Positions 1 through 22,850 of a stretch of DNA of 22,850 nucleotides are shown in pieces; within the stretch, counting starts at the first letter, position 1; each line of letters opens with the position of its first letter. The DNA is from Planctomycetales bacterium. Its GTDB lineage: Bacteria > Planctomycetota > Planctomycetia > Planctomycetales > Planctomycetaceae. The position numbers and the translations under genes were made by a program. The notes beneath the pieces are model-generated. The model did no database searches and was not told the origin of the DNA. It saw nothing but the letters and a program-made list of their open reading frames with translations. The DNA is taken from NCBI GenBank assembly GCA_016235885.1, contig JACRIH010000533.1, forward strand, positions 1 to 22,850, in the 5' to 3' direction.

Positions 1-46
1 CCTGCCTTTGAAGCAGTGAATGGAGGTTCGATTCCTTCTCCCCGAA
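1..46 (+). tRNA. tRNA-Gln (anticodon TTG), 5' end cut by the window edge
   Basis: Anticodon stem-loop ctgc-CTTTGAA-gcag with U33. T-arm GGAGG-TTCGATT-CCTTC. Acceptor 3' strand tctccccga. No encoded CCA. Confidence 0.7.
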
Positions 47-91
47 CTTGCGAACTTGCGACTGGCAGCGTGTGTCAAATGTCGCGAACAC

Positions 92-166
92 TCCGGGGCG
101 GTTGCTGCTGGTAGCAACGTCTGGCTCTGAACCAGAAGGTCGTTGGTTCGATTCCAACCCCCGGAA
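92..166 (+). tRNA. tRNA-Gln (anticodon CTG)
   Basis: Acceptor tccgggg/ccccgga is fully complementary. Anticodon arm tctgg-CTCTGAA-ccaga. T-arm GTTGG-TTCGATT-CCAAC. Length 75 nt. Confidence 0.8.
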
Positions 167-170
167 TTGA

Positions 171-243
171 AGGCAGAAGGATGAAATCGCTCGTGACCCC
201 AACCACTCGCCAAACGTTCATCCTTCATCCTTCTGCCTTTTTT
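171..243 (+). terminator. Inter-tRNA hairpin followed by a T5 run (terminator-like or processing element)
   Basis: 15-bp perfect inverted repeat aggcagaaggatgaa / ttcatccttctgcct (171-185 and 224-238) with a 38-nt loop. Followed by ttttt immediately before tRNA-Ser. Confidence 0.35.
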
Positions 244-329
244 GGAAGTCATCCGGCCGGATGAGGGACCTGTCCCGAAAACAGGTGGCGAGTTGAACTC
301 GCTTGTGGGTTCGAGTCCCACGGCTTCCG
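244..329 (+). tRNA. tRNA-Ser (anticodon CGA), class II with long variable arm
   Basis: Acceptor ggaagtc/ggcttcc. Anticodon arm cctgt-CCCGAAA-acagg. Variable-arm hairpin gcgag-ttgaa-ctcgc. T-arm GTGGG-TTCGAGT-CCCAC. Position 33 reads as C, which is atypical. Confidence 0.65.
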
Positions 330-519
330 CTGAACAAGGGCTCATGGTCCAACAGCAAGACGTCGGTCCTGCAAACCGGAGATTCGGGTGCAACTCACGG
401 TGGGTCCATTTTGAAGAGTTGAAGAGTGAAGGGCGAAGGGTGGAGGGCGAAAACAAAGTTGGGCAACCACGTCGTGGTACGCTTCGTGTTTTTCATTCTT
501 CTCACTTCACTCTTCATCC

Positions 520-591
520 GGTCCCGTGGTCCAGCGGCGACGACTTCTGGCCTACACCCAGACAACGATGGTTCGAGTCCATCCGGGATCA
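520..591 (+). tRNA. tRNA-Val (anticodon TAC)
   Basis: Acceptor ggtcccg/cgggatc (one G-U pair). Anticodon arm tctgg-CCTACAC-ccaga. T-arm GATGG-TTCGAGT-CCATC. 3-bp D-stem; C at position 33. Confidence 0.65.
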
Positions 592-599
592 TATTGATT

Positions 600-673
600 G
601 TCCTCGCGGAGCAGCTCGGAATGCTCGCCACCCTGTCACGGTGGAGACGTGGGTTCAAATCCCATCGAGGACG
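600..673 (+). tRNA. tRNA-Asp (anticodon GTC)
   Basis: Acceptor gtcctcg/cgaggac. D-stem gagc/gctc. Anticodon arm ccacc-CTGTCAC-ggtgg. T-arm GTGGG-TTCAAAT-CCCAT. Confidence 0.8.
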
Positions 674-696
674 TTTGGTGATGTGATATGTGATTC

Positions 697-778
697 GCGT
701 CGGCTGGGCATCGGCGTGCCCAAGTGGCCGTAACCCACCCGCCTTCGGGCAATGCAGGTTCGACTCCTGCTCGACGCA
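697..778 (+). tRNA. tRNA-Tyr (anticodon GTA), long variable arm
   Basis: Acceptor gcgtcgg/tcgacgc. D-stem gggc/gccc. Anticodon loop CCGTAAC. Variable arm gcc-ttcg-ggc. T-arm GCAGG-TTCGACT-CCTGC. Confidence 0.65.
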
Positions 779-785
779 TTGTTTC

Positions 786-858
786 GGCCCGTTCGTCTAT
801 TGGTACAGGACGCCAGCTTCTCACGCTGGCAAGGCGAGTTCGATTCTCGCACGGGTCA
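786..858 (+). tRNA. tRNA-Glu (anticodon CTC)
   Basis: Acceptor ggcccgt/acgggtc. D-arm gtctattggtacaggac resembles canonical tRNA-Glu. Anticodon arm ccagc-TTCTCAC-gctgg. T-arm GGCGAG-TTCGATT-CTCGC. Confidence 0.8.
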
Positions 859-938
859 TCTACGAGTATTTGTGTAGCCCCTGCCCTCGTGGCCGGCACA
901 AGGCCGGCGGCTACGACGGCCAGATTGATGGAAGATTC

Positions 939-1021
939 GACCGAGTGGTGAAATTGGTAGACACGCGACGCTCAGAACGTCGAGCCGTCAAGGCATGGGA
1001 GTTCGAGTCTCCCCTTGGTCA
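939..1021 (+). tRNA. tRNA-Leu (anticodon CAG), class II
   Basis: Acceptor gaccgag/cttggtc. D-arm tggtgaaattggtagacac is typical of tRNA-Leu. Anticodon arm cgacg-CTCAGAA-cgtcg. Variable-arm stem gcc/ggc. T-arm GGGAG-TTCGAGT-CTCCC. Confidence 0.85.
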
Positions 1022-1106
1022 TCGTTATCGACGCAGGTGAGCCAGTGCTCAGCCGAGGCTCATAACCTCAGCCCGCCGGGTGCGACCCCCGGACCTGCCA
1101 CTTGCC

Positions 1107-1176
1107 GTAGGTCAGGCTTTCCAGCCTGACTCGTTGGGCTGTCAACACACAGGTCAGGCTGGAAAGCCTGACCTAC
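1107..1176. repeat. Nested-palindrome (BIME-like) element between tRNA-Leu and tRNA-Ser
   Basis: 24-bp arms gtaggtcaggctttccagcctgac / gtcaggctggaaagcctgacctac are exact reverse complements with a 22-nt spacer. Each arm also contains its own 8-bp palindrome gtcaggct..agcctgac. Confidence 0.6.
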
Positions 1177-1190
1177 GACAAGATCCTCTC

Positions 1191-1276
1191 GGAAGGTAGC
1201 CGGATACGGTTGGCCGGGCCGCACTGCTAACGCGGCTCTCGTCACTGAGATGAGGGTTCGAATCCCTTGCCTTCCG
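1191..1276 (+). tRNA. tRNA-Ser (anticodon GCT), class II
   Basis: Acceptor ggaaggt/gccttcc (one G-U). D-stem ccgg/ccgg. Anticodon loop CTGCTAA. Variable-arm stem tctc/gaga. T-arm GAGGG-TTCGAAT-CCCTT. Confidence 0.75.
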
Positions 1277-1380
1277 CTGAATGTTTGTTTCGTGACATGG
1301 TGTTCGTGGTGTACCGGTGTGCATGCGACTCTGTGAAAGTCGAGGCGGTGGGTTCAACTCCCCTCGAACACCCTGCTGTG

Positions 1381-1490
1381 AATGATGAATTTCGAATGAC
1401 GAATGACGAACCGGCACCGATGCCGTTCGAGCATTCGACATTCGTCATTCTTTCGTCATTCGGATTTCGTCCTTCGTCATTCCCCCACAG
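1381..1490. repeat. Inverted blocks of tandem decamers GAATGACGAA ... TTCGTCATTC (copy 1)
   Basis: Left block gaatgacgaatgacgaa; right block ttcgtcattctttcgtcattc...ttcgtcattc, in opposed orientation. Lies immediately upstream of the HNH gene start. Confidence 0.7.
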
Positions 1491-1497
1491 GTGCATC

Positions 1498-2091
1498 ATG
1501 TCGGCGGTTCTTACTCGACCAACGCTCGTGCTCAACCGGAACTGGCAACCGGTGGGTGTGGCCTCGGTGTCGCGCTCGCTGATCCTGTTGTGGAACGACA
1601 ACGCGCGCGTGGTCGATCCGGCGGACTTCCGGCTGTACACGTGGAGCGATTGGTCGCGAATGATTCCGCTCGCGGATGAACCGTTCATCCAGGCGGTTCG
1701 GTCGCGGCTGCGGGTGCCGGAAGTGATTTCGCTGACGAACTTCGACCGCGTTCCGATGAACGGGGTGACGTTCAGCCGGCGGAACATTTATCGGCGTGAC
1801 CGTTACACGTGTCAGTACTGCGGTTCGCAGCCGGGGAGCGAAGAACTGACGATCGATCACGTCCTGCCGCGGGCGCAGGGGGGAACTTCGATGTGGGAGA
1901 ACTGTGTTCTCGCATGCGTCGCTTGCAACAAGCGCAAGGCCGACCGCACGCCCGAACAGGCGCACATGCCGCTGCACAAGCGGCCGGTTCGTCCCTCATG
2001 GAAGCCGCACTACGCCACGCGCGGAGTCCGGATCGACAGTTGGTCCCGCTTCCTCAGTGAAGCGTATTGGAATGTGGAACTGAATGCGTAG
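1498..2091 (+). CDS. HNH endonuclease (COG1403 / McrA-like), 197 aa
   Basis: Translation starts MSAVLTRPTLVLNRNWQPV, the N-terminal motif typical of this family. C-terminal motif CQYCGS...LTIDHVLPRAQGG...WENCVLACVACNKRK has the C-X2-C...DH...N...C-X2-C arrangement. AGGTG lies 7 nt upstream of the ATG. The long ORF in the track begins inside the repeat/tRNA region and was trimmed. Confidence 0.85.
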   Translation: MSAVLTRPTLVLNRNWQPVGVASVSRSLILLWNDNARVVDPADFRLYTWSDWSRMIPLADEPFIQAVRSRLRVPEVISLTNFDRVPMNGVTFSRRNIYRRDRYTCQYCGSQPGSEELTIDHVLPRAQGGTSMWENCVLACVACNKRKADRTPEQAHMPLHKRPVRPSWKPHYATRGVRIDSWSRFLSEAYWNVELNA

Positions 2092-2109
2092 CGGAAAGCT
2101 TTCAGCAAT

Positions 2110-2171
2110 CAGCGGTCAGCGATCAGCCAATCGGTTGAGGCTGACTGTTGAAAGCTGATCGCTGACCGCTG
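2110..2171 (+). terminator. Long hairpin downstream of the HNH gene
   Basis: 18-bp perfect inverted repeat cagcggtcagcgatcagc / gctgatcgctgaccgctg around a 26-nt loop. There is no clear U-tract, so function as a terminator is uncertain. Confidence 0.35.
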
Positions 2172-2175
2172 CCAC

Positions 2176-2245
2176 ACGAGTGTGCTCCTGGGAGAGCCAG
2201 TGGTCTCCAAAGCCGCTTCATGAGGTTCGAATCCTCACACTCGTG
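2176..2245 (+). other. Degenerate tRNA-like element (possible tRNA pseudogene or integration-site remnant)
   Basis: Perfect acceptor pairing acgagtg/cactcgt and canonical T-arm TGAGG-TTCGAAT-CCTCA. No canonical anticodon arm can be folded, and the element is only 70 nt long. Confidence 0.4.
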
Positions 2246-2248
2246 CTG

Positions 2249-2296
2249 TTGGAGTCCCGGCTTCAGCCGGTCTGCCGCCTGAAGGCGGGACTCCAA
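2249..2296 (+). other. Compact three-way-junction structure following the tRNA-like element
   Basis: Outer stem ttggagtc/gactccaa encloses two hairpins, ccggc-ttca-gccgg and ccgcc-tgaa-ggcgg. Confidence 0.35.
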
Positions 2297-2299
2297 CCT

Positions 2300-2373
2300 G
2301 CCGACGTGGCTCGACTGAGAAAGGCATCTGTCCCGTAAACAGACTCATGCTGGTGCGAATCCAGTCGTCGGCT
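2300..2373 (+). tRNA. tRNA-Thr-like (anticodon CGT), non-canonical D-arm
   Basis: Perfect acceptor gccgacg/cgtcggc. Anticodon arm tctgt-CCCGTAA-acaga. T-arm GCTGG-TGCGAAT-CCAGT (G at position 54). D-arm cannot be folded canonically and position 33 is C. Confidence 0.5.
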
Positions 2374-2394
2374 CTTGGTTCAAAGTTTGTTTTG

Positions 2395-2512
2395 GGAGTG
2401 CTCCGGCTTGACGGAGCTTTGGAATTTTTTGCGAAGCACTTTCGCCATCCTATAGAAACGGAAAGAAAGTCGCTCCGCGACAATTCCAAAGCTCCGTCAA
2501 GCCGGAGCACTC
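2395..2512. repeat. MITE-like palindromic element with 32-bp perfect terminal inverted repeats
   Basis: ggagtgctccggcttgacggagctttggaatt (2395-2426) is the exact reverse complement of 2481-2512. Interior carries hairpins gcgaa..ttcgc and GTCGCTCCGCGAC. This element generates the mirror-image ORFs 2347..2598 (+) and 2235..2672 (-). Confidence 0.75.
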
Positions 2513-2518
2513 CAAAGT

Positions 2519-2589
2519 TGCCCTGCGGGTGTGCCGGAAGCATGACAGACTTCGAATCTGTCGGACGAGGTTCGATTCCTCGGTGGGGT
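2519..2589 (+). tRNA. tRNA-Arg-like (anticodon TCG), weak acceptor stem
   Basis: Anticodon arm acaga-CTTCGAA-tctgt. T-arm CGAGG-TTCGATT-CCTCG. Acceptor gccctgc/gtggggt needs three G-U pairs and the D-arm is poor. Followed by tttttt. Confidence 0.45.
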
Positions 2590-2599
2590 GTTTTTTGAA

Positions 2600-2670
2600 C
2601 GTCCTCGGAGTGTGGTGGATGCATGCGACCGTGCGAAGGTCGAAGATCAGGTTCGACTCCTGACGGGGAC
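2600..2670 (+). tRNA. tRNA-Arg-like (anticodon reads GCG, unusual)
   Basis: Acceptor gtcctcg/cggggac. Anticodon arm cgacc-GTGCGAA-ggtcg. T-arm TCAGG-TTCGACT-CCTGA. D-arm has G-U pairs; anticodon GCG is not a standard bacterial Arg isoacceptor. Confidence 0.45.
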
Positions 2671-2719
2671 ATCCGTGTTCGATCCGTGTTTCATCCGTGG
2701 CAAAAAAACAATTCCTCCC

Positions 2720-2791
2720 GACGCTGTTGCCGGATGGTCCGGCCACTGTCTGCAAAGCAGTTCTTCGTGGGTTCGATTCCCACCGGCGTCT
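2720..2791 (+). tRNA. tRNA-Cys (anticodon GCA)
   Basis: Acceptor gacgctg/cggcgtc. D-stem gccg/cggc. Anticodon arm actgt-CTGCAAA-gcagt. T-arm GTGGG-TTCGATT-CCCAC. Confidence 0.8.
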
Positions 2792-2801
2792 TCAAGGAAA
2801 A

Positions 2802-2842
2802 GTAGGGTGGGACCAGCTCGCGAAGCGAGTGCAGGCCCACCA
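2802..2842. repeat. REP-like unit GTAGGGTGGGAC..GAAGCG..GGCCCACCA (single copy)
   Basis: Same motif order as the palindromic dimer at 8206-8290. Contains a ctcgc-gaa-gcgag hairpin. Confidence 0.55.
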
Positions 2843-2992
2843 TTGCCGAGATGATGATTCGTCATGACCAGACACGAGCAATTTCAAGCAAGGTTGACGC
2901 AGCCGGGCCAGCGGCGCATCAAGACCTGTCCTGTTCGCAGGCGGTTGTCCGAATGTGTTCCGCGAGTGGGTTCTAACGAAGGCTGTGTCGGC

Positions 2993-3065
2993 GAGTGGTT
3001 AGCTCAGTGGGTAGAGCACCAGACCGTGAATCTGGCTGTCACAGGTTCGACTCCTGTACCAACTG
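2993..3065 (+). tRNA. tRNA-His-like (anticodon GTG), imperfect acceptor stem
   Basis: Perfect D-arm agctcagtgggtagagc. Anticodon arm ccaga-CCGTGAA-tctgg. T-arm ACAGG-TTCGACT-CCTGT. The acceptor strands gagtggt/accaact have two adjacent mismatches. Confidence 0.5.
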
Positions 3066-3480
3066 CGGTGTGAAAAACCGCTCCAAAACGCGAAAGCGTT
3101 TACCAACCGGCCCGACGGTGGCGGGCGAATGATTGATCTGCGGATGCTTCGTTGATGTGCTCTCGTAATTGAGTGCTGCTCGACGTCGGCCGAAAGGCTG
3201 GCGGATGAGTCAGCGGATTGCGGGCCGTGCATCGCGAACATCGGCAACGTGACGGTTTGCTTTGCAGGGCGTGGATTCAGCCATCGCAAATTTCGGACAG
3301 ACGGTCGTGGATGCTGGTCGGACGCTCGCGTGACATTTGTCCGCGAGCGACAAAACCAGACGAAGCGACCGAACCTCCGCAGCTCGCGATGGCTCAAACG
3401 TCTCTCCGCATCCCGGCGCGGGATTAACAATCGTTTCGCCACCTGACGGCAATTCAACTTCCTCTCCACAGCGGGGGAGA

Positions 3481-3660
3481 GGACGGGAGTGGGGAATGAC
3501 GAATTCCGAATGACGAATGACGAATGAATGACAAAGCTCGAATGACGAACACGAGCCTTCACTTCGAGTTCACTGCCTGAATGCGTCACCGGCGAATTCG
3601 GCATTCGGCATTCGTCATTCGGAATTCATTCGTCATTCGTGCTTCCGCCATTCGTCATTC
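3481..3660. repeat. Inverted blocks of tandem decamers GAATGACGAA ... TTCGTCATTC (copy 2)
   Basis: Left block has four or more gaatgacgaa-like units; right block has cattcgtcattcg units in opposite orientation. Upstream of the SPFH gene. Creates the HSSFVI-repeat artefact in the minus-strand ORF 2999..3604. Confidence 0.7.
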
Positions 3661-3671
3661 CACACCGCCCC

Positions 3672-3707
3672 TCACCCCCGACCCCTCTCCCCCAAAGGGG
3701 AGAGGGG
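3672..3707. repeat. REP-like hairpin CCCTCACCCCCGACCCCTCTCCCCC-aaa-GGGGAGAGGGG (copy 1)
   Basis: Stem cccctctcccc / ggggagagggg. A near-identical copy lies at 19474-19509. Its 3' arm, ggagaggggagaag, sits directly before the SPFH ATG and acts as a Shine-Dalgarno sequence. Confidence 0.65.
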
Positions 3708-3712
3708 AGAAG

Positions 3713-4840
3713 ATGAAACGAAAGGACGCTCTCATGTACCCGATCAATGTCATCAAGGTCCGCGACTACGAAATGGGACTCCGGTTCCGAGACGGAGAAT
3801 TCCGCGGACTGTTCGCGCCGGGCCGGCACTGGCTGTTCGACCCGCTCCGCAAGGTGCGCGTGGCTGTCGTGTCGCAGCGCGATCCGTGGCTGGTTCACGA
3901 GAAGCTCGACCTGATCGTCAAGTCGGGTGCGCTGCGCGACCGCGCGGTCGTGCTCGATCTGAAGGATCATCAGCGGGCGCTGATCTGGATCGACGGTCGA
4001 TTCAGCCACGTGCTGCCGCCTGGTCTGTACGCGTACTGGAACTCGCTGCGCGACGTGTCGGTCGAAGTGATCGATGCGCGCGACGTTCGATTCCAGCACA
4101 AGGATCTGTCGGTGATCGCGCGGTCGCCGCTGGTGGATCGAGTTCTCGAATTCATCACGGTCGAAGCGGGTCACGCCGGCGTGCTGCTCCGGGATGGCGA
4201 CTTCGTGGAAACGCTGCCGCCAGGCCGGTACGCGTTTTGGAAGAACGTCGCGCAGAGCAAGCTGATCCCGGTGGATCAGCGCGAAGCGATGCTCGATGTG
4301 GCCGGTCAGGAAATCATGACGTCGGACAAGGTCACGCTGCGCCTCAACGCCATCGTGACGTTCCGTGTTGTCGATCCGCGCCGCGCCGTCAGCATTGTGG
4401 ATGACGCCCGTCAGGCACTGTACCGCGAGGCACAGCTCGCCCTGCGAGCCGTCATCGGCACGCGCGAACTCGACCTGTTCCTGACCGACAAGGACTCCGT
4501 CGCGAAGGACTTGGAAGAGATCGTCCGGCGTCGCGTGTCGGCGTTTGGTCTGGAAGTCGTTTCGATCGGTATCCGCGACGTGATCCTGCCGGGCGACATG
4601 AAGGATCTGATGAACAAGGTGACGGAAGCCAAGAAGGCAGCCGAAGCAAACCTGATCGCCCGTCGTGAGGAAACGGCGGCGATGCGCAGTCAGGCCAACA
4701 CGGCCAAGCTGCTGGAAGGCAACCCAATGCTAATGCGGCTGCGCGAACTGGAAGTTCTCGAAAAGGTCGCGGCATCGTCCAAGCTCAACGTCGTGCTGGG
4801 CGAAAAGGGGTTGGCCGATCGGATTGTCAACCTGTTGTGA
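3713..4840 (+). CDS. SPFH / band-7 (stomatin-prohibitin-like) domain protein with three N-terminal repeats, 375 aa
   Basis: C-terminal half (IVTFRVVDPRRAVSIVDDARQALYREAQLALRAVIGTRELD...) has the SPFH pattern. N-terminal half has three repeats of about 45 aa, each containing LPPGxYAxW. Start chosen at ATG 3713 after the GGAGAGGGGAG sequence; the longer track ORF begins inside the repeat array. Confidence 0.85.
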   Translation: MKRKDALMYPINVIKVRDYEMGLRFRDGEFRGLFAPGRHWLFDPLRKVRVAVVSQRDPWLVHEKLDLIVKSGALRDRAVVLDLKDHQRALIWIDGRFSHVLPPGLYAYWNSLRDVSVEVIDARDVRFQHKDLSVIARSPLVDRVLEFITVEAGHAGVLLRDGDFVETLPPGRYAFWKNVAQSKLIPVDQREAMLDVAGQEIMTSDKVTLRLNAIVTFRVVDPRRAVSIVDDARQALYREAQLALRAVIGTRELDLFLTDKDSVAKDLEEIVRRRVSAFGLEVVSIGIRDVILPGDMKDLMNKVTEAKKAAEANLIARREETAAMRSQANTAKLLEGNPMLMRLRELEVLEKVAASSKLNVVLGEKGLADRIVNLL

Positions 4841-4852
4841 TTTGTGAAACGA

Positions 4853-4888
4853 ACCCGGAGGCTGAGCAATCGGCCTCCGGGTTTTTCT
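4853..4888 (+). terminator. Rho-independent terminator of the SPFH gene
   Basis: Stem acccggaggc / gcctccgggt followed by TTTTTCT, 13 nt after the stop codon. Confidence 0.75.
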
Positions 4889-4897
4889 GTCGTGCAT

Positions 4898-4995
4898 GCG
4901 GCTACGTAGCCATCACGCTCCGCGTGATGAGCCGAATGGCCAATCGACGTCGCATCCCGATTCGGCTCGTCACGCGGAGCGTGACGGCTACGTTA
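4898..4995. repeat. Nested-palindrome element with CGCTCCGCG core (family copy A)
   Basis: Left arm ggctacgtagcc-ATCACGCTCCGCGTGAT-gagccgaat. Right arm attcggctc-GTCACGCGGAGCGTGAC-ggctacgt. The arms are imperfect reverse complements and each arm is itself palindromic. Confidence 0.65.
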
Positions 4996-5001
4996 AGTCC
5001 G

Positions 5002-5550
5002 TCAATTCCCGCTGAACATCTGTAGTTCCTCATCCTTCATTGGATGCAGGCGGTGGACTTCGATGATCTTCCAGTCGGCCCCCTCCCGCTGCCACTTGAG
5101 TTCCCATCGCGACGGTTGATGCCCGGCGTTTGTCTGCTGGTACGAAACGGTCCCGTTGGCTCGGAACCGAGTCTTCGCGAGCGTTTCGCCGGCGAGCAGC
5201 GTCACCTGCACATCTTTTTTTTGGAGGAGGTTCAGGTTTTTGACGTTCTCGAGAGCGGCGTCTTTGGACATTTTCAGCAAGACCTCGCGCGCGGAGAAAA
5301 AGCTCAGCGTTCGATCGCGATCCGTGCGCTGAAACGCGGCGGTCAGGTCGCGGATGTTCTGTTCCAGTTGCTCGGCAGTCGTGACCACGAAGTGATCGAC
5401 GACAAACGCTGTCAGGGCCAGCGTGATGGCGGCGACGGCTCCGATCAGCAGACCTTTTCTCCGCTGCTGGTTCCAAACGACGAACAAGCCGACCGCTGCG
5501 ATCAGGCACGGAACGATGAGCGGCCACGGGTTTTCGGTGATCAGTCCCAT
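5002..5550 (-). CDS. Hypothetical membrane-anchored protein (two N-terminal TM helices, NTF2/SnoaL-like C-terminal fold guessed)
   Basis: ORF MGLITENPWPLIVPCLIAAVGLFVVW...LLIGAVAAITLALTAFVV..., then a soluble domain ending WKIIEVHRLH. ATG at 5548-5550; the track ORF starts 3 nt earlier at a TTG. No confident family assignment. Confidence 0.65.
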   Translation of the reverse strand: MGLITENPWPLIVPCLIAAVGLFVVWNQQRRKGLLIGAVAAITLALTAFVVDHFVVTTAEQLEQNIRDLTAAFQRTDRDRTLSFFSAREVLLKMSKDAALENVKNLNLLQKKDVQVTLLAGETLAKTRFRANGTVSYQQTNAGHQPSRWELKWQREGADWKIIEVHRLHPMKDEELQMFSGN

Positions 5551-5787
5551 CAATGAGAATCGCCGTCAGAAGGACGCTGGCCGCGAGTTACAAGGCCGCA
5601 GACGGAACGAACTATAGCCGTTCAAACGCCCGTTTCAATTGGCTTCGCAGCGTGCGGAAAATGCCCGCTGCGGTCGCTTGAATCCCCACGCGGGTTTTGT
5701 CATAGTCCAGCCCTTCTCCAACGGACCAACTGGGCCAGCGGTCGCGGTGCGACCCGGCGAGCAAAGTAGACCCGCAGAAGAAGTTTT

Positions 5788-5853
5788 GTAGCCACGCTCG
5801 CCAAGAGCGTGGGTTTTCCGCGATTTTCCCCACGCTCTTGGCGAGCGTGGCTA
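5788..5853. repeat. 26-bp perfect inverted repeat, nested-palindrome type, upstream of nuoH
   Basis: gtagccacgctcgccaagagcgtggg and cccacgctcttggcgagcgtggctac are exact reverse complements with a 14-nt T-rich spacer. Each arm holds an 8-bp palindrome ccacgctc..gagcgtgg; the left one is followed by gttttcc, giving a terminator-like hairpin. Confidence 0.7.
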
Positions 5854-5892
5854 CCCCGAGATCAATGCGGTTACACTTGGCAAAGGTGAAGT

Positions 5893-7212
5893 ATGCCCGC
5901 ACTGTTTGCGGCGGACAGCAGCATCGCGAAGTTTCTTTCCGATCATATCGGTGAGACGTGGGGCTACGGCCTTACCGCGCTGATCCACGCCGTGCTCATC
6001 ATCCATTTTTTCGCCGTCGCGCCGCTGTTCTACATCTGGCTGGAACGGAAGGTGGCCGGGCGAATTCAGGATCGGCTGGGACCGACCCGCGTCGGCGGCA
6101 AGTTCGGCTGGCTGCAAACTTTGGCCGACGGCATCAAGCTGATTCAAAAGGAAGACCTCTGCCCGGGCGCGGCCGACAGGTTCCTGTTCCGGCTGTCTCC
6201 GTACTTGGTGTTCGTGGCCTCGTTCGGCGCGTTCCTGACGCTGCCGTGGTCCGACGGCTGGATCGCTCAGAATCTCGACATCGGTGTGTTTTTCATGCTG
6301 GCGGTGATGTCGCTGGAAGTCATCGGCGTGGTGTTCGCCGGGTATTCGAGCGGTTCGAAATGGGCGCTGTTCGGTGGCATGCGCGAAGCGGCTCAGGTCG
6401 TGAGCTACGAAATCCCGATGGCGATCTGTGCCCTCGTGCCCGTCATCGTCGCCGGGACGCTGAACATGGTGGACATCGGCCGGATGCAATCAGGTTGGTT
6501 CACCAATTGGTTCGTGTTGCACGACCCGTTTTGTTGTCTCGCGTTTTTCGTCTACTTCACCGTGGCCACGGCCAGCGTCAAGCGGGCACCGTTTGATCTG
6601 GCGGAAGCGGAAAGCGAACTCGTCGCCGGATTCCACACGGAATACAGCGGCATTCGCTGGTCGTACTTTTTCATGGCCGAATACGCCAGCATGTTTGCCG
6701 TGTCGGGAATCGCGACCGCGCTCTTCCTCGGCGGTTGGTACACGGGGATTGCTCCCATCGACGAAGGTTTGTTTGCCTCGATTCGCGAAGTGGGAGGGAG
6801 TCCGGCGGAAGGCGTGACGACTCTCGGCAGCTACGTCGTCAACCTCATCGGGATGACGATCTTCCTCGTCAAGGGAAGCGCTCTGGTGTTCTTCCAAATT
6901 TGGATCCGCTGGACACTCCCGCGGCTCCGCATCGATCAGGTGATGACCACCTGCCTGAAGTATTTGCTGCCGATCAGTTGCTTCCTGCTCGTCGGCGTCA
7001 GCGTGTGGCCGCTGTTGCTCAATTCCTGCATTGGGCGGACGACGCTGGTTCCCGGCGAAGCGGCCGCGCTGGGGAACAAGGTGCCGCGCGTCGCACCGAC
7101 AACTACCGGCCGAAAAACGGTGGCGATCTCACTCACAAACGACCACGGCGAAACGATTCCGGGAATCCTGTTTGATCCTGTGCCAATTACTGCTACTGCG
7201 GAACGAGAATAG
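5893..7212 (+). CDS. nuoH: NADH-quinone oxidoreductase subunit H (NuoH/ND1) with a C-terminal extension of about 60-100 aa
   Basis: WLERKVAGRIQDRLGPTRVGGKFGWLQTLADGIKLIQKEDL is the NuoH signature. The core ends near RIDQVMTTCLKYLLPISCFLLVGVSVWPLL and is followed by an extension without cysteine motifs. AGGTGA sits 6 nt before the ATG. Confidence 0.9.
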   Translation: MPALFAADSSIAKFLSDHIGETWGYGLTALIHAVLIIHFFAVAPLFYIWLERKVAGRIQDRLGPTRVGGKFGWLQTLADGIKLIQKEDLCPGAADRFLFRLSPYLVFVASFGAFLTLPWSDGWIAQNLDIGVFFMLAVMSLEVIGVVFAGYSSGSKWALFGGMREAAQVVSYEIPMAICALVPVIVAGTLNMVDIGRMQSGWFTNWFVLHDPFCCLAFFVYFTVATASVKRAPFDLAEAESELVAGFHTEYSGIRWSYFFMAEYASMFAVSGIATALFLGGWYTGIAPIDEGLFASIREVGGSPAEGVTTLGSYVVNLIGMTIFLVKGSALVFFQIWIRWTLPRLRIDQVMTTCLKYLLPISCFLLVGVSVWPLLLNSCIGRTTLVPGEAAALGNKVPRVAPTTTGRKTVAISLTNDHGETIPGILFDPVPITATAERE

Positions 7213-7259
7213 TCTTCCGGCATTGCCGGGTTCATCATCGCAAGGCAAGCAATCGAGAC

Positions 7260-7853
7260 ATGAGCGGAGCCAACTTTCTCTTTTGGGTGTATGCACTCGC
7301 CGCCGGCGGTTCGGCGATCGCGGTCGTTCTCACTCAAAACGTCGTGCGCATGGCGTTCTGGTTGATCGTATCGCTCGGTTCGACAGCCGGACTGTTTTTT
7401 CTGCTCGGCGCGGACTTTGTTGGGGCGGCTCAGCTTTTGGTTTACGTAGGCGGAACGCTCGTGCTGTTGATTTTCGGCGTGATGCTCACGGCGAGCGGGC
7501 CGTTCATCAACATGAAAACGAACCCCGGCGAATTGGTCTTGGCTGGTGTTGTCGGTTGCGCGTTGCTCGGAGTGATCCTGAGCACCACCGGCGCGGTCGC
7601 GTGGGATGCACTTCCCAGCTCGCAGCACCAACAAAAGCTTGGATTCAATCCACCAGAAGACGGTTCCACGCTGCGTCCGCTCGGGATGAGTTTCATCGGT
7701 CTGCGGCCGGACAAAGATTTGGATCGCAAGGGGACGTCCGGTCAATTGAGTACCGGATACCTGTTGCCGTTTGAAATTGTTTCGGTTCACCTTCTGGTCG
7801 TGCTAGTTGGAGCGGCATACCTCGCCCGAGCCAAGAGGCGTCAGGGTTCTTGA
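7260..7853 (+). CDS. nuoJ: NADH-quinone oxidoreductase subunit J (NuoJ/ND6)
   Basis: Hydrophobic NuoJ-like sequence MSGANFLFWVYALAAGGSAIAVVLTQNVVRMAFWLIVSLG...LLVYVGGTLVLLIFGVML. Placed between nuoH and nuoK. Confidence 0.85.
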   Translation: MSGANFLFWVYALAAGGSAIAVVLTQNVVRMAFWLIVSLGSTAGLFFLLGADFVGAAQLLVYVGGTLVLLIFGVMLTASGPFINMKTNPGELVLAGVVGCALLGVILSTTGAVAWDALPSSQHQQKLGFNPPEDGSTLRPLGMSFIGLRPDKDLDRKGTSGQLSTGYLLPFEIVSVHLLVVLVGAAYLARAKRRQGS

Positions 7854-7891
7854 ACTGTGGGAAGCGTGAAGAAAACTGTTTGGAGACGAAT

Positions 7892-8204
7892 GATGGAAGG
7901 CGTTGGACTGACCGAATACCTCGTCGTGGCGGGCATCCTGTTCGTGAGCGGCGTCGTTTGCATGGCGACCAAGCGCAACGCGATCGGCGTGCTGATGGGT
8001 GTCGAACTGGTGCTGAACGGTGCGAACGTCAACTTCGTCGCCTTTTCGCGATACACCAAGCTGGGTTTGGATGGGCAAGTGATCTCGCTGTTCGTGATCG
8101 TTCTGGCTGCCGCCGAAGCGGCGGTCGCGCTCGCCATCGCCCTCAACTTTTACAACAACCACCTGACGATCGACGTCGATCGAGGCGACGAATTGAAGGG
8201 TTGA
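7892..8204 (+). CDS. nuoK: NADH-quinone oxidoreductase subunit K (NuoK/ND4L)
   Basis: MMEGVGLTEYLVVAGILFVSGVVCMATKRNAIGVLMGVELVLNGANVNFVAF is a classic NuoK. Start moved from 7857 to the ATGATG at 7892, which follows GGAGA. Confidence 0.85.
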
Positions 8205-8205
8205 A

Positions 8206-8290
8206 TGTAGGGTGGGACAAGCGAAGCGCTGGCCCACCAAACGCAAAACATCACGATGGTGGGCCTTCGCTTCGCTTGTCCCACCCTACA
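8206..8290. repeat. Palindromic dimer of the GTAGGGTGGGAC..GGCCCACCA REP-like unit, between nuoK and nuoL
   Basis: tgtagggtgggacaagcgaagcg (8206-8228) is the exact reverse complement of 8268-8290. The inner pair ggcccacc / ggtgggcc extends this to an 85-bp near-perfect palindrome. Confidence 0.7.
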
Positions 8291-8297
8291 CGAATGA

Positions 8298-10658
8298 ATG
8301 ATGGACCCACAAACCTACCAATCCACCGGCGAAATGCTGCGAAACCTGCTGACGCTGGCATGGTTGCTACCGCTGGCCGGCTTCGTCCTCGAAGTTTTCG
8401 CTGGCTATTGGAGCCATCGGCTCAGCCGGGCGGCGGCGTATTCCGCCGTGTTCTGTATCGCGGCCGGATTCGTGTGTAGTTTCGCGGCGCTGATGTACTG
8501 GGGCCACCAGACACACTGGTCGGCCTTGGAATCACACGCATCGCCGGCGGACCATCACGACGTGCTGAAGTATTTTTCCGGGACGTATTACACGCTGGCC
8601 GAATTCGGCAAGCTGCGGATTGCCATCGACTACCACATCGACAGCCTGACGCTGGTGATGTTCACGATGGTGACGCTGATCGCGACGATGATTCATATTT
8701 TCGCCATCGGCTACATGTCGGACGAATTGACGGAGCATTACGAAGATCATCAGGTCCACACGGCCCACGGACACTTCCACCGGCCCGGGCGGTTCTACAT
8801 GTTCTTTGCGTACCTGTCCCTGTTCAGCTTCTCGATGCTGGGGCTGGTGCTGGCCGGAAATGTGTTCCAGGTGTTCGTGTTCTGGGAACTGGTCGGCGTT
8901 TGCAGCTATTTCCTGATCGGGTTCTACTTCGAACGCAAGTCGGCTTCGACGGCCGCGAACAAGGCGTTCATCATGAACCGCGTCGGGGATTTCGGGTTCC
9001 TCATCGGCCTGATGATCCTGTGGACGTGGTTCGGGACGTTCCAGTTCAACGAACGAGTCGAATCCGATGCCAACGGCAGAGATGTGGTCATGCCTGGGCT
9101 GTTCGACATGCTGCGAGACGATCACGGAAACGTCACAGTCCTGCCCGCCAACGATCACGATTCCTACGCGCGAGTGTTCCTCGCCGATCCGGGACATTCC
9201 GGCGCGCTGAAGCACGAGGGACACAAGGAAGGGAAGACGATGCCGTACTTCCTGCTGGTCGTGGCCGGGCTGGGAATCTTCGCGGGCTGTGTCGGCAAGA
9301 GCGCTCAGTTCCCGCTGCAAACGTGGTTGCCCGACGCGATGGAAGGCCCGACCCCCGTGTCGGCTCTGGTCCACTCGGCGACGATGGTGGCCGCCGGCGT
9401 GTATCTTGCCGGTCGGTTTTACCCGATGTTCCTCCCCGAAGTGCTGCTGACGATCGCGTACGTTGGCTGCATCACGTTGTTCATGGCGGCGACCATTGCG
9501 GTCGTCGCAACGGACATCAAGCGCGTGCTCGCCTATTCGACGATCAGCCAGCTCGGTTACATGATGCTCGGCATTGGCGTGGGAGGATGGACGGCGGGGC
9601 TGTTCCATCTCATCACGCACGCGTTCTTTAAGTCACTCATGTTCCTCTGCTCTGGCAGCGTGATTCATGGGTGCCATCACGAGCAGGAAATGCCCAAAAT
9701 GGGCGGCCTGATTCGCAAGATGCCGATTACCGCGTACACGATGCTCGTCGGAGTGATCGCGATTTGCGGACTGGCGATTCCCGGCATCTCGATCTTCGGC
9801 ATCAAGATTGCGTTCTCTGGCTACCACTCGAAGGACGCAATCATTGCCACGGCGATGACGTTCTCGCAGCTCAACGGTTCGCACTTCCTGTTGTTTGTCG
9901 TGCCACTCTTGGGCGCTGGTATCACCGCGTTCTACATGTTTCGGTTGTGGTTCTACACGTTCATCGGCCAACCGCGTGACCATCATGTGTACGACCACGC
10001 TCATGAATCTCCGGTGGTGATGTGGGCACCGCTGATTGTCCTCTCATTCTTTGCCGCGTTCGTCGCGTTCAAGGGAGAAGCCGGCAGCCTGTTCAAACTG
10101 CTGCTCGACACCGAACCGGCCAGCGTGGCACACGGGCTTCACGATGTAGGCTTGGCGGGAGATCTCAATTTCCCCAGCCACGTCGGTATCGAAGAGAACC
10201 ACAAGGCGGCCGGGTTGTACGCCCTGCTGGTGGCTGTCATGGGGACGACGCTCGCGTATCTGTTTTACGGAGCCCGCGTCCTGAATCCCGCCGAAGTGAA
10301 ACGCCAATTCGCGGGGGTCCACAACTTCCTCGTTGAAAAATGGCAGTTCGACATTCTGTACGATGCCGCCTTCGTCCGGCCGGTGCATGTCATCGCCAAA
10401 TGGTTTGTCGCGTTTGACCGCAACGTGCTGGATGGCTTCCTCCACGCGACGGCCCGCACCGCGGTCAGCATTGCGACGCTCGATCGGCGGTTCGACGAAA
10501 CGGTCGTCGATGGCCTCGTGAACTTGGTCGGGAATGTCACCTACGACGCGGGTCGGTCTCTGCGATACGTGCAGACCGGCCGGTTGCGGCAATACGTCAT
10601 GTTCATTGTGTTGGGTGTGGTGGGGATTTGGATTGTGATGCGGCTTTTCGCCGCTTAG
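8298..10658 (+). CDS. nuoL: NADH-quinone oxidoreductase subunit L (NuoL/ND5), unusually long (786 aa)
   Basis: Antiporter-like NuoL motifs (WLPDAMEGPTPVSALVHSATMVAAGVYL, HAFFKSLMFLCSGSVIHG). An inserted hydrophilic segment lies around residues 255-310. Confidence 0.9.
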   Translation: MMDPQTYQSTGEMLRNLLTLAWLLPLAGFVLEVFAGYWSHRLSRAAAYSAVFCIAAGFVCSFAALMYWGHQTHWSALESHASPADHHDVLKYFSGTYYTLAEFGKLRIAIDYHIDSLTLVMFTMVTLIATMIHIFAIGYMSDELTEHYEDHQVHTAHGHFHRPGRFYMFFAYLSLFSFSMLGLVLAGNVFQVFVFWELVGVCSYFLIGFYFERKSASTAANKAFIMNRVGDFGFLIGLMILWTWFGTFQFNERVESDANGRDVVMPGLFDMLRDDHGNVTVLPANDHDSYARVFLADPGHSGALKHEGHKEGKTMPYFLLVVAGLGIFAGCVGKSAQFPLQTWLPDAMEGPTPVSALVHSATMVAAGVYLAGRFYPMFLPEVLLTIAYVGCITLFMAATIAVVATDIKRVLAYSTISQLGYMMLGIGVGGWTAGLFHLITHAFFKSLMFLCSGSVIHGCHHEQEMPKMGGLIRKMPITAYTMLVGVIAICGLAIPGISIFGIKIAFSGYHSKDAIIATAMTFSQLNGSHFLLFVVPLLGAGITAFYMFRLWFYTFIGQPRDHHVYDHAHESPVVMWAPLIVLSFFAAFVAFKGEAGSLFKLLLDTEPASVAHGLHDVGLAGDLNFPSHVGIEENHKAAGLYALLVAVMGTTLAYLFYGARVLNPAEVKRQFAGVHNFLVEKWQFDILYDAAFVRPVHVIAKWFVAFDRNVLDGFLHATARTAVSIATLDRRFDETVVDGLVNLVGNVTYDAGRSLRYVQTGRLRQYVMFIVLGVVGIWIVMRLFAA

Positions 10659-10667
10659 CAGTTCGTC

Positions 10668-10775
10668 GCCCTGTCGCTCCGCGACAGGAAAGCCGAATGC
10701 ATTTGAGTCATTGTTGTTGAAGACACATTCTGAGTCGTCTGGAAACTTGGCTGTCCTGTCGCGGAGCGGCAGGGC
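10668..10775. repeat. Nested-palindrome element with CGCTCCGCG core (family copy B), between nuoL and nuoM
   Basis: Arms gccCTGTCGCTCCGCGACAGg / cCTGTCGCGGAGCGGCAGggc with one mismatch. Each arm is palindromic. The gccgaatg and ggctac segments are shared with copy A. Confidence 0.65.
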
Positions 10776-10808
10776 TACTTTTCGGATTTTAAGGTAAGAC
10801 CTGTCATC

Positions 10809-12398
10809 ATGAGTAATGAATTCCTACTGAGTGCGATCATCTTCCTGCCCACGGTTGGTGCATTGGTCCTGTCGATCATGGACGGTGGAGCCGAAAAAGC
10901 CCTGCGCAAGATCGGCTATTTCACGACTGCGGCGACGTTCGCGCTGACCCTGGTCCTGCTGGCCGAATTCGATTCGAGCGTCTCCGGAATGCAGATGGAA
11001 GTGAAAGCCGAGTGGATCAAGAACTGGAATGTTAACTACCAGCTTGGGGTGGACGGGATCAGCCTGACGCTCGTGCTGTTGACCGGGCTGGTCTGTTTTC
11101 TGGCCATGCTGGCATCGGATAGCATCAAAAAGGATATCAAGGGTTACCTGATCCTGTTCCTGCTGCTGGAAACCGGGATGCTCGGAGTATTCCTCTCGCT
11201 CGACTTCTTCCTGTTCTACGTGTTCTGGGAAGTGATGCTCCTGCCGATGTACTTCCTGATCGGCATCTGGGGCGGCCCGCGCCGTGAATACGCGGCGATG
11301 AAGTTCTTCCTGTACACGCTCGTCGGCAGCGTGCTGATGCTGATCGCCCTGTTGATGTTCTACTTCGGCAGCGCGACAACGACGAGCCCCGGTTCGTTTG
11401 ACCTGCTGCACCTGGCGAGAATTGGTCAGGGAAAAGTTCCGGGCTTGGTGTTCAGCGAAACTCTGCAGATGACCGCTTTCGTGTTGCTGTTCATTGGGTT
11501 CGCGATCAAGGTGCCGGTGGTTCCGTTCCACACATGGTTGCCCGATGCCCACGTCGAAGCGCCCACTCCGATCAGCATGATTCTGGCGGGAGTCCTGCTG
11601 AAGATGGGCGGCTACGGCATCCTCCGTATCGCGTTCCCCATTTGCCCGCAGGGTGCTCAATGGGCGTCGTATGTCCTGGTTTTCCTGGGTGTCCTCAGCA
11701 TTATTTATGGCGCGTTCGCCGCGATGGCTCAGACGGACTTCAAGCGACTGGTGGCCTACAGTTCGGTGAGTCACATGGGTTACGTGTTGCTCGGGATCGC
11801 TGTGTGGAAACTCTCCGAGGGGAAGACGGTGGGCGCCGAGTACTGGAAGATGGGAATGAACGGTGCCATGTTCCAGATGCTGGCTCACGGCATTTCGTCG
11901 GCTGGCATGTTCTTTATGGTGGGGGTGATCTATGACCGGGTCCACCACCGCGACGTGAACAAGTTCGGTGGCCTGATGGGACTGATGCCGCTGTACGGTG
12001 GCCTCGCCGTCGGAATCTTCTTCGCGGGGCTGGGCCTGCCGGGTCTGTGCGGATTCATTGGCGAAGTGTTCACCGTGCTCAGTGCTTGGAACTACCACCC
12101 GATCATGGCAATCATCTCGGCGTCTGGGGTGATCCTCACCGCCGGTTACATCCTGTGGACCATCCAGCGCGTGTTCCTCGGCCCCGAATACAAAGGACCG
12201 CACCCCGAAGCCATCACGCCGATTCTGCCGCGCGAAGCGTTCATTGGATTCGTGCTGCTCGGATTTGCGATCCTGTTGGGTGTGTATCCCGAATCGATGT
12301 TCGGTCTGATGCGAGAGTCGATCAATCAGTTGGTGAACGACCTTGTCAAAGTGGACATGTCATCCCTCGCCGGAGTCAACACGCTGCTGAAACGATAG
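10809..12398 (+). CDS. nuoM: NADH-quinone oxidoreductase subunit M (NuoM/ND4)
   Basis: FFLFYVFWEVMLLPMYFLIGIWGG and HTWLPDAHVEAPTPISMILAGVLLKMGGYGILR are NuoM signatures. AAGGTAAGA lies upstream of the ATG. Confidence 0.9.
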   Translation: MSNEFLLSAIIFLPTVGALVLSIMDGGAEKALRKIGYFTTAATFALTLVLLAEFDSSVSGMQMEVKAEWIKNWNVNYQLGVDGISLTLVLLTGLVCFLAMLASDSIKKDIKGYLILFLLLETGMLGVFLSLDFFLFYVFWEVMLLPMYFLIGIWGGPRREYAAMKFFLYTLVGSVLMLIALLMFYFGSATTTSPGSFDLLHLARIGQGKVPGLVFSETLQMTAFVLLFIGFAIKVPVVPFHTWLPDAHVEAPTPISMILAGVLLKMGGYGILRIAFPICPQGAQWASYVLVFLGVLSIIYGAFAAMAQTDFKRLVAYSSVSHMGYVLLGIAVWKLSEGKTVGAEYWKMGMNGAMFQMLAHGISSAGMFFMVGVIYDRVHHRDVNKFGGLMGLMPLYGGLAVGIFFAGLGLPGLCGFIGEVFTVLSAWNYHPIMAIISASGVILTAGYILWTIQRVFLGPEYKGPHPEAITPILPREAFIGFVLLGFAILLGVYPESMFGLMRESINQLVNDLVKVDMSSLAGVNTLLKR

Positions 12399-12503
12399 AG
12401 TTGACAGTTTGCCGAACTCGCCAGAGTTCGGAAGCTGTTGTGTTTTCTGAATTCTGGCGAATTCAGCTACGTTCGCTGTCGAAGTGGAACAAAGAACCGG
12501 ACC

Positions 12504-14252
12504 ATGCCGTTTTCCTCCCTGGTTGATTCCCTGATGCAAGACACGCTTGGCGTGTCGTTGCCATTGTTCGCGACGGAATTGGCGATCTGCGCCACGATCG
12601 TGTTGCTGCTGCTGTTCCGATTGTTGAATCTGGACCAGCGAATCCCCGGTGCCGTTCTGGCACTGGCGGGCAGTATTGCCGGGTTGGGTCTGGCGGTGAT
12701 GCAGCATCTGCAATACAGCCAGGAAGCGGATCTTGTCGGTCAGTCGGTCGAAATCTTCACCGGCTTGTTGATCTACGATCAGTTTACGATTTACCTCCGC
12801 ATCTTTCTGATGCTGTTCCTGGTGCTGGTCGTGTACCTGACCATGCTCGGTGGCATTCCCGACCGCGAGGACGCTCCCGATTTCTACGTGCTGCTGCTCG
12901 GTTCAACACTGGGCATGTTGCTGATGGCCAGCGCGAATCACCTGCTGATCGTGTTCCTCGCCATTGAAATGACCAGCGTGCCGAGTTACGCGATGGTCGG
13001 GTTCCTCAAGGGGCGGCGGCAAAGCAGCGAAGCGGCGCTCAAATACGTGGTGTACGGTGCCGGTGCCGCGGGCGTGATGCTGTACGGAATCAGCCTGCTG
13101 TCCGGATTGCTCGGCACGGCCAACCTGCCCGAACTGGCGCAGGCCCTCACCGCACTCGGGGGCGCGGATAGTGCGCTAGATCAGCCGTCCCTGTGGACGC
13201 TGTCGCTGGCCATTTTGATGGTCCTCGTAGGCGTGGCGTTCAAATTGTCGATCGTCCCGTTCCATTTCTGGTGTCCGGACGCTTTCGAAGGCGCGTCGGC
13301 CGAAGTCGCGGGTTATCTCTCGGTTGCCTCCAAGGGTGCAGCGTTCGCGCTGTTGGTAAGATTTTGTCTCGCCATGACTGGTTCGGCGGTCCCTGCTGGT
13401 GATTTGCAGACCGTGTTCGTCCATCTGGGTTTCGGCATCGGGATCATCGCGGCCATTTCAGCGACGTTCGGCAACCTCGCCGCGTACACGCAGACCAACA
13501 TCAAACGGATGCTGGCGTATTCGACCATCGCGCACGCCGGCTACATGCTGATGGCGGTCGCCGCACTGTTGGTCATCCTCGGTTCGCCCGACGCTCCGGA
13601 CGGTGGGGCCCAACGCACCGAACACGCGATCCGCGCCGTATCCGGCTTGCTGTATTACCTCGTCGTGTACCTGTTCATGAACCTTGGAGCATTCGCCATC
13701 GTGGCGATCATCCGCAACCAGACATTCAGCGAACAGATTGAAGACTACTCCGGATTGGTGCGGCAGTCGCCGGCACTGGCCGTGTGCATGCTGGCCTGCA
13801 TGTTCAGCCTGATCGGCATGCCGCCACTCGGCGGGTTCGTCAGCAAGGTGATGGTCTTCGCATCGGTCTTCAAATCCACAGAGTATTACTGGCCGATGTG
13901 GTTCATCCTGTCCGCCGGCGTTCTGAACACCGTGTTCAGCCTGATCTACTACGTGAACGTGCTCAACTACATGTTCTTCAAGCCGCCCCGCGAGCATCTC
14001 GAACCGGTCAACGTTCCATTGGCGAGCGCCTACGGTCGTTATGCCCTCCTCGTAACCCTGCCGGTGTTCCTGCTGGGTGTGATGGTGAACCGGATTGACG
14101 ACGTCGCCTACAGCGCGTCGGCCAGTCTCAAATCGTTTTCCGTTCCAGTCGTCGCCAACCACGACAATGCTGACCCACCCCGGCAGTCGGTCCGTTCGAC
14201 TCCGGCGATCCCCGCCCCCGTCGAAGCTGCCACCCCGGTGTCCGGCGGGTGA
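12504..14252 (+). CDS. nuoN: NADH-quinone oxidoreductase subunit N (NuoN/ND2) with a Pro/Ala-rich C-terminal tail
   Basis: Antiporter-like membrane protein (IEMTSVPSYAMVGFLKG, FHFWCPDAFEGASAEVAGYLSVASKGAAF). Start set at ATG 12504 (MPFSSLV...). Last roughly 90 aa are low-complexity. Confidence 0.85.
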   Translation: MPFSSLVDSLMQDTLGVSLPLFATELAICATIVLLLLFRLLNLDQRIPGAVLALAGSIAGLGLAVMQHLQYSQEADLVGQSVEIFTGLLIYDQFTIYLRIFLMLFLVLVVYLTMLGGIPDREDAPDFYVLLLGSTLGMLLMASANHLLIVFLAIEMTSVPSYAMVGFLKGRRQSSEAALKYVVYGAGAAGVMLYGISLLSGLLGTANLPELAQALTALGGADSALDQPSLWTLSLAILMVLVGVAFKLSIVPFHFWCPDAFEGASAEVAGYLSVASKGAAFALLVRFCLAMTGSAVPAGDLQTVFVHLGFGIGIIAAISATFGNLAAYTQTNIKRMLAYSTIAHAGYMLMAVAALLVILGSPDAPDGGAQRTEHAIRAVSGLLYYLVVYLFMNLGAFAIVAIIRNQTFSEQIEDYSGLVRQSPALAVCMLACMFSLIGMPPLGGFVSKVMVFASVFKSTEYYWPMWFILSAGVLNTVFSLIYYVNVLNYMFFKPPREHLEPVNVPLASAYGRYALLVTLPVFLLGVMVNRIDDVAYSASASLKSFSVPVVANHDNADPPRQSVRSTPAIPAPVEAATPVSGG

Positions 14253-14292
14253 ACCGTCGTCGAGTTCACCAATTTCTCGGACAAACGCAACC

Positions 14293-14724
14293 ATGTCAGA
14301 TTCCGTGGTCAACGAACAACTCAATCAAATCCTGATTCGACTGCTCCGCAATCTGTCGCAGTACGCGGTCGAATCGTGGGTGTGGTCCAGCGAGAGTCAA
14401 GCCGCCGAACGAACCGTCTTCGGTCGCATCGTCACCGCACAACAACGCTCCGTGGGACGACTCGCGGACCTGCTGGCGACCCGCGCTCACAACATTGAAT
14501 TCGGCACCTACCCCACGGAGTTCACGGACCTGCACTACGTGTCTCTCGAATTCTTGCGCGATCAATTGATCGCGGACCAGGCGGGCTTGGTCCGCGATTT
14601 GGAGCGGTGCCAGCAGGCGCTGAGCGGCGACTCTGAGGCGTCGAGTCTCCTCGCTGAAATCGCGACCGCCGAACGTCAACACTTGCAGCAGCTTCGCGAG
14701 TCCGGTGTGAAAGCCGCTGCGTAG
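14293..14724 (+). CDS. Hypothetical protein (143 aa, predicted all-helical)
   Basis: ORF MSDSVVNEQLNQILIRLLRNLSQYAVESWVW... lies directly downstream of nuoN on the same strand. No family recognised from sequence alone. Confidence 0.55.
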   Translation: MSDSVVNEQLNQILIRLLRNLSQYAVESWVWSSESQAAERTVFGRIVTAQQRSVGRLADLLATRAHNIEFGTYPTEFTDLHYVSLEFLRDQLIADQAGLVRDLERCQQALSGDSEASSLLAEIATAERQHLQQLRESGVKAAA

Positions 14725-14817
14725 CCGCTGGCGATCGGGCTTCAAGCTTCCAAGCCGCACGTCCAAGCGTGAGAGGTATTGCATCTCTCGCCCTTGGGCT
14801 TGCCCCAGGGGTTCATT

Positions 14818-14867
14818 GGCTTTTGCACTACTGGAAGTTCTCGCGAAAAGCGAGTAGTGCAAAAGCC
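14818..14867. repeat. Hairpin with CTCGCGAAAAGCGAG core upstream of tatD
   Basis: 15-bp inverted repeat ggcttttgcactact / agtagtgcaaaagcc flanks ctcgc-gaaaa-gcgag. The same core occurs at 2818-2832. Confidence 0.55.
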
Positions 14868-14943
14868 GTTGAACCACCGAGACAAGCTCGGTGGCGTAAC
14901 ATTCACGGCCTCTGAATTTTTGCCGCCGAATTGCATCGCCGCC

Positions 14944-15732
14944 ATGCCCGAACTCATCGACACGCACTGCCACCTCAACGAAGAATCGTTCGACGTGGAC
15001 CGGGCCGACGTGGTCGCGCGGGCGGAAGCGGCGGGCGTCGTGACCATGATCGTGATCGGGACGACCGCGGACACCAGCCGGCAGGCCGTCGAGATCGCCC
15101 AGCAATTCCGTTCGGTCTTCGCTGCCGTGGGCATTCAGCCGAACTACGTCGCCGAATCGAAAGTCGGCGACTGGGAAGCGATTGAAGAACTTGCGAAACA
15201 GCCGAAAGTCGTCGCGATCGGCGAAACGGGTCTCGACCGGTATTGGAACGACACGCCCATCGACGCGCAGGTCGAATCCTTTCAGCGACACCTCGCACTC
15301 GCCCGCCGAACCGGTCTGCCGTTCGTCGTCCACATGCGTGAATGCGAAGCCGACATGGTGACTCAACTGCGGCTGGCGTCTCAGCACGGCTTACTGCACG
15401 GCGTGATGCACTCGTTCACCGGGGGATGGGACACTGCGCAGGCGTGCCTGGAACTCGGCATGTACATCTCGTTCGCCGGCATGGCCACGTACAAGAAGGG
15501 AGCCAACGTGTTGGACGTCGCCACGAAAGTGCCGCTCGACCGCCTGCTGGTGGAAACCGATTCGCCGTACCTCGCGCCGCAACCGGTTCGCGGCCGACGG
15601 AATGAACCGGCAAACGTCGCCTACACCGCCGAGTGGATCGCCAAGGCCCGCGGTCTGACGCTGGATGAACTCGCCGCCGCGACCACACGGAACGCCCGCG
15701 AGCTGTTCCGGTTCGAGGGTGCGACCGGTTAA
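14944..15732 (+). CDS. tatD: TatD-family metal-dependent hydrolase (DNase)
   Basis: N-terminus MPELIDTHCHLN carries the HxH motif, and the rest matches the TatD fold pattern (VVAIGETGLD, FVVHMRE, SFAGMATYK, LLVETDSPYLAP). Confidence 0.9.
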   Translation: MPELIDTHCHLNEESFDVDRADVVARAEAAGVVTMIVIGTTADTSRQAVEIAQQFRSVFAAVGIQPNYVAESKVGDWEAIEELAKQPKVVAIGETGLDRYWNDTPIDAQVESFQRHLALARRTGLPFVVHMRECEADMVTQLRLASQHGLLHGVMHSFTGGWDTAQACLELGMYISFAGMATYKKGANVLDVATKVPLDRLLVETDSPYLAPQPVRGRRNEPANVAYTAEWIAKARGLTLDELAAATTRNARELFRFEGATG

Positions 15733-15842
15733 CACAGTGAACAACCACAAACGCACAAAGACGCGAAGGATGCACGAAGTGTTTCGCAACTCAATTCTTC
15801 GTGTCGTCTTCGAGCCTTCGTGACTTTGTGGTTCATTCAAAG

Positions 15843-16898
15843 TCATCTTGGAACGGGTAACTCAACACCAAGCTGCTTCGCCAGCCGAGCCAGTGTCTCC
15901 CAATTGTCGCCGTCCAGCGGGATGCCGTTCGCCAGTCGCTCGCGATGCGCTTCGGTGCTGCGATCACCGGGAAGCTGGATGCGATGCACACCCGGCTTGC
16001 GAGGCGTGTCGCGGATGGCGGCGATCAGTTTGTCGGCCTCGCGGTGGAAGTGATCGTGTCCCGCGAACCGGGCGGGGTTCCACATCACGAGCAATACGTT
16101 GTTGCATTCCATCACATCGGTCGGAGCCGGTGGACAGAAACCACCGGTCAGGCCACCCACGAGAATATCGAGCAGCAGGCCGAGGCCGAACGCCTTGTAT
16201 CCCTGATCGCCGCCGAACGGCAGCAGAGTGCCCGGCGGATCGGCGAGCATGACGTGGGGATCGGTCGATGGATTGCCGTCGGCATCCTGAATCCACCCCG
16301 GCGGGCATTGCCGTCCCGCGAGCCGCGCGACCTTCACCTTGCCATTCGCGACCGCGCTCGTGGAAATGTCGAGCACCAGCGGTTCGCCACCCGTCGGGAC
16401 GCCAATCGCCAGTGGGTTCGTGCTGATTCGCGGCGCGATCCCACCCGGCGGCGCGACGGTGAATGCCACCCCGTTGTCGTTCACCGAAATCAATGCTCCC
16501 ATTCCATCGCGAGCGGCCATCTCAACCCATTCGCCGAGCCGCCCGATGTGTCCGCAATTCATTAGCGTGCCGCACGCGACGCCCAGCTCGCGTCCCTTCC
16601 GGCTCACGAGTTCAACCAGTCTCCGACACTGCACCTGTCCGAACCCACGACCGCCGTCCCCCGCCAGCATCGCCGGAGTCTCGGCCAGCACGCGCATCGT
16701 CGCGCCAGCGACAAGCTGCCCCGTGCCGAGTTGCTCGATGTACTCCACGACACGAAACACGCCGTGCGAATCGTGCCCGCGCAGGTTCGATTCGACGAGG
16801 CTCTCGGCGACGGTGTCGGCTTCGTCGCGGCTCACCCTCGCGGCCAGAAACAGTTCGGATGCGAATCGTTTCAGCGACTCCGCAGTGAATTTTGGCAT
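15843..16898 (-). CDS. Ldh_2-family (malate/L-lactate/sulfolactate dehydrogenase family 2) oxidoreductase
   Basis: LRGHDSHGV motif and overall pattern match PF02615-type dehydrogenases. GGAGAGG lies about 8 nt upstream of the ATG. Confidence 0.8.
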   Translation of the reverse strand: MPKFTAESLKRFASELFLAARVSRDEADTVAESLVESNLRGHDSHGVFRVVEYIEQLGTGQLVAGATMRVLAETPAMLAGDGGRGFGQVQCRRLVELVSRKGRELGVACGTLMNCGHIGRLGEWVEMAARDGMGALISVNDNGVAFTVAPPGGIAPRISTNPLAIGVPTGGEPLVLDISTSAVANGKVKVARLAGRQCPPGWIQDADGNPSTDPHVMLADPPGTLLPFGGDQGYKAFGLGLLLDILVGGLTGGFCPPAPTDVMECNNVLLVMWNPARFAGHDHFHREADKLIAAIRDTPRKPGVHRIQLPGDRSTEAHRERLANGIPLDGDNWETLARLAKQLGVELPVPR

Positions 16899-16969
16899 TG
16901 GTTGACCTCTCCGAACGAATGGGTCGAGAAAGAATGACCCGGTGTTTTTGAAACGATGCCTCTCTGCGT

Positions 16970-17031
16970 CCTCCGCGCCTCTGCGTGAGCCATCCGTCGT
17001 ATGTATCTTGTCTCACGCTGAGGCGCGGAGG
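16970..17031. promoter_or_regulatory. Inverted repeat and CTCTGCG direct repeats in the divergent Ldh_2 / hydro-lyase intergenic region
   Basis: cctccgcgcctctgcgtgag / ctcacgctgaggcgcggagg is a 20-bp inverted repeat with one mismatch. CTCTGCG recurs at 16962, 16980, 17088 and 17098. Confidence 0.4.
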
Positions 17032-17177
17032 TCGCAGAGTAAAAACCGGATTGCAATTACCGGTGACTCAAAACACGAAGATGCCTTCTCTGCGCTCCTC
17101 TGCGAAATCTGCGTTTCCCCCATTCCGGTCCCAGTAATCACAAGGTCCGGTCCCTGGAAACCGCTCAGTTTGAGTAG

Positions 17178-17236
17178 GTAGACGGGTCACTCCGTGATCC
17201 GAACTTCCGGTCACGGAGTGACCGGTCTACATTCGC
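17178..17236. repeat. Palindromic element GTCACTCCGTGA-N12-GTCACGGAGTGACCGGTCTACATTCG (intergenic copy)
   Basis: 20-bp inverted repeat gtagacgggtcactccgtga / tcacggagtgaccggtctac with one mismatch. A second copy lies at 21941-21998 inside a coding sequence. Confidence 0.7.
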
Positions 17237-17337
17237 CGCCACCCATTGTCTTGCCAAGCTATCGCACCGGTCGCGAATGGAGAAGTGAGCGGCCTGGCTT
17301 GGCTTGTAATCTGGACGAAGCCCGCCAGAATCACGCC

Positions 17338-18132
17338 ATGCTTGACCGTGACATCCTCATCACCGGCGAATCTGTGCGGCAGGCGTGCCGCTGTGGTCGC
17401 CTTGTGGAACAAACGTCGGGGCTGGCTCCCGGTTTCGCGCAGGCCAACCTTGTGGTGTTGCCGCGCGACGAGGCGTACGATTTCCTGCGGTTCTGCCGAG
17501 CCAACCCCAAGCCGTGTCCGCTGCTGGACGTGACCGAGCCGGGCGACCCCACGCCGCGACAGGTGGCTCCGACTGCGGACCTCCGCACCGATCTGCCACG
17601 CTACCGCGTTTGGGAGCACGGCCAATTGGTGGAGGAACCGACGGACATCATGCGCTGGTGGCGCGACGATCTGGTGAGTTTCGTGATCGGCTGCTCGTTC
17701 ACGTTCGAGGCCGCGTTGCTCCGCGCCGGCGTCCCCGTCCGGCACATCGAACTGGGACGGAACGTGCCCATGTATCGCACGAACATTCCCTGTCAGCCCG
17801 CCGGACAGTTTCACGGACCGCTCGTCGTGTCGATGCGTCCGCTGCGGCCGGCCGATGCGATCCGCGCCGTACAAATCACGTCGCGCTATCCGTCCGTCCA
17901 CGGCGCTCCGGTGCATCTCGGCCTGCCCGAGCAGATTGGAATCCGCGACCTGTCGCACCCCGACTTCGGCGACGCCGTGCCCATCGCGGACGACGAACTC
18001 CCCGTCTTCTGGGCCTGCGGCGTGACTCCCCAAGCCGCGATCATGTCTGCTCGCCCCCCGTTCGCGATCACCCACAGCCCCGGCTGCATGTTCGTGACCG
18101 ATGTGTTGGATGAGACGCTCGCGGTGGGTTGA
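17338..18132 (+). CDS. Putative hydro-lyase (DUF1445 / UPF0317; D-glutamate-cyclase-like), 264 aa
   Basis: [46 protein letters not shown] closely matches the DUF1445 conserved core as recalled. Start at ATG 17338. Confidence 0.75.
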
Positions 18133-18166
18133 AGTCGAAGGGTGGCTCGATTATGGGATTCTCCTC

Positions 18167-18712
18167 ATGTTTCAGAACACGCTAACGCAAAGTTGGGGTC
18201 CGGTCCTTCGCCGCGTTCTGGTCGGAATCGTATTGATTGGTGTAGCGGTTACCGCTGGCTGTAAGGCGCAACATCGGAACCGCTTCAAGTACCAATCTGG
18301 GCCACTTGGACTACACACCAGCTACCACGGATTGTGGCGAATGTCTTCGGGCGGTGACGAATTACTGCACTTTGTGATATTTCCCCCAATGAGTGCGCAC
18401 AGACTCCACGGCACCGCGGGATACGGAAGCACCCCATCGGCACGTGGAATATCATCGTTCCCGGAAGGACTATTTGTTGATGGAACGCAGGTCGCGACGG
18501 ATGACACCCAGCGTGTCTTTGTTTTGACGTCTGAGAACACGATGCGCAGTGTGTCACTGACGAGCAGCGAACTTTCGGAAGTCCGCTCCGATTCAATATC
18601 GCGTCTTCGGAATTCCGTGGTGTGGAAGCAAAAGATTCGCCCGATCGTCGAGGAGGAAGGTGATCGCTGGAAGGCATCAATGCAACCAGTGACTCGTCGC
18701 GAAATCAGGTAG
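18167..18712 (+). CDS. Hypothetical lipoprotein (lipobox VTAGC), 181 aa
   Basis: MFQNTLTQSWGPVLRRVLVGIVLIGVAVTAGC fits an n-region, h-region and L-x-x-C lipobox. The gene looks AT-richer than its surroundings. No clear SD. Confidence 0.5.
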   Translation: MFQNTLTQSWGPVLRRVLVGIVLIGVAVTAGCKAQHRNRFKYQSGPLGLHTSYHGLWRMSSGGDELLHFVIFPPMSAHRLHGTAGYGSTPSARGISSFPEGLFVDGTQVATDDTQRVFVLTSENTMRSVSLTSSELSEVRSDSISRLRNSVVWKQKIRPIVEEEGDRWKASMQPVTRREIR

Positions 18713-18753
18713 AGTGGGCCGATCAGTCGTGCTCATGGCGGCGTTGACGAAAC

Positions 18754-19113
18754 CTACCAATTCGGGTTTCGAGTCAGTTCCACCGTCCGCACGCCGTAGT
18801 CGATTTCGAGGCGGTGCGGTTTGAGCATGTCGGTGCCGAGGAGGCAGAGCTTGCCGGGGCCGATCATCACACGCACAAGTGTCGGCTCATCAAACCAGTT
18901 CACGACAACCATGAACGTGTCGTACATGGCGGTGTGTTCGTCCGCCAATTCGGCTTTCACGTCACCGGCCGGAGTGCCGCATGACGGGTCGAATAGTTCG
19001 GTGCCGACGATCAACGTGCCGGAAAAGCCCGTGTCGATTTGAAAGTCGAGCGGTGCGCCGCCGAACTGAACCGTGAGGAACGCCTGGTCCAGTTCATCCA
19101 GAAAGCCGTGCAT
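18754..19113 (-). CDS. Retropepsin-like (clan AA) aspartic protease, 119 aa
   Basis: Catalytic motif LDFQIDTGFSGTL (D-T-G-F) about 27 aa from the N-terminus, with a downstream hydrophobic-G-hydrophobic pattern typical of single-lobe retroviral-type proteases. GGGGGA lies about 10 nt before the ATG. Confidence 0.75.
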   Translation of the reverse strand: MHGFLDELDQAFLTVQFGGAPLDFQIDTGFSGTLIVGTELFDPSCGTPAGDVKAELADEHTAMYDTFMVVVNWFDEPTLVRVMIGPGKLCLLGTDMLKPHRLEIDYGVRTVELTRNPNW

Positions 19114-19363
19114 GGCGAATTGGTCCCCCGATCTTCACGGCCGCACCACCGCCGACTCGAAAGATATGCACCAGTTTCGCCCCGAATTTCGGCTGACAGG
19201 CTGCATCGAGTTCCCAAAAGTCTTTGCCCAGCACGTAGTCGCCCGAATCCGGTTCCACCGCGATGAGCTTGCCGAGGTGGTCGGGTTCGAGGACTTGCTT
19301 CAATCGCTCTGCGTACACTCGTTCGGCTCGCGAGGCGAATTCGTCGCGCTCAGATTTTGTCAT
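19094..19363 (-). CDS. Small hypothetical protein (89 aa) overlapping the protease gene start by 20 nt
   Basis: ORF MTKSERDEFASRAERVYAERLKQVLEPDHLGKLIAVEPDSGDYVLGKDFWELDAA... GAGGT lies 9 nt before the ATG. Its 3' end overlaps the protease ATG in the +1 frame. Confidence 0.5.
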   Translation of the reverse strand: MTKSERDEFASRAERVYAERLKQVLEPDHLGKLIAVEPDSGDYVLGKDFWELDAACQPKFGAKLVHIFRVGGGAAVKIGGPIRHARLSG

Positions 19364-19473
19364 CGTGATCGACCTCGAAGGAACGTGACCAGACTCGGAT
19401 CAAGCCGCAGGCAGTCTCTTGCTGATTGGCGATTTCGGCAAGGGCAAATTGGCGACTGCACATCGTGCCACGC

Positions 19474-19509
19474 TCCCTCACCCCCGGCCCCTCTCCCGGG
19501 GGGAGAGGG
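19474..19509. repeat. REP-like hairpin CCCTCACCCCCGGCCCCTCTCCC-ggg-GGGAGAGGGG (copy 2)
   Basis: Near-identical to 3672-3707. Lies 10 nt beyond the DUF1501 stop codon. Confidence 0.65.
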
Positions 19510-19518
19510 GAGGAGATG

Positions 19519-21039
19519 TTATGCCAACAACTCTTGGATCACGTGCCCATGCACGTCCGTCAACCGGCGGTCGATGCCGTTGTGGCGTAACGTCAGCTTC
19601 GTGTGGTCGATCCCCAGCAGGTGCAGGATTGTAGCGTGGATGTCGTAGACTTCGGTGGGGTTGTCGCGGTCCAGCGGCTTGTAGCCCCATTCGTCGCTCG
19701 GGCCGTGGGTGATGCCTCCCTGGATGCCGCCGCCGCACAGCCAGTTCGTGAAGACGTACGGATTGTGATCGCGCCCCTTGCCTCCTTGCGACGATGGCAT
19801 TCGGCCGAATTCGGTCGTCCAGTGGATGATCGTGTCGTCCAGCAGGCCGCGTTGTTTGAGATCCTGAATCAACGCGGCGGCGCCGCGAGCCATCCCCATC
19901 GCCAGCGGGCCGTGGTCTCGTTCGACGTCTTCGTGCGAATCCCAATTCCGGCGCGGGAAGCCGTTGTCGTTGCCCGAGTAGACCTGAATGAAGCGGACTC
20001 CGCGTTCGAGCAGCCGCCGGGCGACAAGGCACTTGCGCGAGAAATAGTCGATCTCCTCGATCGGGTTGATCTCTTTGTCGAACTCCGTCTTGCCGTGATC
20101 GAGGCCGTACAGTTTGAGGACGTGCTGCGGTTCCTGCGAAATGTCGAGCGCTTCCGGCGCGGCGAGTTGCATCCGGGCCGCGAGTTCATAGCTGCGGATG
20201 CGGGCGTCGAGTCGTTCGTCATCGTCGCGACCGGCAACGTGCAGGCGGTTCAGCCGGCCGAGCAGTTCAATTCCCACCGTTTCGCTCTGCCGTGTGATGA
20301 AGTCTCCCTGCTTCGCGGGGAACAGGTCGGCGATGGGCGTCTCGCGGCCGGGGAAGATCACCGTCCCCTGATGCTGCGCCGGCAGGAACGCGCTGTCCCA
20401 ATTCTTCGTCCCGTTCGAAGCGAAGCCGCGGTGATCGGGCAGCACGACGAACGTCGGCAGGTTTTCGTTCAGGCTGCCGAGACCGTAGCTGATCCAGCAG
20501 CCCATCCCCGGAAAGCCCGGTCGATTGAAGCCGGTGGTTTGCAGCAGCGTCCCCTGACTATGCACGCCCGTCTTGCCGACGACGTTGTGGACGAACGCGA
20601 TGTCATCCACAACCTTCCCGAGTTCCCCCACCACGTCGCTGAGCATCTTGCCGCACTGGCCGTACGGTTTGAAATCCCACACCGGTTTCAACCACGGTCC
20701 CAGCCCGTTCTGAAACGCCTCGACAGGCTCCCCAAAATCGGACGGCTGACCGTGGTGCTTGATGAGCGCGGGCTTGAAGTCGAACAAGTCGAGAGGACTC
20801 GCGGCCCCGGCCATGAAGAGTTGGATGACTCGCTTGGCGCGGGGTGCGAAGTGTGGCTGTGGTGAGTTTGAGGGCGTGAGAGTGCGAGGGTTTGGGGTAG
20901 AGTCGCCGGCGCGGAGTCGATCGTCGTTGAGGAGACTCGCCAGCGCGATCGCACCCAGGCCGCCGCCGGAGTTCCGAAGGAACTCGCGACGTGAGTGTGA
21001 ACTGTCCCCCGCCTGGCTGTGCCAAAATGAACGCTGCAT
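19519..21039 (-). CDS. DUF1501 domain protein (sulfatase-like fold) with twin-arginine signal peptide, 506 aa
   Basis: N-terminus MQRSFWHSQAGDSSHSRREFLRNSGGGLGAIALASLL carries a Tat motif. C-terminal GRDHNPYVF...HATILHLLGIDHTKLT...RLTDVHGHVIQELL is the DUF1501 signature. GAGGT lies 8 nt before the ATG. The upstream ORF extension to 21201 was rejected. Confidence 0.85.
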   Translation of the reverse strand: MQRSFWHSQAGDSSHSRREFLRNSGGGLGAIALASLLNDDRLRAGDSTPNPRTLTPSNSPQPHFAPRAKRVIQLFMAGAASPLDLFDFKPALIKHHGQPSDFGEPVEAFQNGLGPWLKPVWDFKPYGQCGKMLSDVVGELGKVVDDIAFVHNVVGKTGVHSQGTLLQTTGFNRPGFPGMGCWISYGLGSLNENLPTFVVLPDHRGFASNGTKNWDSAFLPAQHQGTVIFPGRETPIADLFPAKQGDFITRQSETVGIELLGRLNRLHVAGRDDDERLDARIRSYELAARMQLAAPEALDISQEPQHVLKLYGLDHGKTEFDKEINPIEEIDYFSRKCLVARRLLERGVRFIQVYSGNDNGFPRRNWDSHEDVERDHGPLAMGMARGAAALIQDLKQRGLLDDTIIHWTTEFGRMPSSQGGKGRDHNPYVFTNWLCGGGIQGGITHGPSDEWGYKPLDRDNPTEVYDIHATILHLLGIDHTKLTLRHNGIDRRLTDVHGHVIQELLA

Positions 21040-21114
21040 GATGAAACCTCGTGACGGTGTATTTCGTTCGTTTTTGGAGTGCGGCGGCTTGACGCCGCAT
21101 TTGTTTATTTTTGG

Positions 21115-21138
21115 CATGACAAGATTGCGGTTGTCATG
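21115..21138. promoter_or_regulatory. Operator-like palindrome CATGACAA-N8-TTGTCATG upstream of the DUF1501 gene
   Basis: 8-bp perfect inverted repeat centred about 85 bp upstream of the start codon. An adjacent AT-rich tract (tttgtttatttttgg) and the gcggc-ttgac-gccgc hairpin lie nearby. Confidence 0.35.
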
Positions 21139-21144
21139 ACTGTT

Positions 21145-21355
21145 GCCCCAACGGGGCGCAATTCGATAGCCCAGGGCGCAGCCCTGGGTTGGCAGTTGCA
21201 TCCATCACACGAGCCCCAATGGGGCGCAATATTGGGGATTCCCATATCCTCGACTGCGTCCTCACGCGAATTTCGCCCCGTTGGGGCTATCGCACCAATG
21301 ACCGCCGTTACCCAGGGCTGCGCCCTGGGCTATCGAATCGCGCCCCTTCGGGACT
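21145..21355. repeat. BIME-like cluster of GC-rich hairpins between the DUF1553 and DUF1501 genes
   Basis: 25-bp perfect inverted repeat gatagcccagggcgcagccctgggt (21165-21189) / acccagggctgcgccctgggctatc (21310-21334). Four small hairpins GCCCC-NNN-GGGGC lie in alternating orientation. Confidence 0.7.
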
Positions 21356-21378
21356 GATCAGAAAACTCCACTCCAAAA

Positions 21379-22500
21379 TCAATCCACAAAAACAAATTCA
21401 TTCAAATTCAACAGCAGCCGGCAAGTGTTGGCCAATCCGTGCTCGCGGGCGTACGTGGTGAGTTCCCGCAGTTCGTCGTCTGTCGGAGGCCGGCTGAGGG
21501 CGAGGCGAAACGCTTGCGTCACCTGTGACAAAATGTCTCCGCCGGGTTTCTCGACTCGGGCGGCGAAATGCTTCGACATGACCACGGTGAGCTGGTTGTT
21601 CAGGAGCGCCAGCGCTTGCAGAGGGGTGATCGTTTGCGTGCGCTTGTCGACCAGCATCGACGGATCGGCGCAGTCGAGCGTGGTCATGAACGGCTGCAAC
21701 TGCGAGCGGACGAGGAACCGGTACACCGACCGGCGATGCGATGCGGGATCGTCCGCGTTGTACAGGTGATATTCGTAGTGCGGCGAGTGCTCGGGCTTGT
21801 CGATCACGAAGTCCTGGAAACTCGGGCCACCGAGCGCGGGGTTGAGCTTGCCGCTGACGGACAGAATCGCATCGCGGATCGCTTCGGCTTCCAGACGCCG
21901 GCGACTTTGTCGCCAGAGGAAACGGTTGTCGGAGTCCAAAGTAGCCGCGTCACTCCGTGACGCGAGTTTCGGGTCACGGAGTGACCCGTCTACATTCGAC
22001 GACTGCCGATACGCCGCGCTCGTCACAATCAGTCGGTGCAGTCGCTTGATCGACTGGCCGCCGTCGCGGAATTCGCTGGCCAGCCAATCGAGCAGTTCGG
22101 GGTGACTCGGCAACTGACCCATTCGGCCGAAGTCGTTCGGCGTGTCCACGAGGCCGTGGCCGAAGTGGTAAAGCCAGACGCGGTTCACGATCGATCGCCA
22201 CGTCAGCGGGTTCTGCGGATCGGTCAGCCACTTCGCGAGGGCGGCACGGCGTGCCCCTTCTGCGTGATCGCTCGGCAGGTTGAATCGAGCCGGCAGCGCG
22301 GCCACCACGGTCAACGCTCCCGGTCCGGCTTCCGCTCCCGGCTTCGTCACGTCTCCGCGCGGCAGGAGGTGAATTGGTCTCGGCTTGCCACCATTCGCTC
22401 CGGTGCCAGAGAAGGCTCCCGAGCCGTGATGGATCGTGCCCGCGAACACGAGGCGCGGCGGAGGCAACTTCGATCCAGCCCAGTTCCAGGCACAACGCAT
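21379..22500 (-). CDS. DUF1553 (PSD1) domain protein, C-terminal part only; appears N-terminally truncated and is possibly a gene remnant
   Basis: LAKWLTDPQNPLTWRSIVNRVWLYHFGHGLVDTPNDFG...HPELLDWLASEF...IKRLHRLIVTSAAYRQSS and the C-terminus LLNLNEFVFVD match DUF1553. There is no PSCyt1/DUF1549 part. Upstream the same frame reaches a stop at 22579-22581, and the other minus frames read as low-complexity sequence. Confidence 0.65.
   Translation of the reverse strand: MRCAWNWAGSKLPPPRLVFAGTIHHGSGAFSGTGANGGKPRPIHLLPRGDVTKPGAEAGPGALTVVAALPARFNLPSDHAEGARRAALAKWLTDPQNPLTWRSIVNRVWLYHFGHGLVDTPNDFGRMGQLPSHPELLDWLASEFRDGGQSIKRLHRLIVTSAAYRQSSNVDGSLRDPKLASRSDAATLDSDNRFLWRQSRRRLEAEAIRDAILSVSGKLNPALGGPSFQDFVIDKPEHSPHYEYHLYNADDPASHRRSVYRFLVRSQLQPFMTTLDCADPSMLVDKRTQTITPLQALALLNNQLTVVMSKHFAARVEKPGGDILSQVTQAFRLALSRPPTDDELRELTTYAREHGLANTCRLLLNLNEFVFVD
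21941..21998. repeat. Second copy of the GTCACTCCGTGA...GTCACGGAGTGACCCGTCTACATTCG element, embedded in-frame in the DUF1553 coding sequence
   Basis: Matches 17178-17236 over about 40 of 46 aligned positions. On the minus strand it is translated as [18 protein letters not shown]. Confidence 0.65.
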
Positions 22501-22543
22501 GCAGCGTTACCGGGAACTGCTAGAGGTGAGCAACGACGATGAA

Positions 22544-22850
22544 TGGAAGATCCTGCAGCCCCGCATTGATAAGGTCCTTCAGGCCCAGCGCGATGTGCGT
22601 GTGAGAGCCGCCCTTGGCCGGCGCGGGAACGGCCCAACGCCGGGCGGCGCACAGGCTGATCCCAACGCGGCAAGCGGCCAGCGCCGGGGACGCGGTGGGC
22701 GTGGTGGTGCAGGCGACGCGACCGCTTCCGGCGCCGCTGCGGGCCGCAACAACGCGGTCCCCAACTCCAGCTTCGGCTCCACGGAGTCGACTCCCGAGGT
22801 GGCAGCTCTCCAAGCCGCGGTGGTAAACAAGGCGCCATCCTCGGAGATCA
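22544..22850 (+). CDS. Possible partial CDS running off the window end, with an apparent upstream frameshift (speculative)
   Basis: From ATG 22544 the frame is open to the end of the window (MEDPAARIDKVLQAQRDVRVRAALGRRGNG...TPEVAALQAAVVNKAPSSEI). The adjacent frame from TTG 22500 reads QRYRELLEVSNDDEWKILQP up to a C-run at 22557-22562. Gly/Arg-rich and low-complexity. Confidence 0.2.

Follow-up and report, generated by a model that had tools for sequence, protein, structure and literature searches.

The window analysed here is a stretch of 22,850 nucleotides from a Planctomycetaceae bacterium. Its positions 1-3066 hold 17 co-oriented tRNA or tRNA-like elements, about 5.5 per kb (17 in 3.07 kb), together with one gene for a 197-aa HNH nuclease (Table 1). 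ARAGORN predicts 15 tRNAs between 92 and 3066, on the plus strand only, and Rfam adds two more: one tRNA at 338-408 and, at 1-46, the 3' part of another, which is cut by the window edge, so that the array extends past the 5' end of the window. A long tRNA array on the chromosome (L-array or tRNA array unit) is thus represented here by its 3' part. The original prediction described about 15 such genes on one strand in 3 kb, with a gene for a 197-aa HNH endonuclease, and this agrees with what was found; all 14 of its anticodons were recovered, Gln-TTG being the cut tRNA, while Ala-TGC and Trp-CCA were absent from its list. The last element, called His-GTG by ARAGORN, was rejected as a normal tRNA-His for its acceptor stem of 4 bp and is classed as tRNA-like; its D arm, anticodon stem and T arm are conserved, and its anticodon loop is hypervariable among orthologs.

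Table 1. Features of the array and its downstream neighbour, in window coordinates (L001, L003 and L035 are related planctomycete arrays)
Feature	Position	Strand	Evidence
tRNA-Gln(TTG), 3' part	1..46	+	Rfam tRNA model positions 26-71, 27.9 bits, 5'-cut; 41/48 positions as in L001 Gln-TTG
tRNA-Gln(CTG)	92..166	+	ARAGORN; Rfam 33.9 bits; L001 ortholog 92% identity
tRNA-Ser(CGA), C33	244..330	+	ARAGORN; 77/87 positions as in L001 Ser-TGA
tRNA-Ala(TGC), C33	338..408	+	Rfam tRNA 38.3 bits, no ARAGORN call; 64/71 positions as in L001 Ala-TGC
tRNA-Val(TAC), C33	520..591	+	ARAGORN; Rfam 52.7 bits; 96-97% identity to L001, L003, L035
tRNA-Asp(GTC)	599..674	+	ARAGORN; Rfam 51 bits
tRNA-Tyr(GTA), C33, long variable arm	697..778	+	ARAGORN; orthologs 87-90% identity
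tRNA-Glu(CTC)	786..858	+	ARAGORN; Rfam 54.2 bits
tRNA-Leu(CAG)	939..1021	+	ARAGORN; Rfam 53.3 bits
Palindromic element, 30-nt arms, 97% complementary	1101..1182	.	Repeat search
tRNA-Ser(GCT)	1191..1277	+	ARAGORN; orthologs 90-92% identity
tRNA-His(GTG), encoded G-1 at 1299, C73	1299..1373	+	ARAGORN; Rfam 43.6 bits
Inverted heptad-repeat element (GAATGAC units), between tRNA-His and HNH gene	1380..1482	.	Repeat search
HNH nuclease gene, 197 aa	1498..2091	+	Pfam HNH 9e-15, HNH_5 2e-14
Perfect 18-nt inverted repeat, directly 3' of HNH stop codon	2110..2171	.	Repeat search
tRNA-Trp(CCA)	2176..2246	+	ARAGORN; Rfam 30.1 bits
Hairpin element, 23-nt arms	2248..2297	.	Repeat search
tRNA-Thr(CGT), C33	2300..2374	+	ARAGORN; Rfam 38.8 bits
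Long palindromic element, 52-nt arms	2392..2516	.	Repeat search
tRNA-Arg(TCG), irregular, 4-bp T stem	2520..2590	+	ARAGORN; Rfam 27.4 bits, below gathering score; orthologs 83-88% identity
tRNA-Arg(GCG), 3-bp D stem	2601..2671	+	ARAGORN only; no Rfam match at E<=1; 15 orthologs 84-89% identity
tRNA-Cys(GCA)	2720..2791	+	ARAGORN; Rfam 47.9 bits
tRNA-like element (ARAGORN 'His-GTG')	2993..3066	+	ARAGORN and ortholog comparison
SPFH/Band-7 gene, outside array, context	3581..4840	+	Pfam Band_7 3.7e-31

Palindromic or hairpin elements occupy seven spacer sites (169-240 and 420-516 besides the five in Table 1), as had been predicted; T-runs, also predicted, find no support, since terminator-like sites number 4 against 4.1 expected and all lie on the minus strand. 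No promoter or terminator for the array was identified in the window. The element at 1101-1182 sits where related arrays carry a block of Met, Met, Leu-GAG, Val-GAC, Thr, Ala and Ala. Similar palindromes fill the intergenic DNA in the rest of the window, and the GAATGAC heptad returns at 3487-3660 (16 matches against 0.14 expected). These elements had been taken for MITE or REP sequences marking the array, a reading that is not supported, the palindromes being genome-wide and not specific to the array. The tRNAs do lack an encoded CCA, as had been stated; its absence is, however, also the norm of stand-alone planctomycete tRNAs (it is encoded in only 2 of the 387 tRNAs from related loci) and therefore not a sign of degeneracy. 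Palindromic repeats and missing CCA are traits of the genome or lineage, not of the array.

Arrays of at least 10 tRNAs are found in 12 of the 80 planctomycete HNH loci, with a maximum of 43 in L035. Their order is fixed: Phe Glu Pro Pro Ile Lys Ile Lys Thr Gly Pro Asn Ser Gly Gln Gln Ser Ala Val Leu Leu Asp Leu Tyr Glu Leu Met Met Leu Val Thr Ala Ala Ser Arg Ser Arg His lie 5' of the HNH gene, which is followed by Trp Thr Arg Arg Arg Cys. The same order and the His/HNH/Trp slot recur in the closer relatives L093-L096 and in L097 and L098, and the window array is a member of this planctomycete lineage. It is colinear with L001, BLAST matches being confined to the tRNAs and the HNH gene with none in the spacers. 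The window copy has lost a Leu-TAA/TAG block, a Met-to-Ala block and an Arg-TCT/Ser-GGA/Arg-CCT block, and is short of at least 12 members in comparison with L035. Close relatives have larger, smaller or no arrays. On the 91-kb contig of L092, for example, the HNH gene (81% identity) has the same SPFH neighbour, but only Asn, Gln and Arg of the array remain before the HNH gene, with two Cys-GCA calls after it, the second of which coincides with the ortholog of the terminal tRNA-like element; Trp, His and others are missing.

In its full versions the array has tRNAs for all 20 amino acids, the site is chromosomal and beside core genes, and the missing CCA fits the lineage norm, as would be expected if the primary tRNA genes of the organism were gathered in one large operon, as in Firmicutes. 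This is very improbable, since most or all of the array is absent from close relatives and its tRNAs are non-canonical, scoring below the stand-alone tRNAs of the same contigs (61-71 bits for stand-alone tRNAs, mostly 45-65 for array tRNAs, and 27-54 in the window). In L001 a canonical stand-alone tRNA-Arg(TCG) of 71 bits adjoins the array and shares only 53% identity with the Arg-TCG inside it. Planctomycete arrays also carry Arg-GCG, whereas those of Nostoc and Mycolicibacterium carry Arg-ACG, the usual bacterial choice. Array tRNAs would instead constitute a supernumerary, dispensable second set, and, judging from relatives, the window array is probably redundant with the housekeeping set.

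Several tRNAs in the window are weak, namely Arg-TCG (27 bits), Trp (30 bits) and Arg-GCG (no Rfam match); these, with the members lost relative to L035, suggest that parts of the array may be decaying. C33 instead of the near-universal U33 is found in 12% of planctomycete array tRNAs and in 6 of the 17 window elements, and could reflect impaired function rather than adaptation. Such features might be extended to the whole array, which would then be a relic, acquired once, now unused and eroding by deletions and repeat insertions, its tRNAs incipient pseudogenes and only the HNH gene selected. The three lost blocks with palindromic elements in the gaps, the low covariance scores, the C33 elements, the degenerate acceptor stem of the terminal element, and tRNA numbers falling from 43 to 0 in relatives that always retain the HNH gene are consistent with this. 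We nevertheless regard it as unlikely, because the window tRNAs are 73-96% identical to those of L001 despite unalignable spacers and an HNH synonymous divergence of about 0.8. Compensatory changes, moreover, preserve the stems. They affect 8 of 20 pairs among 15 tRNA-Trp orthologs, with almost no broken pairs and with A1-U72 and G73 retained, and 8 of 16 pairs among 18 tRNA-His orthologs, in which G-1 and C73 are conserved. C33 variants recur in orthologs of several genomes and are not randomly scattered: the ccTGCaa loop of tRNA-Ala is also present in L001, and the ccCGTaa loop of tRNA-Thr is common to L001, L007, L016 and L022. The tRNA-Ser(CGA) is orthologous to the Ser-TGA of related arrays, whose TT at positions 33-34 is replaced by CC in the window. 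At the sequence level, array tRNAs retain the cloverleaf and identity elements under selection, unlike the non-aligning spacers. This retention, the erosion in close relatives and the divergence from stand-alone tRNAs together point to a dispensable extra set that is still selected.

The HNH protein has a C-terminal HNH domain of the IscB/Cas9 type and a conserved beta-beta-alpha-beta N-terminal domain that may be PLMP-like. Pfam PF14239 (PLMP) matches 0 of 51 family members, a profile of the N-domain found no IscB in the PDB, and hhalign against the PLMP peptide of DtIsrB was negative. IshB proteins, the smallest IscB/IsrB relatives, are summarized as PLMP plus HNH in about 180 aa (Altae-Tran et al. 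2021, via PMC11610941 and PMC10734217). The planctomycete protein differs from these in that its PLMP is confirmed by no sequence method and the window gene lacks an IS200/605 context; an Rfam search of the window gave no match to omega-RNA (HEARO), and the literature examined on IshB reports no link to tRNA arrays. The gene is under purifying selection (dN/dS 0.05-0.23) and occupies the same slot between His and Trp in at least 15 related loci (62-81% protein identity), and is therefore a fixed component of the array rather than a recent insertion. The idea that it was inserted into the middle of the array is thus contradicted, also by the presence of this array-accompanying family in other phyla. 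Its homolog all8564 (34% identity over residues 2-166, both domains, E 6e-21) lies directly upstream of 24 tRNAs on pCC7120delta of Nostoc sp. PCC 7120, another (33%) lies inside the 29-tRNA array of Mycolicibacterium pCBMA213_1, and others are found in tRNA clusters of phages Tunturi_5, Mx1 and Mimi. Comparison of these proteins identifies the HNH as an integral, selected array component homologous to the array HNHs of cyanobacteria, mycobacterial plasmids and large phages. The gene is near-ubiquitous in Planctomycetota with or without arrays, and 44 of the 80 planctomycete HNH loci retain it without any tRNA.

These homologies might also suggest that array and HNH gene are cargo of a phage, prophage or other element, recently inserted, with the HNH as a homing endonuclease that spreads the array. 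Large phages and plasmids have the same family in their tRNA clusters (13 of 80 viral-contig HNH loci have at least 3 tRNAs within 5 kb), and the nearest non-planctomycete relative, with 43% identity, is in a 595-kb phage genome. Two planctomycete-order arrays (L097, L098) are on contigs called viral by IMG/VR, and T4 provides a known case of SegB-type homing of tRNA regions, as cited in PMC8421152. Flanks vary between arrays (L007 has a transposase next to it, L001 an integrase fragment), and array-borne and array-less HNH copies occur together in two metagenome-assembled genomes (L032/L037 and L017/L021); some horizontal movement is thus likely, and the history may not be purely vertical. 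Recent insertion as mobile cargo is nonetheless quite doubtful for the window, where GC content is even and no integrase, transposase or att site was found, and where the DNA downstream of the array holds an SPFH gene plus the nuo operon but neither mobility nor phage genes. An SPFH gene at about 70% identity follows the array in L003, L005, L006, L012, L032 and L062, and a Band_7 gene in L092, L094 and L097 as well. This array-HNH-SPFH arrangement, which spans several HNH subclades, points to vertical inheritance in the clade rather than a recent transposition; the original prediction had called the array possibly transposed. The contigs called viral have SPFH or Ro60 by the array, like chromosomal loci, and lack phage hallmark genes in the array flanks. 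In array-less lineages the HNH gene is intact and under purifying selection, unlike homing endonuclease genes, whose pattern is sporadic and decaying. T4 SegB resembles it as a nuclease gene inside a tRNA cluster, proposed to promote cluster inheritance or amplification (cited in PMC8421152; PMC13096335); SegB is a GIY-YIG homing endonuclease and not an HNH, whereas the planctomycete gene behaves as a conserved resident.

Long tRNA arrays of accessory type have been described (PMC4758250, PMC8421152, PMC5966550), and the assignment of the window array to this type holds. L-arrays are described as supernumerary, and in Anabaena the trn operon and all8564 are induced together when translation is stressed (Santamaria-Gomez et al. 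2021, PMC8421152). The planctomycete array resembles the plasmid delta L-array of Anabaena/Nostoc sp. PCC 7120 in being long and co-oriented, with supernumerary-type, partly deviant tRNAs, a linked HNH of the same family, and a neighbourhood rich in RNA-related genes, Ro60/TROVE lying beside related planctomycete arrays. It differs in its chromosomal rather than plasmid location, in the HNH between His and Trp rather than upstream, in gene order (unrelated except for the Gln-Gln pair), in Arg-GCG instead of Arg-ACG, and in its C33 (0 of 24 in Nostoc) and CCA (which planctomycete arrays essentially never encode, against 8 of 24 tRNAs in the Nostoc array); regulation by translational stress is shown for the Nostoc array. 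In mycobacteria, the HNH is the most widespread CDS of the arrays (Morgado & Vicente 2018, PMC5966550), and it is embedded in every M. avium array type, whose anticodons are redundant to chromosomal tRNAs (Yano et al. 2026, PMC12803027). Mycobacterial array units, known from plasmids, phages and chromosomes, share with the planctomycete array the single embedded HNH gene conserved across array types (PMC5966550, PMC12803027), the redundant anticodons, and D and anticodon arms differing from housekeeping tRNAs; the pCBMA213_1 array also has C33 in 4 of 29 tRNAs. They differ in host phylum and gene order, in lying on plasmids or phages with extra elements such as the GOLLD RNA in L083, and in that the HNH of Planctomycetota is near-ubiquitous even without arrays.

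The original observation is confirmed and its interpretation partly supported. The refuting case that it named, relatives with the same array but no HNH gene, did not hold, for relatives have array and HNH gene together. Taken as a whole, the locus is probably best explained as an extra, selected tRNA array with a resident HNH and a possible role as a reserve pool. Its genes would be co-transcribed into a precursor that RNase P and a 3' endonuclease cleave, and CCA would be added later, the rule for every tRNA of the lineage. Rather than a classical selfish homing endonuclease, the HNH would be a resident gene whose putative nucleic-acid-cutting role is tied to the array. Anticodon-loop changes in phage tRNAs evade nucleases (PMC10264068), and by analogy the deviations in the anticodon loop, among them the frequent C33, would suit tRNAs that evade anticodon-loop nucleases. 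The array type is known from cyanobacteria, mycobacteria and large phages, and the planctomycete locus is a new example of it rather than a new kind of system. Its tRNAs may, in analogy to the trn operon of Anabaena and to the arrays of phages and plasmids, form a reserve for times when translation or the normal tRNA pool is compromised.

The feature is genuine and clearly defined, a planctomycete member of an already known class in which long tRNA arrays are linked to an HNH gene. Over the 22.8-kb window ARAGORN placed 15 tRNA genes within 92-3066, every one on the + strand, and none in the rest. Ten of these regions were confirmed by Rfam at gathering score. Rfam also contributed tRNA-Ala(TGC) and, when searched more permissively, a 3'-partial tRNA-Gln(TTG), giving 17 elements in 3.07 kb and an array that extends upstream of the window; as the array is cut at its 5' end, 17 is a partial count, compared with 32-43 tRNAs in colinear orthologous arrays. 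ARAGORN, Rfam and alignment to L001, the planctomycete locus with the most similar array, together recovered all 14 anticodons listed in the original prediction, which had overlooked Ala-TGC and Trp-CCA. Published L-arrays, or tRNA array units, are defined as single arrays of 20 or more tRNA genes, co-oriented, with short spacers and a density of 2 or more per kb, which are patchily present among related species, consist of supernumerary tRNAs and are linked to an HNH gene of the all8564 family (Tran 2016; Santamaria-Gomez 2021). The density and single orientation found here agree with this definition, and the HNH gene belongs to the all8564 family.

Features of the window and of related loci (coordinates are those of the named sequence)
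Feature	Sequence	Position	Strand	Remarks
tRNA-Gln(TTG), 3' part	window	1-46	+	permissive Rfam search; identity from L001 alignment
tRNA-Ser(CGA)	window	244-330	+	C33
tRNA-Ala(TGC)	window	338-408	+	Rfam addition; identity from L001 alignment; C33
tRNA-Val(TAC)	window	520-591	+	C33
tRNA-Tyr(GTA)	window	697-778	+	C33
GAATGAC heptad-repeat palindrome	window	1380-1482		just 5' of HNH gene
HNH protein ORF	window	1498-2091	+	197 aa
tRNA-Trp(CCA)	window	2176-2246	+	ARAGORN
tRNA-Thr(CGT)	window	2300-2374	+	C33
tRNA-Arg(GCG)	window	2601-2671	+	no Rfam match
Terminal tRNA-like element	window	2993-3066	+	ARAGORN 'His-GTG'; Rfam 54 bits; C33
GAATGAC palindrome, recurrence	window	3487-3660		overlaps annotated SPFH ORF start
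SPFH/Band-7 gene	window	3581-4840	+	downstream of array
Acido-Lenti-1 RNA motif	window	21144-21188	-	40.7 bits
Acido-Lenti-1 RNA motif	window	21311-21355	+	39.7 bits
Terminal-element orthologue	L092	5676-5740
Terminal-element orthologue	L005	3346-3413
Terminal-element orthologue	L062	6753-6818
Terminal-element orthologue	L094	3062-3126
Terminal-element orthologue	L012	3748-3815
Terminal-element orthologue	L006	2833-2896
Terminal-element orthologue	L032	11336-11408
tRNA with anticodon TCA	L007	10972-11043		at Arg-TCG position; ARAGORN 'SeC'
Schlafen-AlbA_2/STAND NTPase gene	L007	11412-15095		flanks array
Ro60/TROVE homologue	L035	7774-9420		directly 3' of array
Ro60/TROVE homologue	L098	6233-7891		directly 3' of array
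GOLLD RNA	L083	7345-7769		196.7 bits

Searches with the HNH protein yielded 5016 homologous protein clusters and, in species-representative genomes, at least 582 matches. The best 80 of these matches, at 62-80% identity, all come from Planctomycetota, among them Planctomycetaceae, Pirellulaceae, Isosphaeraceae, Thermoguttaceae, Gimesia, Fuerstiella, Schlesneria and Bremerella. A tRNA scan of these 80 loci revealed the patchy distribution typical of L-arrays: 12 contain 10-43 tRNAs, 24 contain 1-9, and 44 contain none, so that most of these planctomycete loci have the HNH gene without an array. Seven array-less loci rechecked with Rfam likewise had no tRNA. The large arrays share one order, which is fullest in planctomycete locus L035 with 43 genes: Phe Glu Pro Ile Lys Ile(TAT) Lys Thr Gly Pro Asn Ser Gly Asn Gln Gln Ser Ala Val Leu Leu Asp Leu Tyr Glu Leu Met Met Leu Val Thr Ala Ala Ser Arg Ser Arg [His], then HNH, followed by Trp Thr Arg(CCG) Arg(TCG) Arg(GCG) Cys. 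The window array is colinear with it, minus Leu-TAA/TAG, the Met-to-Ala block and Arg-TCT/Ser-GGA/Arg-CCT. Small remnants consist most often of exactly the His gene 5' of HNH, or of Trp/Arg-GCG 3' of it. Three metagenomic relatives with 81% HNH identity carry the same locus, one with 5 tRNAs, one with 12 and one with at least 23, two of them with the same SPFH gene downstream, which indicates that in this clade array, HNH and SPFH move as a set and individual tRNA genes are gained and lost. Neighbourhoods are clade-specific, and no universal neighbour of the HNH gene was found among the 80 loci.

Several planctomycete arrays contain Ile-TAT, and those of the window, L001, L032, L035, L075, L097 and L098 contain Arg-GCG, never Arg-ACG, in contrast to the Arg-ACG of the Nostoc and Mycolicibacterium arrays. 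Neither Arg-GCG nor Ile-TAT would need A34-to-inosine or lysidine modification. The TCA-anticodon tRNA in planctomycete locus L007 may be a UGA-reading derivative. Ro60/TROVE homologues lie directly 3' of several planctomycete arrays, L022 included, and phage Mx1 has one close to its HNH-tRNA cluster.

The surroundings of the window array are chromosomal in character. GC content is even (0.56-0.64), the SPFH gene is followed by nuoH, nuoJ, nuoL, nuoM, nuoN and other chromosomal genes, and neither integrase nor transposase is seen in the window; the idea that the array had been transposed thus finds no support. Nor does the proposal that the HNH gene had been inserted into it, as the His / HNH / Trp slot is retained in at least 15 loci. 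Neither sigma-70-like promoters nor intrinsic terminators show enrichment in the window, and the absence of any terminator-like site on its + strand is compatible with a single long transcript, without demonstrating one. The spacers do contain genuine palindromic elements, some of them at positions where related arrays retain tRNA genes. The GAATGAC palindromes include a 17-mer matched 16 times against 0.14 expected. The spacer elements had been taken for MITE/REP elements inserted in the array; comparable ones are found in many of the window's other intergenic regions, and the palindromes are therefore a trait of the genome rather than of the array. Elsewhere in the window, the space between a DUF1501 gene and the one after it contains a 43-nt inverted repeat whose arms are the two Acido-Lenti-1 matches (gathering score 37); the host here is a planctomycete, neither an acidobacterium nor a lentisphaera.

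The array tRNAs are structures under selection, yet atypical. Between the window and L001, HNH dS is about 0.8 and BLAST similarity is confined to the tRNAs and the HNH gene, the spacers having no match; orthologous array tRNAs are still 73-96% identical. Their identities form a mosaic that may point to gene conversion. Across 15 tRNA-Trp orthologues, double compensatory changes affect 8 of 20 base pairs, almost none is broken, and A1-U72 and G73 are retained; across 18 tRNA-His orthologues, covariation is seen in 8 of 16 pairs, with the encoded G-1 and C73 retained. Rfam scores are 27-54 bits for the window array tRNAs, against 61-71 for stand-alone tRNAs in related contigs. The near-universal U33 is replaced by C33 in 46 of 384 array tRNAs, with variants common to orthologues in Val-TAC, Val-GAC, Thr-CGT, Glu-CTC, Leu-GAG and Gly-GCC. 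The Mycolicibacterium plasmid array likewise has C33 (4 of 29 tRNAs), unlike the Nostoc array (0 of 24). Lack of an encoded CCA is no sign of degeneracy, since 385 of 387 tRNAs of related loci lack it, canonical stand-alone ones included.

A housekeeping operon is hard to reconcile with these lower scores and C33 loops, or with relatives in which the array is reduced or absent. L092, a close relative with the same neighbourhood, has an array without the essential isoacceptor Trp, and in L001 a canonical tRNA-Arg(TCG) adjoins the array and shares just 53% identity with the copy inside it. Together with the many array-less HNH loci, these are indirect signs of an extra tRNA set, which would match the redundancy with chromosomal tRNAs reported for published L-arrays and mycobacterial array units (PMC8421152, PMC12803027). 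The original description of an accessory array was correct in kind, and by analogy its function is most likely that of a reserve or nuclease-resistant tRNA pool.

The last element of the array is of a different nature. In the window its acceptor stem is only 4 bp long and has two mismatches. Its orthologues always stand last, after Cys and before SPFH, with D arm, anticodon stem and T arm conserved at 78-89% identity and acceptor ends unpaired, and the 7-nt 'anticodon loop' varies from genome to genome almost without exception. Conserved blocks also occur in the ~500 nt between this element and the SPFH start.

Homologous HNH genes accompany tRNA clusters well beyond the planctomycetes. The HNH protein of the Nostoc/Anabaena 7120 delta plasmid is homologous over both domains (tblastn, 34% identity, E 6e-21), and its gene directly adjoins 24 tRNAs on the upstream side of the trn operon; translational stress induces this gene, all8564, along with the array (PMC8421152). 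In Mycolicibacterium plasmid pCBMA213_1 (L083) a homologue lies within a 29-tRNA array (PMC5966550), where a GOLLD RNA is located just 5' of two tRNAs and HNH. Phages Tunturi_5, Mx1 and Mimi have homologues in tRNA clusters, and among 80 viral-contig loci with a homologue, 13 have at least 3 tRNAs within 5 kb and 8 at least 10. In a large-phage clade (L102, L109, L111, L112, L175) a tRNA-Met(CAT) lies ~100-200 nt upstream of HNH, paralleling the planctomycete tRNA-His before HNH. Array-less members are found next to gluQRS in Sphingomonas and next to metG in Acaryochloris. IMG/VR labels L097 and L098, two contigs with the planctomycete array order, as 'viral'; their flanks look chromosomal, and the label was therefore discarded as evidence of phage origin.

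A free-standing homing endonuclease would be expected to be sporadic and decaying. This family occupies at least 582 loci, its planctomycete tree largely tracks genera, and dN/dS is 0.10-0.23 for array-borne and 0.05-0.08 for array-less copies, which is not normal behaviour for a homing-endonuclease gene. Two metagenome-assembled genomes each contain one array-borne and one array-less copy from different subclades, and array flanks vary (a transposase, an integrase fragment beside a tRNA, Ro60/TROVE, a Schlafen-STAND protein); some transfer between planctomycetes is therefore likely.

The structure of the HNH protein was modelled from 27 close homologues with poor results (pLDDT 53), and from planctomycete and cyanobacterial homologues together with pLDDT 80. 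The best matches of the HNH domain are compact Cas9 and IscB, and there is no RuvC domain, as in IshB proteins of about 180 aa, whose architecture is PLMP plus HNH (PMC11610941, PMC10734217). The N-terminal 95 residues are predicted to form a beta-beta-alpha-beta unit plus extra strands, with a sequence pattern conserved between phyla, and in a sub-threshold HMMER alignment this domain lines up, in register, with the TbaIscB PLMP motif. Against this, hhalign detected no homology between the DtIsrB PLMP peptide and the family, a search with the peptide returned a single protein, the Pfam RRXRR domain is present in 0 of 51 members, and a profile of the N-domain hit no IscB entry in the PDB. The N-domain may thus be PLMP-like, a lead rather than a finding. 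For IshB an IS200/605 context or an associated omega-RNA is expected, whereas the neighbours here are tRNAs, SPFH and nuo genes, and the window has no Rfam match to HEARO or omega-RNA. The PLMP domain of IsrB binds RNA hairpins (PMC9581776). It is conceivable, though we consider it a long shot, that the HNH protein is an IshB-type nuclease whose RNA-binding N-domain would recognize an array tRNA or the terminal element, acting as the functional core by which tRNA arrays are maintained, protected or copied in different phyla and in phages, with C33 tRNAs and the hypervariable-loop element as products of an arms race against anticodon-loop nucleases. If true, this would give the first biological context for IshB, which is the smallest of the IscB and Cas9 relatives and has gone unstudied; if only the PLMP-like N-domain holds, tRNA arrays would be the first recurrent genomic context of IshB-type proteins.

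Points of interest beyond the class itself are the persistence of HNH after array loss, the C33 loops conserved among orthologues, the possibly PLMP-like N-domain and the tRNA-like element with its hypervariable loop. The conserved C33 loops would offer a concrete test of whether array tRNAs are built against anticodon-loop nucleases. Planctomycetes provide a natural series, of fixed order and running from 43 tRNAs down to none, which gives a comparative handle on which tRNAs persist and in which HNH outlives the array, suggesting that the nuclease is more than a simple selfish passenger.

Follow-up and report, generated by a model that had tools for sequence, protein, structure and literature searches.

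Heptamer palindromes 5′ of HNH and SPFH genes in a Planctomycetales bacterium are probably fast-evolving repeat DNA of a period-7 class

Directly 5′ of two genes in a 22,850-nt stretch of DNA from a Planctomycetales bacterium, referred to below as the window, lie short repeats arranged in opposed blocks. Are they binding sites for a regulator of the two genes, copies of a mobile element, or repeat DNA that is tolerated where it stands? The first gene (1498–2091, forward strand) encodes an HNH endonuclease, assigned by its PF01844 match (E = 9e-15) and by synteny; it lies 3′ of locus 1 and directly after tRNA-His(GTG) (1300–1373, forward strand), within a long array of tRNA genes that occupies bases 1–3066. 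An association of HNH genes with long tRNA arrays has already been published (PMC8421152). The second gene (3713–4840, forward strand), 3′ of locus 2, encodes an SPFH/Band 7 protein (slipin), whose nearest homologues are slipins named Pirellulales or Thermoguttaceae. The window also carries DUF1501 and PSD1/DUF1553 genes and a nuo operon.

An earlier note on this DNA had described the two loci as tandem decamers in inverted blocks 40–60 nt apart. The arrays themselves are real. Allowing up to one mismatch, GAATGACGAA matches 19 times in the window, compared with 2.35 expected (sd 1.55), a number attained by none of 100 dinucleotide-preserving shuffles. All but one of these matches (18 of 19) are confined to the two loci, where they run first on the plus strand and then on the minus strand (1380–1410 and 1434–1482 in locus 1; 3494–3549 and 3597–3660 in locus 2). 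The remaining match, at 10347 within a nuo gene, is due to chance. The true unit, however, is the heptamer GAATGAC and not a decamer: Tandem Repeats Finder (TRF) reported a period of 7 at 1380–1410, 1432–1482, 3494–3527 and 3596–3660, and the 'decamers' are overlapping 10-nt windows that have GAA in common. The spacing of the opposed blocks likewise needed correction, measuring 23 nt at locus 1 and 47 nt at locus 2. Within the arms, GAATGAC is interspersed with variant units (GAATTTC, GAATTCC and GGCATTC) and with partial units of 4 nt.

Locus 1 as a whole is an imperfect palindrome in the tRNA-His/HNH spacer (1376–1491), as delimited by RNA and DNA folds. Its left arm (1380–1410, forward strand; 4.4 copies at period 7 by TRF) consists of the units GAATGAT, GAATTTC, GAATGAC and GAATGAC followed by GAA. 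The right arm (1434–1482, forward strand), also recognised by TRF, is made of complement units: TTCGACATTC, GTCATTC, TTTC, GTCATTC, GGATTTC, GTCCTTC and GTCATTC. Between the arms lies a centre (1411–1433) that contains a small CCGGCA..TGCCG hairpin, visible in both the sequence and the RNA fold; this centre is not repeated elsewhere and has no similarity to that of locus 2. Locus 2, delimited by its DNA fold, is a longer imperfect palindrome 5′ of the slipin gene (3489–3665). Five GAATGAC units with the interruptions GAATTCC, GAAT and AAAGCTC form its left arm (3494–3549, forward strand), GGCATTC and GTCATTC units its right arm (3597–3660, forward strand), and the centre (3550–3596) is not conserved. 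Extra complementary bases close both stems, CTGTG/CACAG in locus 1 and GTGGGG/CCACAC in locus 2. Over one stretch of 24 nt, GAATT(T/C)CGAATGACGAATGACGAA, the two loci differ at only one position, and they are therefore related copies. Both belong to one family of imperfect palindromes within a period-7 palindromic class that has a purine-rich 5′ arm. Locus 2 is further bracketed by a 22-nt direct repeat whose copies are mini-hairpins with 77% identity to each other, CCTCTCC..GGAGAGG on the left (3461–3482) and CCCCTCTCCCC..GGGGAGAGGGG on the right (3682–3707, with the repeated 22 nt at 3684–3705).

The capability to form hairpins or cruciforms, which the note had suggested, was supported for both loci by RNA and DNA folds that exceed shuffled controls. 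The predicted RNA fold of locus 1 reached −44.4 kcal/mol (z = −3.7 relative to shuffles) and that of locus 2 together with its flanking mini-hairpins −126.5 kcal/mol (z = −9.5); the corresponding DNA folds of locus 1 and locus 2 reached −29.8 kcal/mol (z = −5.7) and −50.8 kcal/mol (z = −7.75). The two arms also differ in their coding properties: tandem GAATGAC contains TGA in all three frames, whereas tandem GTCATTC has no stop codon in any frame. Because the right arm is stop-free, both the list of open reading frames and a public gene call extend the SPFH reading frame through it, and we regard the longer frame from 3581 as an artefact. Measured from the end of the right arm, the start codons lie 15 nt away for HNH (ATG at 1498) and 52 nt away for SPFH (ATG at 3713).

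Palindromes are a general feature of this tRNA array. Its short tRNA spacers measure 7–22 nt, and nearly every long one owes its length to a palindrome. Three of these have the same architecture as locus 1 and locus 2: one with units GAAGGCA/GAAGGAT ... TTCATCC in the tRNA-Gln/tRNA-Ser spacer (169–240), which is followed by a T run; one with TGAAGAG/GAAGGGC-type units in another tRNA spacer (411–520); and one with the unit TCAGCGA in the HNH/tRNA-Trp spacer (2098–2171; 18 nt, 100% complementary). Non-periodic palindromes also occur, namely a REPIN-like dimer with a GTAG tag (1101–1182) and two further palindromes in the array (2248–2297 and 2392–2516).

Beyond the window, a scan of one genome per species with GAATGACGAATGACGAA as the query found at least 120 stretches in genomes; the records listed were all metagenome bins and represent a sample, not a census. 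Judged by record titles, 78 of the listed matches come from PVC taxa (Verrucomicrobiota, Planctomycetota and other PVC), and the cyanobacterial ones among those listed are plain tandem arrays. A convergent partner, that is, a GTCATTC block no more than 160 nt after a GAATGAC block, was present for 48 of the 129 genome arrays among the matches listed. Viral contigs contained 73 stretches, several contigs carrying 3–5 dispersed copies, and 22 of their 108 arrays were paired, always in the order GAATGAC...GTCATTC. Two of the carrier contigs encode phage hallmark genes (a head-tail adaptor and a phage-type methyltransferase). For two control heptamers of the same composition, we counted 21 and 49 stretches in viral contigs, nearly all of them single, and only 1 of 22 and 0 of 52 arrays had convergent partners. 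The raw excess of GAATGAC in viral contigs is only 1.5- to 3.5-fold (73 versus 21 and 49); its strong signal is pairing and dispersal, not raw count. Over the genome matches listed and the viral contigs together, the order GAATGAC...GTCATTC outnumbered the reverse order by 70:1.

The suggestion of a dispersed repeat family was thus correct, the same architecture being present at ∼70 other places in Verrucomicrobiota and Planctomycetota genomes and phage-like contigs, with several copies in one genome or contig (L046, L120, L147 and L172). Arms in other genomes mix GAATGAC with GAAATCC, GAAACCC, GAAGCCC and GAAGCAC, and the centres are unrelated. Two elements of the same genome resemble each other slightly more than elements of different genomes do (0.79 versus 0.75, p = 0.009). 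When arms were swapped between elements, the chimeric combinations paired only marginally worse than the native ones (p = 0.06). Arm pairing therefore comes mostly from one common unit, and arm-to-arm homogenisation beyond that unit is at most a possibility.

Using gene positions from a simple ORF caller, we found that 44 elements among the matches listed are flanked by co-directional genes, 7 by convergent and 5 by divergent ones (n = 56), compared with 222, 53 and 53 neighbouring gene pairs in the same loci. Within the listed matches, a facing stop codon was a median of 7 nt away and a facing start codon 38 nt, and in 17 of 61 cases the distance was zero or negative, the ORF ending at the edge of the palindrome or inside it. 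The placement before start codons, which had been taken as a hint of regulation, therefore does not carry over to the family, whose members lie nearer to the upstream stop. Locus 1 and locus 2 are near start codons because their spacers are short, and the window conforms to the family placement, the left arm of locus 1 starting 6 nt past the 3′ end of tRNA-His. A Tepidisphaerales bin has three elements in successive gaps between the cistrons of its dcw cluster (murF-mraY-ftsW and murC-murB), a position that speaks against strong termination. Of the 70 GAATGAC palindromes elsewhere (matches listed and viruses), none has a tRNA within 200 nt.

To what extent are the elements conserved at orthologous sites? 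One relative, L121, encodes an SPFH protein with 98% identity and is colinear with the window up to 3450 and again from about 3682, at ∼95% DNA identity. Where the window has locus 2, L121 has a different, GC-rich palindrome of 74 nt, and in place of the two copies of the 22-nt mini-hairpin that bracket locus 2 it has one hybrid copy. The repeat around locus 2 is a candidate target duplication, but a single case. Two other relatives, L122 and L123 (SPFH identities of 79% and 77%), retain the order tRNA array, tRNA-His, HNH, tRNAs, SPFH, and have no GAATGAC array near HNH or SPFH; their tRNA-His-to-HNH spacers measure 23 and 29 nt and contain an AAGGAG ribosome-binding site.

This pattern extends to metagenomes. 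A search with the HNH protein retrieved 80 metagenome loci, 20 of which have tRNA-His directly upstream of HNH, and 14 of these 20 spacers are hairpin-free and 23–58 nt long. Counting the window, L122 and L123 as well, short spacers of this kind without a hairpin make up 16 of 23. The seven long spacers (that of the window and six from metagenomes) each contain a different insert. For example, the insert is a CTTGAGG-type heptamer palindrome in L267 and L273, a perfect but non-periodic palindrome in L303, and a GAATGAC-type palindrome in L292, whose HNH protein is only 65% identical. With L292 as the exception, GAATGAC arrays were absent from L121, L122, L123 and 19 of the 20 metagenome tRNA-His-to-HNH spacers. 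Because the inserts differ or are absent, we consider the tRNA-His-to-HNH site a hotspot of rapid turnover and not a conserved regulatory region. Absence or replacement at orthologous loci is also the outcome that the earlier note had equated with plain selfish repeats.

Period-7 palindromes are not limited to GAATGAC. The window, L122, L123 and the 80 HNH loci together provide 410 kb of sequence that was picked by protein similarity and is therefore unbiased with respect to repeats. Here, 7 was the commonest tandem period: there were 71 such arrays, compared with 19 of period 6 and 24 of period 8. Of the 71 period-7 arrays, 33 had an inverted partner no more than 170 nt away, whereas no other period from 4 to 12 had more than one array so paired. 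More than 20 different heptamers serve as units, and each genome tends toward one, with TAGGCGC favoured in L285, CTTGAGG in L267, L273 and L303, and CGGAAGT and CGGATTG in L123. With the GAATGAC elements set aside, purines were more abundant in the 5′ than in the 3′ arm in 20 of 22 informative cases (p = 1e-4), which agrees with the 70:1 order seen in the GAATGAC family among the matches listed. Selection of the units for stop codons met by a ribosome on entry was considered and dropped, the bias not being significant (8 units with stops on entry only, 3 on exit only and 13 with none). Stops on entry do hold for GAATGAC, with TGA in three frames, and for several other units.

Among the 30 heptamer palindromes of the 410-kb set, 26 lie inside tRNA arrays and 4 outside. 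The arrays make up ∼30% of the DNA that is free of tRNAs and long ORFs, so that palindromes are ∼15 times denser there, by a crude estimate. This link to tRNAs was seen in the HNH-anchored Planctomycete set and not in the 70 GAATGAC palindromes elsewhere (matches listed and viruses). Overall, period-7 repeats occupy co-directional spacers in Planctomycetota, Verrucomicrobiota and phages, and tRNA-array spacers in the set analysed here.

We therefore arrive at an answer that we hold with a probability of roughly 0.6: both loci are fast-evolving, self-propagating or neutral repeat DNA that arises through slippage and copying and is tolerated between the genes of operons. The elements behave in this way, and not as conserved binding sites, because they are gained, lost and replaced quickly. 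Slippage during replication would multiply the heptamer units, and the two arms would be kept alike by drawing on one pool of units, possibly aided by intrastrand template switching. Whole elements would be copied to new spacers and between genomes, and would persist where they do little harm. What the data show directly is the anatomy of the elements, the family and its distribution, the turnover at orthologous sites, the restriction to period 7 and the polarity; this mechanism, as well as their transcription and near-neutrality, we infer. If the elements are transcribed within the tRNA–HNH–tRNA–SPFH string, each would form a long hairpin right behind its upstream gene, and with the hairpins co-transcribed any influence on the expression of HNH or SPFH would be a side effect. 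Strict polarity, specificity for period 7, tight placement after stop codons and the ∼15-fold density in tRNA arrays speak against pure neutrality, hinting at selection or a dedicated mechanism, and the occurrence of an identical heptamer in several phyla and phages counts against the reading as repeat DNA in general.

A rival reading is that the hairpins punctuate polycistronic tRNA or mRNA precursors as functional RNA, in which case any sequence would do provided that it folds into a hairpin; processing by RNase III or RNase E, protection from 3′ exonucleases or insulation of tRNAs from one another during folding would be conceivable roles. The predicted stems are indeed very stable, they begin a median of 7 nt past the end of the upstream gene and spare the next ribosome-binding site, and their density in tRNA-array spacers is ∼15 times that in the remaining non-coding DNA of these loci. 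One architecture built from many unit sequences and a polarity rule obeyed in 20 of 22 cases would fit as well. Yet a strand test on 26 elements between co-directional genes gave no preference for the sense fold over the antisense fold (14 versus 12 elements; G-U 74 versus 70; p = 0.95), and most orthologous tRNA-His-to-HNH spacers do without a hairpin. Furthermore, neither locus matched Rfam 15, at the gathering score or at E values up to 1, and all 70 GAATGAC palindromes elsewhere (matches listed and viruses) lack a nearby tRNA, which leaves RNA punctuation a possible but rather doubtful account. Termination, potentially in both directions, would be in keeping with stable hairpins right behind gene ends, and the related palindrome at 169–240 is followed by a T run; it is nevertheless very improbable for the two loci. 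No U-tract follows either of them, a terminator scan performed at chance (4 found, 4.2 expected) with nothing notable at the loci, and termination within the dcw operon or the tRNA array would silence the genes downstream.

Mobility of a MITE or REP/REPIN type would make the heptamer arrays subterminal sites for a transposase encoded elsewhere. A MITE family was one of the earlier proposals, and part of it stands: copies are dispersed, several per genome or contig, and their ends keep a constant polarity (70:1 among the matches listed). The somewhat greater likeness of pairs within a genome points the same way, as do the phage-like contigs, a possible vehicle between hosts, and the 22-nt direct repeat around locus 2 that is single-copy in L121. 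What did not hold up is the definition of a transposable unit. In 72 elements there was no recurrent target-site duplication or defined terminus, and no conserved core was found; the ends fade into degenerate units, the centres are unrelated, arm length and unit order vary freely, and the REP-type tag GTAG or CGTC is missing. More than 20 unrelated heptamers share the architecture, and either many transposases or one that is blind to sequence would therefore be required. We consider a transposon origin distinctly unlikely. Nor do the data suit operator or iteron arrays for a DNA-binding regulator of HNH and SPFH, as had also been proposed. A short motif in opposed blocks 15 and 52 nt before two start codons is what such an array might look like, but arrays are missing or replaced 5′ of the orthologous HNH and SPFH genes. 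Family members adjoin unrelated genes (mur/fts genes of the dcw cell-wall operon, hypothetical and phage genes), with stops nearer than starts, and only 5 of 56 among the matches listed lie between divergent genes. Bases 1–4000 contain no sigma-70-like promoter, and neither the number nor the order of units is constrained. We give this explanation hardly any credence.

A bolder and, in our estimation, unlikely reading is that purine-first palindromes of period 7 are a distinct feature of PVC bacteria and phages that is actively generated or used, serving as polycistronic punctuation in tRNA arrays and dcw clusters. They may be built and spread by some machine or by a 7-nt physical ruler (a replisome or repair step, a nuclease, a recombinase or an RNA-processing enzyme that recognises the stems), and the GAATGAC family would then be the most widely travelled member of the class.

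Several consequences follow for work on these genomes. A tempting but wrong reading of the repeats as regulator sites for HNH and SPFH is removed, and an annotation artefact is explained, in that ORFs running through a stop-free right arm inflate the N-termini of downstream genes. Paired heptamer arrays, which are almost unstudied, are extended from Xanthomonas to two more phyla and to phages, and any mechanism proposed for them must account for the strict period of 7, the purine-rich arm coming first and the rapid turnover at hotspots of the tRNA-array-spacer type. The elements could be markers for strain typing, and they probably cause assembly breaks and give rise to RNA structure inside operons in Planctomycetes and Verrucomicrobia.

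Which known repeats do the elements resemble? The nearest parallel is the GGGAATC heptamer of Xanthomonas, with 183–186 arrays per genome and 70–75 convergent pairs, most arrays having an inverted partner close by and the orientation being invariably convergent (Rehm et al. 2015, PMC4692102). About 90% of those arrays are intergenic, mostly between co-directional ORFs and in only 7–8% of cases between divergent ones; their mean distance is 28 nt to the upstream and 160 nt to the downstream ORF, and their length and presence differ between two close Xanthomonas species (PMC4692102). The short, heterogeneous 7-nt tandem arrays, the convergent inverted partner, the co-directional spacers and the proximity to the upstream gene are all found again here. 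For GGGAATC a G-quadruplex function has been proposed, whereas GAATGAC has no G run and cannot form one; the missing G-tracts, a peculiarity of the Xanthomonas and Nostoc units, set GAATGAC apart as a unit family, not as an architecture. Also unlike in Xanthomonas, the hosts are Planctomycetota, Verrucomicrobiota and phages, many units coexist, and in the lineage of the window the elements are concentrated in a tRNA array.

Heptamers recur in other bacteria. According to work relayed in PMC4692102, heptameric repeats are over-represented in many of them, and polymerase slippage has been suggested as the cause. The cyanobacterial STRR heptamers, as cited in the same paper, are intergenic period-7 arrays like those described here; by that account they are mainly direct arrays, whereas nearly half of the period-7 arrays here are paired, with fixed polarity. 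TAACTGA heptamers occur as direct repeats in Beggiatoaceae, Cyanobacteria and Bacteroidetes, with 1 of 170 sets inverted (MacGregor 2015, PMC4679880). Similar to GAATGAC, this is a single intergenic, stop-bearing heptamer found across distant phyla without an evident mechanism of transfer, and it is close to start codons, as are the elements here (PMC4679880); TAACTGA arrays are direct, however, and GAATGAC elements palindromic.

Among mobile repeats, REPs are stem-loops of 20–40 nt with a conserved GTAG/CGTC tag and a fixed stem; RAYT transposases mobilise them, and PVC bacteria are among their hosts (Di Nocera et al. 2013, PMC3733652). Like REP, BIME and REPIN sequences, the elements in this study are extragenic palindromes between co-directional genes, and REPs often form larger hairpins as inverted dimers. 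Unlike REPs, they are untagged and have no fixed length, their arms being 31–64 nt of tandem heptamers. With MITEs they have in common that they are small, non-coding and dispersed, with inverted ends of constant polarity; they differ in that no target-site duplication or sharp terminus was found in 72 elements, nor any conserved core. We found no earlier description of the GAATGAC palindromes, GAATGACGAATGAC occurring in no paper of the literature searched. As far as we could find, they are a newly described family of a known but barely studied kind.

A 22-nt mini-hairpin, CCTCTCC..GGAGAGG, occurs on each side of the GAATGAC palindrome at locus 2 (3489–3665), upstream of the SPFH (slipin) gene, with one copy at 3461–3482 and the other at 3684–3705. 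On L121, a contig of a close relative that carries another palindrome at this site, a single copy was present at about 240–265, with a loop like that of the left copy in the window and a flank like that of the right copy. Judged from the sequences of this one case, the bracketing mini-hairpins could reflect duplication of a hairpin target upon insertion. The right arm of the palindrome also influences gene calling: because (GTCATTC)n contains no stop codons in any frame, ORF finders run the downstream gene back through it. The over-extended part of the SPFH ORF (3581–3712) is an annotation artefact, giving 419 aa as extended versus 375 aa when starting at the ATG at 3713. The 98% identical SPFH homologue on L121 (P0001) is likewise 430 aa long in the public call, despite the different palindrome upstream.

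GAATGAC palindromes were also found at other kinds of loci. In the dcw cluster of a Tepidisphaerales bin (L046), three of them (1802–1940, 5989–6225 and 7407–7511) lie in consecutive intercistronic spacers, namely those of murF-mraY-ftsW and murC-murB. The murC ORF terminates 45 nt within a palindrome, and the repeat therefore provides its stop codon. In each of three phage-like contigs from IMG/VR (L133, L147 and L172), GAATGAC arrays or palindromes were dispersed in three to five copies, and phage-type genes were detected on two of the contigs (a head-tail adaptor in L147 and a phage-type DNA methyltransferase in L133). Phage-like contigs may be a vehicle by which GAATGAC elements move from host to host.

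Heptamer palindromes of non-GAATGAC units crowd the tRNA arrays of related Planctomycetes, as exemplified by L122 (6163–8147), L123 (4508–8584) and two metagenome loci, L267 (120–1606) and L285 (1078–3847). Their units were TAGGCGC, CGGAAGT, CGGATTG, CTTGAGG, AGTAGGC and AAGTGAT, usually with a single dominant unit family per genome, and the purine-rich arm was the 5′ arm in 20 of 22 cases.

Elsewhere in the window, an Rfam search returned two matches to Acido-Lenti-1 (RF01687), at 21144–21188 (−) and 21311–21355 (+), which lie in mutually inverted orientation around the DUF1501 gene's 5′ end, with additional CCCCAAYGGGGCG-like fragments between them. Their scores (39.7 and 40.7 bits) barely exceed the gathering score of 37, and the pair has the appearance of a further palindromic repeat of the dispersed kind, not of an sRNA gene.

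The first 3066 nt of the window form a long tRNA-gene array, in which ARAGORN identified 15 tRNAs and Rfam one more (338–408) plus a partial one (1–46). Embedded in it, immediately 3′ of tRNA-His, is the HNH endonuclease gene (1498–2091). The same gene order was seen in L122, L123 and a quarter of the metagenome loci found with the HNH protein (20/80), and tRNA-Arg precedes HNH in more distant relatives. Relatives of this HNH are encoded on >580 metagenome stretches, and HNH genes have been reported before to be linked with long tRNA arrays (PMC8421152). The nearest models for its HNH domain were of the IscB/Cas9 type, with scores far under their cut-offs.

Two further repeats in the array are not built on heptamers: a palindrome with 52-nt arms (83% complementary) that occupies the tRNA-Thr to tRNA-Arg spacer (2392–2516), and 2.7 direct copies of the 11-mer CATCCGTGTTC 3′ of tRNA-Arg (2670–2699). 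Finally, the element at 1101–1182 consists of two 30-nt arms, 97% complementary, each of them a GTAG-tagged mini-palindrome (GTAG GTCAGGCT..AGCCTGAC). It resembles a REPIN-type dimer in which two copies of a GTAG REP stand head to head; GTAG REPs are on record for PVC bacteria (PMC3733652).

Follow-up and report, generated by a model that had tools for sequence, protein, structure and literature searches.

Does a run of four consecutive tRNA-like elements with irregular arms consist of decaying tRNA genes, or of intact genes of unusual architecture? The question is raised by one end of a contig from a Planctomycetales bacterium (JACRIH010000533.1), of which the whole stretch of DNA analyzed here, 22,850 nt in length, is referred to as the window. 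A sequence-only reading had described the four elements as degenerate, and ARAGORN indeed detects all of them where that reading had placed them (Table 1). Judged from the comparisons presented below, they are probably intact and selectively maintained tRNA genes, namely Trp-CCA, Thr-CGU, Arg-UCG, and Arg-GCG, of a supernumerary array linked to an HNH nuclease gene.

A tRNA array on a planctomycete chromosome

The four elements make up the section downstream of the HNH gene in an array that covers window positions 1-3066 and is cut by the window edge. At least 18 tRNA or tRNA-like genes are found in 3.07 kb (~6 per kb), all of them on the + strand and, the HNH gene aside, separated by spacers of 7-170 nt. 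A long tRNA array has been defined as at least 20 tRNA genes at a density of 2 or more per kb (Tran 2016, PMC4758250); orthologous planctomycete arrays contain up to 40 genes. The host molecule is a Planctomycetota chromosome, on which an SPFH gene and the nuo operon adjoin the array. No tRNAs are found in the window outside the array, and consensus scans of the array part in the window for promoters and terminators gave results no better than those for shuffled sequence, with no promoter-like site. The CCA end is encoded in none of the four elements, as is also the case for canonical planctomycete tRNAs nearby. Among the other members, tRNA-His(GUG) at 1300-1373 is preceded by a G that could serve as G-1, and tRNA-Ala(UGC) carries a G·A mismatch in the T stem, present only in the window copy.

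Table 1. Array features along the window (L numbers denote related loci)
Feature	Position	Strand	Basis and remarks
tRNA-Gln(UUG), 3' part, clipped by window edge	1..46	+	Rfam tRNA match, model positions 26-71, 27.9 bits; resembles Gln-UUG orthologues of L003 and L004
tRNA-Gln(CUG)	92..166	+	ARAGORN; Rfam 33.9 bits
tRNA-Ser(CGA), C32 C33	244..330	+	ARAGORN; covariance-model alignment, loop CCCGAAA
tRNA-Ala(UGC), C33, T loop UGCAACU (G55)	338..408	+	Rfam 38.3 bits; ARAGORN only with lowered threshold; orthologues in L002, L003, L004, L010, L039
tRNA-Val(UAC), C33	520..591	+	ARAGORN and covariance-model alignment; family alignment is a cloverleaf in C33 and U33 subgroups alike
tRNA-Asp(GUC)	599..674	+	ARAGORN and Rfam tRNA model
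tRNA-Tyr(GUA), C33	697..778	+	ARAGORN; C33 in 7 of 26 distinct orthologues
tRNA-Glu(CUC), U33 in window, C33 in 20 of 24 orthologues	786..858	+	ARAGORN and covariance model
tRNA-Leu(CAG), long variable arm	939..1021	+	ARAGORN and covariance model
tRNA-Met(CAU)-like, T loop UGCGACC (G55)	1031..1101	+	resembles Met-CAU genes of L010, L014, L060; weak tRNA-like Rfam match 1034-1114; no ARAGORN call
tRNA-Ser(GCU)	1191..1277	+	ARAGORN
tRNA-His(GUG), U33	1300..1373	+	ARAGORN and covariance model
HNH nuclease gene, between His and Trp	1498..2091	+	Pfam HNH/HNH_5, residues 105-158
tRNA-Trp(CCA)	2176..2246	+	ARAGORN; Rfam 30.1 bits; 33 distinct orthologues
Hairpin, 23-nt arms, inserted between Trp and Thr	2248..2297	.	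Trp-Thr spacer merely 2-11 nt in many other loci (e.g. L007, L014, L017, L030, L037, L052)
tRNA-Thr(CGU)	2300..2374	+	ARAGORN; Rfam 38.8 bits; 27 orthologues
Hairpin, 52-nt arms	2392..2516	.	sits where relatives have Arg(CCU) or Arg(CCG)
tRNA-Arg(UCG)	2520..2590	+	ARAGORN; Rfam 27.4 bits, local alignment; 17 orthologues
tRNA-Arg(GCG)	2601..2671	+	ARAGORN; Rfam 40.6 bits; 31 orthologues
tRNA-Cys(GCA)	2720..2791	+	Rfam 47.9 bits; ARAGORN
Terminal tRNA-like element, ARAGORN 'His-GUG', C32 C33	2993..3066	+	Rfam 54.2 bits; ARAGORN

Structure of the four elements

Within the window, standard pairs occupy every helix position of all four elements. The first, Trp, had been read as lacking an anticodon arm; that arm is present (GUGGU/GCCGC, with the loop CUCCAAA) and undergoes compensatory changes in orthologues. 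A single nucleotide links its acceptor and D stems, followed by a 4-bp D stem with a 6-nt loop (CUGGGA) and a short variable region, and the ends are A1-U72 and G73. The D arm is shifted by one nucleotide, a conserved feature of the family. Thr carries C32 and C33, a T loop UGCGAAU with G55, and the pairs G1-C72 and C2-G71; its supposedly broken D arm proves to be a conserved 3-bp stem with an 11-nt loop without GG, a loop type that covaries with the G55 T loop. The weak acceptor pairing pointed out earlier is real in Arg-UCG, in which the 7-bp acceptor stem contains three G·U pairs; the element further has G8, U33, a 4-nt variable loop, and the D loop GCCGGAA, with an A following GG. For this element, the fold proposed by ARAGORN (4-bp T stem, 8-position acceptor, D stem GUGC/GCAU) was rejected, as column 15 of the alignment varies while its supposed partner, column 23, is invariant. 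In the canonical register (7-bp acceptor, GUGU/GCAY D stem, 5-bp T stem), 99.4% of cells are paired. Arg-GCG has G8, G32, U33, and an A following GG in the D loop, and its first T-stem pair has changed in the window from C-G to U-A, a compensatory replacement. Its nonstandard anticodon, GCG, is genuine and recurs in about 30 orthologues.

Relative to the Rfam tRNA model RF00005, which has a gathering threshold of 29 bits, Arg-GCG, Thr, and Trp score above the threshold and Arg-UCG, in a local alignment, below it (Table 1). A scan of the whole window with default filters reports Thr alone of the four. Scores of 27-41 bits for the four elements compare with 60-72 bits for neighbouring canonical tRNA genes. 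Folded singly to minimum energy, Trp and Thr do not adopt cloverleaves, and the z-scores (-0.8 to -2.6) are weak. The sequence-only reading had allowed that its hand-folding might be displaced by a nucleotide and that covariance models would return canonical cloverleaves with U33; they do so for Trp and both Arg elements, but not for Thr, where C33 stands.

Few nucleotides in biology are as conserved as U33, U8, G18G19, and U55. With respect to the near-invariant core (U8, G18G19, U33, U54-U55-C56) and to canonical bacterial elongator tRNAs as represented by RF00005, the four elements share the 7/3-4/5/5 cloverleaf, the 7-nt anticodon loop, purine 37, and, in three of the four, the T loop UUCGA. 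They differ in C33, G55, and the absence of G18G19 (Thr), in G8 (both Arg), in the one-nucleotide acceptor-D connector, one nucleotide short (Trp), and in an Arg anticodon set with GCG/UCG instead of ACG. Orthologues of the four elements have these deviations in common. As far as the alignments can tell, the departures from canonical tRNA are fixed traits of the array lineage, comprising C33 and the G55 T loop matched to a D loop devoid of GG in Thr, the one-nucleotide shift of the D arm in Trp, G32 in Arg-GCG, and G8 in both Arg genes.

Covariation and identity nucleotides

Orthologue sets of 17-33 distinct sequences per element were assembled from planctomycete genomes with HNH proteins 67-80% identical. 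Helix positions are paired in 95.7% of cases for Trp (33 distinct orthologues, 14 pairs with double changes), 99.8% for Thr (27 orthologues, six pairs), 99.4% for Arg-UCG (17 orthologues, 10 pairs), and 99.4% for Arg-GCG (31 orthologues, 11 pairs), percentages that are inflated, since the sets were gathered by ARAGORN and are biased to cloverleaf folders, a bias that does not create compensatory changes. Double changes affect three of the four D-stem pairs of Trp, and its anticodon stem covaries too. In a shuffle control, not one of 500 replicates attains the covariation score or the paired percentage of the real alignments, and alignments with slid register are paired at 18-52%. The observed pairing and the 6-14 compensatory pairs per element therefore indicate selection for the cloverleaf. 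The earlier proposal of decaying pseudo-tRNAs is at odds with both the pairing and the controls.

Synthetase identity nucleotides, assigned by the E. coli identity sets, are likewise retained. A bacterial tRNA-Trp is expected to have A1-U72, G73, and a CCA anticodon; here, A1-U72 occurs in 31 of 33 orthologues, G73 is nearly invariant, and the anticodon is CCA. In Thr, G1-C72 is present in 26 and C2-G71 in all of the 27 orthologues, and both Arg families have an invariant A following the D-loop GG, together with C35 and A or G at position 73.

C33 and elbow deviations across arrays

Both ARAGORN and covariance-model alignments bear out the C33 assignments made from the sequence for Ser-CGA, Val-UAC, Tyr-GUA, Thr-CGU, and the 'His-GUG' at 2993 (the other His, at 1300-1373, has U33), and Ala-UGC is a sixth case. 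Across clades, C33 is specific to particular isoacceptors: it occurs in 25 of 28 Leu-GAG, 20 of 24 Glu-CUC, and 11 of 18 Thr-CGU genes, and in none of the Asp, Cys, Trp, Lys, and Ile genes of related arrays. Overall, it is found in 160 of 964 tRNAs of planctomycete arrays, in 4 of 29 of a Mycolicibacterium array, and in 0 of 24 of a Nostoc array. Given that elongator tRNAs almost always have U33 (PMC5041475), decoding by the members with C33 may be poor. The anticodon loop of Leu-GAG additionally conserves U32·G38. In the elbow, a T loop with G55 covaries with a D loop devoid of GG, while among tRNAs with U55, as scored with a regex-based T-loop locator, GG is present in 930 of 939.

Conservation of the array and of its HNH gene

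The gene order …His-HNH-Trp-Thr-Arg-Arg-Cys is common to about 50 related loci. Specifically, about 50 of 82 HNH loci contain 15-40 tRNAs in the same order, the HNH gene being followed by Trp-Thr-Arg…Arg(UCG)-Arg(GCG)-Cys, and in about 40 loci Trp is the gene directly after it. Order and sequences are kept across Planctomycetaceae, Pirellulales, and Thermoguttaceae genome bins. Synteny and sequence conservation in about 50 loci exclude chance, and the conservation of the array across planctomycete bacteria argues that the four elements are not in decay but kept by selection. Each array position has a strictly conserved anticodon, and jointly the anticodons form a near-complete decoding set. 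The genes flanking the array vary from locus to locus, about 29 loci contain the HNH gene without any array, and in a neighbor-joining tree HNH genes with and without a linked array are intermixed. One IMG/VR contig (IMGVR_UViG_3300049594_000559) has tape-measure and tail-fibre genes beside a related array; a search for further viral contigs with a pattern from the Trp D arm returned, for the most part, unrelated matches lacking tRNAs. As an alternative to horizontal transfer, long vertical descent would also account for an array order that is conserved throughout the phylum.

The HNH gene holds the same internal position in about 50 arrays. An exact match to its product was absent from the assembly index searched, and comparisons were made with homologues. 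Its product has 5014 homologues and is 71-95% identical among the 120 matches listed. In tblastn, it shows 34% identity over 84% of its length to the HNH endonuclease beside the Nostoc PCC 7120 delta-plasmid array, and it also matches the HNH protein of the Mycolicibacterium plasmid array pCBMA213_1; the family is found in many tRNA-rich phages as well. PtuB models match the protein at the level of the HNH domain. NCBIfam and PADLOC likewise yield domain-level matches only, and matches in a PDB sequence search are confined to the HNH domain. An AlphaFold model of the protein, built with 20 close homologues, is poor outside the HNH core (mean pLDDT 60; N-terminal domain 24-62).

Possible functions and alternative explanations

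For the four elements, regarded as intact tRNA genes, we infer a role in translation. The same-strand array would be transcribed as a polycistron and processed by RNase P and 3' nucleases, and CCA would be added enzymatically, because none is encoded. The array would then provide a second near-complete isodecoder set beside the canonical housekeeping tRNAs. Judging from the analogous Anabaena array, this set probably comes into use under conditions that impair translation or the normal tRNA pool. Some members are plausibly cleaved poorly by anticodon nucleases owing to their altered anticodon loops.

There is a small chance that the RNAs are made and folded but serve purposes other than translation: they could be nuclease or toxin decoys or sponges, could be acted on or bound by the HNH protein, or could donate aminoacyl groups in non-ribosomal transfer reactions. 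Several conserved features, namely C33, U32·G38 in Leu-GAG, and G55, are expected to hamper decoding. The terminal element at 2993-3066 has canonical D, anticodon, and T arms, an eroded acceptor stem, and an anticodon loop that is different in almost every locus; a body that is kept while the anticodon loop varies freely and the acceptor is lost suggests that tRNA shape alone can be useful. The resemblance of the HNH domain to PtuB points in the same direction, as phage tRNAs counter PtuB-type retron effectors (PMC11555353), and phage tRNAs with altered anticodon loops have been proposed to be resistant to anticodon nucleases (PMC10264068). However, the strictly position-specific anticodons add up to a near-complete decoding set, the synthetase identity nucleotides that are kept would be needless for decoys, and the tRNAs of the homologous Anabaena array are aminoacylated (PMC8421152).

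It is unlikely, though conceivable, that the array is a self-contained, recoded 'shadow' decoding set, in which the deviations confer insensitivity to tRNA nucleases and the HNH protein and the terminal element are working partners. The relevant anticodon-loop deviations could be the isoacceptor-specific C33, G32, and U32·G38, and in the elbow an A18-G55 contact would take the place of G18-U55. An Arg anticodon set of GCG/UCG/CCG could dispense with A34 deamination. The HNH protein could be, for example, a tRNA nuclease or a regulator of the switch, and the terminal element, without acceptor stem and with its hypervariable anticodon loop, could act as a decoy or sensor.

That the array contains the primary housekeeping tRNAs in one large operon, planctomycete tRNAs being generally atypical, is improbable. 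Its chromosomal site beside the SPFH gene and the nuo operon would suit such a role, as would a near-complete set with an order conserved across the phylum. Against this, canonical U33 tRNAs of 60-72 bits on the same contigs as related arrays duplicate array anticodons: contig L017 has copies of Arg-CCG at 49.7 and 71.7 bits, and contig L077 has copies of Leu-CAA of 75 and 84 nt. Moreover, about 29 loci have the HNH gene and no array, separate canonical tRNAs have been described in planctomycetes, including Trp beside an elongation factor gene, and total tRNA counts tabulated for planctomycete genomes range from 46 to 96 (Kim 2016, PMC4807772).

Similarly improbable is the view that the four elements are pseudo-tRNAs in decay, residing in an array that was acquired horizontally and is dispensable, with a residual likeness to tRNA. 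The low covariance-model scores (27.4-40.6 bits, with Arg-UCG under the Rfam threshold), the non-cloverleaf minimum-energy folds of Trp and Thr, the weak z-scores, and the description of planctomycete clusters as partially degraded (Kim 2016, PMC4807772) would agree with it, as would window-specific defects in neighbouring genes, i.e. the T-stem mismatch of Ala-UGC and the eroded acceptor at 2993. Individual array genes do decay, as seen from this mismatch and from palindromic insertions of roughly 20 nt in some array members elsewhere. In the four elements, by contrast, broken helices and uncompensated neutral divergence, the marks of a tRNA pseudogene, are not observed. Instead, pairing is maintained through compensatory changes among genomes in which the HNH proteins are 67-80% identical, down to the compensated T-stem pair in the window's own Arg-GCG; anticodons and identity nucleotides are invariant; and the atypical features are common to orthologues rather than randomly scattered.

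The idea that 2176-2245 is an att-site remnant, formed by duplication of a tRNA 3' half upon integration of a mobile element, draws on its near-perfect acceptor stem and T arm, its position directly after a nuclease gene and hairpin, and the frequent mobility of tRNA arrays, and is already refuted by covariation over the full length of the cloverleaf, D and anticodon stems included, in 33 distinct orthologues with a conserved 5' half, anticodon CCA, and G73, in the same slot after the HNH gene in about 40 loci, and with no direct repeat nearby, no integrase near the array in the window, and no integrase domain among neighbouring ORFs. Nor was a repeat of the 3' part of the terminal element, the signature of an att site, found in the sequence examined.

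The comparisons indicate that an unusual tRNA architecture has been preserved by selection across a phylum, despite marginal gene-finder scores and the term 'degraded' in the literature. Conserved, isoacceptor-specific rule-breaking tRNAs would offer a natural test bed for the need of U33, U8, G18G19, and U55, and the array is relevant to the proposal that accessory arrays of tRNA genes give nuclease-resistant or stress-specific decoding. Planctomycete genome tRNA counts are underestimates, as array Trp and Arg-UCG usually lie below model thresholds.

Comparison with known tRNA arrays

Long tRNA arrays with an HNH gene have already been published (Tran 2016, PMC4758250; Kim 2016, PMC4807772; Morgado 2018, PMC5966550; Santamaria-Gomez 2021, PMC8421152), including planctomycete "degenerate clusters". 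The alternative contained in the sequence-only reading, that these are structurally atypical tRNAs of the mobile-array kind, is supported by this resemblance.

The degenerate tRNA gene clusters of Kim 2016 (PMC4807772, S2 Text) are very probably the same entity as the present array: they come from the same phylum, contain up to 28 genes with low Cove scores, include Ile-UAU, and coexist with a canonical Trp elsewhere. These clusters were read as degraded and possibly dispensable and described as fast-evolving and poorly syntenic. This contrasts with the conserved order, compensatory substitutions, and conserved embedded HNH gene reported here.

Phage tRNA clusters with anticodon-loop changes, for which evasion of anticodon nucleases has been proposed (van den Berg 2023, PMC10264068; Azam 2024, PMC11555353), resemble the array, which is probably supernumerary as well, in anticodon loops unlike those of the host and in interspersed HNH genes. 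The array in the window, however, is chromosomal.

Further counterparts are the delta-plasmid trn operon of Nostoc/Anabaena PCC 7120, with all8564, and the mycobacterial plasmid and phage arrays (PMC8421152, PMC4758250, PMC5966550). Of 26 array tRNAs in Anabaena, 23 are aminoacylated in vivo, and translational stress induces the array along with its HNH gene (PMC8421152). Shared features are dozens of tRNA genes on one strand at a density of ~6 per kb, a nearly full range of isoacceptors that duplicates housekeeping tRNAs (on the planctomycete side, as judged from related contigs), low model scores, HNH genes belonging to one family, and an apparently patchy presence among relatives; in addition, one related array of the planctomycete type adjoins phage tail genes. 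On the other hand, gene order in the Nostoc and Mycolicibacterium arrays is unrelated to that of the planctomycete array, and C33 is frequent in planctomycete arrays, present in Mycolicibacterium, and absent in Nostoc. The HNH gene of the planctomycete array, instead of lying upstream, occupies a fixed internal position between His and Trp and encodes an unusually conserved protein, array-free copies of which occur in the same genomes.

Composition and setting of the array

ARAGORN placed 15 tRNA genes on the + strand, all within 92-3066 and none in the rest of the 22.85-kb window. Three further members that its default settings had missed (the 3′ part of a tRNA-Gln, a tRNA-Ala and a tRNA-Met-like gene) were added by Rfam and sequence comparison, so that the start of the window falls within an array of no fewer than 18 tRNA or tRNA-like genes. 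The array is split by a gene encoding an HNH nuclease of 197 residues. Rfam scores for the four elements following this gene were obtained with the tRNA covariance model on 2160-2690 alone (threshold 29 bits); Arg-UCG lies slightly below that threshold.

The stretches between tRNA genes and the sequence after the array contain long hairpins that pair almost perfectly, with arms of 16-52 nt; several consist of simple repeats such as GAATGACGAA. In relatives the Trp-Thr spacer is often just 2-11 nt, which suggests that the hairpins are palindromic insertions specific to this lineage; the microRNA matches that Rfam gives on them are artefacts. Downstream of the array lie an SPFH/Band-7 gene, nuoH-J-K-L-M-N, tatD, a DUF1501 gene and a PSD1 (DUF1553) gene, the last two belonging to families typical of planctomycetes. 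The DUF1501 and PSD1 genes flank two Acido-Lenti-1 RNA motif matches (threshold 37 bits) that are inverted relative to each other.

Features of the window and of comparison loci (L-numbers, mostly loci with an HNH homologue)
Feature	Position	Strand	Basis or remark
tRNA-Gln-UUG, 3′ part	1-46		Rfam/sequence comparison
tRNA-Ala-UGC	338-408		Rfam/sequence comparison
tRNA-Met-CAU-like gene	~1031-1101		Rfam/sequence comparison
tRNA-His	1300-1373	+	U33
HNH nuclease gene	1498-2091
tRNA-Trp-CCA	2176-2246	+	ARAGORN; Rfam 30.1 bits, D arm unaligned
tRNA-Thr-CGT	2300-2374	+	ARAGORN; Rfam 38.8 bits
tRNA-Arg-TCG	2520-2590	+	ARAGORN; Rfam 27.4 bits, local alignment without acceptor stem
tRNA-Arg-GCG	2601-2671	+	ARAGORN; Rfam 40.6 bits
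Terminal tRNA-like element	2993-3066
Hairpins	170-239, 420-516, 1101-1182, 1380-1482, 2110-2171, 2248-2297, 2392-2516, 3489-3665
Acido-Lenti-1 RNA	21144-21188	-	39.7 bits
Acido-Lenti-1 RNA	21311-21355	+	40.7 bits
tRNAs with ~20-nt insertions	L042 6717-6808, L042 7014-7105, L070 6717-6810, L002 654-747
L077 array Leu-CAA	3322-3396		75 nt
L077 canonical Leu-CAA	9648-9731		84 nt
L086 tail genes and array with HNH gene	1075-5482, 8566-13057		array of 32 tRNAs
L087 array segment	5-943

Conservation across Planctomycetota

Planctomycetota genomes and metagenomes yielded 5014 HNH homologues at E ≤ 1e-10, with 71-95% identity among the 120 matches listed. ARAGORN was run on 80 genome loci and 2 metagenome loci carrying a homologue. 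About 50 of them hold 15-40 tRNA genes, all on the same strand and in a kept order, upstream of HNH (…Phe Glu Pro Ile Lys Ile Lys Thr Gly Pro Asn Ser Gly Gln Gln Ser Ala Val Leu Leu Asp Leu Tyr Glu Leu Met Leu Val Thr Ala Ala Ser Arg (Ser) (Arg) His) as well as downstream (Trp Thr (Arg-CCU/CCG) Arg-UCG Arg-GCG Cys). The four elements of the window are thus the standard set 3′ of the HNH gene, and they are members of an HNH-linked long array.

About 29 HNH loci, among them L006, L008, L012, L019-L024, L026, L027, L031-L033, L035, L040, L043, L047 and L049, have no tRNAs nearby, and the homologue there is 68-76% identical, a conservation level that is unusual for a homing endonuclease. Array-linked and array-free HNH genes interleave in a neighbour-joining tree, and some genome bins contain one copy of each kind (e.g. 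L008 and L010 in CAZVJA01). On the IMG/VR contig L087 (IMGVR_UViG_3300011269_000166) the His-Trp gap measures ~160 nt and the HNH gene is absent from its usual place, the segment being otherwise typical (His-Trp-Thr-Arg-Arg-Arg-Cys).

Selection on structure

Distinct orthologues of each element were aligned and their cloverleaf pairs counted. In 500 column shuffles, none matched the observed covariation score or paired percentage for any of the four elements, and pairing fell to 18-52% when the 3′ partners were slid by 1-3 columns. The orthologues were collected by ARAGORN, which favours foldable sequences and inflates the paired percentage; this bias does not create compensatory exchanges at orthologous positions.

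Pairing among orthologues of the four elements
Element	Distinct sequences	Cells paired	Pairs changed on both sides
Trp	33	95.7%	14
Thr	27	99.8%	6
Arg-UCG	17	99.4%	10
Arg-GCG	31	99.4%	11

The sequence-only reading had offered three interpretations of these elements. The idea that 2176-2245 is an att-site remnant fails because the 5′ half of Trp covaries too, including the 4-bp D stem (pair 10:23 is GC in 19 orthologues, CG in 7, UG in 6 and UA in 1). Decay into pseudo-tRNAs fits poorly with paired cells of 95.7-99.8% and 6-14 compensatory pairs per element: on the alignment evidence, compensated and fully paired helices bear the signature of purifying selection on structure and are not expected of pseudogenes. 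The window copies have a standard pair at each helix position, and Arg-GCG carries a lineage-specific compensated change from C-G to U-A at the first T-stem position. The remaining interpretation, structurally atypical tRNAs of the mobile-array kind, is the one upheld. Separately, a C-to-A change in the window's Ala-UGC, absent from five orthologues, gives a G·A mismatch in the T stem; this gene may be the sole array member truly degenerating in this genome.

The structural defects described for the single copies held up in part. The Trp element, thought to lack an anticodon arm, has the stem GUGGU/GCCGC and the loop CUCCAAA, as placed by ARAGORN and the covariance model. The D arm of Thr was called broken, which overstates the case, since a 3-bp stem is intact while the 11-nt loop does lack GG. 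The weak acceptor stem of Arg-UCG (three G·U pairs) and the GCG anticodon are real. Folded singly, Trp and Thr adopt minimum-energy structures that are not cloverleaves, which probably lies behind the earlier hand-folding.

Family traits of the four tRNAs

These deviations recur across loci. In Trp, the acceptor-D linker is a single nucleotide in 31/33 sequences and two nucleotides separate the D and anticodon stems, so that the D arm sits one position off; its loop, CYGGGA, has 6 nt, the variable region measures 3-4 nt and 31:39 is often C·A. Thr has the T loop UGCRA, with G at 55, in 24/27 sequences, and the D loop then shows CAG, GAG or UAG in place of GG; the three members with U55 (L028, L063 and L066) all have GG. 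Among all array tRNAs, GG is present in 930/939 with U55 and absent from the 40 with G55 (Thr, Ala-UGC/CGC, Met), barring cases in which the test caught a GG of the D-stem strand. We take this to reflect covariation at the 18:55 tertiary contact, by which the elbow would have been re-engineered and not broken. Both Arg tRNAs share G8, a D stem GUGU/GCAY, a variable loop of 4 nt and a D loop in which an invariant A comes after GG.

In E. coli, identity depends on A1-U72, G73 and CCA in Trp, on G1-C72, C2-G71, G35 and U36 in Thr, and on A20, C35 and A/G73 in Arg. These nucleotides are retained in the array orthologues. The arrays use Arg-GCG at ~30 loci, UCG at ~20, CCG at ~19 and ACG at three only; GCG thus belongs to a consistent G34/U34/C34 design, a set that would need no A34-to-inosine editing. 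Judged from the alignments, selection acts on the four RNAs to maintain a tRNA fold together with their anticodons and identity nucleotides.

The final element of the array, compared with orthologues in L001, L007, L009, L010, L014, L016, L028, L030, L039, L041, L042, L066, L068, L070 and L078, is tRNA-shaped, with near-invariant, 100% paired D, anticodon and T arms. Its 7-nt anticodon loop differs at almost each locus (CCGUGAA, CUGCAAA, UUAUGGA, CGUUGAA, CCGUUAA, CCGUAAA, UUUGAAC, CCAUGAA, CUAUCAA, CCAAUAA, CCGAUAA, UUUGGGA, CUGAAGA), and the outer four acceptor pairs are unpaired in 10-12/15 sequences. By sequence, it does not look like either a decoding tRNA or a simple pseudogene.

C33 and the anticodon loops

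U33 is described as almost invariant in elongator tRNAs, with a Candida Ser tRNA and eukaryotic initiators as the known exceptions (PMC5041475). The C33 suspected in five window tRNAs was borne out by ARAGORN folds and, except for Tyr, by covariance-model alignments: Ser-CGA (CCCGAAA), Val (CCUACAC), Tyr (CCGUAAC), Thr (CCCGUAA) and the terminal element, which had been labelled His (CCGUGAA). Ala-UGC (CCUGCAA) is a sixth case. Across arrays, C33 occurs in 160/964 distinct tRNAs with an isoacceptor-specific spread: Leu-GAG 25/28, Glu-CUC 20/24, Thr-CGU 11/18, Val-GAC 11/24, Val-UAC 10/22, and none in Asp, Cys, Trp, Lys, Ile, Leu-CAA or Leu-CAG. The Val-UAC cloverleaf is held, with compensatory changes, in C33 and U33 subgroups alike, and Leu-GAG has a conserved loop UCGAGAG with a potential U32·G38 pair. 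Three canonical tRNAs outside arrays on the same contigs have U33 and score 60-72 bits.

In the arrays, Leu-CAA, Leu-GAG, Leu-UAA and Leu-UAG are for the most part 73-77 nt long, without a long variable arm; this arm is kept in most array Leu-CAG (median 84 nt) and in canonical Leu-CAA (84 nt). In other genomes, some array tRNAs carry ~20-nt GC-rich palindromic insertions (…CCACGCUGCGCGGUG…) in the anticodon loop or variable region and are mislabelled Gly-ACC or Phe-GAA by ARAGORN.

Proposed role and relation to known arrays

On two related contigs, array genes are redundant with housekeeping ones: L017 carries one Arg-CCG in its array (49.7 bits) and a canonical one (71.7 bits) on the opposite strand at a distance of 5 kb, and L077 has both forms of Leu-CAA. 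We propose that the array would be co-transcribed and its transcripts processed by RNase P and 3′ nucleases, with CCA presumably added enzymatically, as it is encoded neither here nor in nearby canonical genes. By analogy with Anabaena, the products may form an alternative isodecoder pool for conditions that compromise the ribosome or the normal pool. More speculatively, the conserved anticodon-loop deviations might lower recognition by anticodon nucleases, as has been proposed for altered phage tRNAs (PMC10264068). Overall, we think it quite probable that these are selectively maintained array tRNAs supplying such a pool; a non-translational role of the array RNAs takes up the larger share of the probability that is left.

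Long tRNA arrays are known from several phyla, Planctomycetes included (PMC4758250; PMC8421152), and the window holds a further case. Kim et al. described planctomycete 'degenerate tRNA gene clusters' with low Cove scores and a canonical Trp elsewhere (PMC4807772), and considered them degraded and possibly dispensable (PMC4807772 S2 Text). Relative to the accounts cited here, what appears to be new is, first, that the 'degenerate' features show conservation, compensation and isoacceptor specificity throughout the phylum and, second, that the HNH gene has a fixed internal position.

HNH is the most widespread protein gene in mycobacterial arrays (PMC5966550), and in Anabaena the HNH gene all8564, upstream of the trn operon, is co-induced under translational stress, with 23/26 array tRNAs charged in vivo (PMC8421152). 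The window HNH shares 34% identity over 84% of its length with the endonuclease encoded directly upstream of the 24-tRNA array on the Nostoc PCC 7120 delta plasmid, which we take to be all8564; it also matches HNH proteins of many tRNA-rich phages and of the 29-tRNA array on the Mycolicibacterium sp. CBMA 213 plasmid pCBMA213_1. On the predicted viral contig L086 (IMGVR_UViG_3300049594_000559), tape-measure (PHROG E = 9e-46) and collagen-like tail-fibre genes lie directly upstream of an array in the same order; this array could belong to a phage, or could have an integrated prophage as its neighbour. The gene orders of the Nostoc and Mycolicibacterium arrays are unrelated to the planctomycete order. 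C33 occurs in 0/24 tRNAs of the former and in 4/29 of the latter (Thr-UGU, Thr-GGU, Val-UAC and one Met), so that Thr and Val carry C33 in the unrelated actinobacterial and planctomycete arrays alike.

Follow-up and report, generated by a model that had tools for sequence, protein, structure and literature searches.

REP elements and related systems

The closest described systems are the REPINs and BIMEs of Pseudomonas and the Enterobacteria, which are associated with a RAYT (TnpA-REP) transposase (PMC3116915, PMC3337134; PDB 4ER8). In these systems two palindromic units in inverted orientation are separated by a spacer and form a long hairpin. The copies are dispersed and extragenic, a GTAG tag marks the hairpin foot, no target-site duplication (TSD) is present, and a single HUH-Y1 gene is flanked by the same REPs (a REPtron). 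Di Nocera et al. 2013 (PMC3733652) report REPs of the GTAG and CGTC superfamilies from Planctomyces, Rhodopirellula and Opitutus; the GTAG tag, the classical REP signature, is known there from Planctomyces and Rhodopirellula. Quentin et al. 2018 (PMC6006769) find class 3 of the TnpA-Y1 enzymes in Planctomycetes and Acidobacteria, where the REPs are atypical and lack GT[AG]G, and describe the REPs of subclass 2.4 as "inserted in tnpAREP". The IS200/IS605 elements and PATEs use a Y1 HUH enzyme and subterminal hairpins of single-stranded DNA, leave no TSD and have no need for terminal inverted repeats (PMC6006769).

The element described here lies between two tRNA genes in the window, the whole 22.85-kb stretch of DNA that was analyzed. 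It is very probably a REP doublet, similar to a REPIN or BIME, of a GGAGT-tagged, RAYT-associated family. As in the REPINs of Pseudomonas and the Enterobacteria, an inverted pair of palindromic units encloses a spacer and forms a long hairpin; each unit folds on itself and is tagged at its foot, many dispersed copies occur in relatives, inverted doublets lack TSDs, and a single HUH-Y1 gene is flanked by the same REPs, this REPtron being seen in relatives alone. The system differs from those REPINs in that i) the tag is GGAGT(GC) and not GTAG; ii) it is hosted by Planctomycetota and other lineages of the PVC type; and iii) the doublets are often longer. With the GTAG and CGTC superfamilies of PMC3733652 the family shares short stem-loops tagged at one end and an occurrence in PVC bacteria. 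It has neither tag, however, and the element therefore falls outside those two superfamilies, although GTAG REPs coexist with it in the window. Compared with IS200/IS605 and the PATE derivatives, the likeness lies in the Y1 HUH enzyme and the lack of a TSD and, by analogy, in hairpin recognition. There, both end hairpins share one strand and the element carries its transposase along, whereas the GGAGT units are inverted and the RAYT gene appears stationary, as in a REPtron.

No description of the GGAGT-tagged family as such was found in the literature, where the match to GGAGTGC was an unrelated primer only; the string does not occur in the accessible text or supplements of PMC3733652. The nearest published record is one entry in Table S1 of PMC6006769 (strain code CaurA01, ABY36092.1), where a REP with the tag GGAGTG, GGAGTGCGGCAGCCATGCTGCCG, is listed next to a TnpA-Y1 gene of subclass 2.2.

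The element and its tRNA neighbors

The window is a Planctomycetota-type piece of chromosome with genes for DUF1501 and DUF1553 proteins and nuoH/L/M/N. It carries an array of at least 15 tRNA genes in which an HNH gene is embedded. The element and its surroundings are composed as follows.

2248-2297, + strand: neighboring 50-bp mini-doublet with the same GGAGT tag, GGAGT-CCCGGCTTCAGCCGG / CCGCCTGAAGGCGGG-ACTCC
2300-2374, + strand: tRNA-Thr(CGT), upstream neighbor (ARAGORN; Rfam tRNA, 38.8 bits)
2390-2394, + strand: outer extension of the inverted repeat, TTTTG (family consensus cTTTG; from the flank consensus of 35 subfamily-A doublets and from repeat extension)
2395-2426, + strand: left REP unit (exact 32-mer, local DNA fold, stem covariation in the family)
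2395-2399: tag of the left unit, GGAGT
2400-2405: stem, GCTCCG
2406-2411: loop, GCTTGA
2412-2417: stem, 3' side, CGGAGC
2418-2426: remainder of the left unit, TTTGGAATT
2427-2481, + strand: asymmetric core of 55 nt with two small hairpins
2431-2445: core hairpin 1, GCGAA-GCACT-TTCGC
2469-2481: core hairpin 2, GTCGC-TCC-GCGAC
2482-2513, - strand: right REP unit, exact reverse complement of the left unit
2491-2496: stem of the right unit as read on the + strand, GCTCCG
2497-2502: loop, TCAAGC
2503-2508: stem, CGGAGC
2509-2513: tag complement, ACTCC
2514-2517, + strand: outer extension, AAAG (family consensus CAAAg; one C is absent in the window copy)
2520-2590, + strand: tRNA-Arg(TCG), downstream neighbor (ARAGORN; Rfam tRNA, 27.4 bits, a partial match below the gathering score)

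The 32-mer of the left arm, GGAGTGCTCCGGCTTGACGGAGCTTTGGAATT (2395-2426, + strand), recurs as its exact reverse complement at 2482-2513; no such match appeared in 100 shuffles. The original prediction had placed the arms at 2395-2426 (+) and 2481-2512 (-) in an element of 118 bp with a 54-nt core. Its left arm is correct, the right arm lies one base further on, and the measured lengths are 119 bp and 55 nt. Its two core hairpins were recovered, as was the 6-nt gap between the element and the Arg-like tRNA, which starts at 2520. The two mirror-image ORFs that it had dismissed as genes (2347-2598, +; 2235-2672, -) run over the tRNA genes and the palindrome and are therefore spurious.

Beyond the exact arms the inverted repeat continues imperfectly, outwards to 2392-2516 and inwards to give 52-nt arms with 83% complementarity. 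As single-stranded DNA the arm reads tTTTGGGAGTGCTCCGGCTTGACGGAGCTTTGG, and the element locus bears the arm-type sequence GGAGTGCTCCGGCTTGACGGAGC. The hairpin of the left arm alone folds as DNA with -6.5 kcal/mol; the whole element reaches -50.9 kcal/mol as DNA (z = -12.7) and -85.9 kcal/mol as RNA (z = -12.2). In the mini-doublet at 2248-2297 the two arms differ at compensated stem positions.

A strong, GC-containing hairpin between tRNA transcription units might be read as an intrinsic terminator, possibly a bidirectional one, and on the - strand an internal hairpin, GTCGCGGAGCGAC, is followed by TTTCTTTCC. However, on either strand the T-run precedes the large hairpin and A-rich sequence follows it, a geometry on which the terminator reading was rejected. 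The sole terminator-like site within the element lies on the other strand from the tRNAs, and positions 1-3600 hold 4 such sites against 3.6 expected from shuffles. The chance that termination explains the element is minute.

A dispersed family of tagged hairpins

The initial 20 nt of the arm served as query for a scan of one genome per species, which gave at least 118 loci in at least 34 assemblies, mostly Planctomycetaceae (Schlesneria, "Planctomyces"). Among the matches listed, some of the other assemblies are Verrucomicrobiota and one is a Pontiellaceae isolate; a few matches are in MAGs labeled Acidobacteriota, Kuenenia, Clostridia or Chitinophaga, labels that are doubtful. Three MAGs have at least 22, at least 13 and at least 13 loci. 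These copy counts are for other genomes, the host genome being outside the at least 118 loci listed (BLAST of the window). The window itself, in which the extragenic position was checked, has one doublet of the GGAGT family. Viral contigs scanned with a 22-mer of the arm gave 0 matches. The earlier notion of a dispersed element was borne out to this extent: the element is one copy of a multi-copy, non-coding, dispersed palindromic repeat family.

The best full-length match among the loci listed (L105) has 83% over 127 nt (BLAST of the window); no near-identical one was found there. Positions 2461-2517, which cover the right part of the core and the right arm, have 95-98% identity to copies in L085, L057, L021, L109 and L001, and the 38 nt at 2391-2428 recur with 100% identity in copies from several other genomes. 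Perfect repeats had been taken as the mark of a recent insertion. Because the same 38 nt are identical across genomes, a family-wide constraint, the identity of the arms does not date the insertion.

The conserved module comprises 23 nt, GGAGT-GCNNNG-GCTYGA-CNNNGC. Its 6-bp stem is fully paired in 226 of the 252 instances among the matches listed, with 11 distinct fully paired stems that include TCC/GGA, GGT/ACC, TGA/TCA, TGC/GCA, TGT/ACA, GGC/GCC and GAC/GTC. Over 28 distinct variants the helix is paired in 91.7% of cells as compared to 71.6% after shuffling, a value that none of 500 shuffles attained. The three inner stem pairs change on both sides, slid controls fall to 18-61%, and the tag GGAGT is invariant (28/28 variants). 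Lone hairpins are also found, for example tttGGGAGTGCTCCG-GCTTGA-CGGAGCACTCCcaaag. Of the 240 family hairpins examined over 789 kb, none has a tRNA within 150 nt, and tRNA-targeting by the family was rejected.

Doublets and target sites

The matches listed include 72 inverted doublets, with a usual length of 116-198 bp; 35 belong to subfamily A and 30 to subfamily B. Subfamily A has the form cTTTG-unit-TTTGGAA... and measures 80-176 bp with a mode of 141 bp; the window copy, at 119 bp, belongs here. Subfamily B has the form CCT-unit-CCTCC... and measures 157-198 bp. The two arms carry different compensated stems in 17 of the 35 A doublets and 24 of the 30 B doublets (41/65 together). Since the arms of one doublet can have different, individually compensated stems, selection acts on each local hairpin and not on the long helix between the arms.

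Target sites were analyzed with k-mers of k = 2-6 at boundary offsets 0-7 against the permutation expectation. The TSD that the original prediction proposed to look for was found in none of the 65 doublets (35 A and 30 B), and there was no excess of direct repeats at any boundary. Outside cTTTG/CAAAg the flanking sequence is unconserved. In the window AAAGTT is present at 2383-2388 and again at 2514-2519; it was rejected as a TSD, the right-hand AAAG being part of the family's own CAAAg extension and TT alone remaining as a possible duplication.

TIR-type bacterial MITEs such as Correia and ERIC are intergenic elements of about 100-150 bp with terminal inverted repeats; they have TSDs and a DDE IS origin, and they may be co-transcribed. 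The element is similar to these in size, inverted repeats and intergenic place, and it had at first been called MITE-like. A classical MITE would be a deletion derivative of a DDE IS, moved by cut-and-paste through the 32-bp terminal inverted repeats and leaving a TSD. Repeats that are perfect over 32 bp, a small size, a multi-copy family and the paired AAAGTT are what such an origin might give. Yet neither a TSD nor a parent DDE IS was found: the 65 doublets speak against the former, and the ORF clusters of the 118 listed loci contain no recurrent DDE transposase, the recurrent mobile-element protein being HUH-Y1 only. In addition, the arms are independent hairpins that self-fold and covary, and compensated differences between the arms of a doublet are unexpected if the repeats are recognized as double-stranded ends. 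A MITE origin is very improbable.

Long attC sites, such as the Vibrio repeats, are about 120-140 bp with imperfect dyad symmetry. The element resembles them in both respects, and in some loci several copies are close together, as might be expected of an integron attC-like or other recombinase site. The flanks, however, lack RYYYAAC / GTTRRRY core sites and are not conserved beyond the short extensions; the copies are dispersed over many contigs in both orientations and do not form one-directional cassette arrays; and the linked gene encodes a Y1 HUH enzyme, not an integron integrase. This is the least credible of the explanations considered.

Another, distinct doublet subfamily of 80 bp with the same GGAGT unit is present in L016, L104 and L114 (Verrucomicrobiota and Pontiellaceae assemblies). 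These are non-Planctomycetota PVC genomes, the isolate Pontiellaceae B1224 included. The occurrence of these doublets outside Planctomycetota suggests that the GGAGT family is PVC-wide or horizontally shared.

A RAYT transposase beside the hairpins

ORFs of at least 120 aa from the 118 listed loci were clustered. The clusters were ordinary housekeeping families plus one small HUH-Y1 cluster (L029, L053 and L090), the only recurrent mobile-element-type protein near the repeats among the loci listed. Its HUH motif is NHYH and its Tyr motif YVH[QH]NAV, with an additional WH; these motifs match no row of Table 1 in PMC6006769 exactly, the nearest being 2.1 and 2.8. For the three proteins NCBIfam gives NF047646, "REP-associated tyrosine transposase", with 75-78 bits (E = 6e-21 to 6e-22), just below the curated cut-off of 80 bits, and the match to Pfam Y1_Tnp is weak (up to 23.5 bits). 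The only PDB match is E. coli TnpA-REP (4ER8), in which the HUH and Tyr motifs are aligned; the similarity is distant (E = 0.0045), and the GGAGT-family RAYT has an extra N-terminal segment. In L029, L053 and L090 one hairpin abuts the stop codon and another is located immediately upstream of the catalytic core, which is a REPtron layout. Pairs of arms around longer inserts have either unrelated sequence or the RAYT gene inside.

The original prediction had called for a search for a cognate transposase. One does exist in relatives, beside the hairpins, but it is an HUH-Y1 RAYT and not a DDE enzyme. The window contains no RAYT, tblastn of the RAYT against it giving noise only; the enzyme is presumably encoded elsewhere in the host genome.

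The linkage was also examined in reverse by scanning metagenome contigs with the RAYT protein, which gave 287 relatives, with 80 loci kept. The GGAGTGC tag occurs within 120 nt after the RAYT stop in 37 of 83 loci. Most of the 24 flanks inspected have GGAGTGC-stem-loop-stem-GCTTT(GG) hairpins beside the RAYT gene; four (L139, L147, L149 and L198) have no downstream GGAGTGC tag. Across lineages GGAGTGC is conserved beside the RAYT genes, and stem and loop vary with the RAYT lineage (e.g., GGAGTGCGGCGACTTGTCGCCGCTTTGG). The exact loop of the window copy is found beside the closest RAYT relatives (L130, L134, L136 and L137).

In this RAYT clade, one or more REP hairpins are in frame between a conserved N-terminal segment (LRxRLIExIxxLPxxxL) and the catalytic core (L029, L053, L090, L129, L130, L133, L138, L141, L146, L152 and L182). 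The in-frame REP reads as ...SG(D/V)K(S/P)PHS.... The L130 RAYT has 8 tandem 30-nt copies, translated as ESGVKPPHSR x8.

The same site in related tRNA arrays

The HNH gene is conserved over a wide range (5016 homologues, about 80% identity), and the array with this embedded endonuclease gene (92-3066) is syntenic in many Planctomycetaceae, including L119, L121, L127 and L128. In the closest relative, L119 (HNH 95% identical), tRNA-Trp and tRNA-Thr are near-identical to those of the window and the spacer palindromes are entirely different. No element follows tRNA-Thr there, and the contig runs on into a protein gene, which makes L119 unusable as an empty-site comparison. The window tRNA-Arg(TCG) is homologous to that of L121, L127 and L128. 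In L121 (HNH 81%) it is preceded by a different palindrome; in L127 and L128 (HNH 82-83%) it belongs to a compact, palindrome-free array, Trp-Thr-Arg(CCG)-Arg(TCG)-Arg(GCG), with spacers of 5-43 nt. The contigs L209 (from P0038) and L120 stop at the HNH gene and have no downstream array to compare.

The element is therefore a lineage-specific gain and not a conserved RNA, the related arrays having either short palindrome-free spacers or different palindromes. Conservation in relatives, named at the outset among the observations that would favor a structured RNA, was not found in the spacers of L119, L121, L127 and L128. Insertion into an otherwise intact tRNA spacer, as first proposed, does not describe the site either. 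The window has no tRNA-Arg(CCG) at 2375-2519, and the doublet occupies the slot in which relatives carry that gene, between tRNA-Thr and tRNA-Arg(TCG) (L127, 2254-2344; L128, 865-991). Because the window lacks tRNA-Arg(CCG) at the same spot, the arrays do not form a strict filled-versus-empty pair.

A structured element belonging to the tRNA operon, whether of local origin or a co-opted REP, could act as a processing, insulating or stabilizing hairpin in a polycistronic precursor. Long palindromes do occur in nearly every tRNA spacer of the window and also in L121 and L119, the hairpin is very stable as RNA and stops 6 nt short of the start of tRNA-Arg, and PMC3733652 credits REPs and BIMEs with roles in transcription termination and mRNA stabilization. 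On the other hand, the families of spacer palindromes differ between close relatives and the compact arrays L127 and L128 have none; palindromes are equally dense between ordinary protein genes of the window; and the family elsewhere shows the absence of tRNA neighbors noted above (0/240). No Rfam family matches the element, for which searches at the gathering score and at E <= 1 returned only tRNAs and meaningless miRNA-hairpin matches. With neither conservation at the site nor an Rfam match, a conserved structured RNA was rejected, and a dedicated role in the operon is improbable.

Proposed mechanism and significance

For the REP doublet, the following mechanism is proposed. Two repetitive palindromic units of ~30 nt, inverted with respect to each other, flank the asymmetric 55-nt core. 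The functional unit would be the single-stranded hairpin of each arm, GGAGT-GCTCCG-GCTTGA-CGGAGC, with the tag read 5' to 3' on the + strand in the left arm and on the - strand in the right arm. Recognition of the hairpin and its 5' tag on single-stranded DNA would fall to an HUH-Y1 enzyme of the RAYT type, encoded elsewhere in the genome, which would then cut and rejoin at the hairpin, so that doublets would spread without a TSD. The steps of recognition and cleavage are modeled on E. coli TnpA-REP and on IS200/IS605 as treated in PMC6006769. The window copy would have landed in, or arisen at, the spacer between tRNA-Thr and tRNA-Arg in a chromosomal array and would be co-transcribed with the tRNAs; REP-type palindromes appear to be abundant throughout the intergenic regions of this lineage.

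That GGAGT-tagged REPs are more than passengers is improbable. Three routes can be imagined: i) the in-frame REP hairpin within the RAYT gene could be a self-recognition or autoregulatory device; ii) doublets in the tRNA-array spacers of REP-rich Planctomycetaceae may have acquired a role as hairpins for processing or insulation; and iii) in the window, RAYT activity may have put the doublet in place of the tRNA-Arg(CCG) gene.

The analysis removes a false lead, the element being neither a new RNA gene nor a classical MITE. It adds REPs from beyond the well-studied Proteobacteria; the tag of this family, GGAGT(GC), is unusual, its hairpins clearly covary, and a RAYT clade goes with it. Such a record is useful for the study of REP/RAYT co-evolution. 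It also aids the annotation of Planctomycetota, in which the repeats yield spurious ORFs (e.g., ...SVKPEHS... peptides), and illustrates how tRNA arrays are reshaped by repeat invasion; no general concept is altered.

Other palindromes and tRNAs of the window

Nearly every tRNA spacer of the window has its own long palindrome, as have most intergenic regions further along. Hairpins with a GTAG tag are frequent, with 11 perfect cases against 2.2 in shuffles, and mostly form inverted pairs. Their doublets (1101-1182, 4904-4993, 5788-5854, 8206-8290, 10665-10778, 17178-17230 and 21934-22000) occupy many intergenic gaps, including those between nuo genes, and a single GTAG-tagged unit lies near 2813-2842. 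Compensated differences separate the arms at 4906 and 4968. ORF 21379-22500, which has a DUF1553 match, contains the doublet at 21934-22000.

Two palindromic elements of the window recur in the fetched Planctomycetaceae loci. For the one at 14770-14915 the matches are in L081 (87% over 147 nt), L085 and L037, and for that at 8206-8289 they are in L092 and L099 (82%). From these sequence matches, several repeat families appear to be common to these genomes. The spacer palindromes at 1380-1482, 3494-3660, 2090-2171 and 410-516 have arms composed of short motifs in tandem (repeats of GAATGAC, heptamers of the form CAGCNNT and TGAAGAGT-like units) and do not look like tagged REPs.

Some tRNAs of the array have low or sub-gathering Rfam scores, tRNA-Trp (30.1 bits) as well as tRNA-Arg(TCG), and the tRNA at 338-408 was called by Rfam and missed by ARAGORN. 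Rfam also reports two matches to the Acido-Lenti-1 "sRNA", at 21144-21188 (-) and 21311-21355 (+), an inverted pair 120 nt apart. Each unit resembles a tagged REP-type hairpin, GATAG-CCCAGGGC-GCA-GCCCTGGG, and, judged by its sequence, the Acido-Lenti-1 motif may be a REP family rather than an sRNA.

Follow-up and report, generated by a model that had tools for sequence, protein, structure and literature searches.

A GTAG-tagged family of paired hairpin repeats, probably mobile, in planctomycete genomes

In a 22,850-nucleotide stretch of Planctomycetales DNA (contig JACRIH010000533.1; in its full length, the window), two palindromic elements, A and B, resemble each other closely enough to ask whether they are copies of one repeat and, if so, what kind of repeat it is. 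A preliminary description, made from the letters of the sequence, had taken them for a REP/BIME-type family. In this work, we combined pattern counts, a covariance model and comparisons with related loci, and conclude, with a probability of roughly 85%, that A, B and two further doublets belong to a GTAG-tagged REP family with a head-to-head, REPIN-like arrangement and constitute non-autonomous mobile DNA. The family, here called F1, is a genuine member of an already known kind, the GTAG-type REPs and REPINs, an assignment based on its unit hairpin, its doublets, its dispersal, its presence or absence between relatives and a RAYT-like gene clade that adjoins the repeat.

The repeat unit and its copies in the window

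The common architecture ascribed to A and B is borne out at the positions given for them, as each consists of two inverted copies of a 25-nt unit. The unit reads GTAG, C, an 8-bp stem, the loop TCC, the returning strand of the stem and A, with the stem following C-N-T-C-N-C-G-C and its complement, and is often followed by a tail, (AA)GCCGAAYG. In the left unit of A, for example, the two strands of the stem are CATCACGC and GCGTGATG, and the tail GCCGAATGG comes next. All four arms of A and B have the 8-bp stem and the 3-nt loop; in three of them GTAG stands one base (C) from the stem, and the fourth, the left arm of B, reads GTCG. The segments GCCGAATG and GGCTAC, which A and B had also been said to share, are real and belong to the unit: the former is the conserved 3' tail GA(AA)GCCGAAYG, and the latter is the tag GTAGCC in reverse complement. 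Element A lies between the terminator-like hairpin of an SPFH gene on one side and the stop codon of a convergent 183-aa ORF on the other. Its DNA folds into one long hairpin (-41.7 kcal/mol, z = -9.7), as does the RNA of B (-68.9 kcal/mol, z = -8.8).

Table 1. F1 units, doublets and associated features in the window. R1 is the covariance model of the unit.
Feature	Positions	Strand	Sequence and context	Match to R1
Element A, left REP unit	4906-4930	+	GTAGCC-ATCA-CGCTCCGCG-TGAT-GA; exact unit-pattern match	49.4 bits, E 3e-11, over 4900-4942
Element A, right REP unit	4967-4991	-	GTAGCC-GTCA-CGCTCCGCG-TGAC-GA; exact pattern match; inverted, GTAG outside	48.5 bits over 4955-4997
Element A, whole	4906-4991		86-bp head-to-head doublet (REPIN-like), 36-nt spacer	
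Solitary GGCTAC	4900-4905	+	Directly adjoins element A on its left; GTAGCC tag in reverse complement	
Element B, left REP unit	10665-10689	+	GTCGCC-CTGT-CGCTCCGCG-ACAG-GA; pattern match, 1 mismatch	41.1 bits over 10659-10701
Element B, right REP unit	10754-10778	-	GTAGCC-CTGC-CGCTCCGCG-ACAG-GA; exact pattern match	35.2 bits over 10742-10784
Element B, whole	10665-10778		114-bp head-to-head doublet, 64-nt spacer; nuoL-nuoM spacer inside the nuo operon	
Sister-subfamily doublet	17178-17230		Tight, head-to-head; GTAGAC-GGGTCAC-TCC-GTGATCC / GTAGAC-CGGTCAC-TCC-GTGACCGG; both match the pattern; upstream of D-glutamate cyclase gene	30.6 bits (17194-17236, -) and 16.5 bits (17172-17214, +)
Sister-subfamily doublet	21941-21993		Tight, head-to-head; in frame within PSD1/DUF1553 gene 21379-22500 (-)	35.0 and 33.9 bits
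Core of MITE-like palindrome (2392-2516)	2469-2481	+	GTCGCTCCGCGAC; 13 nt identical to B-type hairpin top; doubtful member or fragment	Local, model positions 15-27, 13 nt, 13.2 bits, E 0.08

The 9-mer CGCTCCGCG at the core of the hairpin occurs five times in the window compared to 0.74 expected, a count that none of 100 shuffles reached, and the 25-nt unit pattern (at most two mismatches) has six matches compared to 0.02 expected; the flanks past the 9-mer are conserved. Of 140 exact-pattern units among the matches listed from public genomes, 119 have full complementarity at the four unconstrained stem pairs, with at least seven stem variants. In a set of 148 distinct units, pairing holds in 98.7% of cells and both sides have changed in 201 of them, a result that none of 500 shuffles equalled (slid controls reached at most 54% paired); single-side changes of the G-U type are seldom seen (9 of 1184 cells). 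The GTAGCC tag, the CGC-TCC-GCG hairpin top and the GA tail are near-invariant across two phyla, and the lower stem varies freely; at least 90% of units retain each base of the tag, a figure to be read in the knowledge that the search pattern demanded the tag. An upper stem and loop so stable over two phyla are unusual for REPs and could mean an additional host function.

Searched over the whole window (22.85 kb), R1 found eight units, which make up four doublets. Those at 17178-17230 and 21941-21993, overlooked in the preliminary description, belong to a sister subfamily with the stem ..GTCAC-TCC-GTGAC... The gene downstream of the former has a start inferred from the alignment with a syntenic relative (L120) together with a gene call. 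Around the latter, the frame is open for 171 and 186 codons on the two sides and matches Pfam PSD1. The doublet corresponds to an 11-residue insertion in the DUF1553 protein; it is missing in seven of the eight aligned homologues, and the eighth carries a shorter, unrelated insert at the same place.

Two other palindromes had been linked to the family. The likeness of the MITE core to an arm of B is confirmed over 13 identical nucleotides, and family membership of the MITE is rejected: the core lacks the GTAGCC tag, the lower stem and the tail, only those 13 nt match R1, and relatives of the MITE are absent among the fetched loci. The supposed weaker relative at 16970-17031 is a different palindrome (16962-17039), which R1 does not match at E ≤ 10 and for which 1.65 Mb of related sequence holds no relative; it is likewise rejected. 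Several GTAG repeat families do coexist in this lineage. The doublet at 12412-12470 is the counterpart of GTAG-21 of R. baltica, as judged by the REP-encoded peptide SRIRQEF given in the available text of PMC3733652. The elements 21144-21188 and 21311-21355 match the Rfam family RF01687 (Acido-Lenti-1 RNA) and resemble F1 in forming an inverted pair with an ATAGCC tag beside an 8-bp stem and a 3-nt loop, but their stem and loop sequences are unrelated to those of A and B, which have no match in Rfam, RF01687 included.

Copies in related genomes

We reached relatives of the window through homologues. The closest comparison is with L120, a syntenic relative of about 90% nucleotide identity that is without A and keeps B. 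The alignment breaks exactly at the ends of A (GGCTAC/GTAGCC ... GGCTAC/GTTAAG, with slashes at the breaks), and the 86 bp from outer GTAG to outer CTAC are missing; the solitary GGCTAC is also present at the empty site, which reads GCATGCGGCTAC/G. Element A is flanked on both sides by GGCTAC(GT), which is its own terminal tag and not an arbitrary duplicated target of the kind sought in a MITE/TSD test. What differs at this site is the whole doublet and not one REP of it, a single case that may be an insertion or a deletion; loss of the DNA between the direct repeats GGCTACG(T), 7-8 bp in length, would explain it equally well.

Element B in L120 has conserved arms and a diverged, longer spacer. 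Its left tag is an intact GTAG there, the TAG of which is the nuoL stop codon, whereas the window copy has mutated to GTCG. In two other relatives (L121 and L122, NuoM 77-79% identical), B is absent from the nuoL-nuoM spacer. Further palindromic elements likewise differ between relatives, site by site.

The unit is found in more than 230 public loci (at least 115 genome loci and at least 120 metagenome loci). Planctomycetota or Verrucomicrobiota account for 111 of the 115 genome loci among the matches listed, and the four outsiders are among the few matches with non-complementary variable stem positions. Copies are spread widely, at non-homologous sites, and lie on up to seven separate contigs per MAG among the matches listed.

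The view of two REP hairpins in opposite orientation holds for the family at large: 65 of 73 neighbouring unit pairs are head-to-head with GTAG outside, compared to 3 tail-to-tail and 5 tandem. Spacers range from 0 to 155 nt, with groups at 0-11 nt and about 36-79 nt, and differ in sequence as well. No conserved inter-REP motif of the BIME kind, the L motif included, was found in them, and a 15-mer common to the spacer of A and that of an L122 doublet (ATGGCCAATCGACGT) was discarded as a candidate, as it does not recur. Hence, of the proposed REP/BIME-type assignment, the REP part is upheld by the GTAG hairpin, the inverted doublets, the dispersal, the scarcity of copies in coding sequence, the presence or absence between close relatives and the RAYT-like clade, and the BIME part finds no support, the spacers not being conserved.

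A position at gene ends, also proposed, applies to A and B and does not extend to the family, about one-fifth of which lies inside long ORFs, including one of the four window doublets. By a crude ORF criterion used without gene calls, 20% of 134 elements are inside an ORF open for at least 100 codons on both sides, compared to 52% for positions drawn at random from these loci. Paired doublets about 1 kb apart in two loci (L111 and L070) were considered as REPtrons and rejected, as they are in-frame insertions in long genes.

The RAYT-like clade and comparable systems

A search for a RAYT gene, suggested in the preliminary description, found none within the window, but related genomes and metagenomes (L136, L161, L243, L244 and L245) carry one beside F1. 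These genes form one conserved HUH/Tyr (RAYT-like) clade, the L136 clade, about 60% identical internally, and F1 is immediately beside the gene in five of six independent loci and on both sides of it in four. Head-to-head doublets stand on both sides of the gene in L136, L244 (Planctomycetia) and L245 (Pirellulales), units stand on both sides in L243 (Planctomycetaceae), and L161 has five units at 12 nt upstream of the gene start; in the sixth, L246 (Thermoguttaceae), there are only degenerate hairpins with a GTAC tag near the gene. The loci L243, L244 and L245 together hold 12 units at E ≤ 0.01, 10 of them within about 200 nt of the gene. Seen from the side of the repeat, the gene is next to it in only two of the F1-bearing loci listed (about 265). 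Many RAYT genes are on contigs of about 1 kb.

The proteins carry an HUH motif (NHVH), a WQ motif ((F/L)WQQDGFDHLVR) and a catalytic tyrosine in Y-x-x-x-N-P (YIADNP). They match Pfam Y1_Tnp (PF01797) at 25.4 bits (cut-off 23) and the NCBIfam model REP_Tyr_transpos (NF047646) at 54 bits, below its equivalog cut-off of 80; the best match among solved structures is E. coli TnpA-REP (4ER8), a weak one (E 0.004) over the HUH-to-Tyr core.

Other candidate enzymes were set aside. The first suspect, the RB11751-type RAYT of R. baltica, was rejected because its homologues are framed in three families by a different repeat, GTAG-CYGRAWTC-GCCA-.., which also occurs in the window; no F1 units were found near RB11751-type genes. 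A motif and phmmer search of the first 115 genome loci returned only two RAYT-like ORFs (L027 and L079); neither adjoins an F1 unit, and the inverted repeats that frame the two are unrelated.

By analogy with E. coli TnpA-REP and the IS200/IS605 paradigm, each unit would fold into its own hairpin on single-stranded DNA, and a RAYT-type HUH/tyrosine enzyme, its gene located at another place in the genome, would read the hairpin together with GTAG as a 'guide' tetranucleotide. Cutting and rejoining of the strand by the enzyme could then excise the whole doublet or copy it to new sites. Cleavage 3' of CTAC at both ends would fit the polymorphism of A, since the element spans GTAG to CTAC exactly, directly after a pre-existing CTAC. 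An enzyme of the L136 clade presumably moves the repeats, and the source genome would be expected to encode it; the gene may, however, be absent from that genome, in which case the window copies would be relics. To our knowledge, transposition or cleavage has been demonstrated for no planctomycete RAYT.

GTAG-tagged REPs, head-to-head dimers, REPtrons and intragenic REPs have already been described, R. baltica and Opitutus terrae included, by Di Nocera, De Gregorio & Rocco (2013, BMC Genomics 14:522; PMC3733652), whose available text presents 24 GTAG families and an analysis of two Planctomyces genomes as well. As characterized there, the superfamily has an unpaired GTAG beside a 6-13-bp stem with a 2-3-nt loop, sub-families set apart by complementary stem changes, mostly head-to-head dimers with spacers of 1-5 or 20-100 bp, a mainly intergenic location with some in-frame intragenic copies, and RAYT genes framed by the same repeat, all of which it shares with F1. 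The peptides encoded by F1 are missing from the intragenic table of that paper, and the pairing of F1 with its own conserved RAYT clade is a result of the present analysis, not drawn from the available text of PMC3733652. Most of the families described so far are confined to one species or genus, whereas F1 is nearly unchanged across several planctomycete orders and in Verrucomicrobiota.

Among other systems, REP/RAYT 'REPtrons' were reportedly described by Nunvar et al. in 2010, and REPINs, by the account attributed to Bertels and Rainey (2011), in Pseudomonas fluorescens SBW25. As in SBW25, two inverted REPs with a short spacer are gained or lost as a unit (element A compared to L120), and every SBW25 REP family has its own, repeat-flanked RAYT gene; the spacers of F1 vary widely in length and sequence, whereas SBW25 REPIN copies are said to be near-identical within the genome. 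The E. coli BIMEs and TnpA-REP (structure 4ER8), reportedly the subject of Ton-Hoang et al. 2012 and Messing et al. 2012, have in common with the F1 system a GTAG beside a palindrome, imperfect in E. coli, and a HUH/Y1 enzyme, which in E. coli is monomeric. F1 differs in its short perfect stem with a triloop, where the E. coli REP is long and bulged, and in having neither the alternating Y/Z types nor the inter-REP motifs (S, L, r) of BIMEs, and the planctomycete proteins have about 100 extra N-terminal residues (RLPHWSQAGT..FITxRTWDSIP) that are missing from TnpA-REP. The Rickettsia palindromic elements (RPE), reportedly from Ogata et al. 2000, are comparable as palindromes tolerated as in-frame gene insertions, which F1 shows in the DUF1553 gene, L111 and L070. 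They are about 100-150 bp long, with no GTAG tag and no known dedicated transposase, and the intragenic copies of F1 are a minority.

Alternative readings and what the family means

The likeness of A and B might be thought to have arisen by chance between GC-rich palindromes in a genome of 60% GC, given that their common 9-mer is short and GC-rich. The preliminary description had named chance frequency, with no conserved flanks, as what would speak against a family. The excess of both the 9-mer and the full unit, the conservation beyond the 9-mer and the copies in related genomes, which number in the hundreds and are complementary at their variable positions, already refute this reading, to which we give next to no weight. 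The units might instead be primarily host RNA elements (mRNA stabilizers, processing sites or attenuators) under selection at the level of the transcript, and not mobile DNA. E. coli REPs do stabilize upstream mRNA, which is established knowledge and is also discussed in PMC3733652. Element A is just past a gene 3' end, and B, inside the nuo operon, would be transcribed as a very stable hairpin, necessarily so if the nuo genes are one operon; its arms are moreover conserved between the window and L120 while the spacer has diverged. However, the units occur in both orientations as inverted pairs and so show no strand preference, single-side G-U changes are as rare as reported above, about 20% of elements are in frame inside genes, A and B match nothing in Rfam, and copies are gained or lost between close relatives at otherwise conserved loci. 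L120 does without A, and the terminator-like hairpin that precedes it is separate from it and has a T-run. An intrinsic-terminator reading of the units themselves was rejected, as they are followed by GA(AA)GCCGA and not by T-runs, and a terminator scan of 4700-5200, around A, returned nothing. We therefore regard a primary RNA role as improbable, although it could persist as a secondary effect of individual copies, and A or B might influence the genes adjacent to them.

A further alternative is that a DNA-binding or nucleoid protein of the host binds the units, which would be conserved for that protein, with no transposase involved. E. coli BIMEs bind gyrase and IHF, and an invariant tag, hairpin top and GA tail above a freely varying lower stem are the pattern expected of a sequence-specific binding partner. 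The only conserved protein linked to the repeat is, however, RAYT-like, from a family known to read GTAG and a hairpin, and no conserved motif in the spacers resembles the L motif of BIMEs, which makes this reading more improbable still than an RNA role. The reading of F1 as mobile, GTAG-tagged REP doublets leaves room for a more far-reaching idea, which we put forward tentatively and hold to be rather doubtful: because the F1 hairpin is nearly unchanged over orders and phyla alongside a RAYT clade of about 60% identity, the two may form an unusually ancient, sequence-stable partnership, with the repeat regularly adding short in-frame peptides to proteins. As a corollary, 'sRNA' motifs in Rfam such as Acido-Lenti-1 might be repeats of this kind.

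The basic picture of REPs is unchanged by these results. For Planctomycetota, the doublets explain many of the strong intergenic palindromes, which it would be wrong to annotate as terminators, riboswitches or sRNA genes, and account for short insertions of low complexity in proteins, that of the DUF1553 protein among them. They may also explain assembly breaks around RAYT genes, given how many of these genes sit on contigs of about 1 kb. Two GTAG families of the lineage of the window now have a nameable, conserved RAYT clade in related genomes, and two families with matching clades make Planctomycetota suited to testing how RAYT enzymes distinguish their own hairpins; the vertical inheritance of REP-RAYT systems over very long times is likewise testable there.

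The repeat unit and its copies in the window

Elements A and B lie where the preliminary description had placed them and are built alike: the unit GTAGCC-NNNN-CGCTCCGCG-NNNN-GA, which defines the GTAG-tagged family that we call F1, occurs twice in each, in inverted orientation. Each arm forms a perfect 8-bp stem around a TCC loop (GGA on the other strand), and the segments already seen to be shared by the two elements are parts of the unit, GGCTAC being the tag as read on the opposite strand and GCCGAATG the conserved tail. With a GC content of 59.9%, the window contains the 9-mer core of the unit five times compared to 0.74 expected, and the whole unit with at most two mismatches six times compared to 0.02 expected.

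A search with R1, a covariance model built from an alignment (A2) of 148 distinct units of other genomes, retrieved eight units in the window, arranged as four doublets; those at 21941-21993 and 17178-17230 represent a sister subfamily with the stem ..GTCAC-TCC-GTGAC... The core of a MITE-like palindrome and a 'weaker relative' at 16970-17031, part of the palindrome at 16962-17039, had also been counted as members. R1 matches the former (2469-2481) only at model positions 15-27 (13.2 bits, E 0.08) and the latter not at all, and neither has relatives in 1.65 Mb of fetched related sequence, where the MITE is unique; both proposals are therefore unsupported. NuoM of the window shares 73% identity with its Symmachiella dynata counterpart, and its best matches with names come from Planctomycetaceae in every case.

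Genes and repeats of the window, and what L120, a syntenic metagenome contig, carries in their place
Positions	Feature	Setting	Composition or R1 unit scores	L120
92-3066	tRNA array		15 tRNA genes (ARAGORN), one extra Rfam tRNA match (338-408); palindromic repeats between several tRNAs	
1101-1182	GTAG doublet	tRNA array	GTAG-GTCAGGCT-TTCC-AGCCTGAC	
1380-1482; 3494-3660	short-repeat runs		GAATGAC/GAATGACGAAT type, inverted blocks	
~1496-2090	ORF	interrupts tRNA array		HNH endonuclease gene
2392-2516	MITE-like palindrome (site 2376-2509)	between tRNA-Thr and tRNA-Arg	arms 33-35 nt, own hairpin each (GCTCCG-GCTTGA-CGGAGC)	doublet of 1101-1182 type (1733-1813)
3581-4840	SPFH gene			
3682-3707; 19488-19510	recurrent hairpins		CCCCTCTCCCC...GGGGAGAGGGG	
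4906-4991	element A (F1)		49.4 and 48.5 bits	absent
5002-5553	183-aa ORF, minus strand	convergent with SPFH gene		
5765-5879	115-bp segment with another GTAG doublet		GTAGAC at start, GGTTAC at end; at 5788-5854 perfect 26-nt inverted repeat GTAG-CCACGCTC-GCCAA-GAGCGTGG-G and its complement	absent
	nuoH, J, L, M, N	downstream of tRNA array, SPFH gene and 183-aa ORF		
8206-8290	doublet	nuoK-nuoL spacer	GTAGGGTGGGAC..	present (7412-7498)
10665-10778	element B (F1)	nuoL-nuoM spacer	41.1 and 35.2 bits	present
12412-12470	RB11751-type doublet, one copy	nuoM-nuoN spacer	CCGAACTC-GCCA-GAGTTCGG / CTGAATTC-TGGC-GAATTCAG-CTAC	different GTAG variant
	palindrome	after nuoN		Acido-Lenti-1 pair
	TatD-family, Ldh_2 and D-glutamate cyclase genes; DUF1553/DUF1501 gene pair	after the nuo genes		
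16962-17039	palindrome	divergent Ldh_2/D-glutamate cyclase spacer	CTCTGCGTCCTCCGCGCCTCTGCGTGAG..; 31-nt arms, no GTAG tag	replacement stretch with extra 462-aa gene
17178-17230	F1 doublet	upstream of D-glutamate cyclase start (judged from L120 gene call)	30.6 and 16.5 bits	
21144-21188 (-); 21311-21355 (+)	Acido-Lenti-1 (RF01687) matches, inverted pair		each with ATAGCC tag adjoining 8-bp stem, 3-nt loop	none at this site
21941-21993	F1 doublet	in frame within PSD1/DUF1553 gene	35.0 and 33.9 bits	

F1 in other genomes and its probable transposase partner

Scanning one genome per species with the exact pattern returned at least 115 loci, and a metagenome scan at least 120 more. Among the matches listed from the former, 111 of 115 loci belong to Planctomycetota (Planctomycetaceae, Schlesneria, Pirellulaceae, Gemmataceae, Thermoguttaceae and Lacipirellulaceae) or Verrucomicrobiota (Prosthecobacter and Verrucomicrobiaceae), and the four outside both phyla are among the few matches whose variable positions are non-complementary. 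Of the 140 exact-pattern units listed, 119 show full Watson-Crick pairing at the four unconstrained stem positions, with at least seven stem variants (for example, ATCA, CTGT, GTCT, CTCT, GTCA, CTCA and ATCT). In A2, 98.7% of cells are paired and 201 carry changes on both sides, values that shuffles and slid registers come nowhere near, but its relaxed units were pre-selected for at least three of four complementary positions, which makes the unfiltered 119/140 the cleaner figure. Relaxed matching yielded 199 units among the loci listed, with neighbours forming 65 head-to-head pairs (tags outside), 3 tail-to-tail and 5 tandem pairs, and spacers of either 0-11 nt or about 36-79 nt. Four Pirellulaceae metagenome-assembled genomes (L005, L031, L048 and L067) carry the unit inside a longer common sequence, TGTCGCGATTTCAAA-unit-TCGCCAACAAGAACTGGACAGTTATTGATT, which suggests that in these bacteria F1 belongs to a larger, composite repeat.

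According to the catalogue of Di Nocera et al. 2013 (PMC3733652), GTAG-tagged REPs occur with genes for REP-associated tyrosine transposases (RAYTs) in genomes that include R. baltica and O. terrae, and the R. baltica gene RB11751, taken from it, was our first RAYT query. Its homologues share about 60% identity throughout the phylum. Three such genes from Planctomycetaceae, Gemmataceae and Rhodopirellula genomes (L116, L117 and L119) have doublets of GTAG-CYGRAWTC-GCCA-GAWTYCRG on either side, and R1 finds no F1 unit at these loci. Because a different GTAG repeat frames its genes, we rejected the RB11751 type as the partner of F1. That repeat is nonetheless present in the window at 12412-12470, where it has lost its left tag and where L120 has another stem/loop variant; judging from the encoded peptide SRIRQEF, it corresponds to R. 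baltica GTAG-21 of the same catalogue (PMC3733652).

F1 itself accompanies another clade. The metagenome locus L136 encodes a 223-aa RAYT-like protein between head-to-head F1 doublets, and in a second one, L161, a homologous gene is preceded, at a distance of 12 nt, by five F1 units. The L136 protein has more than 3,000 homologues at E <= 1e-10, the best 120 of which are, two near-identical ones excepted, about 55-65% identical and whose source names are transposase or RayT, from Pirellulales, Planctomycetaceae, Planctomycetia and Thermoguttaceae. We examined four on longer contigs: F1 flanks the gene on both sides in three, as doublets in L244 (with a GTAG that overlaps the stop codon) and L245 and as units in L243, and the fourth (L246) has only degenerate, GTAC-tagged hairpins. 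Pooling the three, 10 of all 12 units that score E <= 0.01 fall within about 200 nt of the RAYT-like gene. As expected of RAYTs, proteins of this clade bear the motifs NHVH, WQQDGFDHLVR and YIADNP, pass Pfam Y1_Tnp, match NCBIfam REP_Tyr_transpos below its cut-off, and have E. coli TnpA-REP as their best solved-structure match (4ER8, E 0.004). Two repeat families, then, are each paired with a RAYT clade of their own. By analogy with E. coli TnpA-REP and the IS200/IS605 paradigm, the linked RAYT would mobilise F1; the window itself holds no RAYT-like ORF.

Contigs that carry genes of the L136 clade are in many cases about 1 kb long, as would be expected if assemblies break at the flanking repeats. 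Many of these genes bear the JGI label 'type I restriction enzyme R subunit', apparently a mis-annotation.

Further repeats in the window and its relatives

The doublet family of 1101-1182 recurs at L002 2812-2841, and a GTAGGGTGGGC doublet related to that of the nuoK-nuoL spacer occupies the nuoM-nuoN spacer of another locus, L122 (2305-2375). A 15-mer, ATGGCCAATCGACGT, is common to the spacer of A (4935-4949) and that of an unrelated GTAG doublet in the L122 nuo operon (~2328-2345), with no recurrence in other spacers. Runs like those of the GAATGAC type also occur in planctomycete and verrucomicrobial loci (L120 2831-2969; L095, L041 and L027), and a pair of the CCCCTCTCCCC...GGGGAGAGGGG hairpins is inserted between nuoJ and nuoK of L120 (~6975-7085), an insertion that the window does not have. 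Rfam describes Acido-Lenti-1 as an 'sRNA'; given its tag and stem and the different locus of the pair in L120 (14049-14244), it behaves less like an sRNA gene than like a mobile doublet of the REP type.

Turnover, gene context and the nature of the family

Over most of the window, L120, an ENA contig, is syntenic, with a nucleotide identity of about 88-95%; the two NuoM proteins share 95% identity. At the site of A, the window reads ..GCATGCGGCTAC/GTAGCC....GGCTAC/GTTAAG.. and L120 reads ..GCATGCGGCTAC/GAACCG... The two differ by precisely the doublet, 86 bp that run from GTAG to CTAC and follow directly on a pre-existing CTAC. An IS200/IS605-style event that cuts 3' of CTAC at the two ends is in keeping with this pattern, and so, to the same degree, is loss by deletion between the direct repeats GGCTACG(T). 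B is kept in L120 with conserved arms, a diverged and longer spacer and an intact left GTAG whose TAG is the nuoL stop codon; L121 and L122, with NuoM proteins that are 77-79% identical, have no B between nuoL and nuoM. Further palindromic elements likewise differ site by site between the window and L120, as the table shows.

Taking open frames as a crude proxy for genes, 20% of 134 F1 elements lie within an ORF that runs at least 100 codons on both sides, compared to 52% of random positions at the same loci; F1 is therefore depleted from genes yet not excluded from them. Two in-frame doublets lie in a 1137-aa PSCyt/PSD1 protein (L111) and one in a 589-aa protein (L070), and the in-frame copy of the window is an 11-residue insertion that is missing in seven of eight aligned homologues, the eighth having a shorter, unrelated insert. 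Upstream of A, the SPFH gene ends in a separate hairpin followed by TTTTT.

A, B and their relatives fit a GTAG-type REP/REPIN family, in which two inverted REPs form one element. Individual copies, above all B within the nuo operon, could have a role at the RNA level, but such a role does not explain the family, as its units show no strand bias, being arranged as inverted pairs, changes of the G-U type are few, some copies are in frame within genes and turnover of copies between relatives is rapid. Elements of this kind are known, and a report of 2013 already placed them in Planctomycetes and Verrucomicrobia (PMC3733652). What may be new is the definition of F1 as a family of its own, unless it is among the 24 published GTAG families, together with its spread over two phyla while tag and hairpin top stay almost invariant, the assignment of a named RAYT clade to it and its in-frame copy in the window.

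Follow-up and report, generated by a model that had tools for sequence, protein, structure and literature searches.

A small gene and a retropepsin-like protease gene form a candidate toxin-antitoxin-like cassette in Planctomycetales and other lineages

We have analyzed a stretch of 22,850 nt from a Planctomycetales bacterium (contig JACRIH010000533.1), which is called the window below. It contains a cassette of about 700 bp (18754-19447), formed by a small gene, an overlapping protease gene and a conserved upstream block. The pair is found in Planctomycetota, Acidobacteriota, Armatimonadota and cyanobacterial plasmids, and also in one less complete archaeal locus. Gene overlap, strict pairing, copy number, presence on plasmids, varied genomic contexts and one-sided decay make a toxin-antitoxin-like element the best-supported reading of these genes. 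The cassette would then be of a selfish or defense type, with the protease as putative toxin and the small protein as putative inhibitor; we consider the chances of this to be about even. A toxin/antitoxin-like module had been suggested in the original prediction, made from the sequence alone. That suggestion stands as the best-supported reading of the genomic behavior; the lipoprotein gene, the bordering repeats and the foreign composition of the protease gene that accompanied it do not.

Gene layout and surroundings of the cassette

The features of the locus are listed in Table 1. All three ORFs described in the original prediction are present, as are the 20 nt overlap, the intact D-T-G motif and the G5 tract. 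This tract (19125-19129), a putative Shine-Dalgarno sequence, precedes the protease ATG by 11 nt. The conserved KIGG motif of the small protein is encoded there as well. Since the small gene and the protease gene overlap, translational coupling of the protease to the small gene is suggested. In planctomycete copies the stop codon of the small gene is found 4-40 nt beyond the protease start. Pairs on cyanobacterial plasmids overlap by 4 nt, and in distant loci the stop lies within about 35 nt on either side of the protease start. Overlap or abutment is kept in all intact pairs.

Table 1. Coordinates of the cassette and of neighboring features in the window.
Feature	Position	Strand	Annotation or remark
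Small gene, 89 aa, cytoplasmic product	19094..19363	-	NCBI HZA46_22125 'hypothetical protein'; putative inhibitor/antitoxin
Protease gene, 119 aa, single-lobe retropepsin-like aspartic protease	18754..19113	-	HZA46_22120 'hypothetical protein'; putative toxin/effector
Overlap of small gene end and protease gene start, 20 nt	19094..19113	-	
Upstream block of about 85 nt, moves with the cassette	19364..19447	-	candidate promoter/operator
Direct repeat ATTGGCGA, in or near the upstream block	19425-19432 and 19448-19455		
181-aa gene (signal-anchored or lipobox protein)	18167..18712	+	convergent neighbor; within 203-aa ORF 18101-18712
Segment differing from the ~93% identical relative L049	18151..19040	.	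blastn, window against L049

Comparison with other genomes gives the limits of the cassette. The independent loci L007-L010 resemble the window DNA from the protease stop up to about 19447 and not beyond; the shared span is 18756-19447. Conserved blocks appear when the upstream regions are aligned, and the relatives also have a short inverted repeat, GATTGG...CCAATC. Scans for an intrinsic terminator or a sigma-70 promoter of the cassette yielded nothing above chance.

The region 18140-19400 had been described as an islet of lower GC. Its GC content is 0.569 (4.4th percentile), and the description holds for the 181-aa gene, with a GC of 0.542 and a GC3 of 0.571, at the 1.4th percentile of windows of the same size. 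For clear genes of the window, GC3 is 0.75-0.79. The protease gene, at 0.767, is host-like, so the claim that it is compositionally foreign must be dropped; the small gene is intermediate (0.611).

The 181-aa protein had been labeled a lipoprotein. Its window copy has an RR pair, a hydrophobic stretch and a lipobox (VTAG/C), which fit this label. We have detected only two homologues and neither has the lipobox cysteine: In P0256 (80% identical) its place is taken by Arg, and P0257 (42% identical) lacks it. The gene lies beside the pair only in a close relative (L067), and is absent from this position in every other lineage examined, which rules it out as a member of the module. Judging from these neighborhoods, it is a neighbor in the same strain-variable segment, not a partner in the cassette.

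Two repeats, at 17178-17236 and 19474-19509, had been taken as the borders of the islet. The first is a palindromic element (17178-17238) with a second copy at 21941-22001 (85% identity). The second is a hairpin distinct from the first element and related to a sequence at 3684-3705. These elements are unrelated to each other and do not coincide with the limits between variable and shared DNA, which are found elsewhere: at 18150/19041 in the comparison with L049, and at 18756-19447, the ends of the cassette, in the comparison with other genomes. They have been rejected as island borders.

The protease and the small protein

The protease contains the motif D27-T28-G29-F30; among 27 homologues, D27 and T28 do not vary and G29 hardly does. 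Its closest family is TIGR03698 (clan_AA_DTGF), with an E-value of 2.1e-9 and 37.7 bits. The curated cut-off of 57.35 bits is not reached, and the window protease is therefore placed in a divergent planctomycete branch: By the NCBI rule it is, on its sequence, a relative of TIGR03698 and not a member. Distant paired homologues exceed the cut-off, with 61.1 bits in Acidobacteriota and 70.9 bits in Chthonomonadales. The Pfam thresholds are not reached either (PF13975, 16.8 vs 28.2 bits; PF13650, 14.9 vs 24.3 bits). A homologue from a Tolypothrix plasmid clears PF13975, with 30.1 bits. A profile of the protease family matches SASPase (E 6.5e-4) and HIV-1 protease in the PDB.

The AF2 model of the protease (pLDDT 91.2, pTM 0.82) points to the same fold. 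A Foldseek search against the PDB places APRc of Rickettsia conorii first (5c9f, E 3.5e-6, probability 1.00), followed by HIV-1 protease (E about 3e-5, TM 0.6-0.7). The catalytic D-T-G motif thus accompanies a predicted beta fold of a single lobe, which can be superposed on retroviral proteases. Proteases of the retropepsin type build their active site as a homodimer. APRc corresponds to the soluble domain of a protein which is embedded in the membrane and processes autotransporters. On the other hand, its identity to the window protease is only 14-18%, and no membrane segment or signal peptide is visible in the sequence of the latter.

The small protein belongs to a large family: A profile search finds 954 cluster representatives. 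Profile and database comparisons show neither a recognizable DNA-binding domain nor any likeness to known antitoxins. The only Pfam family touched by its relatives is DUF5678 (PF18929), which also consists of short proteins annotated without a function. Three of 46 relatives match it, the best with an E-value of 0.039, far below the threshold, whereas the small protein of the window has no match at E<=1. Many proteins contain tandem small domains, and P0201 is a natural small-small-protease fusion; such physical linkage of the partners also speaks for the toxin-antitoxin-like reading. P0123, a distant member of the small family, is found on a 1-kb contig, where it overlaps a downstream gene which is truncated by the edge of the contig.

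Conservation in the small protein is highest in the C-terminal FRVGGGAAVKIGG, which is followed by a disordered tail. These features would also be expected of a processing module, in which the small protein is a dedicated substrate or precursor and the protease trims its glycine-rich C-terminal region. An enzyme and its substrate would account equally well for strict pairing and natural fusions. There is a similar case in the Pseudomonas RimABK system: RimB is a cytoplasmic stand-alone retropepsin with an adjacently encoded specific partner enzyme and one specific tail substrate, and it also shows horizontal spread and fusions (PMC11957791). RimB works with the RimK glutamate ligase and trims the poly-Glu tail of RpsF (PMC11957791), while the cassette locus has no rimK or rimA and the partner is an 89-aa protein. 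Genes for an exporter, a modifying enzyme or a receptor are not conserved among 125 neighboring ORFs, and no downstream role for a processed protein of 80 aa is apparent. With the decay described below, we consider a processing module unlikely.

Pairing, mobility and decay

Scanning 185,579 species genomes with the protease as query gave 34 loci. The small gene is directly upstream, on the same strand, in all 19 clearly intact protease homologues. Three less complete loci are also paired, including one from a Methanosarcinales archaeon, and three further protease-led look-ups gave the same result. When metagenomes were scanned with the small gene, 12 of 15 loci contained intact pairs. The original prediction had proposed such a check of co-occurrence, and homologues of the small gene are in fact directly upstream of the retropepsin wherever an intact protease is found. 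It had also accepted that a lack of conserved homologues of the 89-aa ORF next to retropepsin genes elsewhere would count against it; this objection does not arise, because such homologues are conserved. Judged from gene order, these adjacent, co-oriented and overlapping small genes with strict co-occurrence have the arrangement of a type II toxin-antitoxin system.

Six cyanobacterial plasmids are matched by the small gene. The three which were inspected carry a 105-aa gene followed by a 121-aa gene annotated as 'retroviral-like aspartic protease', adjoining integrases or transposases. The Tolypothrix homologue of the protease is WP_045875016, and the Tolypothrix and Nostoc plasmids have lengths of 42 kb and 41 kb. 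The match was obtained with the small protein alone; the protease query gave no match for this subfamily in the plasmid scan at E 1e-3. No copy was detected in IMG/VR viral contigs, either with an alignment of the protease or with a broader alignment of the small protein.

No third gene is conserved. We compared 125 neighboring ORFs from 24 loci, which match 156 Pfam families, and none of these families is present in more than three loci. The absence of a defense-system signature noted originally holds for PADLOC: The protease has only a weak PEPT_D match (E 0.0022) and the small protein has none. Neither protein has another match to a catalogued toxin-antitoxin or defense family, and PHROGs gave nothing meaningful for the pair. 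No previous description of the pair was found in the literature on DUF5678, TIGR03698, COG5550, or retropepsins in connection with antitoxins or defense. Aspartic proteases are not mentioned in the main text of two broad toxin-antitoxin surveys or of the NetFlax paper.

Strict pairing would be predicted equally by an obligate two-subunit enzyme, a counterpoint to the toxin-antitoxin reading. In such a non-toxic enzyme, the small protein would be a structural, activating or targeting subunit, and the pair would have a dispensable niche function on mobile DNA. Strict co-occurrence, the kept order and overlap, and the fusion P0201 agree with this proposal; proteins with tandem small domains could match a protease dimer. 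The genes around the cassette are also in its favor: In the genome sample they are mostly ordinary metabolic or housekeeping genes, not defense islands. Against it stand the high copy number and remnant load per genome, which are unexpected for a niche enzyme, and the pattern of decay given below. An enzyme of this kind seems to us quite improbable.

The mobility of the cassette supports the toxin-antitoxin-like reading. Like type II toxin-antitoxin systems, it has a patchy distribution among phyla, multiple copies, a presence on plasmids and variation between strains. Several metagenome-assembled genomes contain 2-4 cassette copies or remnants each, and 3' protease remnants are numerous. Copies occupy unrelated genomic contexts: One is part of a toxin-antitoxin island (L001), another adjoins a PIN_3 pair (L006), and some are inside or beside I-U-like CRISPR-Cas loci. 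Multiple copies, plasmids, rapid decay and strain turnover would be surprising in a maturation pathway that serves a cellular role, which also argues against the processing module.

The copies in CRISPR-Cas loci raise the question of whether the pair is a CRISPR-Cas accessory, with a role in adaptation or interference. A pair or its remnant is found between cas4-cas1/cas2 and I-U-like effector genes in L002-L005, and in L044 the pair adjoins cas4-cas1/cas2; the copies in L005 and L044 are only about 55% identical. A remnant in L026 lies beside ORFs which, from a reading of their sequence, resemble Cas2 and a Cas4-Cas1 fusion. The weak PEPT_D match is relevant here. It refers to 'Asp_prot', a protein of about 100 aa with a retropepsin domain, which is found in type III CRISPR-Cas operons of Sulfolobales and was described by Vestergaard et al. 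2014 (PMC3973734). However, no partner gene has been reported for Asp_prot, and its host lineage and CRISPR type are different. No cas genes are found close to the cassette in the window or in more than 30 other loci; most copies of the pair are away from them. The protease is broken in two of the three CRISPR loci, by a frameshift in L002-L004 (the L005 allele is intact) and as a remnant in L026. Toxin-antitoxin modules often reside in CRISPR loci and have no part in their function. We regard an accessory role as very unlikely.

Decay affects the two genes of the toxin-antitoxin-like cassette differently. In at least five loci the small gene is intact and the protease is broken: by internal deletion (L001), frameshift (L002-4), in-frame stop (L008), replacement (L049) and deletion (L057). 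The reverse, an intact protease with a lost small gene, was never seen. This asymmetry (4/18 vs 0/19, one-sided Fisher p = 0.046) is borderline and is based on few events. An obligate two-subunit enzyme would be expected to decay in either gene, yet only the protease has been found broken beside an intact partner. In the case of a processing module, small genes would not be expected to stay intact after the loss of the protease.

The same loci bear on a reversed polarity, with the small protein as toxin and the protease as an enzymatic antitoxin which cleaves it. The toxin gene comes first in some toxin-antitoxin families, type VII systems provide a precedent for an enzyme as antitoxin, and the conserved C-terminal motif could be the cleavage site. 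Nevertheless, a toxic small gene without a functional protease should be lethal or counter-selected, and it is this condition that is found in L001, L002-4, L008, L049 and L057. A reversed polarity therefore hardly deserves credence.

A case in point is the relative L049, which is about 93% identical to the window. The small gene is kept, and a SIR2_2-like gene takes the place of most of the protease. In L049 the end of the D-Glu cyclase gene is also duplicated; further on, before the cyclase gene, a PvuII-type restriction-modification system is inserted. These genes were identified by gene calls and Pfam matches. The cassette site itself is thus subject to turnover between strains.

Possible mechanism and closest known systems

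Binding, inhibition and toxicity, as well as the trigger and the substrates, are properties which we infer for the pair. Both genes would be driven from one upstream promoter, and the translation of the protease would be coupled to that of the small gene through the overlap. The cytoplasmic protease of 119 aa may form the homodimer required for a retropepsin-type active site, and the 89-aa protein would bind it and hold it inactive. This could be done by capping the dimer interface, or by placing the conserved, glycine-flanked beta-strand GGGAAVKIGG in the substrate cleft. If the small protein were lost or titrated, whether because the element is gone or through stress or infection, cellular proteins would be cleaved by the protease, leading to arrest or death.

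Type II systems such as VapBC, RelBE and MazEF are among the closest known systems. They are also small bicistronic operons in which a smaller, neutral gene comes first and is overlapped by the second. They share multiple copies, a location on plasmids and islands, a patchy distribution among phyla, and erosion in which the first gene outlives the second. On the other hand, the putative toxin of the cassette is an aspartic protease, not a nuclease, a kinase or a similar enzyme, and its putative antitoxin has no known DNA-binding fold and no match to a catalogued family. We have not found in the literature any toxin-antitoxin toxin which is an aspartic protease, and the toxic mechanism would therefore be without precedent.

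Prokaryotic stand-alone retropepsin-like proteases (COG5550/TIGR03698) were recognized in genomes about 20 years ago. To our knowledge, almost none of them has been given a function. One large branch of this family is always paired with a specific small partner and behaves like a selfish element, which provides a testable hypothesis. The window protease shares with the family (TIGR03698, clan_AA_DTGF, AF_0612, COG5550) a single lobe of about 120 aa, the D-T-G-F motif and the retropepsin fold, and distant members of the paired clade pass its cut-off. In contrast, no obligate small partner gene was found described for the family in the literature searched, where the only published statement found is that 'little is known' (PMC2642776).

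We tentatively suggest, with somewhat more doubt than confidence, that the pair is the first known member of a class of bacterial and archaeal toxin-antitoxin or abortive-defense systems which is widespread and has so far not been described. In this class a retropepsin-type toxin would be held by a small protein with a new fold, possibly by a block of dimerization or as a pseudo-substrate. If this is true, the small protein would represent a naturally occurring protein that inhibits a retroviral-type protease, and an aspartic protease would join the list of toxin-antitoxin and defense effectors. The pair is carried on plasmids of the cultured cyanobacteria Tolypothrix PCC 7712, Gloeothece PCC 7822 and Nostoc commune HK-02, so experiments are feasible without the uncultured planctomycete.

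An overlapping gene pair

The original prediction described three ORFs of 181, 119 and 89 amino acids in this 22,850 bp contig from a Planctomycetales MAG, the last two overlapping. All three are present, and so is the overlap, as detailed in the table below. A run of five Gs lies 11 nt 5' of the protease ATG. The small protein's conserved KIGG motif is partly encoded by the same run, so ribosome binding cannot be taken as the sole reason why the run is conserved.

The region had been considered a low-GC islet. This is correct for the 181-aa gene, with a GC of 0.542 and a GC3 of 0.571 (1.4th percentile among equal-sized windows); the mean GC of the window is 59.9%, and its well-defined genes have a GC3 of 0.75–0.79. 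It is not correct for the protease gene, whose GC3 of 0.767 is like that of the host; the small gene, at 0.611, falls in between. The islet is therefore essentially the 181-aa gene.

Features of the window and of related loci (L handles: loci in other genomes, metagenomes or plasmids; positions are those of the window unless a locus is named)
Feature	Position	Strand	Remarks
181-aa gene	18167-18712	+	ORF
Protease gene, 119 aa	18754-19113	-	HZA46_22120, deposited as hypothetical protein
Small gene, 89 aa	19094-19363	-	HZA46_22125, deposited as hypothetical protein; 20-nt overlap with protease gene
Cassette in L068	16774-17453		Tolypothrix sp. PCC 7712 plasmid unnamed7
D-Glu cyclase 3'-end copies	17949-18150; L049 8060-8214, 10086-10942; L067 1921-2114		
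354-aa gene of L049	6548-7612		faint SIR2_2 match
L001 protease			internal deletion, catalytic region gone
L002-4 protease			frameshift
L049 protease			replacement
L057 protease			deletion
61-nt palindrome	17178-17238; 21941-22001		copies 85% identical, 4.7 kb apart
Hairpin	19474-19509		relative at 3684-3705
GC-rich hairpin CCTCTCCC-N-GGGAGAGG	19490-19508; 3684-3705		zero occurrences expected by chance
Other intergenic hairpins, 26-60 nt	e.g. 1101-1182, 2392-2516, 4904-4993, 5788-5854, 8206-8290, 21147-21352		many across the window
tRNA genes	1-3066	+	15 genes in 3 kb
Heptamer repeat blocks	~1380-1485; 3494-3660		GAATGAC/ATTCGGC; mutually inverted
Listed D-Glu cyclase ORF, 312 aa	17194-18132		begins at GTG within palindromic element

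We have scanned 185,579 species, each represented by one genome, with a protease alignment, and all 34 loci found were then searched with HMMs of both proteins. Most loci come from MAGs or metagenomes. The original prediction turned on homologues of the small gene standing beside retropepsin genes elsewhere, and they are found: wherever the protease is clearly intact (19 loci), the small gene directly precedes it on the same strand and overlaps or abuts it. These include copies from Acidobacteriota and Chthonomonadales which are just 24–33% identical to the window protease; two of the distant paired proteases score above the TIGR03698 cut-off. The same arrangement is kept in copies which are less complete, from a Methanosarcinales archaeon and a further Acidobacteriota MAG, and three more protease-led look-ups also show the pairing. 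A metagenome scan led by the small gene gave intact pairs in 12 of 15 loci. There is no conserved third gene: among 125 neighbouring ORFs from 24 loci, each of the 156 Pfam families is found in three loci at most.

With the small protein as tblastn query, six plasmids were detected, all from cyanobacteria. In the three we have inspected (L068, L069 and L070, mobilizable or conjugative plasmids of cultured cyanobacteria), a 105-aa hypothetical gene overlaps a 121-aa gene by 4 nt. On one of these plasmids, the latter carries the RefSeq name "retroviral-like aspartic protease family protein". The plasmid pairs adjoin integrase or transposase genes (tyrosine recombinase or IS200/IS605). They offer a usable experimental system.

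The two proteins

The predicted D-T-G catalytic motif is indeed present in the protease, as D27-T28-G29-F30. This protein matches NCBIfam TIGR03698 (clan_AA_DTGF) with E 2e-9, under the curated cut-off; in Pfam it has weak matches to aspartyl proteases. When 27 homologues are combined in a profile, two solved retropepsins are matched, HIV-1 protease and SASPase (the latter with E 6.5e-4). AlphaFold gives a confident model (pLDDT 91). The PDB entry closest to this model is APRc, a retropepsin-like protease of Rickettsia (E 3.5e-6), and many HIV-1 and FIV proteases come next. Taken together, these data establish the retropepsin fold and catalytic motif of the predicted protease. It belongs to the prokaryotic single-domain clan AA peptidases, a poorly studied group about which "little is known" (PMC2642776).

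The small protein does not match any curated family. A faint similarity to DUF5678, seen in 3 of 46 relatives, is all that connects it to a known family, and no solved structural relative was found. Still, the family it belongs to is real and large: it has 37 close homologues, and an exhaustive profile search yields 954 cluster representatives at E<=1e-3. The model (pLDDT 77) has a long N-terminal helix, then beta-beta-helix-beta-beta, then a disordered tail. Many single proteins contain two or three tandem small domains (homologues P0113, P0125, P0131, P0148, P0153, P0158, P0174, P0181 and P0232), and another homologue, P0201 (313 aa), fuses two small domains with a retropepsin domain. Such tandem and fused domains are a possible clue to the stoichiometry of a complex.

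The most conserved segment of the small protein is the C-terminal FRVGGGAAVKIGG, 5' of the overlap. It might be the substrate of the protease, and a processing pair is the main rival to the toxin-antitoxin reading presented below. The idea comes from the analogy with RimB, a characterised bacterial retropepsin which trims the tail of one protein (PMC11957791); we consider it rather improbable.

Mobility, decay and possible role

Several MAGs contain two to four copies or remnants of the cassette. Remnants are common; most consist of a 3' portion of the protease gene that lacks a start codon, and some contain stops or frameshifts. When the window is compared with independent loci, the DNA is similar from the protease stop (18756) to about 19447, some 85 nt 5' of the small gene, and no further. 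The unit is therefore about 700 bp long, with its own conserved upstream block.

The surroundings are varied. One cassette (L001) is found in a run of toxin-antitoxin genes (PIN, PemK, HTH, DUF433) and another (L006) with a PIN_3 pair. In planctomycete lineages, L002-L005 and L044 lie in I-U-like CRISPR-Cas loci (Cas_GSU0053), where cas4-cas1/cas2 adjoin the cassette or remnant. A remnant in L026 is beside cas4-cas1/cas2-like ORFs, identified by reading the ORF sequences, not by family search. Other surroundings are plainly housekeeping. The L005 and L044 proteases are only about 55% identical, and of the three CRISPR-Cas loci which carry a cassette or remnant, two have a broken protease. A CRISPR-accessory role of the cassette is unlikely.

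In L006, L045, L029, L032, L034 and the window (19519-21201), the cassette or remnant has a DUF1501 gene within a few kb, often accompanied by a PSCyt/PSD1 gene. DUF1501 is apparently very abundant in Planctomycetota, so this proximity may be due to chance.

The protease is broken in 4 of the 18 distinct loci found via the small gene (L001, L002-4, L049 and L057), while no broken small gene is found in the 19 loci with an intact protease (one-sided Fisher p = 0.046, with small samples drawn from pattern-seeded searches). In the protease-led scan, L008 has an in-frame stop in the protease next to an intact small gene. One-sided decay, in these small numbers, is the pattern that would be expected from a harmful second gene neutralised by the first. 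An obligate, non-toxic two-subunit enzyme would account for the pairing, but it fits this decay and the copy dynamics less well, and we think it quite improbable. A toxin-antitoxin system of reversed polarity is unlikely.

From these genomic patterns, we see about an even chance that the pair is a toxin-antitoxin-like cassette, selfish or defensive, in which the protease would be the effector and the small protein its inhibitor. Both genes would be co-translated via the overlap. The small protein might cap the dimer interface, or insert a glycine-flanked beta-strand in the cleft. Neither full-text searches nor the main texts of two broad toxin-antitoxin surveys and the NetFlax paper describe the partner gene or interpret the pair as a toxin-antitoxin system. 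The cassette would represent a kind of toxin-antitoxin-like module whose effector class has no precedent and whose partner is unclassified.

The site in close relatives and other features

One close relative, L049 (about 93% DNA identity), shares with the window the DUF1501 gene, the first 25 protease codons and the small gene, whose protein is 96% identical. In place of window 19040 to 18151 (protease codons 25-119 and the 181-aa gene) it has the SIR2_2-like gene. Further on there is a second copy (155 bp) of the D-Glu cyclase gene end, along with restriction-modification genes of PvuII type. Homology picks up again inside the cyclase gene. In the other close relative, L067, all three genes (181-aa, protease and small) are retained, and there is a different insert, a 205-aa gene, flanked by the duplicated cyclase end. 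The duplicated 3' end (155-190 bp) thus flanks different cargo in each relative. These differences make the site a strain-variable hotspot, and it looks like a site-specific integration hotspot just 3' of the cyclase stop codon. The gene content of L049 gives it the appearance of a small defence-gene hotspot.

The 181-aa gene, predicted to be a lipoprotein gene and part of the islet, is next to the pair, outside the window, only in L067. In no other lineage examined does it accompany the pair, so it is a local neighbour rather than a partner, and we have ruled it out as a cassette member. Its lipobox cysteine is not conserved.

The repeats proposed as bounds of the islet, the palindrome at 17178 and the hairpin at 19474, are unrelated to each other, and neither falls on any border found by genome comparison. 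The palindrome pair and the other intergenic hairpins suggest REP/MITE-like families. The hairpin copy at 19490, directly 3' of the DUF1501 stop codon and conserved in L049, could be either a terminator or a repeat element. The tRNA genes, which include two tRNA-His(gtg), two Ser and two Arg, have heptamer repeat blocks among them. In the listed D-Glu cyclase ORF the Pfam domain spans residues 161-303, and the genes of relatives have 264 aa; the real start is probably the ATG near 17338.

Follow-up and report, generated by a model that had tools for sequence, protein, structure and literature searches.

A six-hairpin inverted doublet related to the Acido-Lenti-1 motif, most likely a gene-less mobile-element remnant, in a planctomycete DUF1553-DUF1501 spacer

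Two minus-strand genes lie near the end of the window, the whole 22,850-nucleotide stretch of DNA analysed here. The upstream gene is a PSD1/DUF1553 open reading frame of 373 aa (21379..22500; PF07587, 303 bits; stop codon at 21379-21381), and the downstream gene encodes a DUF1501 protein of 506 aa (19519..21039; PF07394, 438 bits; ATG at 21039). They are separated by a spacer of 339 bp (21040-21378), in agreement with a sequence-only reading of the window, which had described an intercistronic element between two minus-strand genes and put the spacer at 340 bp. The PSD1 ORF was 71% identical to residues 655-1007 of the PSCyt-PSD1 protein of an orthologous locus, L203, and only those residues were aligned by tblastn. 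Its usual PSCyt1/PSCyt2 N-terminal part is missing, frameshifted or located past the contig end. Upstream of the ORF start at 22500, stop codons occurred in all three minus-strand frames (22500-22850). The PSCyt/PSD1 orthologue in another locus, L204, was likewise split into two ORFs.

Direct reading of positions 20900-21600 showed six GC-rich hairpins in the spacer, all of them the ones previously noticed and all within 21142-21357. They make up a near-palindromic doublet (21142..21357, no strand assigned) in which two three-hairpin halves flank a centre of 27 nt. The left half (21142..21236, plus strand) consists, in order, of a small hairpin, hpA, 9 nt, the trinucleotide TAG, a large hairpin, hpB, a spacer and a second small hairpin, hpC. 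The right half (21264..21357) has the same three hairpins on the minus strand. hpA, GCCCCAACGGGGC (21145..21157, plus strand), has a 5-bp stem, GCCCC/GGGGC, that covaries across the family, and the loop AAC. The TAG (21167..21169, plus strand) is unpaired, lies at the 5' foot of hpB and was conserved in an alignment of 40 half-elements. Direct reading and the pattern count gave hpB (21170..21188, plus strand) an 8-bp stem, CCCAGGGC/GCCCTGGG, and the loop GCA. hpC, GCCCCAATGGGGC (21213..21225, plus strand), has a 5-bp stem and the loop AAT and is followed by GCAAT, as is hpA. The mirror copies on the minus strand are hpC', GCCCCGTTGGGGC (21275..21287), hpB' (21311..21329; minus-strand TAG foot, 21330-21332) and hpA', GCCCCTTCGGGAC (21342..21354). 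Read on the minus strand, the stem of hpA' is GUCCC/GGGGC with one U.G pair; on the plus strand the same position is a C.A mismatch. The centre between the halves (21237..21263, no strand assigned) is the place where autonomous relatives of the element, described below, carry a Y1 transposase gene of about 450 bp.

The order of the hairpins was thus small-large-small-small-large-small. The sequence-only reading had the two large hairpins bracketing all four small ones, of which only two are in fact bracketed, and it had the small hairpins alternating in orientation, when they run + + - - in mirror symmetry. The perfect 25-nt inverted repeat that it reported, CGATAGCCCAGGGCGCAGCCCTGGG, is real (21164-21188 versus 21311-21335) and forms part of longer, 43-nt arms (21147-21189 and 21310-21352) that the repeat search found to be 93% complementary and 120 nt apart. 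An inner inverted pair was found by the same search at 21212-21230 and 21270-21288. The doublet can be folded either as six local hairpins or as one long stem, and the predicted folding energy of the spacer RNA (338 nt) was -189 kcal/mol, with z = -13.6 relative to shuffled sequences. A chance cluster of GC-rich palindromes might be suspected in a GC-rich genome, and the window is about 57-64% GC. However, in the chance controls the 18-mer motif had 3 matches where 0.05 were expected and the large hairpin sequence had 4 where 0.01 were expected, and the shuffle controls, together with the Rfam E-values and the homologous doublets in many genomes that are described below, have already refuted this explanation, to which we attach a negligible probability. 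The six-hairpin near-palindrome is far beyond chance.

The two halves were also recognized by R1, a covariance model of the 95-nt half-element built from 40 halves. The scores of 81.9 bits (E = 9e-19) for the left half and 83.8 bits (E = 3e-19) for the right half apply to sequences within the training set of the model, since the halves from the window were among the 40. An R1 scan found no second copy of the element elsewhere in the 22.8-kb window.

About 100 nt of the 339-bp spacer are left unexplained by the doublet. They include a further 8-bp hairpin, CATGACAA ... TTGTCATG, at 21115-21138, just outside the doublet. Between the doublet and the DUF1501 start codon there is a terminator-like GC hairpin with a T-run on the plus strand (21077-21112), antisense to the operon; nothing obvious on the plus strand needs a terminator. 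An intrinsic terminator of the operon was considered and rejected, as no GC hairpin followed by a U-run, and no other terminator-like site, was found on the minus (transcribed) strand within 20800-21700. The spacer had no promoter-like site on that strand.

The sequence-only reading regarded the DUF1553-DUF1501 pairing as conserved, and an element placed between the two genes as notable for that reason. This argument did not survive the comparison of orthologous loci. Among the closest DUF1501 homologues preceded by a PSCyt/PSD1 gene, the spacer was 48 bp in L203, 44 bp in the P0005 contig, 14 bp in L285 and 13 bp in L288, and the element was absent from all four, as compared with 339 bp at the studied locus. 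The DUF1501 protein of L203 had 84% amino-acid identity to that of the window, and R1 had no match in L203 or in four further orthologous loci. Four orthologous pairs with spacers of 13-48 bp and no element argue for an insertion rather than a conserved function at DUF1553-DUF1501.

Other loci with related genes were arranged differently. In L204 the orthologous spacer (5309-6000) is 692 bp long and full of another short repeat, ACGCAGATGAACGCAGATGGACGCAGATA and its complement; no Acido-Lenti-1 units were present among the repeats of this spacer. One half-element was found directly downstream of the L204 DUF1501 gene. In L089, a Planctomyces MAG, the DUF1501 gene (4551-5690) had 76% nucleotide identity to that of the window, and a doublet (3202-3391) was located about 1.2 kb past the 3' end of the gene rather than upstream of it.

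The location and the structure of the element could suggest a cis-acting RNA selected at this locus, one that stabilises the upstream DUF1553 mRNA, attenuates read-through or provides a processing site that uncouples DUF1501 expression. The element lies between two minus-strand cistrons, and its predicted structure is very stable, as the z-score indicates. Effects of this kind on mRNA are known for REP/BIME and Correia elements in other bacteria. Nevertheless, we consider this explanation unlikely. It does not account for the absence of the element from the four orthologous pairs, nor for the occurrence of the doublet in many unrelated contexts, where the same units also flank transposase genes. 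Moreover, the element has no orientation relative to transcription because it is mirror symmetric, and the minus strand has neither a terminator-like nor a promoter-like site.

A search of a 551-base region with the Rfam models gave two matches to RF01687, the Acido-Lenti-1 motif, with E-values of about 1e-7. One comprised hpB, the linker and hpA (21144..21188, minus strand; 39.7 bits) and the other hpB', the linker and hpA' (21311..21355, plus strand; 40.7 bits), both above the gathering score of 37. Both matches were full length (model positions 1-46 of 46). Each arm of the element is therefore a member of RF01687, and the outer two hairpins of each end are Rfam's Acido-Lenti-1 RNA motif. 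In Rfam, RF01687 is an sRNA gene with two hairpins and no known function, 'sometimes near group II introns'. In the present study, the unit was found instead within a three-hairpin end, in inverted doublets and in connection with a Y1 transposase gene.

The Acido-Lenti-1 seed has 89 sequences, with many copies per genome that are often clustered. Many copies were from Lentisphaera araneosa and from NC_008009, which we take to be Koribacter versatilis, and two sequences were from NC_005027, presumably Rhodopirellula baltica. Four of the Lentisphaera seed copies (NZ_ABCK01000001.1, 416513-416780) lie on the same strand exactly 74 nt apart, and in other seed clusters the period is 69, 110-115 or 192 nt; such regular arrays are unlike the inverted doublets that dominate elsewhere. 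The 74-nt spacing raised the possibility of a CRISPR-like array, which was rejected for the window, where there is a single inverted pair.

The distribution of the unit was determined by scanning for an exact pattern that included hpB with its TAG foot. It was present in at least 116 stretches of species-representative genomes and in 86 stretches of viral contigs. Thus, the motif is multi-copy and dispersed across many genomes, and the uniqueness to this locus that the sequence-only reading had named among its refuting observations was not found. Among the matches listed, the hosts were mainly Planctomycetota and Verrucomicrobiota, together with Lentisphaerae, Bacteroidales and Acidobacteriota MAGs, there were several loci per MAG, and many matches fell within tens of bases of contig ends. 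Single MAGs contributed repeatedly, MFD02248.bin.2.136 with at least 12 exact matches and GL74 with at least 8 loci. Neighbouring units, again among the matches listed, were arranged '+ then -' at a distance of 100-150 nt in 31 cases, as against 3 same-strand pairs, so the inverted doublet is the predominant arrangement. The 86 viral stretches, L001-L086, came from IMG/VR contigs, many of them about 100 kb (sample 3300045988). They carried a low-GC variant of the unit and of the doublet, GCCCTGAAAGGGC-AGAAGCTCC-TAG-CCCAGGGC..., at syntenic positions across related viral contigs, and no Y1 gene was found within the stretches fetched.

Thirty doublets had the six-hairpin layout of the window, in sources that extend from phage contigs of low GC to planctomycetes of high GC; the sequences of the stems diverge, with complementarity retained. 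The whole window doublet could be aligned over about 215 bp, with about 68-72% identity, to ten of the thirty (L095, L181, L167, L196, L122, L102, L176, L126, L120 and L118). The invariance of the hpB TAG in the alignment of the 40 half-elements is a matter of ascertainment, as TAG was part of the pattern used to fetch them; in loci selected by protein similarity the foot was TAG or CAG. The preceding base is variable, A in the window and C, T or G elsewhere. An integron attC site had been considered for GCCCCAAC...GTTGGGGC. This candidate was rejected because the loops and flanks vary freely across copies (AAC, AAT, GAA, TGAAA), so that the RYYYAAC/GTTRRRY cores are not conserved.

Covariation was assessed in 131 independent copies from the protein-selected loci. 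Compensatory changes were found at all 18 base pairs of the three hairpins, including all 8 pairs of hpB, and 98.9% of the base-pair cells were paired, compared with 81% in shuffled sequences. G.U pairs were rare, about 2% of the cells, and when the loop-closing pair was set aside they were about as frequent as other mismatches. In the unique genome units, hpA had 22 G.T as compared with 9 A.C combinations. As evidence for which strand is folded, the G.T and A.C counts are a weak hint only of an orientation opposite to that of Rfam.

The Rfam type of Acido-Lenti-1, 'Gene; sRNA', would make the element two divergently oriented genes for a small trans-acting RNA. The matches above the gathering score and the clear covariation of the stems agree with this assignment, and Weinberg et al. 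2010 (PMC2864571) considered it probable that the motif is an RNA. The covariation, however, is equally expected of DNA hairpins recognised by an HUH enzyme. Several other observations make the sRNA assignment very improbable in our estimation, 1) there are no promoter-like or terminator-like signals beside either unit, 2) the units occur mostly as inverted pairs or as the ends of transposase genes, pointing outward in the Rfam orientation, 3) G.U pairs are rare in the stems, and 4) many Lentisphaera seed sequences have an A.C mismatch in the Rfam orientation.

When ORFs of at least 120 codons were clustered from loci retrieved solely through the DNA motif, a single family was dominant in the genome loci, a protein of about 150 aa found in 10 of the 116 listed loci, on ten different contigs. 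These proteins matched PF01797 (Y1_Tnp) with 76-94 bits. Against NF033573 (IS200/IS605 transposase; cut-off 55) the scores were 52, 72 and 58 bits, while the RAYT model NF047646 (REP-associated tyrosine transposase; cut-off 80) gave only 20-24 bits. The linked protein is a TnpA of the Y1_Tnp / IS200 type. It is about 148 aa long, with the motifs DH[IV]H, WQ and YIxNQxEHH and a conserved C-terminal tail. No Y1 gene was detected by tblastn in the 22.8-kb window.

In three of the loci, L138, L190 and L115, the Y1 gene has a '+' unit on one side and a '-' unit on the other, arranged as in the doublet. Each flank of the L138 gene has hpA, hpB and hpC, and the two flanks align with the left half and the right half of the window element, respectively; in L115, the left end of the Y1 gene unit aligns with the left half. 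The alignment of its halves to the L138 flanks indicates that the window element has the form of the ends of a Y1 unit, with 27 nt in place of the gene. The L138 protein itself (1806-2260, minus strand) reads DRLH where its relatives have DH[VIL]H. The first His of HUH is thereby replaced by Arg, and this copy may be inactive because that residue has been lost. In another locus, L264, a 16S rRNA gene (2901-3704) starts about 1.2 kb downstream of a Y1 unit.

The association was also found in the reciprocal direction. With an alignment of nine of these proteins, A1, as query, 80 metagenome loci were selected purely on protein similarity, and 76 of the 80 had an R1 match. Upstream of the ATG, a '+' end was no more than 160 nt away in 57 of the 75 loci with enough sequence; downstream of the stop codon, a '-' end was found within the same distance in 54 of 72. 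Both ends were present in 42 of 67, with most distances no greater than 25 nt. The RF01687 model, at its gathering threshold, matched both flanks of the gene in L138, L282, L271, L276 and L283. The ends and the Y1 gene are, accordingly, linked reciprocally and with positional precision in related bacteria.

Taken together, the form of the element, its family and the linked gene point to a gene-less mobile-element remnant inserted into the operon spacer as the most likely origin, rather than a regulator specific to the locus. In structural terms, it is quite probably a REPIN/MITE-like doublet of two inverted Y1-unit ends, each about 95 nt long with three hairpins, that lacks the gene and was presumably mobilised in trans. 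The element probably has no dedicated function at this locus. Its mobility, like any effect on the mRNA, is inferred.

The HUH Y1 enzymes of the IS200/IS605 TnpA and RAYT/REP systems recognise single-stranded DNA hairpins and make use of bases at the foot of the hairpin, and they do not duplicate the target. By extension from these enzymes, the hairpins of the present element would be single-stranded DNA recognition structures for a Y1 enzyme, and, as in RAYT/REP, the TAG at the foot of hpB would be a specificity element, serving as GTAG does in REPs. The doublet may have been copied or moved into the spacer, with no target-site duplication, by a transposase whose gene lies elsewhere in the genome. 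No direct repeat was found flanking the window doublet or any of the 30 printed doublets, an absence of target-site duplication that is consistent with copying or movement by a Y1 enzyme. The flanks tend to read ..CTT | AAG.., continuing the palindrome. No empty site was recovered when the joined flanks of 28 doublets were compared by BLAST with all the fetched loci, the only matches being tandem-array artefacts in L154. As a by-product, the insertion would have given the RNA between the two cistrons a very stable structure that lacks a U-tract. By analogy with REP/BIME and Correia elements, this structure could impede 3' exonucleases or offer a site for RNase III.

The element had been called BIME-like, a label that is apt in kind, for the family is multi-copy, dispersed and arranged in inverted doublets and brackets a Y1 gene in relatives of the window element. 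It does not extend to membership of the enterobacterial REP/BIME family, since the element belongs to RF01687 and the linked transposase fails NF047646. The family resembles the REP/BIME/REPIN-RAYT systems of E. coli and Pseudomonas (Di Nocera et al. 2013, PMC3733652) in the predominance of inverted doublets and in a Y1 HUH gene with the repeats inverted on its two sides, found here in relatives. It also consists of short GC-rich palindromes, has an unpaired TAG at the foot of hpB where REPs have GTAG, and is present in many extragenic copies in related MAGs. It differs in having three hairpins per arm, where REPs and REPINs have one, and in the variable base before TAG (A here), with CAG in some relatives. 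The linked protein has YIxNQxEHH, not the YIxxNP of RAYTs, and falls below the RAYT cut-off. Enterobacterial BIMEs have alternating Y and Z types of REP, defined linker motifs and IHF or gyrase binding. The element has no sequence relation to the E. coli REPs, and the resemblance to the enterobacterial BIMEs is architectural only. Overall, the repeat family behaves like REPs and REPINs and is RF01687 in sequence, and the window element is a true but unexceptional member of it.

All the signatures given for subclass 1.2 of the TnpA-Y1 proteins by Quentin et al. 2018 (PMC6006769), a length of about 148 aa, DH[IV]H, WQ, YIKNQKEHH and a C-terminal tail, are present in the linked proteins; the assignment was made by motifs and not with the HMMs of those authors. 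That subclass was listed without REPs, without typical IS200 end structures and mainly from Cyanobacteria and Bacteroidetes (PMC6006769). In contrast, the genes found here are precisely bracketed by structured inverted ends, are in Planctomycetota and Verrucomicrobiota, and have ends that also occur as gene-less doublets. Class 3 of the same study, from Planctomycetes and Acidobacteria and with a 'CnGA' foot (Quentin et al. 2018, PMC6006769), was considered and rejected, as the linked proteins have DH[VI]H / WQ / YIxNQxEHH and not NHVH / W[TA] / YV..EQ.

Di Nocera et al. 2013 (PMC3733652) reported GTAG repeats in the PVC superphylum that are linked to tyrosine transposases, with R. baltica and O. 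terrae among the examples. They also described TIRtrons (TIRYT), in which a tyrosine transposase gene lies between long inverted repeats that are in some cases 'double palindromic', and noted that TIRtron repeats form families in dimers or clusters as well, one of them in Koribacter versatilis (PMC3733652). Judged by their description, TIRtrons resemble the present units in combining a transposase gene with inverted repeats that are also found as dimers. Most TIRYTs belong to subclass 2.1 and have HTH tails (Quentin et al. 2018, PMC6006769), unlike the proteins found here.

Similarities to MITEs, such as the Correia elements of Neisseria, are also apparent. The doublet is a short non-autonomous element made of the two inverted ends of a transposase-bearing unit and, like the Correia elements, can be folded into a long hairpin in RNA. 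However, unlike those MITEs it has no target-site duplication, and its ends are hairpins suited to a single-strand HUH enzyme rather than flat inverted repeats for a DDE enzyme. The ends of the Y1 units are inverted repeats, which distinguishes them from those of IS608-type elements.

The long spacer and the hairpins at the studied locus are thus explained by an insertion, not by a conserved regulatory device, and the locus is a caution against inferring function from the DUF1553-DUF1501 pairing. The link between RF01687 and a Y1 transposase of the subclass 1.2 type is a more interesting by-product of the analysis than the window element itself, as it ties an Rfam family of unknown function to a transposase subclass reported without partner repeats. 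A broader proposition, which we favour with less assurance than the reading of the window element, is that Acido-Lenti-1 is not an RNA gene but the single-stranded DNA end structure of a multi-phylum REPtron-like system, in which the enzyme is TnpA-Y1 subclass 1.2 and the ends are three-hairpin modules that spread as gene-less inverted doublets. The proposed system may span Planctomycetota, Verrucomicrobiota, Lentisphaerae, Acidobacteriota, Bacteroidales and some of their phages. Among the papers searched, none linked Acido-Lenti-1 to a transposase, and a recent preprint still treats it as a non-coding RNA of unknown role. If confirmed, the link between RF01687 and the transposase subclass would correct an "ncRNA" annotation that is propagated by genome pipelines, provide a defined protein-DNA pair for the biochemistry of HUH enzymes outside Proteobacteria and help to account for assembly breaks in MAGs of the PVC group.

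At the opposite end of the window, 15 tRNA genes are densely packed on the plus strand within about 3 kb (92-3066), in the order Gln, Ser, Val, Asp, Tyr, Glu, Leu, Ser, His, Trp, Thr, Arg, Arg, Cys and His. The array holds two genes for tRNA-His(GTG).

Follow-up and report, generated by a model that had tools for sequence, protein, structure and literature searches.

Proteins built from PSCyt1, DUF1549, and DUF1553 domains, together with their DUF1501 partners, are found in the Planctomycetota and the Verrucomicrobiota (PF07635, PF07583, PF07587, and PF07394, respectively). In such proteins the order of the domains is PSCyt1, PSCyt2 (DUF1549), and PSD1 (DUF1553). These domains are reportedly mentioned together in a transcriptome study of Rhodopirellula baltica (PMC2754498), which was the only paper located when the literature was searched for them in combination. 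Two further kinds of sequence bear on the locus described here. Chimeric ends, or mis-joins at short shared sequences, are a known type of artefact in short-read metagenome assemblies, and both Rickettsia palindromic elements (RPEs) and MITEs are known to occur as in-frame insertions within protein-coding genes.

The gene under consideration, hereafter referred to as gene A, encodes a DUF1553 protein and lies at the end of a 22,850-nt contig, which was analyzed over its whole length and is referred to as the window. The encoded proteins run, in gene order, from MBI5761206 (NuoH) to MBI5761219 (gene A). The strain is represented in run SRR12113407, from which a Logan contig matches the window at 100% identity over ∼1.26 kb. 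The window opens with 15 tRNA genes arrayed within 3 kb. When the gene A product is combined with MBI5760534.1 (P0343), a partial protein encoded on a second contig, the reconstructed molecule displays the full architecture of the family. It contains a CLSCH (CxxCH) motif in PSCyt1, an F5/8C domain between DUF1549 and DUF1553, and the C-terminal sequence NLNEFVFVD, and its gene is followed downstream by that for a DUF1501 protein. The sole difference from the family is a break in the gene, which, as discussed below, is probably one of assembly.

The DUF1553 gene as it stands in the window

Provided in Table 1 are the coordinates of the features discussed in the text.

Table 1. Coordinates of the features at and near the gene A junction, numbered from the first nucleotide of the window
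Feature	Position	Strand	Basis
DUF1501 partner, intact, MBI5761218.1, 506 aa	19519..21039	-	Pfam PF07394, E 7.8e-131 (computed for 19519-21201(-)); exact sequence/accession
3' third of gene A	21379..22472	-	Pfam PSD1; blastn to L092; amino acid identity to P0223 / P0344
Hairpin (palindromic) repeat of ∼63 nt, in frame in gene A, encoding 20 residues	21931..22001		Repeat families; fold
Junction, 16-19 nt, CGCGGCGGAGGCAACTTCG	22454..22472	both	End of gene A homology and start of gene B homology
Fragment of gene B, small secreted glycine-rich protein	22454..22850	+	Translation; homologs; tblastn coordinates
Spurious 5' extension of the annotated DUF1553 CDS, MBI5761219.1	22473..22500	-	Antisense of gene B

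The open reading frame listed for gene A, 21379-22500 on the minus strand, specifies 373 residues and contains PSD1/DUF1553 (PF07587) as its sole Pfam domain, extending from residue 84 to residue 350 with an E-value of 2.4e-90. The domain is complete, with profile positions 1-243 of 244 accounted for. The polypeptide terminates in NLNEFVFVD, as do its relatives, and the stop codon is located at 21379-21381. The initial annotation, which had described approximately 370 residues of DUF1553 with the typical NEFVFVD C-terminus and had regarded the gene as N-terminally incomplete, is thus supported on both points. Indeed, when 14 full-length relatives (835-1031 aa) were compared with the window by tblastn, only their last ∼360 residues matched, from 22473 or 22479 down to 21382. 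No match lay beyond 22479, and the N-terminal ∼640 residues of these proteins, which contain the PSCyt1 and DUF1549 regions, gave no match with a meaningful E-value anywhere in the window. Weak matches to the DUF1549 region did recur at 17976-17881 on the minus strand (E 0.014-0.9), and were rejected because the plus strand at this place gives a strong D-Glu_cyclase match.

That full-length relatives carry several hundred residues ahead of DUF1553 was also correctly anticipated: in all 20 of the related genome loci considered, from which those cut by a contig edge were left out, the frame remains open for a further 396-707 residues upstream. The frame of gene A had been said to close at 22579-22581. 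There is a TGA at this position, but it is the second in-frame stop upstream of the gene A ATG, the nearest being the TAA at 22507-22509.

The portion of gene A that is retained corresponds approximately to residues 633-1004 of a 1004-aa sister ortholog and comprises a linker and the complete PSD1 domain. Compared with the intact sisters, it matches without a break over 364 codons at 92% identity, and the PSD1 profile is matched over its full length. No decay in the form of stops, frameshifts, or lost conserved residues was seen in this part of the gene. The annotated start of MBI5761219.1 is the ATG at 22500-22498, from which the protein begins MRCAWNWAG(S). These first nine to ten residues (MRCAWNWAGS) are the antisense of a second gene, referred to as gene B, and lie outside the DUF1553 protein. 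Upstream of 22472, similarity to the gene A relatives is absent.

The DUF1501 gene is located directly downstream of gene A on the same strand, and its product contains a twin-arginine-like SRREFLR sequence near the N-terminus. The same order of the two genes is observed in the related loci L092, L085, L086, and L088.

The junction and the fragment of gene B

The homology to gene A stops at 22472, and that of gene B at the protein level starts mostly at 22454-22460. The stretch shared by the two genes, CGCGGCGGAGGCAACTTCG, reads K-L-P-P-P-R on the minus strand as part of gene A and R-G-G-G-N-F on the plus strand as part of gene B. It occurs once in the window. Note that the antisense of the sister's intact gene A also reads RGGGNF at this spot. 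In an alignment with 18 relatives, the window follows the gene A consensus from K-L-P-P-P-R-L-V-F-A-G-T onward. Upstream of KLPPPR it reads CAWNWAGS, whereas the relatives display a helical segment ending in ...ELAKL. Both genes are 5'-truncated, and they meet head-to-head at the junction, which lies 378 nt from the contig end at position 22850. A breakpoint had been suspected near 22500-22580. There is indeed a breakpoint, although its position is 22454-22472. An exact 43-mer across the junction gave no match in the JGI metagenome contigs, and no independent assembly with the gene A/gene B junction was found.

The sequence beyond the junction had been described as lacking a DUF1549-like signal in any minus frame, as was found. 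The last ∼400 nt are coding, though on the other strand. After a TGA at 22427-22429, the plus strand is open from 22430 to 22850, a total of 140 codons, and encodes ...RRGGGNFDPAQFQAQRMQRYRELLEVSNDDEWKILQPRIDKVLQAQRDV..., then a stretch rich in Gly and Arg, and then ...STPEVAALQAAVVNKAPSSEI. There are 83 homologs of this fragment, the best of which, P0121, is 58% identical over 134 aligned residues. Members of the gene B family are proteins of ∼170-240 aa with a signal peptide, and are characterized by the core motif GGGNFDPAQFQ..RM..Y(R/K)E.LEV..DDEWK, after which come a linker rich in Gly and Arg and a helical region at the C-terminus. The fragment corresponds approximately to residues 64-192 of the 237-aa P0121 and carries the core motif in common with it, in the form GGGNFDPAQFQ..RM..YRE.LEV..DDEWK. 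Neither the fragment nor any of eight relatives reached a Pfam family, and sub-threshold matches to Metal_resist (Spy/CpxP-like), with E-values of 0.007-0.26, were observed for three of these eight.

The beginning of gene B is missing from the window. In tblastn alignments with ten relatives the similarity starts at 22436-22472, mostly within the narrower range given above, and runs to 22849 in eight of the ten cases. The starting points correspond to residues 24-64 of the relatives, past their signal peptides. The fragment is accordingly devoid of a signal peptide and N-terminus, and a hydrophobic N-terminus is present in every relative inspected. Just ahead of the fragment is the stop codon at 22427-22429, and the DNA before this point is the antisense of gene A. 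At its other end, gene B is cut by the window end ∼45 codons short of its stop.

The relatives of gene B that were examined have unrelated surroundings, being located beside an SDF symporter and a type II secretion operon. None was encountered within up to 10 kb fetched on either side of 80 related gene A loci, which were obtained from a scan of genome contigs and for which the best identity is 67%. A search of the JGI metagenome contigs with the fragment yielded a single weak locus only, and three candidate translations of the partial gene B CDS were absent from the protein collection. The GC3 of gene B is 0.73, as compared to 0.74-0.80 for the other genes of the window, and because of this agreement gene B may come from the same genome.

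The missing 5' region and the sister lineages

The region of gene A that precedes the junction was located in MBI5760534.1, a protein of 684 aa encoded on a 4,451-bp contig and annotated as [quoted passage not shown] It was found in the 90% cluster of the sister protein. Its domains are PSCyt1 (residues 91-147, with the CLSCH motif), DUF1549 (residues 210-424), and F5/8C (residues 498-595). MBI5760534.1 covers sister residues 1-624 and ends with ...RRDLLVVSTTL at the contig edge. Given that gene A in the window begins at sister residue 632/633, only eight residues, AVKTRELA, separate the two pieces.

The identities of MBI5760534.1 to P0223, P0344, and P0224 are 93.8%, 91.5%, and 79.5%, and those of gene A in the window are 92.0%, 91.8%, and 78.8%, respectively. 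The two pieces are equally distant from the sisters, as would be expected for parts of one split gene. The accession number of MBI5760534.1 is 685 away from that of gene A in the window, and the organism name is identical. On the basis of this proximity, the shared name, and the matching divergence, the window contig and the 4,451-bp contig almost certainly belong to one MAG. The PSCyt1 and PSCyt2/DUF1549 domains, absent from the window, are thus present on another contig of what is apparently the same MAG. The suggestion that gene A is a remnant would call for the missing part to be absent from the genome. Since that part, the 5' two-thirds of the gene, is present as MBI5760534.1, and the 3' part is undecayed, the suggestion is not upheld.

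Two sister lineages, ∼90% identical, contain an intact gene A, and the orthologs from sisters range from 1004 to 1087 aa. The sister contig L092 (JGI contig Ga0418799_155550), for which the gene order could be seen, shares 89-94% DNA identity with the window and displays the same arrangement, namely an 89-aa gene, the DUF1501 gene, and then gene A. In L092, gene A encodes an unbroken 1004-aa protein with PSCyt1, PSCyt2, F5/8C, and PSD1 domains, and the second sister protein, P0344, is likewise intact. By blastn, window positions 21369-22472 align with positions 8172-7042 of L092 at 89% identity, and the similarity ends exactly at 22472. At the amino acid level, the 3' part of gene A is 92% identical to P0223 (residues 632-1004) and to P0344. 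The sister sequence at the junction spot is ...VVSTALAVKTRELAKLPPPRLVFAGT.... Upstream of gene A in L092 are unrelated genes, and there is no relative of gene B in the 16.6 kb that were read, which include ∼5 kb upstream of gene A. A further sister contig, L093, ends inside the DUF1501 gene, short of gene A, and contains no gene B relative.

There are many database entries of 340-450 aa with PSD1 only. The abundance of short hits for the 373-aa query can be attributed to a length bias of the search and to contig-edge partials: no protein longer than 653 aa (∼1.75 times the query) was listed for this query, and the ∼1000-aa relatives appear with a longer one. Three of the short relatives, P0037, P0061, and P0104, were considered as a natural DUF1553-only form and rejected, being frameshift pieces on long contigs with PSCyt1, PSCyt2, and F5/8C reading frames directly upstream on the same strand. 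The same pattern is observed in L091, and these frameshift-split relatives come from long-read assemblies and another MAG. L091, which was reached via the 55-aa cluster representative P0222, was set aside as evidence on the junction, given that it is a frameshifted paralog whose DNA identity is only ∼68%. The short DUF1553-only entries are fragments, either contig-edge partials or frameshift pieces, and do not represent a distinct architecture.

A separate observation concerns a variable loop of gene A, which contains the hairpin repeat listed in Table 1. The repeat was found in families D3, I1, I14, and I18, and its DNA fold has a predicted energy of -26.1 kcal/mol (z = -4.9). A second copy is located at 17178-17240. 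The loop is 33 residues long, versus a mode of 22 among 94 homologs. In the sister contig L092 a different hairpin, with ∼30 predicted base pairs, occupies the same loop. In P0344 the loop contains a third insert, which looks palindromic as judged from the protein sequence only, and several more distant homologs have inserts of the VISNQ...LITD type. Different hairpin elements lie in frame in the same loop in the window and in one sister lineage, and probably in a third. These hairpins resemble the in-frame palindromic elements of Rickettsia and MITEs in that they are short, sit in a variable surface loop, and leave the frame unbroken, and in that copies of the same element also occur in intergenic DNA. 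The phylum is different, however, being the Planctomycetota, and the window and L092 carry two different hairpins at the same loop. Any transposition is putative.

Origin of the junction

The explanation that we favor, and consider likely, is that one intact gene has been split over two contigs and that the window contig has a chimeric tail, the join itself being artefactual. Gene A would be a normal PSCyt1-DUF1549-F5/8C-DUF1553 gene of ∼1000 codons that is probably intact in the organism. A short-read metagenome assembly would have broken it into two contigs, such that the 5' two-thirds came to lie at the end of the 4,451-bp contig and the 3' third at the end of the 22,850-bp contig. The latter would have been extended at the break by 378 nt of the unrelated gene B in the opposite orientation, with the join presumably made through the 16-19 nt shared by chance between antisense gene A (KLPPPR) and gene B (RGGGNF). 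The annotation pipeline would then have taken the first ATG in antisense gene B, giving rise to the 373-aa "DUF1553 domain-containing protein."

A chimeric end is suggested by the short distance between the junction and the contig end, and by the termination of MBI5760534.1 only eight codons short of the homology in the window. An artefact is further argued for because both L092, with its identical gene order, and P0344 keep gene A intact, and because there are no signs of decay on either side, the PSD1 match being full-length and gene B being open over 140 codons. In addition, the 16-19 nt shared at the join can be read as part of either gene, and no relative of gene B is found near gene A in L092 or in the 80 related loci. 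In most respects the locus corresponds to chimeric contig ends in short-read metagenomes: the junction lies a few hundred bases from the end at a short shared sequence, the complementary piece of the gene lies at the end of a different contig from the same bin, and apart from the join the two pieces are flawless coding sequence. The difference lies in the length of the shared stretch, which at 16-19 nt is at or just under the usual minimum k-mer. That the demonstrable overlap is smaller than the smallest common k-mers (20-21) counts against a join of this type, and a simple de Bruijn join would need a shared stretch slightly longer than the one demonstrable by protein homology. The GC3 of gene B, which at 0.73 fits the window genes, is a further point against it. 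Should the join be chimeric, two loci of the same or similar genomes may have been brought together.

An unlikely though by no means trivial alternative is a real structural variant, in which an inversion or other illegitimate recombination at inverted microhomology of 16-19 nt occurred in a strain or sub-population. Such an event would have left the DUF1553 third of gene A beside the DUF1501 gene, head-to-head with the 3' part of gene B, and the reciprocal junction, composed of the 5' parts of both genes, would be expected immediately past the point where the 4,451-bp contig stops. Two 5'-truncated genes facing one another across a microhomology are the product expected from an inversion between two genes on the same strand. 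The GC3 of gene B fits that of the window genes, and an inversion predicts that the 5' part of gene A should be present elsewhere in the genome, as was observed. In a mixed population it would also make an assembler break at the site. In a clonal one, however, it would be hard to see why both contigs should stop so near the breakpoint, at distances of no more than 24 nt and 378 nt. Neither remnant has decayed, gene A is intact in both sister lineages, and the junction was encountered neither as a 43-mer in the JGI metagenome contigs nor in an independent assembly. We therefore view it as doubtful that the junction is real and that a recent inversion split gene A and decapitated the small secreted protein gene B. 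A deletion between divergent neighbors A and B, with loss of both 5' ends and the spacer, would fit the head-to-head geometry and the microhomology and would leave a true remnant. It is nevertheless highly improbable, for the supposedly deleted 5' part of gene A is present in apparently the same MAG, the sister DNA upstream of gene A contains unrelated genes and no gene B, and no gene B relative lies within up to 10 kb on either side of the 80 A-type loci, the relatives of gene B being found in other contexts.

The initial annotation had proposed, as the other option to a remnant, sequencing or assembly frameshifts. An assembly problem was thus correctly envisaged, but frameshifts were not borne out. 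According to this proposal gene A would be whole in the window and broken by one or two indels upstream of 22500, and frameshift-split relatives such as P0037, P0061, P0104, and L091 do exist. None of the minus-strand frames of 22473-22850, however, is similar to any region of the 14 full-length relatives, and every one of these frames is devoid of DUF1549 and PSCyt signals. Furthermore, ∼1,900 nt would be needed where only 378 nt are left, and these encode gene B on the other strand, such that the proposal can hardly be entertained. There is equally little to recommend the idea that DUF1553 occurs naturally as a protein of its own, acting with DUF1501 in the absence of the PSCyt and DUF1549 domains. 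The intact reading frame with its ATG, and the many PSD1-only entries of 340-450 aa, might seem to speak for it. Those entries, however, are contig-edge partials or frameshift pieces returned by a length-biased search, the ATG and the first nine to ten residues are the antisense of gene B, and the sister orthologs contain 1004-1087 residues.

If an inversion had indeed taken place, the locus would represent a natural "domain-deletion" variant with an undecayed DUF1553 third beside DUF1501. Even so, a real junction would be an ordinary recent rearrangement of little wider consequence. Most likely, gene A is an ordinary member of the PSCyt1-DUF1549-DUF1553 family, and its truncation, which is of a known artefact type, is probably an artefact rather than biology. 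MBI5761219.1 (373 aa) and the partial MBI5760534.1 most likely represent two parts of a single gene, and the case serves mainly as a caution. The in-frame hairpin elements in the variable loop of gene A provide a more promising lead than does the truncation.

Homologs of the two gene fragments

The lists of matches from the protein homology searches appear to be limited to ∼1.75 times the length of the query. With the 373-aa product of gene A, the DUF1553 (PSD1) gene fragment, the longest match was 653 aa; the list did not include the sister ortholog (1004 aa, ∼90% identity). Given this apparent length limit, a query with a gene fragment returns mainly fragments, and the resulting list can mimic a "short form" family. 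Related genes are also broken in other MAGs, namely at positions 1-300 of contig L085 and 1657-4935 of contig L091. The best match to gene A, P0001 (525 aa, 72%, from L085), begins in the middle of DUF1549, 293 nt from the end of its contig. The L091 copy, at ∼2.9 kb, spans nearly the full length but is frameshifted, and was called as three small PSD1 ORFs.

The gene B fragment (22430-22850, forward strand) is a member of an uncharacterized family of secreted, glycine-rich proteins of ∼170-240 aa characterized by the motif GGGNFDPAQFQ...DDEWK. The family corresponds to no Pfam entry, and its matches to Spy/CpxP-like (Metal_resist) proteins were sub-threshold only. In one lineage (L082/L083), a gene B relative at 6001-6564 is the immediate upstream neighbor of a type II secretion operon (T2SS E, F, G, J, K).

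The tRNA array and its flanking repeats

At the start of the window, 15 tRNA genes are densely packed into ∼3 kb; two of them are copies of tRNA-His(GTG). A further tRNA 3' end is possible at the contig start, positions 6-36. Degenerate GAATGAC/GAATGACGAA heptamer-like repeats occur in two blocks. These form 51-54-nt inverted repeats spaced ∼2 kb apart (families D1, D5, D6, I2, I6, I8, and I9) that enclose six tRNA genes together with the HNH gene.

Positions of the tRNA array and repeat elements
Feature	Position	Remarks
tRNA array	window 1-3100	Gln, Ser, Val, Asp, Tyr, Glu, Leu, Ser, His, Trp, Thr, Arg, Arg, Cys, His
HNH-endonuclease ORF	within window 1267-2091	middle of tRNA array
Heptamer-like blocks	window 1380-1485, 3485-3660	degenerate
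Example spacer hairpin/palindromic repeats	window 2392-2516, 4904-4993, 5788-5854, 8206-8290, 10665-10778, 14772-14913, 16962-17039, 21147-21352	
Gene A hairpin repeat	window 21931-22001	∼63 nt; variable loop of DUF1553 region, in frame
Second copy of gene A hairpin repeat	window 17178-17240	intergenic spacer; 85% identical
Hairpin unlike that of the window	L092 7526-7580	same gene A loop position; ∼30 predicted base pairs

Hairpin repeats in the spacers and in the gene A loop

Long hairpin or palindromic repeats of many kinds fill the intergenic spacers. Two of the families are also present in the sister contig L092, at different positions, which suggests that these repeats are recently mobile REP/MITE-like elements. 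For example, the type found at 2385-2516 in the window is observed at 8159-8307 in L092, between gene A and the DUF1501 gene; the same spacer in the window holds a different repeat pair (21147-21189 and 21310-21352).

The repeat within gene A translates in frame to a segment of 20 residues. A third insert at the loop, QISDLRLPIADL...NRQSAIGNRQS, is found in the sister ortholog P0344, its palindromic appearance being judged from the protein sequence only. Inserts of the VISNQ...LITD type are seen in more distant homologs (P0025, P0036, P0047, and P0066), and the core GTCACTCCGTGA...TCACGGAGTGAC is also contained in L038. The gene A loop may be a hot-spot for the in-frame insertion of mobile hairpin elements, in the manner of the Rickettsia palindromic elements.
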